From NCBI RefSeq assembly GCF_000007985.2, contig NC_002939.5, forward strand, positions 2,580,001 to 2,612,000: a DNA stretch of 32,000 nucleotides, in the 5' to 3' direction. The position numbers were made by a program, and so were the translations under genes. This DNA is from Geobacter sulfurreducens PCA. GTDB lineage: Bacteria > Desulfobacterota > Desulfuromonadia > Geobacterales > Geobacteraceae. Under the pieces are notes generated by a model. That model saw only the letters and a list, made by a program, of their open reading frames with translations, had not been told where the DNA came from and searched no databases. Positions 1-32,000 of the stretch are shown in pieces. Every line of letters starts with the position of its first letter. Position 1 is the stretch's first letter.

Positions 1-2127
1 GCCGTGGCCCAGGTCTACAACCACATCATCATGCCCCTGGCGAACCGGCGGGACAAAGAGACCCAGGTGCGCTGGGGCATCGCCGATTTCGAGCGACGCT
101 TCGGCCGCTTCCCGGAGGGGATGTGGCTGGCCGAAACGGCCGTGGATGTCGAAACACTCGACGTGCTCGCCGCCGAGGGTATCCGCTTCACCATTCTCGC
201 CCCGCACCAGGCCGCGCGGATGCGTGCCCGGGGCGGACGGAAATGGCATTCCGTCGAAGGGGGGCACATCGATCCGACCCGCCCCTATCTCTGTCGTCTG
301 CCGTCGGGACGCTCCATCGTCATCTTCTTTTACGATGGTCCCATCTCCCGGGCCGTGGCCTTCGAGAAACTGCTGGACCATGGCGAGCGCTTCGCCCGGC
401 GGCTCCTGTCCGGATTCGACGACGGCCGGCACCATGCCCAGATCCTCTCGATCGCCACGGATGGCGAGACATACGGCCATCACCACATGCACGGCGACAT
501 GGCCTTGGCCTACGCCCTCTCATATCTGGAGGACAACGGCCTGGCCCGCCTCACCAATTACGGGGAATTCCTGGAGCTCCACCCGCCGGGGCACGAGGTT
601 GAGATCGTGGAGAACAGTTCCTGGAGCTGCATCCACGGCATAGAACGATGGCGCGGCGACTGCGGCTGCAACTCGGGGGGATACCCCCACTGGAACCAGC
701 AATGGCGCGGGCCCCTGCGCCATGCCTTCGACTGGCTGAGGGATGAGCTGGCCGGACCTTACGAAATGGCGGCCGGAGCCCTTCTGCGCGATCCGTGGCA
801 GGCCCGCGACCAGTACTTCCAGGTGATTGCCGACCGCTCCCCCGACCGATTGGAGTCCTTTGTCAATCGCCATGCCCTGCGCCCCCTGAACGACGACGAA
901 CGAATCCGGGTCCTGATGCTCCTGGAGATGCAGCGACACCTCCTTCTGATGTACACGAGCTGTGGCTGGTTCTTTGACGAACTCTCCGGAATCGAAACGG
1001 TGCAGGTGATCCAGTATGCCGGCCGCGCCGTCCAACTGGCACAGGAACTATTCGGCAACGGCAGTGAAACCTCGTTTCTCCAGCGGCTGGCGGCGGTGCG
1101 GGGCAACAATCCCGACTACCGTGGCGGCGCGGGAATCTATGAGGCATTCGTCCGGCCGGCAATGATCGATCTTGTCAAGGTAGGAGCCCATTTTGCGGTC
1201 AGCTCCCTATTCCAGGAGTATGGGGAGGAGACCCGAATCTTCAGCTACCGGGTGAAAAGTGAGGATGTCCGCCTGATCCCGGCGGGCCAGACCCGGCTCG
1301 CCATCGGCCGCGTGTGGGTCGGTTCGACTACCACCGGTGAAGAGGCCCGGATCACCTACTGCGTCCTCTATTTCGGCAACCACGCCCTGAATGGCGGTGT
1401 TCGCATCTTCCGCGGCAACGAAGCTTACGAGGCCATGGTCATCGAAATTGCCAGGGCCTTTGAGTCAAGTGATTTCGCAGAGATCATCCGGCTCATGGAC
1501 GCCCACTTCGGGATGCACAACTACTCCCTGCGGGATCTGTTCCGGGACGAGCAGCGCCGGATTCTCGGCATGGTGATCGGAGGCGTGCTCACTGAGTTCG
1601 AAGACCGCTACACAGCCCTCTACGACAACTACCGCCTCCTCATGGGATTCGTCCGGCAGACCGGCATGCCGGTCCCCTACCGGTTCATGACTACTGCTCA
1701 ACTGGCCCTCAACCTGAAGCTGGACCGGGCCTTCACCAAGCCCGGCATCGCCGAGGCCGAAGTGGGAGAAATCCTGCGCGAGATCGCCGACTGGGAGGTG
1801 GAGATCGAGCGGATCGACCTGGAATTCCAGATCCGCCGCAGGCTGGAAAAGGCCATGACCTGCCTGCGCGACAATCCGCTCGACAGCACCATTCTCACCG
1901 AGGCAGCCGGGCTGCTGGAACTTGCGGGCCATGTCCCCATCGACCTCAACCTCTGGCTGGCCCAGAATATCTATCTGGAGATCGCCCGGCCACTCTGGCG
2001 CGAACTGACGGAGCGGTCCAGGGGGGGCGACACGCACAATGACTGGTGGTTCGGTCAGTTCCGCACCCTGGGCGAACGGCTCAATTTCAACGCGAATGCC
2101 GTCCTCCCCCCGGTACCGGAGGCATGA
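1..2127 (+). CDS. Glycoside hydrolase family 57 protein with a long C-terminal extension (DUF3536-type). The 5' end is truncated by the window edge.
   Basis: Frame 1 is open from base 1, so the listed GTG at position 4 is not a real start. The translation AQVYNHIIMPLANRRDKETQVRWGIADFERRFGRFPEGMWLAETAVD...FTILAPHQA matches the GH57 catalytic-region pattern as I recall it. About 450 further residues follow. The stop TGA at 2125-2127 abuts the treY ATG. Confidence 0.85.
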   Translation, partial: AVAQVYNHIIMPLANRRDKETQVRWGIADFERRFGRFPEGMWLAETAVDVETLDVLAAEGIRFTILAPHQAARMRARGGRKWHSVEGGHIDPTRPYLCRLPSGRSIVIFFYDGPISRAVAFEKLLDHGERFARRLLSGFDDGRHHAQILSIATDGETYGHHHMHGDMALAYALSYLEDNGLARLTNYGEFLELHPPGHEVEIVENSSWSCIHGIERWRGDCGCNSGGYPHWNQQWRGPLRHAFDWLRDELAGPYEMAAGALLRDPWQARDQYFQVIADRSPDRLESFVNRHALRPLNDDERIRVLMLLEMQRHLLLMYTSCGWFFDELSGIETVQVIQYAGRAVQLAQELFGNGSETSFLQRLAAVRGNNPDYRGGAGIYEAFVRPAMIDLVKVGAHFAVSSLFQEYGEETRIFSYRVKSEDVRLIPAGQTRLAIGRVWVGSTTTGEEARITYCVLYFGNHALNGGVRIFRGNEAYEAMVIEIARAFESSDFAEIIRLMDAHFGMHNYSLRDLFRDEQRRILGMVIGGVLTEFEDRYTALYDNYRLLMGFVRQTGMPVPYRFMTTAQLALNLKLDRAFTKPGIAEAEVGEILREIADWEVEIERIDLEFQIRRRLEKAMTCLRDNPLDSTILTEAAGLLELAGHVPIDLNLWLAQNIYLEIARPLWRELTERSRGGDTHNDWWFGQFRTLGERLNFNANAVLPPVPEA

Positions 2128-5118
2128 ATGCAACAAAATGTTACCCTGGAGGCACGTGTCCCCACAGCAACCTATCGCCTGCAGTTCAACGGTGACTTCC
2201 GCTTCTGCGATGCGGCGCGGCTCGTCCCCTACCTGGACGCCCTGGGGGTGAGCGACATCTACGCCTCTCCTTTCCTGAAGGCGCGTACCGGAAGCATGCA
2301 CGGCTACGACATCGTCGACCACAACCGCCTGAACCCCGAACTGGGAAGCCGGGACGACTTCAATGCTTACTGTGCGATGCTACAGCGCCACAGCATGGGG
2401 CAGATCCTCGACTTCGTTCCCAACCACATGTGTGTGGAAGGGGGAGAGAACGAACGTTGGCTCGATCTGCTGGAAAACGGCCCCAGCTCCGCTCACGGAG
2501 AATTTTTCGACGTAGACTGGTCGCCGGTCAAGAAGGAACTGACCGACAAGGTGCTGATCCCGGTCCTGGGGGACCAGTACGGGACGATCCTGGAAAACGG
2601 GGAACTGGTTCTTTCCTTCCAGGAAGGGGCATTTTTCATCAGCTATTACGAGCACCGCTTCCCCATCATCCCCAAGACCTACAGCCCGATACTCACCCAC
2701 CGGCTCCACGAGCTGGAGCGGCTTTTCCCACCTGACCACGAGGCATACCGGGAACTCCTGAGCATCGTCACGGCCATCGACCATCTCCCCTTCTACACGG
2801 AGCGGGATACGGAACGGGTCCGGGAACGCTACCGGGAGAAGGAGGTAATCAAGCGCCGGCTGTGGACCCTTTGCTCCGAAAACTGGCCTATCAAAGAGTT
2901 CATCGATGAAAACGTCCGGATTTTCAATGGAGAGAAGGGGAATCCACGCAGCTTTGACCTTCTGGACGGGCTTTTGCGCCAGCAAGTCTATCGCTTGGCT
3001 CACTGGCGCACCGCCACGGACGAAATCAACTACCGCCGGTTCTTCGACATCAACGCCCTGGGCGCCATCCGGATGGAAACTCCCCGGGTTTTCGAGGAAA
3101 CCCACCGCCTGGTTATGGAATTGGTGAGCGAAGGCACGGTAACCGGCCTGCGGATCGATCATGCAGACGGGCTCTACGATCCCACCGATTATTTCAGACG
3201 GCTCCAGCGGGCCTGTTTCCTGGAAACGCGCCTGGCAAGCCTCGGCGGGTCCGCTGGCGAGACTCCGGAAACCCTGAGAGAGACGATCCTGCAAATGTAC
3301 GACGAAATGTTGGAGGTTTCGCCCCAGACCATGCCCTTCTACATCGTCGGCGAAAAGATTCTGATGAAGAACGAACGGCTCCCCGAAGACTGGCCGATCC
3401 ATGGCACTACCGGGTACGAATTCGCTAATGCCGTAACCGGCCTCATGGTTGATACCCGCAACGGACGGGAGTTCGATGCGATGTACGCTCGGTTCATCCA
3501 GGAACGGCCGAATTTCGCCGAAATAACCTACTTGAAGAAGAAACAGGTCATGCGGTTCTCCATGGGGGGCGAAATCAACACCCTAGGGCACTACCTGAAC
3601 ACCCTCTCGGAAAGCAACCGCCACACCCGCGACTTCACCCTCGGCAGTCTCACCAGGGCGTTGATGGAAGTGATCGCCCACTTCCCCGTCTACCGAACCT
3701 ACACGGCAACACGCAAGGTGGCGGACCGAGACCGCCAGTACATAGAGTACGCCGTGGCCAAGGCTAAACGACGCAATCCCGCCATGAGCGAATCGATCTT
3801 CACATTCATCGAAGATGTGCTCCTGCTCCGTTTTTACGACAGCACCGGCGGGGAAGAGCAGAAGCAATGGCTCGATTTCGTCATGAAGTTCCAGCAGCTC
3901 ACGGGACCAGTCATGGCCAAGGGGCTGGAGGACACTGCATTTTATGTGTTCAACCGGCTCGTCGCCCTCAACGAGGTGGGTGGGACGCCCGAGCGGTTCG
4001 GGCTCACCATGGAGGCGTTCCACGGCCAAAATATCGAGCGGGCACGCAGCACCCCTTTCACCATGCTGGCCACATCGACCCACGACACCAAGCGGAGCGA
4101 GGATGTACGAGCCCGGATCAGCGTCCTGTCCGAAGATCCTACCTTCTGGCACGATTGTCTGATGCGCTGGAGCCGGATAAATCGAGGCCACAAAGTGATC
4201 GTGCAGGGGGTTAAAGTTCCGGACCGGAACGAGGAGTACCTCCTCTACCAAACCATCGTGGGCGCTTGGCCCGCTGAGGAATTCACGGCCGATGGGCACG
4301 GCGCGTTCGTTGACCGGGTCAGGCAGTACATGCTCAAGGCCATGCGGGAAGCCAAGGTGAACACCAGCTGGATCAACCCCAACCCGGTCCACGAGGAGGC
4401 GGTCCACCACTTCGTCGATGCCATTCTCCGGAACGTACCGACCAACGGGTTCCTTGCCGATCTGCGCCGGACACTTCCCCCCCTTGTCCGCTGCGGCATG
4501 CTGAATTCCCTTTCCCAGACCCTGCTCAAGGCGGCGTCCCCCGGCATCCCAGACTTCTACCAAGGGACGGAACTCTGGGATTTCAGCCTGGTCGACCCGG
4601 ACAACCGGCGACCGGTGGACTTTGACAAGCGGTCGGTTATGCTGGAAGGATTGCGATTGGCTGAGCAGGAACGGGGCACCCTCGCCCTGGCCCGGGAACT
4701 TCTCGCCGACATGGCTGACGGCAGAGTCAAACTCTTTCTGGTCTGGAAGACCCTCTGCTTCCGCAGGGATCACCGGAGCCTCTTCGAAGCGGGCAAGTAT
4801 CTTCCCTTGGAGGTTCAGGGCGAACGCAGCGACAACGTCTGCGCCTTCGAACGGTACAACGACGGAGAGTCCGTCATTGCCGTGGCACCCCGCTTCTTCA
4901 GCCGATTGGGGGCAGTTCCTGCGGGTGGCGAAACCTGGCAGGACTCCCGGATCGTTATTCCGTTCGAAAGTGCCGGCTGCGCCTATCGCAACATCTTCAC
5001 CGGTAAACGGGTCGTGACCTCGCCGCGGGAAGGGCAGACGATCCTGCCCCTTGCCGACGTGCTGGCCGACTTCCCCGTAGCACTGCTTGAGGCAGTGAGA
5101 GAAGAGCTTCCACGCTGA
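2128..5118 (+). CDS. treY: Malto-oligosyltrehalose synthase (GH13, TreY)
   Basis: ATG at 2128 is preceded by GGAGG at 2118-2122. The N-terminus TYRLQFNGDFRFCDAARLVPYLDALGVSDIYASPFLKARTGSMHGYDIVDHNRLNPELG is the characteristic TreY start. Later GH13 motifs are present (GLRIDHADGL, HDTKRSEDVRARI). Confidence 0.9.
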   Translation: MQQNVTLEARVPTATYRLQFNGDFRFCDAARLVPYLDALGVSDIYASPFLKARTGSMHGYDIVDHNRLNPELGSRDDFNAYCAMLQRHSMGQILDFVPNHMCVEGGENERWLDLLENGPSSAHGEFFDVDWSPVKKELTDKVLIPVLGDQYGTILENGELVLSFQEGAFFISYYEHRFPIIPKTYSPILTHRLHELERLFPPDHEAYRELLSIVTAIDHLPFYTERDTERVRERYREKEVIKRRLWTLCSENWPIKEFIDENVRIFNGEKGNPRSFDLLDGLLRQQVYRLAHWRTATDEINYRRFFDINALGAIRMETPRVFEETHRLVMELVSEGTVTGLRIDHADGLYDPTDYFRRLQRACFLETRLASLGGSAGETPETLRETILQMYDEMLEVSPQTMPFYIVGEKILMKNERLPEDWPIHGTTGYEFANAVTGLMVDTRNGREFDAMYARFIQERPNFAEITYLKKKQVMRFSMGGEINTLGHYLNTLSESNRHTRDFTLGSLTRALMEVIAHFPVYRTYTATRKVADRDRQYIEYAVAKAKRRNPAMSESIFTFIEDVLLLRFYDSTGGEEQKQWLDFVMKFQQLTGPVMAKGLEDTAFYVFNRLVALNEVGGTPERFGLTMEAFHGQNIERARSTPFTMLATSTHDTKRSEDVRARISVLSEDPTFWHDCLMRWSRINRGHKVIVQGVKVPDRNEEYLLYQTIVGAWPAEEFTADGHGAFVDRVRQYMLKAMREAKVNTSWINPNPVHEEAVHHFVDAILRNVPTNGFLADLRRTLPPLVRCGMLNSLSQTLLKAASPGIPDFYQGTELWDFSLVDPDNRRPVDFDKRSVMLEGLRLAEQERGTLALARELLADMADGRVKLFLVWKTLCFRRDHRSLFEAGKYLPLEVQGERSDNVCAFERYNDGESVIAVAPRFFSRLGAVPAGGETWQDSRIVIPFESAGCAYRNIFTGKRVVTSPREGQTILPLADVLADFPVALLEAVREELPR

Positions 5119-5153
5119 ATCCGCGGCCGCACGCTACTATCACGGAGGCACCA

Positions 5154-8100
5154 ATGGCTCGCAGGACACCGCTGTCGGACGACACCCCCCTCTGGTACCG
5201 GGACGCCGTCATCTACCAACTCCACGTGAAGGCCTTCGCCGATTCCGACGGCGACGGCGTGGGGGACTTCCGGGGCCTCATGGGGAAGCTCGATTATCTC
5301 CAGTCCCTGGGGATCACCGCCATCTGGATACTTCCCTTCTACCCGTCCCCCTTGCGCGACGACGGCTACGACATTGCCGACTACTACAACGTCAACCCCA
5401 GCTACAACACCCTGCGCGAATTCCGGGAATTCCTCAGGGAGGCCCATGCCCGCCGCATCCGGGTCATCACCGAGCTGGTCCTCAACCACACCTCGGACCA
5501 GCACCCCTGGTTCCAGCGTGCCCGCCGGGCAAAACCGGGCTCGGTCCACCGGGACTACTACGTCTGGAGCGATACCCCCGACCGGTACCGGGAAACCCGG
5601 ATCATCTTCCAGGACTTCGAGACGTCCAACTGGAGTTGGGACCCGGTGGCCAAGGCCTACTACTGGCACCGGTTCTATTCCCACCAGCCCGACCTCAATT
5701 TCGACAACCCCCGGGTCCAGTCGGAAGTGCTCCGGATCATCGACTACTGGCTGGGGATGGGTGTGGACGGCGTCCGGCTGGATGCCGTCCCCTACCTCTT
5801 CGAGCGGGAAGGAACCAACTGCGAAAACCTGCCCGAAACCCATGACTTCCTGAAAAGGCTCCGGGGACACATGGACGCCTCGTTCCCCAACCGGATGCTG
5901 CTGGGCGAGGCCAATCAATGGCCCGAGGACGCGGTGGCCTATTTCGGCGAGGGGGACGAGTGCAACATGCTCTTCCACTTCCCGCTGATGCCCCGCATGT
6001 ACATGGCCATCGAGATGGAGGACCGCTTCCCGGTGGTCGACATCCTCGACCAGACCCCCGCGATCCCCGAGGGATGCCAGTGGGCCATCTTTCTCCGCAA
6101 CCACGACGAGCTGACCCTGGAGATGGTGACCGACGAGGAGCGGGACTACATGTACCGGATCTACGCCTCGGACCCCAAGGCCAGGATCAACCTGGGAATC
6201 CGGCGGCGGCTGGCGCCCCTCCTCGGCAAGGACCGGCGGCGGATCGAACTCATGAACGCCCTGCTCTTCTCCCTGCCCGGCACCCCCGTCATCTACTACG
6301 GCGATGAGATCGGCATGGGGGACAACTACTACCTGGGGGACCGCAACGGCGTCCGTACCCCCATGCAGTGGAGCCCCGACCGCAATGCCGGTTTTTCCGG
6401 CGCCAACCCCCAGCGCCTCTTCCTGCCGGTCATCATCGATCCCGAATACCACTACGAAGCGGTAAACGTGGACATCCAGGAGCGCAACCCCACCTCGCTG
6501 CTCTGGTGGATGCGGCGCATCATCGCCGTGCGCCGCCGCTACCGGGCCTTCAGCCGCGGCGCCATGGAGATGCTCTATCCGGCCAACCACAAGGTCCTGG
6601 CCTTTCTCCGCCGCCACGAGGATGAAGTGATCCTCGTGGTGGTCAACCTCTCCCGCTTCGCCCAGGCCATCAACCTGGACCTTCAGGAATTCGCCGGCAT
6701 ATCCCCCGAAGACCTCTTCAGCCGGAATCGCTTCCCGGTCATCCGCGAAGCCACCTATCCCCTCACCCTGGGCCCCCACGACCACTTCTGGTTCCTGCTG
6801 CGGCGCAGGGAAGCGCCGCTTCAGGCCGAGGAAGAACTGCCGCGGATCAGGCTTCGGGGAGAACTCCCCTGGTGGGAGACTCTCCGCCAGACCAGGGGCG
6901 ACGCTCACCTGGAACGGGTGACCACCGATTACCTCAAGCGAAGCGGTTGGTTCCGGGGAAAAGCGAGGGCAATCATCGGCTACGTGCTGCGCGACACCGT
7001 GCTCCTGCGGCAGGGGGAACGGGTGTTCCCCATCTTCTTCCTTGAGGTACGCTACCAGGACGGCCCGCCGGAAACCTACCTGATTCCCGTGGCGTTCCTC
7101 ACCGGTGCCGGAGCGAAACGGGTAAGCGCCGAATCCCCCCGGGCGGCCATAGCCGCTCTTTCCGTGGGGGACGAAGAGGGCATTCTCTGCGATGCGGTCC
7201 ATGACCGGGAATTCAGGGACGCGCTCCTTGCCCTGGCACTCGGCCGTCGCCGGCTCCATGGCGAGGAAAACAGTCTCATCGTGCCGGTTCACGCCGGAGC
7301 AGGACGCATCGGCTCCAGGGAAGAGATGCGTCATCTCGCCTCCGAACTCCCCAAGGCGGAACAGACCAACAGCATCATCACCTACGGCGATCGCCACGTG
7401 CTCAAGCTCTACCGCAAGGTGGAGCCGGGCATCAATTCCGAGGTGGAGATGGCGCGGTTCCTCACCGCAAAATCGAGCTACCCCAACGTTGCCCCCTTCC
7501 AGGGGAGCCTGGAATTGCGGCATCCCGGCGTCGAGCCGGGCGCTATCGGCCTGCTCCAGGGATACGTACAGAACCAGGGCGACGGCTGGCGACTCTCCCT
7601 CCACCTCCTGGGCCAGTACTTCGAGCGGATTCTCTCGTGCCGGGGCGAGCTGCCACCGCCGCCGTCGCGTTTTTCGAGCCTCATGGACGGCAGCGCCTGC
7701 ACCGTGCCGGAACCGGCGGCGGAGCTCATCGGCGGCTTTTATTTGGAGATGGCTGGACTTCTCGGCCGCCGGACCGCCGAGCTCCACTTGGCCCTCGCCG
7801 CCGGGGGAAACGACCCGGCTTGGCGGCCCGAGGAGTATTCCACCCTCTACCAGCGCTCCGTGTACCAGTCCATGCGCAACCAGGCCCGACGCAGCCTCCA
7901 GCTCCTGGCCCAGCACCACAAGGACCTGCCCGCAGAGGCGTTGGCATCGGCCGACAGGATTCTGAGCGCGGAAAAGGAACTTCTCGCCTGTCTGCGTCCC
8001 ATCGTCGGCCGGCGGATTCAGGCCATGAAGAGCCGCATCCACGGCAACTTCAGGTTGGAAAAGGTTCTCTTCACCGGCAAGGACTTCATGATAATCGACC

Positions 8101-8489
8101 TGGAGGGCGAGCCGGACCGGCCCCTCGGCGAGCGCCGCATCAAACGCTCCCCCCTGCGGGATGTGGCGGGAATGATCCGCTCCTTCCACAACGCCACCCT
8201 GACGGCCCTTGCCCGCCACGGCGCTGGCCATCCCGGCGACATCCCGCTCCTGGAGCCCTGGGCGGAGGCCTGCTGGTATCACGTGAGCTGCCGCTATCTG
8301 GCCGGCTACCTGGAGCAGATGGGCACAAGCCCCCTCGTCCCGACGGAGCGGAGCGACCTCGAGACCCTCCTCCGCTCGTTCCTGCTGGACAATGCCCTCC
8401 ACGAACTCGGCTATGCCCTCGCCAACCGCCCCGAACGGGTTTCCTCTTACCTGCGCGGGGTCGAGACGGTGCTGCGGGAGTTCCGGTAA
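5154..8489 (+). CDS. treS: Trehalose synthase fused to maltokinase (TreS-Pep2 fusion, 1111 aa)
   Basis: ATG at 5154 with GGAGG at 5144-5148. The N-terminal half has TreS/GH13 motifs: WYRDAVIYQLHVKAFADSDGDGVGDFRGL, GVDGVRLDAVPYL, FLRNHDELTLEMVTDEERDYMY. The C-terminal ~500 aa resembles the Pep2/Mak maltokinase module (IIDLEGEP...ERR.K.SPLRDVAGMIRSF). Stop TAA at 8487-8489. Confidence 0.9.
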   Translation: MARRTPLSDDTPLWYRDAVIYQLHVKAFADSDGDGVGDFRGLMGKLDYLQSLGITAIWILPFYPSPLRDDGYDIADYYNVNPSYNTLREFREFLREAHARRIRVITELVLNHTSDQHPWFQRARRAKPGSVHRDYYVWSDTPDRYRETRIIFQDFETSNWSWDPVAKAYYWHRFYSHQPDLNFDNPRVQSEVLRIIDYWLGMGVDGVRLDAVPYLFEREGTNCENLPETHDFLKRLRGHMDASFPNRMLLGEANQWPEDAVAYFGEGDECNMLFHFPLMPRMYMAIEMEDRFPVVDILDQTPAIPEGCQWAIFLRNHDELTLEMVTDEERDYMYRIYASDPKARINLGIRRRLAPLLGKDRRRIELMNALLFSLPGTPVIYYGDEIGMGDNYYLGDRNGVRTPMQWSPDRNAGFSGANPQRLFLPVIIDPEYHYEAVNVDIQERNPTSLLWWMRRIIAVRRRYRAFSRGAMEMLYPANHKVLAFLRRHEDEVILVVVNLSRFAQAINLDLQEFAGISPEDLFSRNRFPVIREATYPLTLGPHDHFWFLLRRREAPLQAEEELPRIRLRGELPWWETLRQTRGDAHLERVTTDYLKRSGWFRGKARAIIGYVLRDTVLLRQGERVFPIFFLEVRYQDGPPETYLIPVAFLTGAGAKRVSAESPRAAIAALSVGDEEGILCDAVHDREFRDALLALALGRRRLHGEENSLIVPVHAGAGRIGSREEMRHLASELPKAEQTNSIITYGDRHVLKLYRKVEPGINSEVEMARFLTAKSSYPNVAPFQGSLELRHPGVEPGAIGLLQGYVQNQGDGWRLSLHLLGQYFERILSCRGELPPPPSRFSSLMDGSACTVPEPAAELIGGFYLEMAGLLGRRTAELHLALAAGGNDPAWRPEEYSTLYQRSVYQSMRNQARRSLQLLAQHHKDLPAEALASADRILSAEKELLACLRPIVGRRIQAMKSRIHGNFRLEKVLFTGKDFMIIDLEGEPDRPLGERRIKRSPLRDVAGMIRSFHNATLTALARHGAGHPGDIPLLEPWAEACWYHVSCRYLAGYLEQMGTSPLVPTERSDLETLLRSFLLDNALHELGYALANRPERVSSYLRGVETVLREFR

Positions 8490-8502
8490 CCGTTTCCGCC
8501 AT

Positions 8503-8532
8503 AAAAAAAGGAGCCGATCATGGCTCCTTTTT
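8503..8532. terminator. Bidirectional intrinsic terminator between convergent treS and marR
   Basis: AAAAAAAGGAGCC-gatcat-GGCTCCTTTTT. A perfect GGAGCC/GGCTCC stem is extended by A/T pairs, with an A-tract on one side and a T-tract on the other. It lies 14 nt after the treS stop and 17 nt after the marR stop. Confidence 0.8.
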
Positions 8533-8548
8533 AGCGGAAACTCCCGTT

Positions 8549-9070
8549 TCACTCCGTATTCCTTCGCCCCTTCCGGGCGCCCCCTGCCCGCGCCCGGTTC
8601 ACCTCCGACGAGAAAATGAGCTGGGGGGGAAGGTTCTGCGCCCCGAGGATGCTGACCATGAGCTGAAATCCTTCGAAGATGGTTTCGAGCTTCTCCCGGG
8701 GAATGTTTTCCAGCCCCGACACAAGGAGTCCCTGGGCCACCTCGGGAGCTTGCGCCACCAGGTTTTTCCCGTCTTCCGTCAGGTCGACCATCACCACCCG
8801 GCGATCCTCCCGGGACCGGGTCCGCTGCACGAGCCCCAGAGCCTCCAGCCGATCGATGATCCCCACTACCGTGGCATTGTGGAGATAGAGCCTGCGGGCG
8901 AGATCGGAAACCCGAATGGGGCCGTGGCCGGCAACGACCTTGATGGTCCAGAGCTGGGGCCCGGTGAGCCCCGTCTCACGCATGGCCCGTTTCGAGTGTT
9001 CGTTCACAACCTGAAAAACCCGGCGCAGGTTATCGGTCACATCGGCGATAAGTTCTTCTGTAGTTTTCAT
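8549..9070 (-). CDS. MarR-family winged-helix transcriptional regulator
   Basis: The translation has a MarR-like wHTH core: LTGPQLWTIKVVAGHGPIRVSDLARRLYLHNATVVGIIDRLEALGLVQRTRSREDRRVVMVDLTEDG. I chose the ATG at 9068-9070 (MKTTEEL) because GGAG lies 6 nt upstream. The ORF-track start at 9115 adds 15 unsupported residues. Confidence 0.8.
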   Translation of the reverse strand: MKTTEELIADVTDNLRRVFQVVNEHSKRAMRETGLTGPQLWTIKVVAGHGPIRVSDLARRLYLHNATVVGIIDRLEALGLVQRTRSREDRRVVMVDLTEDGKNLVAQAPEVAQGLLVSGLENIPREKLETIFEGFQLMVSILGAQNLPPQLIFSSEVNRARAGGARKGRRNTE

Positions 9071-9173
9071 TATCAGCTCCGGTTCAGGATCGTAACGCCC
9101 CCTTCTCGCCCCCATCCTAGCGCCGGATTATCACCAAGGCAAGAAAATCGACCAGTGCGACGGGGAAAACATG

Positions 9174-9204
9174 TTGCGGAATCGTAACCGCGGCAGTATA
9201 TAAT
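9174..9204 (+). promoter_or_regulatory. Candidate sigma70-type promoter for the ClC gene
   Basis: TTGCGG (9174-9179), 17 nt, TATATA (9197-9202), overlapping a perfect TATAAT at 9199-9204. The -35 element is weak. Its position argues against the TTG start at 9205. Confidence 0.3.
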
Positions 9205-9285
9205 TTGCATTCAAACAATCGGGATGCGACGGGGCGGCCCGCATTCCGAAAACCGGGCTTTCCCGCCCAGGAGCCGCATCCTGCC

Positions 9286-11130
9286 ATGAAGCTTGAGTTT
9301 CCCGGAAAATCTGCACGGTGGACCACACCGCTGATCCTCATCAGGGATCTTCATCTGCTGCGCCGGTTCGTCCGAATGCGGCGGGCGGTTTTTTCTCTCC
9401 TCTCCCGGTTTCGGATCAGCGAAAATACGCTCATGGCGATTCTCGCCGTGGGGATCGGCCTGTTGGCGGGACTGTGCAACTACGCCTTCCGCTCGTGCAT
9501 CGACCTGTTCCGGTGGCTCATCATCGACAGCGGCGGGCAGTTGACCGGCTATTCGCCCTATGCCTGGAACGCGAGCCGTCTCTGGGCTATCGCCTTTCCC
9601 ATCACCGGCGCCATCGTCATGTTCCCCCTGTTCATCAAATTCAGGGAAGACATGGCCTTCGGCTTCCCCCGGTTTCTGGAAACGGTCAATCTGCGGGGCG
9701 GGCGACTGCCGCTCAGGCTCATGTTCACCAGGGGGATTTCGTCGGCGCTCACCATCGGCTCCGGCGGCTCCGCCGGCCAGGAAGGCCCCATCGCCCAGAT
9801 CGGCGGCACGGCCGGCTCCGTGGTGGGGCACCTGCTCGGCATGTCGGGAGAGCGTCTCAAGGTCCTCATCGGCTGCGGGGTCTCCGGCGGAGTTGCCGCC
9901 ACCTTCAATGCCCCCCTTGCCGGGGTGTTTTTCGCCCATGAAATCGTCCTTCTCTCCTCCTTCGAGCTCTCTTCCTTCACGAGCATCGTCATCTCGTCCG
10001 GCATGGCCACCGTTGTCTCCCGGGCCATGTATGGCGACATCCCCGCCTTCGACGTGCCCGCCTACCAGCTCGTTCACCCCCTCGAACTTGCCTTCTACGC
10101 CCTGCTCGGGGTGGTGTGCGGCTGCCTCGCGGCCCTCTTCATAACAGGCTACGGGAAAACCAGGGACATGTTCTCGCGCCTCCCTATCAATCCACTGTGG
10201 AAACCTCTTCTGGGCGGGTTTCTCGTCGGCTGCGTCGCGGTTCTTCTGCCCCAGGTCCAGGGCAACGGTTACGAGTTCATCGAAAAAGCCGTTTCCAACG
10301 ACGTGGGGTGGCTCCTTGTCACGCTCCTTATCGTCGGCAAGATGGTCGCCACCTGCGTAACGGTCGGCTCGGGGCTGCCGGGCGGGACCTTTGCGCCGTC
10401 CCTGTTCATCGGTTCGGTCACCGGCATGAGTTTCGGCTTCCTGGCGAACAGCCTCTTCCCGTATCAGACGGCAACGCCGGGCGCCTATGCCCTGGTGGGG
10501 ATGGGCGCGTTCCTCGCATCGGTCACCCACGCGCCCATGACCGGCATCTTCCTGCTCTTCGAGATGACCGGTTCCTACAAGGTCATTGTGCCGATCATGC
10601 TCGCCTGCGCCATCGGCACCGCCGTGGCCCGCCACTTCCACAAAGACGGCATCGATACTGCCGACCTGGCCGCCCAGGGGATCGACCTGCGGGCCGGGCG
10701 AGAACAGAGGGTCCTGGAGCGAATCCGGGTCAAGGGGGTCATGATGCGCGACCCGGAGATACTCCCGGAAACCATGACCATCCGCCAGTTCCTGGCCCGC
10801 AGCCATTCGCCGCGCCAGACCACCTTCCCCGTCGTCACTGGCGGGGGAGAGCTTTCCGGGGTCGTGGTCATCCATGACTTCCTGGGGATCGCGTTCGAGC
10901 AGGAGCTTCTCGACCAGGTCACCTTGGGCGAAATGGCCGCCGTGGACATTTTGACCGTCACCAGCGAAGACACTCTGGCGAAAGCACTCCAGATCTTCGA
11001 GCGCACGCCCCTGGACGAGCTTCCCGTTGTGGAGCCCGGCGGACAAAGGCGGGTGGTCGGCATTCTCACCCGCCACGCCATTACCGGTGCGTACAACAGG
11101 GCAATGGTGACACAATCGCTCAAGGAGTGA
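9286..11130 (+). CDS. ClC-family voltage-gated chloride channel / H+-Cl- antiporter with a C-terminal CBS-domain pair
   Basis: ClC signature segments are present: GSGGSAGQEGP, GCGVSGGVAATFNAPLAGVFFAHE, GLPGGTFAPSLFIG. Two CBS-like modules follow (VKGVMMRDPEILPETMTI..., VDILTVTSEDTLAKALQIFERTPLDELPVVE). The start is uncertain. I chose the ATG at 9286 (GGAG 12 nt upstream); the ATG at 9376 is an alternative. Confidence 0.85.
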   Translation: MKLEFPGKSARWTTPLILIRDLHLLRRFVRMRRAVFSLLSRFRISENTLMAILAVGIGLLAGLCNYAFRSCIDLFRWLIIDSGGQLTGYSPYAWNASRLWAIAFPITGAIVMFPLFIKFREDMAFGFPRFLETVNLRGGRLPLRLMFTRGISSALTIGSGGSAGQEGPIAQIGGTAGSVVGHLLGMSGERLKVLIGCGVSGGVAATFNAPLAGVFFAHEIVLLSSFELSSFTSIVISSGMATVVSRAMYGDIPAFDVPAYQLVHPLELAFYALLGVVCGCLAALFITGYGKTRDMFSRLPINPLWKPLLGGFLVGCVAVLLPQVQGNGYEFIEKAVSNDVGWLLVTLLIVGKMVATCVTVGSGLPGGTFAPSLFIGSVTGMSFGFLANSLFPYQTATPGAYALVGMGAFLASVTHAPMTGIFLLFEMTGSYKVIVPIMLACAIGTAVARHFHKDGIDTADLAAQGIDLRAGREQRVLERIRVKGVMMRDPEILPETMTIRQFLARSHSPRQTTFPVVTGGGELSGVVVIHDFLGIAFEQELLDQVTLGEMAAVDILTVTSEDTLAKALQIFERTPLDELPVVEPGGQRRVVGILTRHAITGAYNRAMVTQSLKE

Positions 11131-11297
11131 ACACGGACCAATCCACAGACATTATCAATGTCTCAACTAATTGTCTCGTTTAGCTGGTACAGGGGGCAAT
11201 GGTGAGGCATTGTGGCTGCCGGCATGGCGCGACGCGGAAACGGGACGCCGCGGCCTGCCGGAGAACGTGTCGGGAAGTGTGGTGATGAAGGAAGGGC

Positions 11298-11684
11298 TCA
11301 CGCCCCTTCCTCTTCGGCACAGGTCGCTGCAGCAGCTTCGCAGCGATGGTAATCGTCATCGAAACGAATGATGTCGTCCTCCCCCAGGTATTCCCCACTC
11401 TGCACCTCGATGATGACGAGGGGTATCTTGCCCGGGTTTTCCAACCGGTGATTGCGACCGATGGGGATAAAGGTGGATTCGTTCACGTTCACCGTGTATT
11501 CATCGTCGCCGCAGGTAACCCGGGCCGTTCCGGAAACCACGATCCAGTGCTCGCTCCGGTGATGGTGCATCTGCAGCGACAGCCGCTGCCCCGGCTTCAC
11601 CTCGATCCGCTTGATCTTGTAGTTCTTGTTCTCCTCGAGAACGGTGTATGTGCCCCAAGGACGTTCGCCGCGCTCCAGTTCCAT
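11298..11684 (-). CDS. Stand-alone cupin resembling the type II phosphomannose isomerase C-terminal domain (128 aa)
   Basis: RPWGTYTVLEENKNYKIKRIEVKPGQRLSLQMHHHRSEHWIVVSGTARV...IPIGRNHRLENPGKIPLVIIEVQSGEYLGEDDIIRFDDDY matches the ManC/PMI cupin pattern. GGAGG lies 9 nt upstream of the ATG at 11682-11684. Confidence 0.8.
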   Translation of the reverse strand: MELERGERPWGTYTVLEENKNYKIKRIEVKPGQRLSLQMHHHRSEHWIVVSGTARVTCGDDEYTVNVNESTFIPIGRNHRLENPGKIPLVIIEVQSGEYLGEDDIIRFDDDYHRCEAAAATCAEEEGA

Positions 11685-11699
11685 CGTCGTGTTCCTCCG

Positions 11700-12542
11700 T
11701 CAGGACAATCCGGCTTCGCGCCGCTTTTCCAAATAGGTGGCAAGTGCCTCGCGCCAGCCTTCCAGTTCGAGCCCCGTGTCCCGGGTCAACTTGTCGCAGC
11801 AGAGAGCCGAATAGAGGGGACGCGGGGCCGGCCGGCCCAGTTGGGCGGTGGTCTGGGGCCGGACGGTCATCTCCACTCCTGCTTCGGCAAAAATGGCGCG
11901 GGCGAAATCGAACCAGGAACAGATCCCCCTGTTGGCCGCATGATAGGTGCCGCGGCAGTTGTTCTCTATCAGTTCGCTGATGGCCAGGGCAAGGTCCACT
12001 GTCCAGGTGGGGGAGCCGATCTGGTCGTCCACCACGGCGATTTCGCTCCGCTCCGTCGACAGGCGCAGCATGGTTTCCACGAAGTTCTTGCCGCCGAGCC
12101 CATAGAGCCACTGGGTCCGGACGATGAGGTGATCGGGGGTTTCACGGGCCTGTTCCTCGCCCATAAGCTTCGATCTGCCGTACACGCTCAGGGGATTGGG
12201 CGGATCATCCTCCAGAAACGGGCTCTCCTTGACGCCGTCGAACACGTAATCGGTGCTCATCTGAACGAGCAGCGCCCCGATCTCGCGGGTCACGGCGGCC
12301 AGGTGCCCCACCCCCTCGCCGTTCACCGCCATGGCAAGGTCCGCGTTGGTCTCGCAGCCGTCCACATCGGTGTAGGCGGCACAGTTCACCACCACCCGCG
12401 GCTTCAGGGTCAGAATGACCCGCCGTACCGATTCCGGCGAGGTAATGTCGATCTCTTCGATATCGACCCCCCGCACGTCCCCCGGCAGCACCCGCATGAG
12501 GTCGCGGCCGAGCATTCCCTTGGCACCGACCACCAGGATCAT
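11700..12542 (-). CDS. rfbD: dTDP-4-dehydrorhamnose reductase
   Basis: MILVVGAKGMLGRDL Rossmann start, then NCAAYTDVDGCE and STDYVFDG motifs typical of RmlD. The start overlaps the rfbB stop by 4 nt (ATGA), which implies translational coupling. Confidence 0.9.
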   Translation of the reverse strand: MILVVGAKGMLGRDLMRVLPGDVRGVDIEEIDITSPESVRRVILTLKPRVVVNCAAYTDVDGCETNADLAMAVNGEGVGHLAAVTREIGALLVQMSTDYVFDGVKESPFLEDDPPNPLSVYGRSKLMGEEQARETPDHLIVRTQWLYGLGGKNFVETMLRLSTERSEIAVVDDQIGSPTWTVDLALAISELIENNCRGTYHAANRGICSWFDFARAIFAEAGVEMTVRPQTTAQLGRPAPRPLYSALCCDKLTRDTGLELEGWREALATYLEKRREAGLS

Positions 12543-13615
12543 TGCCCGCCTCCGTACTGTGTTTCGTAGTAATCCCGGTATGAGCCGGACGTCACTTCAT
12601 CCACCCAGGCGCGGTTGGCCAGGTACCAGTCCACGGTTTCGGCAATGCCGCGCTCGAAGGTGTACGAGGGCTCCCATCCCAGCTCCCGCTTGATTTTGGC
12701 AGCGCTGATGGCGTAGCGGCGATCATGGCCGAGACGATCCTTGACAAAGGTGATCAGGCCGCGGCTTTCCCCGCCGGGTCTGCCGAGCCGTTCATCCAGG
12801 AGATCGCAGAGCAGGTGAACGATGTCGATGTTGAACCACTCGTTGTTGCCGCCCACGTTGAAGACCTCGCCCGGCTTGCCACCCTTGAGCACCGTTTCGA
12901 TGGCCGTGGAATGATCCTTCACATGGAGCCAGTCGCGCACGTTGCGGCCGTCGCCGTACACCGGCAGGGGCTTTCCGGCCACGATATTGTGGATCATGAG
13001 CGGGATCAGTTTCTCCGGAAACTGGAAGGGACCGTAGTTGTTGGAGCAGCGGGTGGTCAGGACCGGCAGGCCGAACGTCTCGTTGTAGGCCCGCACCAGC
13101 AGGTCGGAACCGGCCTTGCTCGCCGAGTAGGGGGAGTTGGGGGCCAGGGGGGTCTCCTCGGTGAAGTAGCCCGTTTCCCCCAGTGTCCCGTACACCTCGT
13201 CGGTCGAAACATGCAGGAAGCGGAAGCGCTCGATCGCGCCCGATTCCCAGTGCCGGCGGCTTTCCTCCAGGAGCACCTGGGTGCCGAGGACGTTGGTTCT
13301 CACGAAAATTTCCGGTCCCAGGATGGAGCGGTCCACGTGGGATTCGGCGGCAAAGTGGACAACCGCGTCGATCCGCTCTTCGGCCAGGATGCGCCGGACG
13401 AGGTCGGCATCGCCGATGTCGCCCTTAACGAAGCGGTAGGCCGGGTTCTGCTCCACGGCTGTCAAATTGCGCAGATTGCCGGCATAGGTGAGGATATCCA
13501 GATTGATCACCCGGCAACCGGGGTTCGCCGGCAGGAAGTGATTAATGAAATTGGAGCCGATGAAGCCGGCGCCGCCGGTCACGAGCACGGCGGAAGGGGA
13601 AAAGGTGTCACCCAT
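12539..13615 (-). CDS. rfbB: dTDP-glucose 4,6-dehydratase
   Basis: VLVTGGAGFIGSNF, HFAAESHVDRS, STDEVYG and YSASKAGSDLLVRAY motifs. I chose the ATG at 13613-13615 (MGDTF) because AGGAGG lies 5 nt upstream. The ORF-track start at 13687 overlaps the end of lptD and is unsupported. Confidence 0.92.
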   Translation of the reverse strand: MGDTFSPSAVLVTGGAGFIGSNFINHFLPANPGCRVINLDILTYAGNLRNLTAVEQNPAYRFVKGDIGDADLVRRILAEERIDAVVHFAAESHVDRSILGPEIFVRTNVLGTQVLLEESRRHWESGAIERFRFLHVSTDEVYGTLGETGYFTEETPLAPNSPYSASKAGSDLLVRAYNETFGLPVLTTRCSNNYGPFQFPEKLIPLMIHNIVAGKPLPVYGDGRNVRDWLHVKDHSTAIETVLKGGKPGEVFNVGGNNEWFNIDIVHLLCDLLDERLGRPGGESRGLITFVKDRLGHDRRYAISAAKIKRELGWEPSYTFERGIAETVDWYLANRAWVDEVTSGSYRDYYETQYGGGQ

Positions 13616-13631
13616 GACAACCTCCTGAGAA

Positions 13632-15704
13632 TTAGAATGCCCGTATCTTGCCCACTGAACCGATACCGGCCAGGGCAAAGGTAACAAAGAATTCGTTGGT
13701 ATCGGGCCGGTCGCGGTAGGAAAAGCTCACGCTCCAGCACTGGTGCCGGTACTCCAGCGAATAGAAGGACTCGAGGGTCCCCTTGCGATCAAAGGAGTAG
13801 CGGTTGGCGTAATTAACGAACACCGGTGCGAAAAGGGCCAGCGAGGTCCTCGCCTCCAGATATTCCACCTCGTCCCGGGCGTGGCGATACAGAATGGAGG
13901 CCGTATTGCCCTTTTCATCGCGGGCGTCGGCCGACACAGCCACCGTGGAAAGGATCGTGCGGTAGGGATTATAGCGAACGTCAGTGGATAACGACACCAG
14001 CCGGTGAGGGTGCACCGTGGCCTCCACCTGCACGTCGGTGAAGTGCCGCTTCTCATCCACCAGGGTGAGGAGATCGCGGCGGGTACCGCTGAACTCATAG
14101 CCCTGGGCGATGCGGAGATAGAGGAGGTCCCGGTACTCGGGCGGCCCGTCGCCCCGGTTGAATCGGCCGGTCACGTAATTGGTAAGGGAGTAGACGACCC
14201 GGTTTTCATGCACGATGCGGTCGTTGTAATCGAAGAACGGCAGCGATTCCTGGTCCCGGTCCTGCACATAATTGTAACTGACCTCGGGAACCATCACGTG
14301 GCGAACCCGGGGCATGGAAGCACTGCCCGTTTCGAACACTCGCGAGAGCGTTGAGGAAAGCGAGGTTCCTGCCGAAAAAAGCCCCGACCCGCGGATACCT
14401 TCACCGCTCTCAACGCCGTGAGCGTAGTAGAGACGCTGGCGGTAGCCGACCCAGGCGGCGGTCTCCAGGGGACCGAACGGCTTTGCGTACCCCGTGAGCA
14501 TGGGGGAGATATCGAGTCGCTGCCCCTTGATCCCTTCTCTCCGATAGAAGTTGATGAAATTGGAATCAAACGAGAAGAAGACCGGGGTTTCCCACAGCCG
14601 CTGGCGGATGCCCGTCAGGGTTATGGTGGGGAGCTTCTGGAGAGTTTTGCGGTTGTCGGGGACCTCTTCCCGCAGGTCCTGCACGTAGCGGAACTCGCCG
14701 GAAAGGATGTGGCGATCAAAATACTTGGTGGCCGAAAGGGTGGTTTCCAGCTGGCTCTGGTTGTAAACCCCGCTCTCTTCGGCGTAGTCCCGGTAGAAGT
14801 TCCGGTCGGCCACCAGGTTGATGTCGGACTTCAGGTTGAACGTATCCGAAACGATCTCCTGATGCCGCTGGGAGAGATCGCCCCGGAAGCGCTGCTGCTC
14901 GGTATCGTAGATGACAAAGCCCCGCAGGTTTCCCTCGCTGCCCCGCTTCCGGATGTAGCGGTAATCCACGCCGAGCCCCGTTCCGCGCTTGGTCAGGATG
15001 TCAACATTGAAGGTCGCGTCCTGGCTGGGGCTGATGGCCCAGTAGTAGGCCAGATCGAGCATGAAACCCTTTTTGCTTGAGTTGCCGGTGCGGGGCGTCA
15101 GCAGGCCCGACTGCCGTTCGCGTTTCACGGGATAGATGAGGTAGGGAAAGTAGAGGATCGGAATATCCTTGACGAGAAACAGGGCGTGCTTGCCGGTGGC
15201 GTAGCCTTCGGTATTCACGTCGATTTCGGAAGCGGAAAACTTCCAGCTGGGATTGTCCCCGTCACAGGTGGTGAAGGACCCCCGCTCCAGGCGATACGCG
15301 TCGGGGCCCTTCTTTTCCATTTGCTTCGCCCGCAGGTGGAAGTTGCCCTTGGGCATGAAGGCCGCACCGTTCTCCACCACGCCGGTGTCGGTTCGGTAGT
15401 TGAGCCGGATCCGGTCCGCGCGCAGGGTATCGCCGTCGCGCATGAGGATCACGTTCCCCCGGGCCTCAGCCTCCTCCTTGTCTCCGAACAGGAACGCCTG
15501 GTCCGAGAGGAGCGTCATTCCCCTCCCCCTGATCCGCACGTTGCCGCTCGCCTCAACCGTGTCGCCGGCAGCCTCATGGGTCAGGGTGTCGGCATCGAGA
15601 TAGAACGGCTCCTCGCCCCCGTCTGCACCCCTGGCCGTGTAGGGCGGGGCCAGGAGCAGCGCGAGAACGATGCCTCCAACTATGCGGATGGGATTCAATG
15701 GCAT
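13632..15704 (-). CDS. lptD: LPS-assembly outer-membrane protein LptD (OstA family)
   Basis: A signal-peptide-like N-terminus (IRIVGGIVLALLLAPPYTARGADG) is followed by an OstA_N-like repeat (ASGNVRIRGRGMTLLSDQAFLF...ARGNVILMRDGDTLRADRIRLNYRT). The large beta-barrel region is rich in Y/F/R alternation and ends in F. The track start at 15737 is a GTG, so I chose the ATG at 15702-15704. The SD is weak and the start is uncertain. Confidence 0.85.
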   Translation of the reverse strand: MPLNPIRIVGGIVLALLLAPPYTARGADGGEEPFYLDADTLTHEAAGDTVEASGNVRIRGRGMTLLSDQAFLFGDKEEAEARGNVILMRDGDTLRADRIRLNYRTDTGVVENGAAFMPKGNFHLRAKQMEKKGPDAYRLERGSFTTCDGDNPSWKFSASEIDVNTEGYATGKHALFLVKDIPILYFPYLIYPVKRERQSGLLTPRTGNSSKKGFMLDLAYYWAISPSQDATFNVDILTKRGTGLGVDYRYIRKRGSEGNLRGFVIYDTEQQRFRGDLSQRHQEIVSDTFNLKSDINLVADRNFYRDYAEESGVYNQSQLETTLSATKYFDRHILSGEFRYVQDLREEVPDNRKTLQKLPTITLTGIRQRLWETPVFFSFDSNFINFYRREGIKGQRLDISPMLTGYAKPFGPLETAAWVGYRQRLYYAHGVESGEGIRGSGLFSAGTSLSSTLSRVFETGSASMPRVRHVMVPEVSYNYVQDRDQESLPFFDYNDRIVHENRVVYSLTNYVTGRFNRGDGPPEYRDLLYLRIAQGYEFSGTRRDLLTLVDEKRHFTDVQVEATVHPHRLVSLSTDVRYNPYRTILSTVAVSADARDEKGNTASILYRHARDEVEYLEARTSLALFAPVFVNYANRYSFDRKGTLESFYSLEYRHQCWSVSFSYRDRPDTNEFFVTFALAGIGSVGKIRAF

Positions 15705-15761
15705 GGACGGTTTCCGTGTCCGGGTCGTTAGCTGCACATCAGCGGCATGCCCGGTTGTCGG

Positions 15762-17036
15762 TCAGCCGCGAAACGGCTCGTATTGCTGCGAAAGAAGAAT
15801 CGCCCGGGCCTCTCCCACCGTGAAGAGGGAACCGCAGACGAGAATGAGATCCTGCTCGCCGGCCCGCTGCCGGGCGAGGGCGAGCCCCTCGGCGACGGTG
15901 CCGCCGGCAACGGCATTCAGCCCCTTCTCCCGGCACAGCTCGGCGAGCCGGCCGGCATCAAGGCCCCGTTCCACCGCCGGAGTGACCGCCACCACCTCAT
16001 GGGCCAGGGGCAGAACAGGTGCGAGAATCCCCGCCGCATCCTTGTCCGCCATGACGCCGGTCACCACGATCAGACGCCGTCGGGGATAGTCGGCCAGCGA
16101 CTCGGCGAGCGCCCGGGCGCCGTCGGGATTGTGGGCGCCGTCCAGCAGCACCCGCGGCGCGCCGGAGAAGAGTTCCATCCTGCCGGGCCAGCGGGCCGCG
16201 TCAATGCCTGCCCGCAACGCGGGGGAATCGAGGCGGAAGCCGTTGTCGGCCAGGATTTCCGCGGCGGCCAGGGCCGTGGCTGCGTTCGCCAGCTGATAGC
16301 GGCCGCCGATGCCGGGCCGCAGGCCGGCGAGCTGCCGCGACAGCCCGTCATAGGCAAGGGACGATTCGTCCCACGCGGCGGAAAAATCAGCACCGAAGCA
16401 TACCAGGGGGGCCCCCAGGATGCGACCGCGCTCAATGAAGACGTCACGGGCTTCAGCCGGCTGCCGGGAGAGGACCACAGGCCGTCCGGCCCTGATGAGT
16501 CCGGCCTTCTCCCGGGCGATGGCCGGGATGGTCTCGCCCAGCCACTCGCAATGATCGAGGGCAACGGGAGCGATGACCGTCAGGATTCCCGTGGCAGCGC
16601 TCGTGGCATCGGCGCCGCCCCCCATTCCCGCCTCGAGAATGGCTGCGTCAACCCCTTCCTCGACGAAATGGAGCAGCGCCATGGCCGTCACCACCTCGAA
16701 AAAGGTGGTGCCCTCCGGCGCGCTCGCCAGGACCTGCCCGGCCACGCGTGCGGCGGCCTCCTCGGCGATCTCCGTGCCGTTGATCCTGAACCGTTCGGTG
16801 AAGCGGGTAAGATGGGGAGAGGTGAAAAGTCCTGCCCGGTATCCCCCTTCCGCCAGAATGGAGGCCAGAAAGGCGGCCGTTGACCCCTTGCCATTGGTCC
16901 CGGCCACATGAACGACCCTGAGCCGCTCCTGGGGGTTACCGAGCCGCTGGAGGAGAGTGGCGATCCGTTCGAGTCCCGGCCTGATGCCGAAGCGCCGCAG
17001 ACCGTAGATATGTGCCAGGATCTCCCCGTAGGTCAT
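15762..17036 (-). CDS. folC: Bifunctional folylpolyglutamate synthase / dihydrofolate synthase
   Basis: Mur-ligase P-loop VHVAGTNGKGSTAAFLASIL, then SPHLTRFTERFRING, and a C-terminal Mur-ligase domain. ATG at 17034-17036. Confidence 0.9.
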   Translation of the reverse strand: MTYGEILAHIYGLRRFGIRPGLERIATLLQRLGNPQERLRVVHVAGTNGKGSTAAFLASILAEGGYRAGLFTSPHLTRFTERFRINGTEIAEEAAARVAGQVLASAPEGTTFFEVVTAMALLHFVEEGVDAAILEAGMGGGADATSAATGILTVIAPVALDHCEWLGETIPAIAREKAGLIRAGRPVVLSRQPAEARDVFIERGRILGAPLVCFGADFSAAWDESSLAYDGLSRQLAGLRPGIGGRYQLANAATALAAAEILADNGFRLDSPALRAGIDAARWPGRMELFSGAPRVLLDGAHNPDGARALAESLADYPRRRLIVVTGVMADKDAAGILAPVLPLAHEVVAVTPAVERGLDAGRLAELCREKGLNAVAGGTVAEGLALARQRAGEQDLILVCGSLFTVGEARAILLSQQYEPFRG

Positions 17037-17047
17037 GGCTGGCCGGA

Positions 17048-17076
17048 ATTATAGGAAATGAAAGGGTAAATGTCCA
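17048..17076 (-). promoter_or_regulatory. Candidate near-consensus sigma70 promoter for folC, implying a very short or absent leader
   Basis: The minus strand reads TGGACA (17071-17076), 17 nt, TATAAT (17048-17053). Only 11 nt (tccggccagcc, no SD) separate the -10 hexamer from the folC ATG. Confidence 0.4.
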
Positions 17077-17094
17077 CTGATTTGACCCGGCACG

Positions 17095-17123
17095 AAAAAG
17101 GGGCCGGTCAACGAACCGGCCCC
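17095..17123 (-). terminator. Intrinsic terminator downstream of accD
   Basis: The minus strand reads GGGGCCGGT-tcgttg-ACCGGCCCC followed by TTTTT. It is a 9-bp perfect GC-rich stem located 28 nt after the accD stop. Confidence 0.8.
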
Positions 17124-17150
17124 TTCGTGCAGATCCCGGGGTAAGAGGAT

Positions 17151-17993
17151 TCAGCCGCGATACAGCATGGAAAGTATCCGGGCGAGGCTCGCCCGCATAT
17201 CCTTGCGCTCCACGATGACGTCGACCATGCCATGGTCCAGGAGATACTCGGCCCGCTGGAACCCTTCGGGGAGCTTCTGGCGGATGGTCTGCTCGATGAC
17301 CCGCGGGCCGGCGAAACCGATGAGTGCCTTGGGCTCGGCCATATTGATGTCGCCGAGCATGGAGAAGCTGGCGGTCACCCCGCCGGTGGTCGGATCGGTC
17401 AGGATGGAAATATAGGGAAGCCCCAACTCCTTGAGCTTGGCCAGGGCCGCCGAGGTCTTGGCCATCTGCATCAGGGACAGGATGCTTTCCTGCATCCGCG
17501 CCCCACCCGACGCAGAGATGATGATGACCGGGGTCCGCTTCTCGATCCCCCGCTCGATGGCGCGGGTGATCTTCTCGCCCACCACGCTCCCCATGCTCCC
17601 CCCCATGAAGGAGAAGTCGAAGACTGCCATCTGGACCGGGATACCCTCGATGGCGCCCTCGCCGCAGATCACCGCGTCGCGCGATCCCCCCTTGGCAACC
17701 GCCTGCTGGATCCGATCCTTGTAGCTCTTGGAGTCCTTGAAATCAAGGACATCCACCGAGGTCATGGCAGCATCGTATTCCGTGAAGCTCCCGGGGTCCA
17801 GGAGCAGATCGATTCTCTGGCGGGCCGAGATCCGGTAATGGTGTCCGCACTTGGGGCAGACATTGATGTTCTTCTCCAGGTCTTTGGTCAGAAGGTTTTC
17901 CTTGCAGCTCACGCACTTGGTCAGGAGCCCCTCGGGAACCTTCACCTTCTTGTCAGCCGCGCCCGGCGCCTTGTCGCGTTTGAACCACGCCAT
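17151..17993 (-). CDS. accD: Acetyl-CoA carboxylase carboxyltransferase beta subunit
   Basis: MAWFKR start, a C4 zinc ribbon (CVSCKENL...CPKCGHHYR), and a carboxyltransferase core ([31 protein letters not shown]). The ATG at 17991-17993 has GGAG 7 nt upstream. The track start at 18059 adds 22 unsupported residues. Confidence 0.92.
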
Positions 17994-18074
17994 GTCGTCA
18001 CTCCGTCGGGACGTTCGCATCCCGGATTTTTTAGTAAAATTGAAAAGTTTTATTACCAAAAAAGTCAGCTAAAG

Positions 18075-18869
18075 TCAATTTCCGATCGCTTCGCGCAGCG
18101 CGGAAACGAAGGTTGCGACCTCACGCCCGAGCTCGGCGGCCGTGAAACGCTCGAACAATTTTACAATGGCGCTCCCCACGACCACGCCGTCGGCCGAGGC
18201 GGCCACCTGGGCAGCCTGGTCAGGCGTCGAGATGCCGAAGCCGACCACGACCGGCACGGTGATCGCCTCGCGAATGGCGGCCACGTTGGAGGAAACGGAC
18301 GCCTCCACGCCGCTCCGCGCGCCGGTCACGCCGGTCACCGACACATAGTAGACGAACCCGCGGGCCTGCCGCGCCACTTTCCGGATGCGCCCTTCGTCGG
18401 AGGTGGGGGTGAGAAGGAAGATAACATCGAGCCCGTGGCGGTCGGCACATGCCTTGAACTCGGCCGCCTCCTCCGGGGGAAGGTCAACCAGGAGCACGCC
18501 GTCGACCCCCGCGGCCGAGGCATCCGCCGCAAAGCGCTCAAGGCCGTGGATCAGAATCGGATTGTAGTAGCCCATGAGCACGATGGGCACCTGGCAGCGG
18601 GTACGGACCCGGCGCACCATGTCGAGGATCTTCGGCAGGGTCGTCCCCGCAGCAAGGGCCCGCTCGGAAGAAAGCTGGATGGTGGGGCCGTCGGCCATTG
18701 GATCCGAAAAGGGAACGCCAAGTTCCACGATGTCGGCGCCGCTTTCAGCCAGAAGCGGAATCAGCGCTTCCGTGGCGGCCAGGTCCGGGTCACCGGCGGT
18801 GATGAAGGTAACGAGGGCCTTGCGGCTGTTGTGCTTCAATTCGGCAAATGTGCCGGCAATTCTGCTCAT
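18075..18869 (-). CDS. trpA: Tryptophan synthase alpha chain
   Basis: The motifs [37 protein letters not shown] and GFGISTP are classical TrpA signatures. Confidence 0.93.
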
Positions 18870-18941
18870 GGGAAACCTTTCGGAATGGTTGCCGGACCGG
18901 GTTTCCAGGTATCGTGCCGATCCCCGGTCCCCGGTCCCGGG

Positions 18942-21125
18942 TTACCGATTCTCCACCTTGAAACTGCTCATACCCCGCTCAAGGGCTTCCAACTGGCGGG
19001 ACAGCCGTGAAACCGCATCGTCCATCATCCGGGCCGAGCCGAGATTGGTCGAGGTCGACTCCTGGATGTCCTCCACGGCGCGGATGATCTGATCGCTGCC
19101 CCGCGACTGCTCGTCGCAGGCCCGCTTGATCTGCTGAATCATGTCGGTGATGTTCTCGGTGGAACGGGCGATGAACGCACCCACCTTGCTCTGCTCCCGG
19201 GTTGAGGTCCTGACCTGGGAGGTAAGCCCTTTCATCCGCTCCGCGGCGGCCATGATCATGTCGCTCCCCTTGCCCTGCTCCCGGGTGGCGCCGGCCACCT
19301 GGGCGATCATGTCCGAAACCCGCTCCATGGCGCTACGGATCATCTGGCTTCCCTTGGCCTGCTCCATGGTGGCCCGGGCAATGCTCTCCACCTGGGCCGT
19401 GGCTCCCTGGACGCCGGTAACGATCTTGGCCAGGGCTTCGCCCGACTTCTGGGACAGGGCCTCGCCGTCGGCGATGCTCTTCTCGGCCAGCTCGATAGCC
19501 TCCACGGCCCGGGCGGTTTCATCCTGGACCCCTTTGATCAGCTGGGCGATCTCGCGAGTGGAGCTGGTGGTCCGCTCGGCCAGCTCCTTGATCTCGTCGG
19601 CCACCACGGCGAAACCCTTGCCGTGTTCGCCCGCCTGGGCCGCAATGATGGCGGCGTTCAGGGCCAGCAGGTTGGTCTGCTCGGCCACTTCGTCGATGAC
19701 CGACAGAATCGCGCCGATGTCGGTGGCCCGGACGGAAAGGGTTTCGATCACTTCCGAGGTGATCCGGGAAGAGCGTTTGATCTCGTTGATACCGGCGATG
19801 GTCGCTTCGACGGAGACCTTGCCCATCTCCGCGTCCCGCCGCACCCCCTCTGAAATGGATGCGGTCTCCATGGCATTCTTCTCGACCTGCCTGATCGAGC
19901 TATCCATCTCGGCCACGGAAGAGGCAGTGGTGGTGGTCACATCCTGGAGGCTCACGACGCTGTTGGCGATCTGCTTGATGGACGCGGCCATCTCCATCAC
20001 CGAGGAGCTTACCTCATCAACGGCCTGGGCCAGTGAGTCCACGTTCACGGCCACCTCTTCGATGCTGGCGGCCATCTCGAGGATCGACGACGAGGTTTCC
20101 GAGGCGGAAAGGGAAAGGCCGTCGACGCCGCGGGAGACCTCCTTGATGGAAGTATTGATCTCGGCAACGGCCGACGAGGTCAGGGACACTCCCTCGGCCT
20201 GGACTTCCGCCGCGGCCATGACCCGGCGCGAAGCCTCGAAGATGTTGGCGGAGACCTGCCCCACCTCCACCAGGGAGCGGTTCACCTTGCGGACCAGCTC
20301 TCCCAGCATTTCCAGCATGATGTTGAAATCCCGGCCGAGCAGCGACAGCTCGTCCGTGGCATCGGTGGTCACCCGGACGGTCAGATCCCCTTCCGCTCCC
20401 TTGTTCAGCGCCGTCACCATCATGTTCACCCGCCGGATGATGTTGCGGGTGGCCACGACGCCGAAAACGAAGGCCAGCACGGCAGCCCCGATGATGACAA
20501 TGACGAAGGTAATGCTGACCGAGGCCCGGATCTGGCGCGTTTCCTGCCCCACCACCTGCATCAGCCCCTTGACCGTCTCGATGAGGTCGTCGATGTCGCG
20601 GGCCACGAATTCGCTTGCCCCGGACAACTCGGAGATAAGCCTGGTCTCGACGAGCACCGAAGGAGACACCGAACCGCTCAGGACCCCGGACTTGTAGGCA
20701 ATGATCCTGTCCGCCACCTTTTCATACTCGGCCCAGGTGTCGAGGAGCGCCTTGGCATGCTCTTCCATGACGGTATCGACGGAGTCCGGCCGGATGCCCA
20801 GGGCCGGATCGCCCTTGAGCAGCGCGTTGCTGTAGCGTCTGAAGATGTCGCGGTTCTTGCGATAGGACTCCACGTTCGCGGCCAGGATCCTGGTATCCAC
20901 GTGCCCCATCATCGCCTCCAGCAGGGCGACGCGGCTGGTGCGCTCGGCGGCCTGGAGCTGCAACGCCAGCTTCTGCTGATCCGCGCGGGTCTGCATGAGA
21001 TCCGACACCCTGTTTCCAACCATCCCGATGGAACGGATGCCGATGAAGCCGGTGACAGCAACGATGGCGGCCATGATGGCAAAGGAGCCTATGAGCCGGT
21101 AACCGAGTTTCATATCCTTGAACAT
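18942..21125 (-). CDS. Methyl-accepting chemotaxis protein: two TM segments, ~170-aa periplasmic helical sensor, HAMP, and a very long signalling domain
   Basis: The conserved hairpin tip [38 protein letters not shown] is present. TM1 is [20 protein letters not shown] and TM2 is [26 protein letters not shown]-like segment follows TM2. I chose the ATG at 21123-21125 (MFKDMKLGY); the track start at 21236 adds a non-membrane extension. Confidence 0.9.
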
Positions 21126-21247
21126 GGCGGAGAACTCCGGAGGAACACGTAGAGGTGATGGGTTCTGATATAGCAGAGGGGTGTCCGCATTATCAAGTGA
21201 AAAGGAGGCCCAAGCCGGTGCGGAATCACGCGGCAAGAGGCGTACAA

Positions 21248-21751
21248 TCAGCGTCTGAGGCCGTTGATGACTTCTGTGAATCCTTTAAGAATCTCTGCGG
21301 GGCGGTACCGCTGCGGCACGGAAAACGTGCCCGTCGAACTTACCGGCACCAGTGTGAGGCCCAGGGGGGTCTCCACTTCAAGCGACCCGGTCAGCCGATA
21401 GGGGATCGCGGCCGGGTCCGGATGCCGCTTGAGAATCTCCATGACGGAGCGGAAGGGGACGCGGAAAGGAAGGCGCACATCGGTGGTGGCGCCGCCGGGG
21501 AATTCGATGCGCCGGCGGTCTCCCCCCGTGGTCAGGGGGAGAGCCAGCACTTGAAGATCATAGCTGTACCCGGTCAGCGACAGGGCAAAGGAGTTCTCGT
21601 TTGTCACACCGAGAAGCAGCTCGATGTCCACCCCGTCCGCCCCGAAGCCGGTCACGGCCACATCCTTGACCGCGACCCGTGGTTCGGAGAGGAACAGAGA
21701 GCAGCCCGAAAGAAAGAGCAGTATGAATGCGGCGAATAATACCTGTTTCAC
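21248..21751 (-). CDS. LEA14-like / WHy (LEA_2) domain lipoprotein
   Basis: Lipoprotein signal with lipobox (FILLFLSGC). The pattern [41 protein letters not shown]...G fits the LEA_2 beta-sandwich consensus as I recall it. Confidence 0.65.
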
Positions 21752-21768
21752 GGGAGAATGATTCCTGG

Positions 21769-22416
21769 TTACGAAGCCTGCTCCACTTCGATGCGGAGCT
21801 CCTGGGCCCGCACCGGAAGCGACGGCTCCAGTTCACGGAGGATCTCTCTCCGGTAGCGGCGCCGCTTGATCTCGTAGGCATCGGCTTCGGGGCCGACGCC
21901 ACAGTAAAGTTTCTTGGCACGGACAAGGTCGCCGTTTGCCATGTCGAGCTTGCTGTAGAGCTCCCGCACGGCGGCTTCGGCGCACTTCTCGTCGTCCTGC
22001 ATCTCCTCGGGCCGGTAACCGTGGCTGGCGGCGCGGTACGGCATCAACTGCCACACGCCGAGCGCCCCTTTGGGCGAGACTGCCTTGGCATTGAATCCGA
22101 GGGAACCGGTTTCCGAGAGGGCTATTTCCGCCAGGTCGAGCGGCATGAGGTCGGTGCCGAGGGTTTTCAGGTAGCAGAGGGCTGCGAGCTTGTGGGCGCG
22201 CTCAGGGGTCGTCCTCTTGGCGAAGACGACGGCGATGGCTCGGGCCTGGCGCTGTCGTTCATCGTACTCGACGCCCTGCTGCATGAGCCTGCGGACCTCC
22301 AGATCGGTCGCGGCGTCGAACTGTGCCGTCGGACCGGCTTCCTTGCGAAGTCCGCTCTGGTTGCAGGAGACGCTGAAAAGCATCGTTCCTGCCAATACTA
22401 GTATCATCTTTTTCAT
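21769..22416 (-). CDS. Lytic transglycosylase (SLT domain) lipoprotein
   Basis: Signal peptide with lipobox (MLFSVSC). SLT catalytic region ALSETGSLGFNAKAVSPKGALGVWQLMPYRAASHGY (ES...GA.G.WQLMP pattern). No clear SD. Confidence 0.75.
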   Translation of the reverse strand: MKKMILVLAGTMLFSVSCNQSGLRKEAGPTAQFDAATDLEVRRLMQQGVEYDERQRQARAIAVVFAKRTTPERAHKLAALCYLKTLGTDLMPLDLAEIALSETGSLGFNAKAVSPKGALGVWQLMPYRAASHGYRPEEMQDDEKCAEAAVRELYSKLDMANGDLVRAKKLYCGVGPEADAYEIKRRRYRREILRELEPSLPVRAQELRIEVEQAS

Positions 22417-22622
22417 AGTGGTTTTTTGGTCGGGGTACGCAGCTTTGCCGGACGGTCCGAAGTACGGACGGTGATCAATGGGAACGGCTCCGGCTGAAAC
22501 CTCCTTTCAGTAAATTTCGGCCGCGCCCCGGACAGCGGGCGGGACCAGACGGGGGCGGCAGCGGGCCGCCCGATGGCTATGGACAGGTTGCTTAATGAAT
22601 GAAGGCCGTTGCAGAAACGGCA

Positions 22623-22645
22623 AAAGGACCCGTGTGGGGTCCTTT
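22623..22645 (-). terminator. Intrinsic terminator about 140 nt downstream of trpB (also usable on the plus strand)
   Basis: The minus strand reads AAAGGACCC-cacac-GGGTCCTTT then TGCC. The core is a 6-bp GC stem (GGACCC/GGGTCC) with a U-tract UUUUG. Confidence 0.6.
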
Positions 22646-22678
22646 CCCTGTGCCTGTTCTATTTTACAGGCGACGTCA

Positions 22679-22708
22679 GTTATAAGTTAAAACAGTTCGT
22701 CTTGTCAA
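22679..22708 (-). promoter_or_regulatory. Candidate strong sigma70 promoter in the AT-rich spacer downstream of trpB
   Basis: The minus strand reads aaaaaagc-TTGACA-(18 nt)-TATAAC. TTGACA is at 22703-22708 and TATAAC at 22679-22684. An A-tract lies upstream of the -35 element. Confidence 0.4.
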
Positions 22709-22786
22709 GCTTTTTTCTAAGATTCACCTCTACTTTCAACATGTTACACTGCATTTTCAGCGAGTTCGCCCCCGGATATCGAGCAC

Positions 22787-23977
22787 CTAAAAACGTACCC
22801 CCATGGCATCGGCCACGGTATGAATATCCTTGTCCCCCCGGCCCGAAAGACAGACCACGATGGTCTGCTCCTTCGGCAGCGTCGGTGCCAGCTTCACCAC
22901 GTGGGCGATGGCGTGGGACGACTCCAGGGCCGGCATGATCCCCTCCTCGCGGGTCAGGAGCGTGAAGGCGTCCAGGGCTTCCTCATCCGTGACCGACACG
23001 TACTCGGCCCGGCCCGCATCCTTGAGCCAGGCATGCTCCGGGCCGACCCCGGGGTAGTCAAGTCCGGCGGATACGGAGTGGGCATTGGCGATCTGGCCGA
23101 ACTCGTCCTGGAGTAGATAGGTCTTGTTGCCGTGGAGGACCCCGACGCTCCCGGCACACAGGGGCGCCGCGTGGGCGCCGGAGGCGATGCCGTGGCCCGC
23201 CGCCTCCACCCCCACCATCCGCACTTCCCGGTCATCGAGGAAGGGGTAGAAGAGCCCCAGGGCGTTGCTGCCGCCGCCGACGCAGGCCACCAGCACATCC
23301 GGCAGCCGCCCCTCGATCTTCCTGTGCTGGGCCTTGGCCTCACGGCCGATGACCGTCTGGAAGTCGCGCACCATGGCCGGATAGGGGTGGGGCCCCGCCA
23401 CGGTGCCGATCACGTAGAAGGTGTTGTGGATGTAGGTCACCCAGTTGCGCAGGGCCTCGTTCATGGCGTCCTTGAGGGTGGCGGTCCCGGCGGTCACCGG
23501 CGTGACCGTGGCCCCCAGGAGCTTCATCCGGAAGACGTTCAGAGCCTGGCGCCGGATATCCTCCTCTCCCATGAAGACTTCGCACTCCATGCCGAAAAGG
23601 GCCGCGATGGTGGCGGTGGCCACCCCGTGCTGCCCCGCGCCGGTCTCCGCAATGACCCGCTTCTTCCCCATCCGCTTGGCCAGAAGCCCCTGGCCGATGG
23701 TGTTGTTCACCTTGTGGGCTCCGGTGTGGTTCAGGTCCTCGCGCTTGAGGTAAATCTTCGCGCCCCCGAGCTTTTGCGTGAGCTTTTCGGCGAAATAGAG
23801 CGGATTGGGCCGCCCCACGTACTGGCGGAGGTAGTAGTCGAACTCCTCCTTGAACTCGCGGTCGTGCCGGTAGTGGTTGTAGGCCTGCTCCAGCTCCAAC
23901 AGGGCCGGCATGAGGGTTTCCGGCACGTAGCGGCCGCCGAACTGGCCGAAATGGCCCTGTTTGTCGGGTAATTTCAT
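22787..23977 (-). CDS. trpB: Tryptophan synthase beta chain (canonical TrpB1 type)
   Basis: [33 protein letters not shown] (PLP lysine), [12 protein letters not shown] and GGGSNALG motifs. I chose the ATG at 23975-23977 (MKLPDKQ) with GGAGGA upstream. The track start at 24073 adds 32 unsupported residues. Confidence 0.95.
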
Positions 23978-24069
23978 ATATCCTCCAGTGTTTGTATTCG
24001 TGTATTGGTCACGGTGGCTGATACCCAGAAACCGAGGCCGACCATTCTCGCACATCAGGGCAAGCCCCA

Positions 24070-24498
24070 TCAAGGGGCAGTGATCACCGTAAACCGGTCG
24101 TCAAGGATATCCGCCAGGAGCGGCCGCACATCCTGCCACGCCAGACCGCCACCGCCGCAGCCGGGACGGGGGACAATGACGCGGGTCCACCCTTCCCGGT
24201 CGGCAAGCGCCCGCAGCTCCTCGGCGGAGCGCCGGATGAGGCGCAGGTCCGGATTTGCCCAAGGGCTTTCCTCCACGGGAAAGCTGACAAGGCCCTCGCC
24301 GATGACGTGGACATGGTTTCCCCCTTCGGACAGCACTGCACCGAGCCGGGCCGGCAGATCAGGGAACCGCTCCCGGGCCTGCCGGGCGCAGCCGCGCCCC
24401 AGAACGGCCTCCCCCTTCTTTGTCAGGTGGCCGTTGGTGGTGATGCAGATGATTGCGGTACCGAGGTGGTCCCAGATGTTGCCGGGTGTTTCGTTCAT
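24070..24498 (-). CDS. Small macro-domain-like protein (putative ADP-ribose binding/hydrolase fold), 142 aa
   Basis: The pattern [31 protein letters not shown]...FPVEESPW...[22 protein letters not shown] resembles short phage/bacterial macro domains (TNG..G.AVMG.G.A ... P..G.G.GGL.W). The composition is host-like (45/60 G+C in line 24121). There is no obvious SD. The call rests on motif memory only. Confidence 0.55.
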
Positions 24499-24700
24499 TG
24501 GGGGTGCCTGTGCTGCGATAATGATATGTGGTCAGTATCGGGTGAAATTGGTCTTTGTAGTCCCGCTCATTTCTTTCACAAGGCTGATGACTTCAGATTT
24601 TTCGGTTTAACGCTGCTGGGGGATTGGCCGTAATTTGATGCAAGCCCATAGTGTTTTATCCAAAATGGGCCCAGAATATATCAAACGGCTAACGGACCAG

Positions 24701-24735
24701 CCTGAACAAGCGGAGCGAACCACCGTTTGTTCAGG
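24701..24735 (-). terminator. Hairpin downstream of the ATPase gene (possible weak terminator)
   Basis: CCTGAACAA (24701-24709) and TTGTTCAGG (24727-24735) form a 9-bp perfect stem with a 17-nt loop, 19 nt after the ATPase stop. A CGGA/TCCG extension with a 4-nt bulge is possible. There is no clear U-tract, so terminator function is uncertain. Confidence 0.35.
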
Positions 24736-24753
24736 TCCGCGTTGAAGGACTGA

Positions 24754-26328
24754 TTAGAGCCTCTTGGCATAAAACGGGGAAAGTTCAAGGATTGCACGTC
24801 TTATTGATCGGAAATCAGTATACGGAACATCCACGAAGCCTGATTTACCCTCTACGTCTACCTCAAACAGCCCTTGTGGCGCCCGAGATGTGTTAATCAA
24901 ATCGACGTAGCAACCATAGTCAAGTGCGTAAACGTTAAAACGCCGCCCCGGAATATCTTGAGCTGAAACACCTTGCCGAATGATGTGAAGAACACGCGCA
25001 TCGTAAAGAAAATCAACCAAATCGTCTTTGACCTCTGAGCCGAGAAGAAAAGCTCTTGCCTGCCGATGTTGAATAACTTCATCAACAATCCAATTCAACA
25101 GATCTTGCGCAAGTGGTTTAGTGCTAACGGCTTGCTGTTTTGCCCTAGTGTACCACGTTCTAGCAGCGGCTCGTACATCGGGAACTGATATGGCGTGGTC
25201 AAGCGCCTTCTGTGCGGCCACACCAATGATATTGATAGCATCCCGAGGAACACCTTCTGCGGATCGGACAAACTCCTCGAATGCTGGTCGTTGCGTGAAC
25301 AAGTCGTTGATAAATTCAGAAGCAGATTCTTTTACTTCCATCTCTTTGGTTGCTGAAACAAGCGCTTTGACATGCCGATGTAAAAGCTCCCGAAAGAATT
25401 GTTTCGCTAAGTCTGGGTTGTTGTCAAAGACAAGGAATTCGTCTAAATTGATACTCGCAGCTGCATCAGCCCCAATCTCAATACCAATATGCCCCACTGC
25501 CTCATCCGGAATCCGAAATCGGCAACGTTGCTCTATCGCCGCAATCTTAACTGTTACGCCGCGTACTGGAAGTACCGTGCGACGAAGCAGATCGGCCAAG
25601 TACGGCTGAAGATCGAGAGGAATTTCACTCCATTCGTCGAAGACAATCCATAGCTGAGACTGCGGCAGAGCAGTTACAAGTTTCTCAAACTCACGACCAA
25701 CTGCACCAAAGCGAACTCGCAAACATTCCGTACCTTCCCTCTTCGTTCGCCGTTCTTCCGCAGCTTGATTCTTATTCTCTATCGTGAAATCCAATGAACT
25801 TTGAAGCCCATTCGCTGATGCACCTATATTACCCTTAATGCCGTCCGCCGATGTGCTAGTTGCCGATTTTGATTCCTGGACTTCTACCGTCCCCTCGACT
25901 ACGACATTCGTAGCAGCATCAATAAAGTTGTCGAGCAAAGGTCCGAGTGCGGACAGGTCATACTCCTCAGCTTTTTCAAGTCCCTCTGTTAATATGCGGT
26001 CATGTATTGCGCACAGCGTATCAACTAGAAGTCGTGTCGCTCGCTCAGGGAGAGTTAGCCGCGGATCTGAGTAGATTCCGCCGGTTGACCCAATAGTGCG
26101 CATGTCAAGCTGAATAGCAATAACGCCATCTCTCTGGACCTCATTTGCCAAGTATCCAAGAACATGAGTTTTCCCTGTGCCTCGTCTGCCGAAAAGTATT
26201 TGGTTGTCGGGGTTCGAAAGGAGTGTAAAGAGCGGCCCAACATCAACAAAGGAGTTGATGATGTGTTGTTGGTTGTAGGTTTCGGCACGCTTGGCTAGCC
26301 TGAGCAAGATCGTATTGATTGGGCGCAT
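24754..26328 (-). CDS. ORC/Cdc6-like AAA+ ATPase with a C-terminal winged-helix-like region (524 aa). Orphan, function unknown.
   Basis: - Walker A: GRRGTGKT, nt 26167-26190.
- Walker B: LWIVFDEW, nt 25630-25653.
- Sensor-2-like: EGVPRDAINIIGVAA, compare Cdc6 GD.R.AI.LL.
- C-terminal segment: LVDFLYDARVLHIIRQGVSAQDIPGRRFNVYALDYGCYVDL, wHTH-like.
- Start: AGGAGG lies 8 nt from the second ATG (26326-26328) but only 2 nt from the first (26332-26334), so MRPIN is the likely start.
- Codon usage is AT-rich, unlike the neighbouring genes. Confidence 0.8.
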   Translation of the reverse strand: MRPINTILLRLAKRAETYNQQHIINSFVDVGPLFTLLSNPDNQILFGRRGTGKTHVLGYLANEVQRDGVIAIQLDMRTIGSTGGIYSDPRLTLPERATRLLVDTLCAIHDRILTEGLEKAEEYDLSALGPLLDNFIDAATNVVVEGTVEVQESKSATSTSADGIKGNIGASANGLQSSLDFTIENKNQAAEERRTKREGTECLRVRFGAVGREFEKLVTALPQSQLWIVFDEWSEIPLDLQPYLADLLRRTVLPVRGVTVKIAAIEQRCRFRIPDEAVGHIGIEIGADAAASINLDEFLVFDNNPDLAKQFFRELLHRHVKALVSATKEMEVKESASEFINDLFTQRPAFEEFVRSAEGVPRDAINIIGVAAQKALDHAISVPDVRAAARTWYTRAKQQAVSTKPLAQDLLNWIVDEVIQHRQARAFLLGSEVKDDLVDFLYDARVLHIIRQGVSAQDIPGRRFNVYALDYGCYVDLINTSRAPQGLFEVDVEGKSGFVDVPYTDFRSIRRAILELSPFYAKRL

Positions 26329-26623
26329 GCACATCTCCTCCTTAATTCTGGCACTCTAACGTTCAAAGTAACCGGCCTGTGCGGCTTTCGCACAAGTCCG
26401 ATTGGCTGCCGATTTATGCCCTACCGTCGCCTTTATTGGATAAATTGGGGGACACACCAGTTTCCCCGGGCCGAACGCACCGACGGCGTTACCTTGGGTG
26501 ACCGCGTCAGCTTGAATCCGAACCCGATATTCCGCCCGTCTTGCCGGATCAACAGAGTCCAGCTCCGCGGCGGCATGCACACCTGCATGTGCGCGTCATC
26601 GCGTCGGGCACAGATTCGGCATG

Positions 26624-26660
26624 CCATGAAAATTCGGAATGACAAATCTGATTTTCATGG
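26624..26660. promoter_or_regulatory. Perfect 10-bp AT-rich inverted repeat with a 17-nt spacer, upstream of the ATPase gene (candidate operator or RNA hairpin)
   Basis: CCATGAAAAT (26624-26633), tcggaatgacaaatctg, ATTTTCATGG (26651-26660). On the minus strand a possible promoter, TTGTAT-17 nt-TACCAT, ends inside the left arm. A near-direct repeat, GATTCGGCATG / AATTCGGAATG, overlaps the element. Confidence 0.45.
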
Positions 26661-26682
26661 TACCCAGCGAACAGTGATCATA

Positions 26683-26710
26683 CAAGAAAAGGGGATGGAA
26701 ATTCTCCCCT
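26683..26710 (-). terminator. Intrinsic terminator after trpF, closing the trpEGDC-B2-F transcription unit (also terminator-like on the plus strand)
   Basis: The minus strand reads AGGGGA-gaatttcca-TCCCCT followed by TTTCTTG. On the plus strand the alternative pairing AAAGGGG...CCCCTTT is followed by GTTGTTTTT. It lies about 120 nt downstream of the trpF stop. Confidence 0.55.
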
Positions 26711-26770
26711 CCCCTTTGTTGTTTTTATAAAAGTTCCCACTGCTCACCCCCCTGCTCGCGGTGCTCGCTT

Positions 26771-26791
26771 CCCCCCTACAGGGTAGGGGGG
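26771..26791. repeat. GC-rich perfect hairpin/palindrome just downstream of trpF
   Basis: CCCCCCTAC-agg-GTAGGGGGG is a 9-bp stem with a 3-nt loop, 36 nt after the trpF stop. No U-tract on either strand. Confidence 0.5.
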
Positions 26792-26826
26792 ACTGAGAGG
26801 GGTACTTCCATGGTCTGCCTCCGGTC

Positions 26827-27438
26827 TCACCACCCCTTGGCCCGCCGGATGAACTCCCGCACCCTGGCTGCGTCCTTCCGGCCGGGCGCGCTTTCCACGC
26901 CGCCCGAGACGTCCACGGCATAGGGCTTCACCGTTTCCACCGCTTCCCGCACGTTGTCGGGGGTGAGTCCCCCGGCGAGGATGAGCGGGCCGAACGCCTT
27001 TGCCGCAGCTGCGATGTCCCAGTTGAAGGTAAGGCCGGTGCCGCCGTAGGCCTTGGGGGAGTAGGCGTCCAGCAGGTGGGCCGCCACGCGGTAGTGCCGG
27101 ATCGGGTCGAGGCTGCTGATGTCCTTCACCCTGAAGGCCTTGATCACCCGGCGCTCCACGGCGTCGCAGAACTCGGGCGGCTCGTCGCCGTGGAGCTGGA
27201 CCAGATCGAGGCGGCAGCGGGTGGCCGTGTCGTTGACGAATGCCGGGGGACGGTTCACGAAAAGCCCCACGGTCTGGATAAACGGCGGGAGCCCGGCGAT
27301 GATGCCGGCGGCCTGTTCGGGCGTCACGTGGCGGGGCGATTCGTCGTGAAAGACGAAGCCGAGGGCGTCGGCCCCGGCCTCCACCGCCACGAGGGCATCC
27401 TCAAGGGATGTTATGCCGCAGATCTTGACGCGGACCAT
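26827..27438 (-). CDS. trpF: Phosphoribosylanthranilate isomerase
   Basis: MVRVKICGITSLEDALVAVEAGADALGFVF, VQLHGDE and the C-terminal AGGL..NV and VDVSSGVE-like (VDVSGGVESAPGRKD) motifs are typical of TrpF. The start lies 4 nt after the trpB2 stop. Confidence 0.9.
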   Translation of the reverse strand: MVRVKICGITSLEDALVAVEAGADALGFVFHDESPRHVTPEQAAGIIAGLPPFIQTVGLFVNRPPAFVNDTATRCRLDLVQLHGDEPPEFCDAVERRVIKAFRVKDISSLDPIRHYRVAAHLLDAYSPKAYGGTGLTFNWDIAAAAKAFGPLILAGGLTPDNVREAVETVKPYAVDVSGGVESAPGRKDAARVREFIRRAKGW

Positions 27439-27442
27439 CCGT

Positions 27443-28798
27443 TCACAGTTCCACCTTGGGCAGTTTGGCCAGGGACTCCCGGATCATCTCCTCGGGGTAT
27501 TCGACGTCTTCCAGGCCGCCGGAGAGGTAGGCGTCGTAGGCCACCATGTCCAGCTGGCCGTGGCCCGAGAGGCAGAAGAGAATGGTCTTTTCCTTCCCCT
27601 CCTCCTTGGCGATGACTGCTTCGTCAATGGCGGCCCGCACCGCGTGGGACGATTCGGGGGCCGGCACGATCCCCTCGTGCCGGGCAAAGAGGTGGGCTGC
27701 CTCGAAACAGGCGGTCTGGCGGTACGACTTGGCCTCGATGAGGCCGGCATGGTGGAGTTGCGACACCAGGGGCGACTCGCCGTGGTAGCGCAGCCCGCCG
27801 GCGTGGATACCGGGCGGCATGAAGTCGTGCCCCAGGGTGTACATCATGGCGATGGGGGCCATCTTGGCGGTGTCGCCGTAGTCGAAGGCGTAGATCCCCT
27901 TGGTCAGGGTCGGGCACGAGGCGGGTTCCACGGCCAGACAGCGGACGTTCTTGCCGGCGGCCCGGTCGGCCAGGAACGGGAAGGCCGTGCCGGCGAAGTT
28001 GGAGCCGCCGCCGCAGCAGGCGATGACCACGTCGGGGTAGTCGCCGGCCAGGGCCAGCTGTTCCCTGGCCTCCTGGCCGATGATGGTCTGGTGGAGGCAG
28101 ACGTGGTTCAGAACGCTGCCCAGGGCATAGTTGGTGTCGGCGCGGGAGGCGGCATCCTCAACCGCCTCGGAGATGGCGATGCCGAGGCTGCCGTTGCTGT
28201 CCGGATCGTGGGCCAGGATGGAGCGCCCGGCGTTGGTGAACTCGGACGGCGACGGGATCACGTTGGCCCCCCAGAGCTGCATCATGCTTTTGCGGTACGG
28301 CTTCTGGGTGCACGACACCTTGACCATGTAGACCGTGCACTCCAGGCCGAACATGGAGCAGGCCAGGGCCAGGGAACTCCCCCACTGCCCGGCGCCGGTC
28401 TCGGTGGCCAGCCGCCGGATGCCCGCCTGCTTGTTGTAGTACGCCTGGGGGATGGCGGAGTTGGGCTTGTGTGAGCCGGCCGGGGACACCCCTTCGTATT
28501 TGTAGTAGATCTTCGCCGGGGTGCCGAGGGCCTGCTCCAGCCGGTGGGCACGGTAGAGGGGAGACGGCCGCCAGAGGCGGTAGATCTCCCGCACCTCTTC
28601 CGGGATCGGAATCCACCGTTCGCCCGAAATCTCCTGCTCGATGATGGCCATGGGGAAGATGGGGAGAAGGTCGTCGGGGGTCACCGGCTGAAGGGTGCGG
28701 GGGTTGATGACCGGCGCCAGGGGGCCGGGCATGTCGGGGATGATGTTGTACCAGTGGGTCGGGATGCGGCTTTCGTCCAGCACTATTTTAGTTTGCAT
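27443..28798 (-). CDS. trpB2: TrpB2-type (long, 451 aa) tryptophan synthase beta-like PLP enzyme
   Basis: [13 protein letters not shown]...[39 protein letters not shown]...[12 protein letters not shown]...[10 protein letters not shown]. The N-terminal extension and the SHKPN lysine motif distinguish TrpB2 from TrpB1. AGGAGA SD upstream of the ATG at 28796-28798. Confidence 0.9.
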
Positions 28799-28845
28799 CG
28801 GATCTCCTTTGCGATGGCGTCTGTCTGATCGTGGGGGCCACTGAA

Positions 28846-29646
28846 CTATCCCAGCAACTCCCGCAGTTTTGCCCCGATATCCTCTTCCCGCATGAGGGAC
28901 TCGCCGATGAGGAAGCCGTGGGCGCCGGCAGCCTGGAGGCGGAGGATGTCGTCACGGGTATTGATGCCGCTCTCGGTCACCACGAACCGGTCGGCGGGGA
29001 TCATGGGGATGAGCCGCTCGGTGGTGCCCAGGTCGGTGACGAAGGTGCGGAGGTTGCGGTTGTTGATCCCGATCAGGGTGCAGCTCGACGCAAGGGCCGT
29101 CTCCAGCTCCTGCTCGTCGTGGACCTCCAGCAGCACGTCGAGGTACTGCTCCCGGGCAAACCCGGCCAGATCCTCGATCTGCGCCGGTTCCAGCATGGCC
29201 GCGATGAGGAGGATGGCGTCGGCCCCGGCGGCGCGAGCCTCGTAGACCTGATAGGGGTCGAAGAGGAAATCCTTGCGCAGCAGCGGCAGCCGCACCTGTT
29301 CCCGGATCAGGGCCAGGTAGCGGAGGTTGCCCAGGAAGAACTGCTCGTCGGTCAGGACAGAGAGGCAGGCGGCGCCGTTCTGCTCGTAGGTCTCGGCAAT
29401 CTCCAGGGGATCGAAATCGGGGCGGATGACCCCCTTGGAGGGGGACCCTTTCTTCACCTCGGCGATGACGGCGGTCCAGCCGGAGGCGTGGCAGTCCCGC
29501 AGGGCCCGCTCGAAGCCCCGGGGCTGGTCCTCCAGATCCGCGATGCGGGCCTTCACCTCGGCAAGGGGGGCAGCGGACCGGGCCGCAGCCACTTCGCCCC
29601 GCTTGTGCTCGACGATCTTCTTCAGGATATCGGGGGTATCGGTCAT
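28846..29646 (-). CDS. trpC: Indole-3-glycerol-phosphate synthase
   Basis: [65 protein letters not shown] and ESGI motifs. Confidence 0.93.
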
Positions 29647-29650
29647 GGGT

Positions 29651-30703
29651 TTACTCGTTGGTCAGGGTGATGAGTTCTTCCAGCTTTGCCAGGGCACGGC
29701 CCGAATCGATGGCCTCGGCGGCGATGCGAACCCCTTCAGCCGGGTCAACGGCCTTGCCGGCGGCCACCAGGCCGAAAGCGGCATTCAGGAGTACCACGTC
29801 GCGGCGCGGCCCGGTTGCCCCTTCAAGGATGCCGCGGACGATGCGGGCATTGCCGGCCGCGTCGCCACCGCGGAGCTCCCCGGCGGGGCAGGAGGCAAAC
29901 CCGAATTCTTCCGGCGTGATGGTCCGCACCGACACCCCGTCCCGGGTCACCTCGGCGATGCGGGTCTCGCGGGTGAGGGTGATCTCGTCCATGCCGTCCA
30001 TGCCGTGGACCACGAAGCCCCGGCGGCAGCCCAGCTTGTGGAGGACCCGGGCCAGGGGCTCCACCAGCTCCTCCCGGTAGACGCCCAGCACCTGGCAGTC
30101 GGCGCCGGCGGGGTTGGTGAGGGGGCCGAGGATATTGAAGATGGTCCGGATGCCGATCTCCTTGCGGGGGCCGATGGCGTGCTTCATGGCGCCGTGCAGG
30201 GCCGGGGCGAAGAGGAAGCCGATGCCGATCTTCGCAATGGCCTGCTCCACGGTCTCCGGGGTCACGTCCAGGTTGACGCCCAGGGATTCCAGCACGTCGG
30301 CGCTGCCGCAGGCCGACGACACGGCCCGGTTGCCGTGTTTGGCCACCTTGACCCCGCAGGACGCCACCACGAAGGAGACGGTGGTGGAGATGTTGAAGGT
30401 GTTGGTGCCGTCCCCGCCGGTGCCCACCACGTCCAGGATCGTTTCCTGGTCGATGTTGATGTCGTCCCGGTCGATATCGAGGACTCCCTTGCCGACCCGG
30501 ATGGGGGTTGCCCGGTCCCGCATCACCCGCGCCGCGCCGGTGATCTCCTCCACCGTCTCACCCTTCATCCGCAGGGCGGTGATAAAGGCCGCGATCTGGG
30601 CCGGGGTCGCCCCGCCGGACATGATCTGGTCCATCACCTCGATCATTTCCGCTTCCGTGAGGTCGATGCGCTCAACCACCTTGGCGATTGCTTTTTTGAT
30701 CAT
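29651..30703 (-). CDS. trpD: Anthranilate phosphoribosyltransferase
   Basis: [47 protein letters not shown] and LGPLTNPA motifs. The track start at 30712 is a GTG. I chose the ATG at 30701-30703 (MIKKAIAK); either is possible. Confidence 0.93.
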
Positions 30704-30715
30704 CAGGTTCACCTG

Positions 30716-30770
30716 TAGGGGCGATCCTTGTGATCGCCCTGTTTCCGGGCGAATACAAGATTCGCCCCTA
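30716..30770. repeat. Composite palindrome (twin mirror hairpins) filling the trpG-trpD intergenic spacer
   Basis: On the plus strand the element contains:
- hairpin 1, GGGCGATC-cttgt-GATCGCCC at 30719-30739
- hairpin 2, GGGCGAAT-acaag-ATTCGCCC at 30747-30767
The two loops are reverse complements of each other. The outer arms TAGGGGCGA / TCGCCCCTA are also complementary, so one long hairpin is an alternative fold. The trpG stop codon (TAG, 30768-30770) lies in the outer arm. Confidence 0.6.
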
Positions 30771-31340
30771 CGACCGTGTTATCTCCAGGAAATTACGCAG
30801 AAGATCCATCCCCCCCTCGGTGAGGATCGACTCGGGGTGGAACTGGACCCCCCAGACCGGCAGCTCCCGGTGGGCAAGCCCCATGATCTCCCCCTCCTCT
30901 ACCCAGGCGGTGATCTCCAGGCAGTCCGGAAGGCTGGCCCGCTCCACCACCAGGGAGTGGTAGCGGGTGGCGTTGAAGGGGTTGGGCAGCCCCCGGAACA
31001 GCCCCTGGCCGTTGTGATGGATGGGCGATGTCTTGCCGTGCATGAGGGTGGAGCTGCGGACCACCGTGCCGCCGAAGGCCGCGCCGATGGACTGGTGGCC
31101 AAGGCAGACGCCGAGGATTGGAATCTTCCCGGCAAAATGCCGGATGGCGGCCACGGAGATTCCCGCCTCCTCGGGCGAGCAGGGTCCGGGAGAGATGACC
31201 AGGCGCCGGGGCGCCAGGGCCTCGATCTCATCCAGGGTAATGCCGTCGTTGCGGAAGACCCGCACATCCTCGCCCAGCTCGCCGAAATACTGGACGATAT
31301 TGAAGGTGAAGGAATCATAATTGTCAATCATCAGGAGCAT
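30768..31340 (-). CDS. trpG: Anthranilate synthase component II (glutamine amidotransferase)
   Basis: [31 protein letters not shown] (catalytic Cys) and GVQFHPES motifs. The start lies 1 nt after the trpE stop. Confidence 0.93.
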
Positions 31341-31341
31341 G

Positions 31342-32000
31342 TCAGTCCAACCCCTTTTCCGCGGTCTCGATGGCCTTTACCACGGCCATGGCCTTGTTGA
31401 CCGTCTCCTGGTACTCGGAGGCCGGATCAGAGTCGGCCACGATGCCGGCCCCGGCCTGGAGGTGCACCACGCCGTCGCGGATGACGAGAGTGCGGATGGC
31501 GATGGCCAGGTCCATGGTGCCGGAGAAGGAGAAGTAGCCCACGGCGCCGCCGTAGACTTCCCGGCGCACCGGCTCCAGCTCGTCGATGATCTCCATGGCC
31601 CGCACCTTGGGGGCGCCGGAGAGGGTGCCGGCCGGGAAGGTGGCCCGCACCACGTCGAAGGCGTCCCTCCCCTCGGCCAGTTCGCCCTGGACGTTGGAAA
31701 CGATGTGCATCACGTGGGAGTAGCGCTCGATCACCATGAGCTCCGACACCTTCACGGTGCCGGTGCGGCAGACCCGCCCCAGGTCGTTGCGCCCCAGGTC
31801 CACGAGCATCACGTGCTCGGCCCGCTCCTTGGGGTCGGCCAGGAGTTCCTCCGCCAGTTGCTCGTCCTGTTCCGGCGTGGCGCCCCGGGGGCGGGTGCCG
31901 GCGATGGGGCGGAGCTCCACCCGGTTCCCCTCCCGACGCACCATGACTTCGGGAGAGGCGCCCACCACCAGGGTATCGTCCAGGCGGAGGAAAAACATGT
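31342..32000 (-). CDS. trpE: Anthranilate synthase component I, C-terminal ~218 codons only (the 5' end lies beyond the window)
   Basis: Chorismate-binding domain motifs are present: [70 protein letters not shown]. The ORF is open to the window edge. Confidence 0.9.

Follow-up and report, generated by a model that had tools for sequence, protein, structure and literature searches.

Interrupted tryptophan biosynthesis clusters have been described before: Aklujkar et al. 2009 (PMC2700814) reported that non-conserved genes split the trp clusters of Geobacter sulfurreducens and G. metallireducens. In the core defence hotspots of Pseudomonas aeruginosa (PMC10250203), core genes bracket varying content, as trpF and macro/trpB1 do here. 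The locus analyzed in this work is arranged like the interrupted cluster of 2009. That description covered neither composition nor junctions, and it neither identified the cargo nor surveyed relatives; to it we add the hotspot pattern as well as the terminator and the relic. Here, we report that positions 24513-26464 of the window, i.e., the whole 32-kb stretch of DNA that was analyzed, are, as judged from sequence comparison, very probably a single-gene islet recently acquired by horizontal transfer into a recurrent Geobacteraceae replacement slot. The gene order is trpD, trpC, trpB2, trpF, terminator hairpin, relic, ATPase, macro and trpB1. As the original prediction had stated, all genes lie on one strand, which is the minus strand, and the confirmed order agrees with its view that the segment splits trpE-G-D-C-B2-F from trpB1. 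The features, in window coordinates, are as follows.

22787..23977, minus strand: trpB1 (tryptophan synthase beta; Pfam PALP), downstream core flank of the slot
24070..24498, minus strand: stand-alone DarG/TARG1-like macro domain protein ('ADP-ribose-binding protein'), 142 aa, GC3 0.78
24513-26464, minus strand: AT-rich, lineage-specific and probably acquired segment, 1952 bp, G+C 0.483, without counterpart in the relatives' loci L001, L004 and L005
24687..24735, minus strand: two hairpins just past the ATPase stop codon (13-bp stem at 24701-24735, terminator-like site at 24687-24702)
24754..26328, minus strand: ORC/Cdc6-like AAA+ ATPase, intact, 524 aa, Pfam PF24389
26465..26678, minus strand: relic, 3' end of an earlier DUF4143/AAA_14-type ATPase gene, frameshifted and truncated, G+C 0.565
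26679..26717, minus strand: intrinsic-terminator-like hairpin and U-tract, GGGGAGGGGAGAAUUUCCAUCCCC then UUUUCUU, folding as RNA into an 8+4 bp stem
26718..26826, minus strand: 3' flank of trpF, with ~80 nt unique to the G. sulfurreducens genome (columns missing in the L001-L005 alignment)
26827..27438, minus strand: trpF (PRA isomerase; Pfam PRAI, 2.5e-48), last gene of the trpE-G-D-C-B2-F block and upstream core flank

G+C content is 0.46-0.53 across 24501-26750, against a mean of 0.633 (sd 0.033, 500-nt windows) over the 32-kb window. The acquired segment averages ~0.48 (z = -4.5), and the minimum in the rest of the window is 0.54. The ATPase gene has a GC3 of 0.44, compared with 0.74-0.90 in 13 neighbouring genes, and its CAI-like index, computed against the window pool, is 0.27, compared with 0.56-0.79 in neighbouring genes. 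The sliding-window and codon plots, in which G+C, GC3 and the CAI-like index all deviate, uphold the claim that the insert is compositionally foreign and that the ATPase uses AT-ending codons unlike its neighbours; the earlier G+C counts per 60-nt line (25, 26, 26, 31 and 25 within the insert, 45 and 42 in flanking lines) were all reproduced exactly. The insert limits proposed originally, 24499-26826, need to be narrowed: 24513-26464 is truly lineage-specific, but 26465-26717 is an older relic plus terminator that Geobacter hydrogenophilus has as well. At the junction on the macro side homology with the relatives restarts at CACAGG, which precedes the macro start codon by ~15 nt, and at the junction on the relic side L001 homology stops at ~26461-26464, leaving a foreign block that extends just 130 bp upstream and 241 bp downstream of the ATPase open reading frame.

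The window at 26465-26717 is 85% identical to L001 at 10640-10893. The tail of Pfam DUF4143 (E 1e-3, sub-cut-off) and PADLOC PDC-S01 (E 3.5e-4) both hit an L001 open reading frame at 10713-11015. Since the breakpoint at ~26464 interrupts a relic gene that runs on in L001, the replacement is placed in the G. sulfurreducens lineage. Upstream of the relic, the hairpin at 26679-26717 is a G+C-rich stem-loop directly before a U-tract on the transcribed strand; with an outer loop of 9 nt, it escaped our scan for consensus terminators. This block is 84-88% identical in all five of L001-L005, whichever cargo comes next, ~35 nt after trpF, and its conservation makes it likely that the trpE-F transcription unit of this clade natively ends here. 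The original prediction was right that a terminator-like hairpin follows trpF, but it did not come with the ATPase; being kept in five relatives that lack the ATPase, it predates the insert, and trpB1 was thus probably uncoupled from trpF before the ATPase was acquired. TrpF itself is 82-89% identical to those of L001-L005, and its 3' flank holds a perfect 9-bp hairpin, CCCCCCUAC-CCU-GUAGGGGGG, at 26771-26791, with a single occurrence in the window. On the other side of the slot, the start of trpB1 is most likely the ATG at 23977 (396 aa) rather than the TTG at 24073: public assemblies annotate 396 aa at the same locus, and the relatives' TrpB1 alignments begin at residue 33 of the long open reading frame. 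The two hairpins at 24687-24735 may terminate or stabilise the ATPase transcript, and the spacer between macro and ATPase has no significant fold overall (z = -1.3).

tblastn returned no ATPase match in any of 80 loci anchored on trpF, four of which have TrpF at 86-89% identity. Alignment of the trpF-trpB interval revealed empty sites and junctions and bears out the absence of the gene from the nearest relatives; the case that would have spoken for a resident, i.e., the same gene with host-like composition in all relatives, was looked at and is not what these 80 loci hold. L001, L004 and L005 retain trpF, the terminator and macro-trpB1, with different DNA in between. Among 40 Geobacteraceae loci trpF abuts trpB (gap <100 bp) in 25, as it also does in outgroups, and the slot is occupied in the other 15 by at least eight unrelated kinds of cargo, which include:

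L004: an Mrr type IV restriction enzyme
L001: two small open reading frames, 38-39% G+C
L002: an IS630-like transposase
L003: a PAS histidine kinase
L015, L019-L021, L023, L029, L034 and L044: glycosyltransferase sets

Further cargo comprises an HEPN-MNT pair and DUF3617. All slot cargo genes are co-oriented with the trp genes, and the same is seen in the trpB2|trpF and trpB1|trpA slots. Conserved flanks, differing cargo and empty sites together make this a core-gene-flanked variable hotspot. Accessory cargo in a core operon had been considered unusual at first; given how often this junction is occupied, and that the split was already noted in 2009 (PMC2700814), we do not retain that view. Defence-type cargo is represented by Mrr, the HEPN-MNT pair and the PDC-S01-like relic, and non-defence cargo by glycosyltransferases, the PAS kinase and DUF3617; as several cargos are of the non-defence type, the site looks more like a general variable slot than strictly a defence hotspot. 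Within the species, the ATPase copies of five G. sulfurreducens compared base by base are identical, and the other G. sulfurreducens assemblies inspected have the same layout, though most of them probably represent one laboratory lineage.

The ATPase gene has a ribosome-binding site, AAGGAGG (26337-26343), which lies 8 nt ahead of its ATG (26328); a longer reading from 26334 is less likely. The protein matches Pfam PF24389 with 45 bits (cut-off 27, E 8.4e-12), the profile aligning to residues 15-68 only. In a 70-sequence alignment Walker A (GRRGTGKT, G47-T54), Walker B (D231-E232) and a GVPRD motif are invariant, and dN/dS against the nearest homologue is 0.08, indicating that the gene is, by these sequence measures, intact and under purifying selection. 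AF2 modeling from the 70-sequence alignment gave pLDDT 80 and pTM 0.75; the single-sequence model (pLDDT 35) was unusable. In the prediction, an AAA+ base bears a beta-hairpin arm of ~60 residues and is joined by a lid and a winged-helix domain; the base, the helical lid and the winged helix at the C-terminus are the parts by which the ORC/Cdc6 clade is recognized. Foldseek matched the model to SSO1545, ORC1/4/5, Cdc6, archaeal Orc1 and RdrA (E 3e-5 to 1e-3), with probability 1.0 and E 3e-5 to 3e-4 for 2v1u (archaeal Orc1-DNA), 7jpq, 5uj7, 8s0e (human ORC/Cdc6) and 2fna; the TM-scores are low, 0.3-0.5. Sequence searches of the ATPase against solved structures returned no match, and a fold search of BFVD with the model returned generic clamp-loader and RFC matches only.

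ATPase homologues number 3097, across Proteobacteria and Firmicutes and patchily over many phyla. The best 120 of them are 53-87% identical, and all 120 carry a precomputed PF24389 label. The nearest (87% identity) lie on unrelated metagenome contigs in different contexts. Flanks were readable in eight loci, seven chromosomal and one on a plasmid, and in all of them the homologue is solitary, with no conserved partner. Neighbours of homologues include AIPR, ParE/Phd, HEPN-MNT, Mrr, HicB, MqsA and integrases. Homologues were found on 23 plasmids, a Burkholderia plasmid copy being flanked by IS elements, and on 31 IMG/VR contigs, mostly ~2 kb or less from a contig end, where the ends may include host flanks; in L109 the homologue comes directly after an endolysin gene. 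INPHARED phage genomes contained no homologue, and a PHROGs search gave marginal matches only. Judging from these contexts, the family appears to travel from one phylum to another as a gene on its own; its members lie near toxin-antitoxin and restriction genes, are carried on plasmids, and occupy the accessory slots found at the ends of prophages. No paper was found on the PF24389 solitary ATPase family, nor one mentioning Sll1717, and none was found that mentions GSU2376, GSU2377 or GSU2378.

How the segment came to lie here can be read in other ways. It could be an old resident of the trp cluster whose composition results from function or selection and which was lost in relatives, and the uniform layout of the G. 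sulfurreducens assemblies would fit this, as would the observation that the homologue is AT-richer than its own flanks in all eight comparable hosts, i.e., the composition may be intrinsic to the gene. An old resident is nevertheless highly improbable, considering that the gene is missing from all of the trpF-anchored loci, those with the closest TrpF included, that trpF and trpB still adjoin, as in the ancestral state, in most Geobacteraceae loci and in outgroups, that the breakpoint cuts a gene continuing in L001, and that the nearest homologues sit in other contexts on unrelated contigs. Alternatively, the one gene may be all that decay has left of a bigger mobile element, be it a prophage, an integrative island or an IS-bounded composite; homologues at prophage ends and beside integrases, the IS630-like transposase of L002 in the same slot, and the IS elements around the Burkholderia copy point in this direction. 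We consider such decay quite unlikely. Neither integrase or transposase Pfam domains nor tRNA or tmRNA genes were detected in the window, and the repeats at 24000-27500 are short, low-identity, chance-level pairs, none of which brackets the insert. The original prediction had likewise listed no integrase, transposase, tRNA target or terminal repeats, and domain, tRNA and repeat searches confirmed it; the marks of an integrative mobile element (integrase or transposase, att target, direct repeats) are absent. Moreover, hardly any foreign sequence lies outside the ATPase reading frame, and nucleotide homology of the gene to other loci ends at the ends of the open reading frame. Both readings were rejected, on the absence from 80 loci and on the lack of mobility genes or repeats. 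We regard the segment as a genuine gene-transfer islet, though a rather ordinary one. It would have arrived in the G. sulfurreducens lineage after its split from G. hydrogenophilus, entering a gap that already existed between the terminator closing the trpE-F unit and the macro-trpB1 genes downstream. In Geobacteraceae this gap is a site of recurrent replacement, in which cargo varies and flanking genes are conserved; turnover there probably relies on recombination within the conserved flanks together with illegitimate joining, rather than on a site-specific element.

The relation of the islet to its neighbours also has to be considered. The macro gene adjoins the ATPase in the same orientation, and the macro domain of its product is closest to those of DarG, from the DarTG toxin-antitoxin system, and TARG1, so the two genes might have been inserted together as one module, either a toxin-antitoxin resembling DarTG or a defence pair based on ADP-ribosylation. 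The matches of the macro protein to DarG are below cut-off (PADLOC 6e-9, NCBIfam 7e-8), and the match to PDB 5m3i is 3e-3; unlike DarG of DarTG, it is a macro domain alone, 142 aa long, scoring 32 bits against an equivalog cut-off of 250. No DarT-like gene neighbours it, which places it outside DarTG. The GC3 of the macro gene is host-like, as opposed to that of the ATPase gene; the protein is 85-89% identical in L001, L004 and L005, where the gene stands at the same place without the ATPase; the gene is conserved, standing alone, across Geobacteraceae and is sited elsewhere in Geomonas agri; and a macro gene is found beside the ATPase homologue in none of the eight loci with readable flanks. 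The module is therefore largely refuted by host-like composition and independence from the ATPase, and we rate it as extremely improbable; the macro gene is better described, from these comparisons, as an apparently older, host-like occupant of the slot that lies outside the insert. Another suggestion was that the insert is wired into tryptophan metabolism, read-through from the trp promoter expressing the cargo or a cargo promoter driving macro-trpB1. Cargo in the trpF-trpB1, trpB2|trpF and trpB1|trpA slots is co-oriented, and the sequence conserved among relatives upstream of macro is ~15 nt at most. With no promoter sequence conserved there, transcripts of macro-trpB1 presumably start inside the slot cargo or run through it; constant co-orientation of the cargo would follow from such transcription, although it may just reflect selection against head-on or antisense transcription. 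The ATPase, with its own ribosome-binding site, probably has its own promoter as well. A sigma-70 scan gave no site above chance upstream of ATPase or macro. Against the wiring stand the conserved predicted terminator hairpin between trpF and the cargo, the two hairpins after the ATPase stop, and Rfam searches that gave no family at gathering score in the whole window and no leader or riboswitch at E <= 1 in 23900-27000. We therefore see wiring into tryptophan metabolism as unlikely, and the original idea that the cargo is coupled to tryptophan status found no support: elsewhere, members of the ATPase family lie in unrelated contexts, never with trp genes as neighbours.

As to what the ATPase does, an anti-phage or other conflict function seems the likeliest, though we put it forward tentatively. 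The protein would bind nucleic acid through its winged helix, oligomerise on ATP and act against phages or mobile DNA; an effector domain is not evident in it. It gave no match to the PADLOC v2 defence models, and with 28 bits against NCBIfam DS41_1_antiphage (cut-off 370) and 34 bits against the Sll1717 family (cut-off 75) it does not belong to a catalogued defence system in either collection. A further-reaching version, rather unlikely in our opinion, would have the solitary PF24389 ATPase, with its arm and winged helix, be a single-gene anti-phage or abortive-infection system that prophages and plasmids spread, the small trp gaps of Geobacteraceae true hotspots for defence and accessory genes, and cargo transcription the way in which trpB1 is expressed, so that the cargo has to be co-oriented; if true, immunity-gene turnover and tryptophan synthase expression would be mechanically linked. 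Independently of this, exact junctions are now available for a small replacement hotspot that lies among amino-acid biosynthesis genes, in a bacterium that serves as an electroactive model, and the slot keeps several layers of its history: a conserved terminator, what is left of an earlier ATPase gene, and the ATPase that came later. Expression of trpB1 is implied to depend on DNA that varies among close relatives, which matters when the region is engineered or deleted. Finally, a widespread solitary ORC/Cdc6-like ATPase family is flagged as a candidate for a role in conflict, and testing it would be cheap.

Compared with the ORC/Cdc6-clade AAA+ proteins (archaeal Orc1/Cdc6, eukaryotic ORC1/4/5), the ATPase shares Walker A and B, and the lid and C-terminal winged-helix arrangement of its model is like that of the clade, with GVPRD at the position of the Cdc6 sensor-2 'GDAR' motif. 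Unlike members of the clade, it has the ~60-residue beta-hairpin arm within the AAA+ domain, and unlike the ORC/Cdc6 replication proteins it is not in a replication-origin context; a replication role for the host chromosome is argued against by the patchy, mobile distribution of the family. The bacterial relatives BrxC/BrxD (BREX) and RdrA (RADAR) are used in defence, whereas this ATPase is solitary, without BREX or RADAR partner genes. The slot resembles the P. aeruginosa hotspots (PMC10250203) in that known defence genes are among its cargo and mobility genes are not needed at the site. It differs from them in being tiny (one or two genes), in lying within a biosynthetic gene cluster, and in holding non-defence cargo (glycosyltransferases, a kinase, an IS) as well, all of it co-oriented with the flanks.

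Among the genes of interest in the window (background G+C ~63%), all of which lie on the minus strand, the tryptophan cluster and its interruptions are arranged as follows:

30768-31340, minus strand, trpG
29651-30712, minus strand, trpD
28846-29646, minus strand, trpC
27443-28798, minus strand, trpB2
26827-27438, minus strand, trpF
spacer of ~0.5 kb between trpF and the ATPase gene
24754-26328, minus strand, ORC/Cdc6-like ATPase, 524 aa
24070-24498, minus strand, macro-domain protein, 142 aa
22787-23977, minus strand, trpB1
21769-22416, minus strand, SLT transglycosylase
21248-21751, minus strand, LEA_2 lipoprotein
18942-21125, minus strand, chemoreceptor, 727 aa
18075-18869, minus strand, trpA

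This layout agrees with the published description of GSU2379 (trpB2), GSU2375 (trpB1), and GSU2371 (trpA), in which the separation of trpB1 and trpA from the operon by non-conserved genes was already remarked (PMC2700814, 2009). The identical ATPase protein is encoded on 121 public contigs, with the same layout in each copy read. The segment between trpF and the macro gene is compositionally foreign, as the original prediction had claimed at the correct location and with per-line G+C counts that our recount reproduced exactly: G+C is 0.46-0.53 over 24501-26750 (500-nt windows) and averages 0.484 in the insert (z = -4.5), vs. a background of 0.633 ± 0.033, and both GC3 (0.44 vs. 0.74-0.90) and the CAI-like index (0.27 vs. 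0.56-0.79) of the ATPase gene deviate from those of 13 neighbouring genes. Domain, tRNA, and repeat searches also bore out the reported lack of insertion machinery, i.e., there are no integrase or transposase domains and no tRNA genes in the window, and no repeats bracketing the insert. Rfam gave no family, either at gathering score across the window or at E ≤ 1 over 23900-27000.

We sampled 80 loci anchored on TrpF and mapped the window proteins onto each. The ATPase is encoded in none of the 80. The closest loci are those of G. hydrogenophilus (L001) and three others (L002, L003, L004), with TrpF identity of 86-89%, followed by L005 (82%). Comparing the trpF-trpB interval across the sampled loci, a check proposed with the original prediction, yielded both empty sites and junctions. 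On the trpF side, a 39-nt element (26679-26717) located ~35 nt 3' of trpF and consisting of a G+C-rich hairpin followed by UUUUCUU is common to L001-L005; since all five are without the ATPase, this terminator-like element predates it. The window is 85% identical to L001 over 26465-26717, and the L001 counterpart region is a 100-codon ORF (L001 10713-11015) whose product tail resembles DUF4143/AAA_14 ATPases (Pfam DUF4143 tail, E 1e-3; PADLOC PDC-S01, E 3.5e-4). The window copy of this 3' end (26465-26678) is frameshifted and ends abruptly at ~26464; it is the remnant of an earlier occupant of the slot, an ATPase gene of the DUF4143/AAA_14 type that corresponds to the PADLOC candidate PDC-S01. 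On the macro side, homology to L001, L004, and L005 restarts only ~15 nt 5' of the macro start codon, at ~24513. Because homology ends at ~26464 and restarts at ~24513, the lineage-specific DNA is 24513-26464 (1952 bp, 48.3% G+C). Directly 3' of trpF, the window holds an extra ~80 nt (26718-26800) that none of the five closest relatives has. A perfect 9-bp hairpin (CCCCCCTAC/GTAGGGGGG) lies in this stretch at 26771-26791, and the stretch could be a small genomic repeat element.

We considered whether the macro gene belongs to the insert and rejected this: its composition is host-like, it is kept without the ATPase, and the stand-alone DarG/TARG1-like protein is conserved across Geobacteraceae (64-91% identity in Geobacter, Geomonas, and Geomesophilobacter). 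The G. sulfurreducens clade is the only one in which it adjoins trpB1; in Geomonas agri it lies among unrelated genes (L101). The longest trpB1 frame begins at a TTG overlapping the macro stop codon (23977-24073); we favour the ATG at 23977, to which public annotations and the alignment of relatives point and which would leave a 93-nt spacer behind macro. Beyond the 3' end of trpB1, G+C dips to 0.55 in a 370-bp spacer. trpB1 and trpA are likewise apart (18075-22786), with the co-oriented transglycosylase, lipoprotein, and chemoreceptor genes in between; this block is shared by L001 and L004, and its SLT gene by deeper relatives too.

The content of the gap changes among close relatives, and the site is one of recurrent replacement. 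An Mrr type IV restriction enzyme occupies the terminator-macro interval in L004; that of L001 holds two small ORFs (11172-12130; 138 and 154 aa; 38-39% G+C) with no Pfam, NCBIfam, or PADLOC match, and that of L005 is only 192 bp long. The terminator is followed by a small ORF plus an IS630-like transposase in L002 and by a PAS histidine kinase in L003. In deeper Geobacteraceae, the trpF-trpB gap holds PMT_2 and GT2 glycosyltransferases, an epimerase, and a methyltransferase (L015, L019-L021, L023, L029, L034, L044). The trpB2-trpF junction is occupied by a HEPN-MNT toxin-antitoxin pair (NTase_sub_bind and NTP_transf_2) in L013 (3123-3895) and L026 (9054-9826) and by a DUF3617 gene in L039 (8059-9006), all with G+C below that of the flanks. 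Of 40 Geobacteraceae loci, 25 have a trpF-trpB gap of ≤100 bp, as do outgroups; trpF abutting trpB is, by this comparison, the ancestral state. Two Geobacteraceae loci have no trpB within 10 kb 3' of trpF: L008 has a serA-like dehydrogenase there instead and L037 a phosphotransacetylase, so the cluster is more deeply rearranged in both. Accessory cargo in a core operon had been regarded as unusual, but in Geobacteraceae the slot is occupied repeatedly. The finding is real but the event is of an ordinary kind, and the broad fact has been on record since 2009. What is new here are the junctions, the evidence for a terminator older than the insert, the survey of the hotspot, the description of the relic, and the characterisation of the cargo family.

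The ATPase matches Pfam PF24389 (ORC-CDC6-like) above threshold and has 3097 homologues. The best 120, at 53-87% identity, are spread over Gamma- and Betaproteobacteria, Desulfobulbia-like bacteria, Paenibacillus, and Dehalobacter, as well as many metagenomes. Three motifs are invariant in the family alignment: Walker A (GRRGTGKT), Walker B (DE), and GVPRD, the last at the position of the Cdc6-family sensor-2 motif. The dN/dS of 0.08 against the nearest homologue indicates that the gene is functional. An AF2 model from the alignment (pLDDT 80, pTM 0.75) predicts an AAA+ base, a lid, and a winged-helix-like domain at the C-terminus. A two-stranded β-hairpin arm of ~60 residues (142-203; pLDDT 53-63) interrupts the AAA+ domain in this model; no other part of the family is as poorly conserved as the arm. 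Foldseek matched the model to SSO1545, human ORC1/4/5 and Cdc6, archaeal Orc1-DNA, RuvBL, and the RADAR ATPase RdrA (E 3e-5 to 1e-3, TM 0.3-0.5); no defence model in PADLOC or NCBIfam was matched at its threshold.

Flanks were readable at eight homologue loci, seven of them chromosomal and one on a plasmid. At each of the eight the gene stands by itself, without a conserved partner; a ninth homologue is alone on a 1.9-kb contig. The neighbours are AIPR, ParE/Phd, HEPN-MNT, Mrr, HicB and MqsA; further, in Paenibacillus, two integrases inside a prophage, in Burkholderia glumae, IS elements of a plasmid, and in Methylovulum, ordinary housekeeping genes. In P. aeruginosa the gene adjoins a prophage-like edge. 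Homologues occur on 23 plasmids and on 31 IMG/VR contigs, most ≤ ~2 kb from a contig end; in L109 the gene lies directly 3' of an endolysin gene. The gene is more AT-rich than its flanks in 8/8 comparable hosts. Nucleotide homology between the window and other ATPase loci stops at the ORF boundaries, and nucleotide comparison revealed no mobile-element ends common to them.

A single gene was thus recently acquired by horizontal transfer into a pre-existing gap, 3' of a conserved terminator. Turnover of the slot may proceed by recombination in the conserved flanks. Transcription of macro-trpB1 would begin in, or run through, the cargo DNA, which would explain why all cargo genes are co-oriented with the trp genes; the suggested coupling of cargo to tryptophan status is speculation. 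The neighbourhood of the ATPase gene, its carriage by prophages and plasmids, and an ORC/Cdc6-type architecture that BREX and RADAR ATPases also use suggest, at somewhat less than even chances, that the protein has a role in conflict with phages or other mobile DNA.

Follow-up and report, generated by a model that had tools for sequence, protein, structure and literature searches.

RdrA of RADAR and BrxC and BrxD of BREX always work with partners, RdrB in the first case and the BREX methyltransferase, PglZ and BrxHI in the second. The STAND or Avs (AVAST) NTPases are tripartite: the effector is at the N-terminus, the NTPase in the middle and, at the C-terminus, a sensor built of repeats such as TPR or WD40. 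Few components of bacterial immunity are as poorly understood as single-gene ATPases in which no effector domain can be recognised. BrxD has been described as a stand-alone ORC-Cdc6 ATPase with no extra domains (bioRxiv 10.1101/2025.10.09.681413). DS-41, a single gene for a protein of about 500 aa, protected E. coli against phages and was validated in the DefensePredictor paper (PMC13092281). It is the protein 'AAA2' (WP_033812887.1) and belongs to NCBIfam NF053860 (DS41_1 anti-phage), which is placed within NF047389, 'P-loop ATPase, Sll1717 family'.

Here we examined a window of 32 kb from Geobacter sulfurreducens PCA, in which a minus-strand ORF had been singled out as an orphan ATPase gene by a first-pass annotation. 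We found that the ORF is genuine and that its product is a 524-aa AAA+ ATPase, identical (100%) to the G. sulfurreducens proteins AAR35750.1, ADI85131.1 and KVP06_11920, which are annotated as hypothetical protein. The proposed start at MRPIN proved correct, since the Shine-Dalgarno sequence lies 8 nt before this ATG, an alternative in-frame ATG at 26334 would leave a spacer of just 2 nt, and the N-termini of the homologues all read M-R/L-x-x-N. An Rfam scan of 24000-27000 gave no match, promoter and terminator scans around the gene gave background level only, and a hairpin directly 3' of the stop codon was statistically ordinary (z = -0.88). The remainder of the window is core genome without a further defence gene. 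Horizontally acquired and self-contained, the gene belongs to the ORC-CDC6-like/Sll1717 superfamily and most likely encodes a single-protein immune factor against phages or other mobile elements, a reading to which we assign a probability of roughly 0.55. The features of the locus are collected in Table 1.

Table 1. Coordinates of the ATPase gene, its protein motifs and the surrounding cassette within the window
Feature	Position	Strand	Basis or remark
Low-GC single-gene cassette, G. sulfurreducens-specific, 1,952 bp	24513..26464		Flanking DNA aligns to loci of G. hydrogenophilus and other Geobacter
CDS, ORC-CDC6-like AAA+ ATPase, 524 aa	24754..26328	-	Stop codon 24754-24756
Conserved C-terminal tail, residues 471-524, DYGCYVDLINT ... 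VPxTDxRSIRRAIL	24757..24918	-	Alignment, model
C-terminal winged-helix-like domain, residues ~403-470: helix, strand, helix, long beta-hairpin	24919..25122	-	Model; fold match not significant
Sensor-2 element GVPRDAINII, residues 359-368	25225..25254	-	R362 invariant, starts lid-domain helix
Walker B LWIVFDEW, residues 226-233	25630..25653	-	D231 and E232 invariant
Hypervariable Ser/Glu/Thr-rich segment, residues 148-198	25735..25887	-	Alignment, model, dN/dS
Insert following strand beta2, conserved and largely helical, residues 75-147, DMRTIGSTGGIYSD...ERATRLLVDTL...	25888..26106	-	Alignment, model
Walker A / P-loop GRRGTGKT, residues 47-54	26167..26190	-	Invariant in family
Shine-Dalgarno AAGGAGG	26337..26343	-	8 nt before ATG at 26328; sequence read directly
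Hotspot flank, outside cassette	26465..26717	-	About 220 bp common to G. hydrogenophilus, plus terminator-like hairpin
Conserved terminator-like hairpin after trpF	26683-26717	-	Part of hotspot flank

The Walker A, Walker B and sensor-2 motifs are intact and lie at the residues given in the first-pass annotation, the VLHII...DYG stretch occupies residues 446-472, and the unusually long spacing that it had remarked on is real, with 178 residues between K53 of Walker A and D231 of Walker B. Residues G47-T54, W227, D231, E232, W233 and G359-D363 were invariant in 27 of 27 diverse homologues. We also found that dN/dS was 0.06 outside the variable loop, which is strong purifying selection, and 0.24 within it, about four times faster (the frame-shifted L001 comparison was left out, and the L092 and L094 comparisons were saturated at synonymous sites). 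Judged by its invariant catalytic motifs and the value of 0.06, the ATPase is probably functional. A dN/dS of 0.24 in the loop gave no indication of positive selection and, being below 1, is explained by relaxed constraint just as well as by an arms race.

The first-pass annotation had called the insert between the Walker motifs disordered-looking. This describes residues ~148-202 well, as they showed an entropy of about 3.0 bits compared with 0.2-1.3 in most other 10-residue blocks and were modelled poorly (pLDDT 36-44), and the length of the hypervariable segment was tightly held at 47-53 aa in 121 sequences. It does not describe residues 75-147, the structured part of the spacer, which are strongly conserved and were modelled as helices with good confidence. 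The chain ends about 150 residues past the lid domain in the model. For the proposed C-terminal winged helix, the modelled topology was compatible and the fold match was not significant: the domain alone (pLDDT 77.7) gave a best structure-search E of 0.22, and some of the weak matches were winged-helix proteins. The tail that follows is nearly invariant in sequence and modelled with low confidence; it is possibly an oligomerisation or ligand-contact element.

The ORC/Cdc6-like AAA+ identity was supported by Pfam PF24389 (ORC-CDC6-like), against which the protein scored 45 bits (E 8.4e-12, gathering threshold 27). The alignment was restricted to residues 15-68, that is model positions 6-58 of 571, and since only these N-terminal ~55 residues align, the PF24389 model represents a different subfamily. 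A precomputed PF24389.2 annotation was present on 120 of 120 homologues among the matches listed, and UniRef labels some homologues 'ORC-CDC6 family AAA ATPase', so that the family cannot be called undescribed, as it had been at first. A literature search on PF24389, Sll1717 and GSU2376-2378 found nothing on the ATPase family or on PF24389 function, and the family is not treated in the 2020 eLife conflict-systems paper or the 2026 Nature STAND paper. It comprises 1,954 clusters at 50% identity, distributed over the majority of bacterial phyla, and occurs among others in Pseudomonas aeruginosa, Xanthomonas, Neisseria meningitidis and Burkholderia glumae. At least 440 species of at least 12 phyla carry it at 43-80% identity. 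The spread is sporadic, reaching well below 1% of species representatives, and the cross-phylum identities of 43-55% imply recent transfer. The 50,697 phage genomes searched contained no homologue, and among 72,556 plasmid records the family was present in 23, which fall into two lineages. PADLOC v2 has no model for the family and, as had been predicted, gave no match; PHROGs gave no meaningful one.

When the PDB was searched by sequence, using either the protein alone or a profile, the sole match was to the P-loop of 8bns (E 1.1). Foldseek placed the archaeal AAA+ 'Arch_ATPase' proteins SSO1545 (2fna) and PAB2304 (2qen) and archaeal Orc1/Cdc6 first (E ~1e-5, target-normalised TM 0.41-0.53; whole model against 2qby, 2v1u and 1fnn, E 1e-5 to 1e-4, TM 0.3-0.44), followed by RADAR RdrA and others, with TnsC also listed. 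This fold, with its plausible winged-helix-like C-terminus, would suit an Orc1/Cdc6-type replication initiator of an integrated element, either active or, as the first-pass annotation had offered, a relic. We consider this reading largely refuted and very unlikely. The orc1/cdc6 model TIGR02928 matched the P-loop only, at 14.4 bits against a cut-off of 181; phage genomes hold no copy and plasmids almost none; the 1.95 kb cassette carries nothing else; and neither origin-like repeats nor conserved non-coding flanks nor replication or recombination partners were found. That the family as a whole is under strong purifying selection counts specifically against a relic.

The TnsC match, together with weak P-loop-only matches to IstB, DnaI, DnaC-like and Hda models, raised the alternative of a helper ATPase for transposition or DNA loading, of the TniB/TnsC/IstB/DnaC type. 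These matches span about 30 residues around the P-loop and fall far below the cut-offs (IstB 14 bits against 200, DnaI 12 against 228). Terminal inverted repeats were absent, and because none of the 80 loci analysed pointed to a conserved transposase partner, the helper reading is refuted and its probability is close to nil.

We then compared the ATPase with the Sll1717 family. It scored 34.3 bits against NF047389 (E 1.4e-8, residues 20-392), below the cut-off of 75, and seven other family members scored 31-47 bits; the matches of all eight proteins had E values of 1e-7 to 2e-12. Matches to NF053860 were weaker, the ATPase reaching 28.2 bits over residues 39-200 only, far from the equivalog cut-off of 370. 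DS-41 itself scored 97.6 bits on NF047389 and 414 bits on NF053860. Its homologues are named 'Sll1717 family', and PF24389 was found on at least six of them among the matches listed. Reading the DS-41 sequence directly, we found GQRGAGKS at ~52-59, VLIDKLDE at ~249-256 and SPRE at ~365, with a Walker spacing of ~190 aa. The Sll1717 architecture, about 500 aa with Walker A, ~180-195 aa, Walker B and then (S/V)PR(E/D), is also that of the ATPase, and the earlier statement that the protein matched no named defence ATPase architecture therefore does not hold.

A strict homology to DS-41 was nevertheless rejected. When the DS-41 sequence and later a profile of 30 DS-41 family sequences were compared with the ATPase by BLASTP and hhalign, nothing beyond the P-loop and sensor 2 could be aligned; hhalign against the DS-41 clade covered 14 columns at the P-loop (probability 23%) and 27 at sensor 2 (probability 44%), and hmmsearch between the two families gave ~3 bits in both directions. 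Because these cross-searches fail, we do not call the ATPase a DS-41 homologue in the strict sense, and from sequence comparison the link between the families holds at the superfamily level only. In the DefensePredictor supplements, five RefSeq accessions of family members and the term 'Sll1717' were absent.

In G. sulfurreducens the cassette occupies a slot within the tryptophan gene cluster, with trpF on one side and a native macro-domain gene on the other. The ATPase gene has a GC content of ~47% compared with 64-70% in the flanks and genome. In related Geobacter the slot between trpF and the macro-domain gene is empty or holds other small cargo, and in one relative an MNT/HepT toxin-antitoxin cassette lies beside it. 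Every contig with an identical trpF carries the ATPase gene, and an identical ATPase is present on 121 contigs; for this reason the empty site was taken from other Geobacter species. The ~220 bp flank beside the cassette matches the defence candidate PDC-S01 and is probably the relic of an earlier cargo, a DUF4143 or PDC-S01-type ATPase. The locus thus documents a small integration hotspot between the two halves of the tryptophan gene cluster, which is useful for the study of solitary defence genes that move outside classical defence islands.

The gene just downstream, at 24070-24498, encodes a macro-domain, DarG-like protein with host GC. It went unmentioned in the first-pass annotation. Its place beside trpB is conserved throughout the Geobacteraceae, whether the ATPase gene is present or not. 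We considered it as a hidden partner on the logic of DarT/DarG and rejected it, as it is a native Geobacteraceae gene independent of the ATPase and is absent beside homologues elsewhere.

The absence of a partner gene was confirmed on a wider scale: in 80 loci, drawn from at least 12 phyla, none of the gene families encountered within ±5 genes was shared by more than four loci. Individual copies had defence-type neighbours. The B. glumae plasmid copy lies near a Gabija-like AAA+UvrD pair and a gamma-mobile-trio (GMT) island, and GMT islands are rich in defence genes (bioRxiv 10.1101/2023.03.28.534373); other copies adjoin AIPR, a RES-domain gene with an integrase fragment, or TIR with IS5 and an integrase. 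The ±1 neighbours include restriction-modification genes, integrases and IS110. In the raw tally, immediate neighbours are often housekeeping genes (YchF, tRNA synthetases, RNR, Pol A) and defence genes are a minority. The closest homologues (74-87% identity) were compared for non-coding flanks in common, for repeats at the ends and for attC-like sites, and none was found, so that a carrier of the integron-cassette or MITE-like type is unsupported and was rejected.

The integrases, the IS110 and IS5 transposases, the GMT island and the toxin-antitoxin-type genes that adjoin several copies, like the HepT/MNT modules near the hotspot and the partnerless single-gene cassette, would also fit a selfish gene of mobile elements, that is an addiction or toxin-like ATPase, a maintenance or partition factor, or cargo for anti-defence or competition between elements. 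Such a role is improbable, as no small antitoxin-like partner is conserved, the flanks hold no conserved repeats or recombination sites, sequenced phages lack the gene and plasmids contribute just the two lineages, and most copies are chromosomal, far from recognisable element backbones.

Further evidence came from fusions in relatives. In P0492 the C-terminus is a Shedu nuclease domain, SduA_C (Pfam 58 bits with a cut-off of 27; PADLOC SduA 102 bits, E 9e-30), FHA domains are fused in P0394, P0397 and P0413, and in P0385 a true Sll1717 ATPase at the N-terminus (160 bits against a cut-off of 75) is joined to the family module. A GreA-C-like fusion is also present, and the FHA-fused relatives are actinobacterial. 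Fusions are rare, with 15 of 150 top representatives exceeding 600 aa and the Shedu fusion seen once. In P0492 the module stands where Shedu proteins have their N-terminal domain, and this comparison suggests that the ATPase and winged-helix module can serve as the sensing or regulatory part of nuclease-based defence.

FHA and GreA-C-like fusions are equally typical of signalling and transcription proteins, and the ATPase could accordingly be a non-immune regulatory or housekeeping-accessory protein, such as an ATP-dependent DNA-binding regulator or a nucleoid or stress factor, that spread horizontally and was domesticated. The apparent fixation of the gene in G. sulfurreducens (AAR35750.1 of PCA, ADI85131.1 of a second deposited genome and the copies on the 121 contigs are identical), its purely core-genome neighbourhood, the housekeeping genes beside many homologues and the strong purifying selection are all consistent with this. 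We regard it as rather unlikely, because it sits poorly with the sporadic spread at 43-55% cross-phylum identity, the atypical GC, a hotspot with interchangeable cargo and the Shedu nuclease fusion, and the sole characterised relative is anti-phage. The role in conflict or defence that had been proposed from the outset is favoured by indirect evidence, namely the sub-threshold homology to Sll1717 and DS-41, the Shedu, FHA and Sll1717 fusions, the defence-type neighbours and the toxin-antitoxin-bearing hotspot. The solitary, sporadic and horizontally moved state of the gene, its invariant motifs and the Foldseek match to RdrA were also counted towards the defence reading.

We infer the defence function, its trigger and its effector step as parts of the best explanation. 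The ATPase would idle as a monomer or small oligomer and would oligomerise in an ATP-dependent manner upon a cue from an invader, which may be nucleic acid at the winged-helix-like domain and tail, a phage protein at the exposed hypervariable loop, or both. The machinery would consist of K53, D231/E232, R362 and the candidate arginine fingers R268/R272. As the stand-alone form lacks an enzymatic effector domain, the role of effector may fall to the ATPase-DNA complex once assembled, which would occlude or remodel DNA under replication; engagement of a host factor in trans is the alternative. In relatives the same module is joined to a Shedu (SduA_C) nuclease, to phosphopeptide-reading FHA domains or, in tandem, to a true Sll1717 ATPase. 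More speculatively, and we think this unlikely, the protein could provide complete effector-less immunity in one polypeptide, the AAA+ core, once an invader is sensed, using its winged-helix-like domain and the DYGCYVDL...RSIRRAIL tail to polymerise on DNA and so physically arrest replication or packaging, with the length-constrained Ser/Thr-rich loop as a surface touched or modified by phage, for example a phosphorylation or proteolysis 'tripwire'. Such a tripwire would explain the phospho-threonine-reading FHA domain on actinobacterial relatives. If true, this would be defence by ATP-driven nucleoprotein occlusion, with the nuclease, NADase or membrane effector dispensed with, and it would open the Sll1717/DS-41 superfamily as a whole to mechanistic study. 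The family, which PADLOC v2 does not detect, is a large sister group to the validated DS-41; should it prove defensive, there are hundreds of species in which present defence annotation overlooks it. Its natural fusions offer ready hypotheses on what the module senses and controls.

Set beside the known systems, the ATPase differs from STAND and Avs proteins in having neither an effector nor a repeat domain. With RADAR RdrA and BREX BrxC/BrxD it shares the ORC/Cdc6-clade AAA+ ATPase; unlike them, its family has no conserved partner gene, its score against BrxC_BrxD (PF10923) was 11.5 bits with a cut-off of 22.2, and BREX genes (PglX, PglZ and others) were absent from the window and not conserved in the 80 loci. 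It resembles archaeal Orc1/Cdc6, SSO1545 and PAB2304 in its AAA+ core, lid, putative C-terminal helical or winged-helix region and helical insert after strand 2, but identity to this group is 12-14%, the ATPase has ~100 extra residues between Walker A and B, including the hypervariable loop, as well as the conserved tail, and it is bacterial, solitary and horizontally mobile without a link to replication origins. Shedu proteins combine variable N-terminal domains with a DUF4263/SduA_C nuclease; the window protein lacks a nuclease domain and is therefore not Shedu, whereas in P0492 the family module replaces the Shedu N-terminal domain ahead of a bona fide SduA_C nuclease. DS-41 differs in that its C-terminal domain does not align with that of the ATPase, which falls below both NCBIfam cut-offs (75 and 370) and is neither an orthologue of DS-41 nor a member of its family, and the experimental anti-phage data belong to DS-41. 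Both are partnerless genes for P-loop ATPases of ~500 aa, spread sporadically across phyla; Walker A sits near residue 50 and is followed ~180-195 residues later by Walker B, the (S/V)PR(E/D) sensor-2 lies near residues 360-370, and some DS-41-type members, like the family described here, match PF24389.

The open reading frame flagged in the first-pass annotation was found to be genuine, with an AAGGAGG ribosome-binding site 8 nt 5′ of the MRPIN ATG and an equivalent start position in all homologues of an alignment of 27 diverse relatives (A1). A scripted check matched the annotated motif coordinates exactly, and the motif residues were invariant across the 27 homologues, which are 52–80% identical to the query. 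The unusually long spacing remarked on between Walker A and Walker B was also borne out, K53 and D231 lying 178 residues apart. The encoded protein matches a G. sulfurreducens hypothetical protein at 100% identity; accessions of the latter include KVP06_11920, AAR35750.1 (strain PCA / ATCC 51573 by its UniRef name) and ADI85131.1, the last from a second deposited genome that we take to be that of strain KN400.

Features of the locus (window coordinates, nt) and of the 524-aa ATPase (residues)
Feature	Position	Strand	Basis or remark
trpA	18075-18869
trpB, canonical	22787-24073	-	PALP family, tryptophan-synthase-beta type
Macro-domain gene	24070-24498	-	142 aa, 'ADP-ribose-binding'
Slot between trpF and macro gene	24499-26826		integration hotspot
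G. sulfurreducens-specific DNA (cassette)	24513-26464		1,952 bp; BLASTN against related loci
ATPase gene	24754-26328	-	524 aa
Segment beside cassette	26465-26682		~220 bp
Terminator-like hairpin	26683-26717		after trpF
G. sulfurreducens-specific insert	26718-26831		114 bp
trpF	26827-27438	-
trpB2-like gene	27443-28798	-	451 aa; PALP family, tryptophan-synthase-beta type
Walker A GRRGTGKT	residues 47-54		script-checked
Helical insert after strand 2	residues 76-140		AlphaFold2 model; conserved, confident
Low-confidence segment	residues 147-202		AlphaFold2 model
S/T/G/A/N-rich stretch	residues 148-198		script-checked
Variable segment	residues ~151-198		sequence entropy
Walker B LWIVFDEW	residues 226-233		script-checked
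Strand carrying Walker B	residues 226-231		AlphaFold2 model
Sensor 2 GVPRDAINII	residues 359-368		script-checked
C-terminal tail	residues 471-505		AlphaFold2 model; low confidence, sequence-invariant

A word-indexed search placed the ATPase in a family that exceeds 3,120 clusters when grouped at 90% identity, the best 120 of which all encode proteins of ~520–540 aa with PF24389. With an exhaustive profile search, run over 1.84 billion representatives, the count was 1,954 clusters at E ≤ 1e-3, falling to 722 at the stricter limit of E ≤ 1e-30, and relatives were encoded in at least 440 genomes of a species-representative set. The 80 best loci (43–80% identity to the query) came from Pseudomonadota, Bacteroidota, Acidobacteriota, Actinomycetota, Bacillota, Planctomycetota, Verrucomicrobiota, Chloroflexota, Spirochaetota, Cyanobacteriota, Myxococcota and others, a sporadic distribution, implying horizontal transfer. 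The protein was conserved from end to end, most blocks of 10 residues having an entropy of 0.2–1.3 bits. Standing out most clearly from this was the variable segment (~3.0 bits), which is rich in Ser (18%), Glu (11%) and Thr (9.5%), is almost devoid of aromatics and Pro, and is confined to 47–53 residues in 121 sequences. In a comparison with its nearest homologue (87% identity), the protein had a dN/dS of 0.24 in this segment and 0.06 elsewhere. The segment is fast-evolving, at a value from which positive selection is not demonstrable, and the invariant catalytic residues together with the dN/dS of 0.06 indicate that the ATPase is active and under selection.

The AlphaFold2 model (mean pLDDT 70.6) comprised an AAA+ core, a lid domain with R362 at a helix start, and a C-terminal domain made up of a helix, a strand, a helix and a long hairpin. 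Foldseek searches of the PDB ranked the archaeal AAA+ proteins SSO1545 (2fna) and PAB2304 (2qen) and archaeal Orc1/Cdc6 (2qby, 2v1u, 1fnn) at the top, followed by RADAR RdrA, RuvBL, ORC4, TnsC and RFC. The E values of 1e-5 to 1e-3, query-normalised TM scores of 0.25–0.38 and target-normalised scores of up to 0.53 make the predicted ORC/Cdc6-like AAA+ fold a reasonable but loose assignment. When the C-terminal 147 residues were modelled alone (pLDDT 77.7), no significant PDB neighbour was found; several winged-helix proteins were among the weak matches, and a winged helix-turn-helix is plausible but unproven.

The gene lies in the tryptophan cluster, where the minus-strand order is trpE, trpG, trpD, trpC, a trpB-like PALP gene, trpF, the ATPase gene, the macro-domain gene, trpB, SLT, LEA_2, MCP, trpA, accD and folC. 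Elsewhere in the 32-kb window we found no other defence or mobile genes, the remainder being core metabolism. The cluster holds two tryptophan-synthase-beta-type genes: a trpB2-like copy is flanked by trpC and trpF, and the canonical trpB is separated from trpA by the SLT, LEA_2 and MCP genes. Its odd member is the macro gene, which matches a DarG-like macro domain (PADLOC, E 6e-9) and phrog_335 (E 3e-18); it sits between trpF and trpB throughout Geobacteraceae, with its stop codon just upstream of trpB.

Comparison of Geobacter trp loci (L083–L088) marked out an integration hotspot in the slot that separates trpF from the macro gene. Nothing occupies this slot in a Geobacter sp. (L084, ~280 bp); it holds three small ORFs in G. 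hydrogenophilus (L083) and a 244-aa ORF in L086, and holds a 215-aa ORF in another of these loci; in L085 a Fic-like/MNT/HepT toxin–antitoxin cassette lies outside the slot, between the macro gene and trpB. In G. sulfurreducens the species-specific cassette contains the ATPase gene alone, with a GC content of 42–53% (200-bp windows) against 64–70% in the flanking genes; the macro gene matches the host in GC and is kept beside trpB across Geobacteraceae. The adjoining segment is 85% conserved with G. hydrogenophilus and carries only a short ORF. An earlier AAA_14–DUF4143 ATPase cargo at the same hotspot probably left this segment as a relic, because the corresponding ORF of L083 gives weak matches to the C-termini of DUF4143 and of the PADLOC candidate PDC-S01. 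The hairpin after trpF is kept in all four loci L083–L086, so the hotspot separates two transcription units and does not interrupt one. Between this hairpin and the trpF stop codon, the 114-bp insert contains the palindrome CCCCCCTACCCTGTAGGGGGG and may be a REP- or MITE-like element.

To look for partners, ORFs were called in the 80 loci and all genes within ±5 positions were clustered by BLASTP. No neighbour family occurred in more than 4 of the 80 loci, in agreement with the earlier statement that the gene is solitary, and even homologues 74–87% identical showed no conservation of their non-coding flanks. The 123 immediate neighbours were a heterogeneous mix. Housekeeping genes were frequent (YchF, tRNA synthetases, ribonucleotide reductase, Pol A, luciferase-like oxidoreductases), which, with the fixation of the gene in G. 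sulfurreducens, would suit a domesticated regulatory ATPase, a reading we hold to be rather unlikely. Mobile-element genes were also present (three integrases, three IS110 transposases, one Y2 transposase); that the protein is itself a selfish or mobile-element-associated factor seems quite unlikely. A few neighbours were restriction–modification or defence genes (type I and II methyltransferases, a type III restriction enzyme, MvaI/BcnI, DinG). The closest homologues adjoin an AIPR gene (L091) or a RES-domain gene and an integrase fragment (L094), or lie amid small mobile-element-like ORFs (L092).

The family was found in none of 50,697 phage genomes and on 23 of 72,556 plasmids, from only two lineages. 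The conjugative plasmid bglu_4p of B. glumae (L089, record 79556–93040) carries a homologue between a Gabija-like AAA-ATPase/UvrD-helicase pair and a gamma-mobile-trio (GMT) module of GmtX, a VPA1269-family protein and GmtY. This homologue is apparently GMT-island cargo, and such islands are reported to be rich in defence cargo (bioRxiv 10.1101/2023.03.28.534373). On an Acetobacter plasmid the homologue has IS5, an integrase and a TIR-domain gene nearby. The absence from phages, near-absence from plasmids, lack of partner genes and strong purifying selection contradict the alternative, raised at first pass, of a replication-initiator relic, which is very improbable, and also that of a transposition helper, more improbable still.

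Among the 150 best representatives, 15 exceeded 600 aa; twelve were retrieved and ten extension segments scanned. P0492 ends in a Shedu nuclease domain, which scored 58 bits on Pfam SduA_C (cut-off 27) and 102 bits on PADLOC SduA (E 9e-30), and P0385 begins with a bona fide Sll1717 ATPase (NF047389, 160 bits), as does truncated P0445, judged by its resemblance to P0385. Such fusions to a defence nuclease and to an ATPase of the type of DS-41, a validated single-gene anti-phage protein, are the strongest comparative argument for a putative role in conflict systems. C-terminal FHA domains were detected in P0394, P0397 and P0413 (22–40 bits, cut-off 20.7) and by eye in P0401. These four are Actinobacteria-like and GC-rich, and place a phospho-threonine-binding domain on a protein in which Ser and Thr abound in the most variable segment, which hints at phosphorylation-dependent control. 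P0467 has a sub-threshold GreA/B-C-like C-terminal segment, and the scanned C-terminal extensions of P0392, P0399 and P0428 matched no family. P0408, grouped with P0392 and P0399 by sequence resemblance, shares with them a conserved ~140-aa extension (…PLIFVGLVIRQ…ISRxLR…WL…; no Pfam match in P0392 and P0399), a candidate undescribed domain joined to the ATPase module.

Collectively, the most economical reading is that of a single-gene immune ATPase, to which we assign a probability of roughly 55%. Given the solitary organisation, sensor and effector would then reside in one chain, or the effector would be a host factor. The ATPase might oligomerise on nucleic acid in an ATP-dependent manner through its C-terminal domain and invariant tail, with the exposed variable loop as a possible interaction or tripwire surface.

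We compared the query with known families. It matched PF24389 'ORC-CDC6-like' (45 bits, cut-off 27) over residues 15–68 only, and scored below threshold on NF047389 'P-loop ATPase, Sll1717 family' (34 bits, E 1.4e-8, residues 20–392) and on NF053860 'DS41_1 anti-phage protein' (28 bits). All seven further family members tested matched NF047389 at 31–47 bits, so the relationship to Sll1717 is consistent yet below family level. On NF047389 and NF053860, DS-41 itself reaches 97.6 and 414 bits, respectively; NCBI gives its homologues the name 'Sll1717 family', and PF24389 is present in six of those listed. Direct profile–profile and HMM cross-searches between the ATPase family and DS-41 recovered only the P-loop and sensor 2. 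With these and the sub-threshold models, orthology to DS-41 was rejected, and we conclude from the profiles that the two are sister families within one superfamily.

DS-41 appears in the DefensePredictor paper as 'AAA2'. This single E. coli gene, coding for 502 aa (WP_033812887.1), lowered plating of several phages, apparently by ~3.6 log for Bas63 in the raw table (PMC13092281). With a family already in databases and a validated member in its sister family, the system is not categorically new, and its first-pass description as undescribed does not hold. The clade itself is nevertheless uncharacterised; our literature search found no paper on it, and PADLOC v2 misses it, as had been expected. 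The query and DS-41 are alike in their long-spacer architecture; in the part of the DS-41 sequence printed in the supplement, GQRGAGKS lies at ~52–59, VLIDKLDE at ~249–256 and SPRELIKL at ~365.
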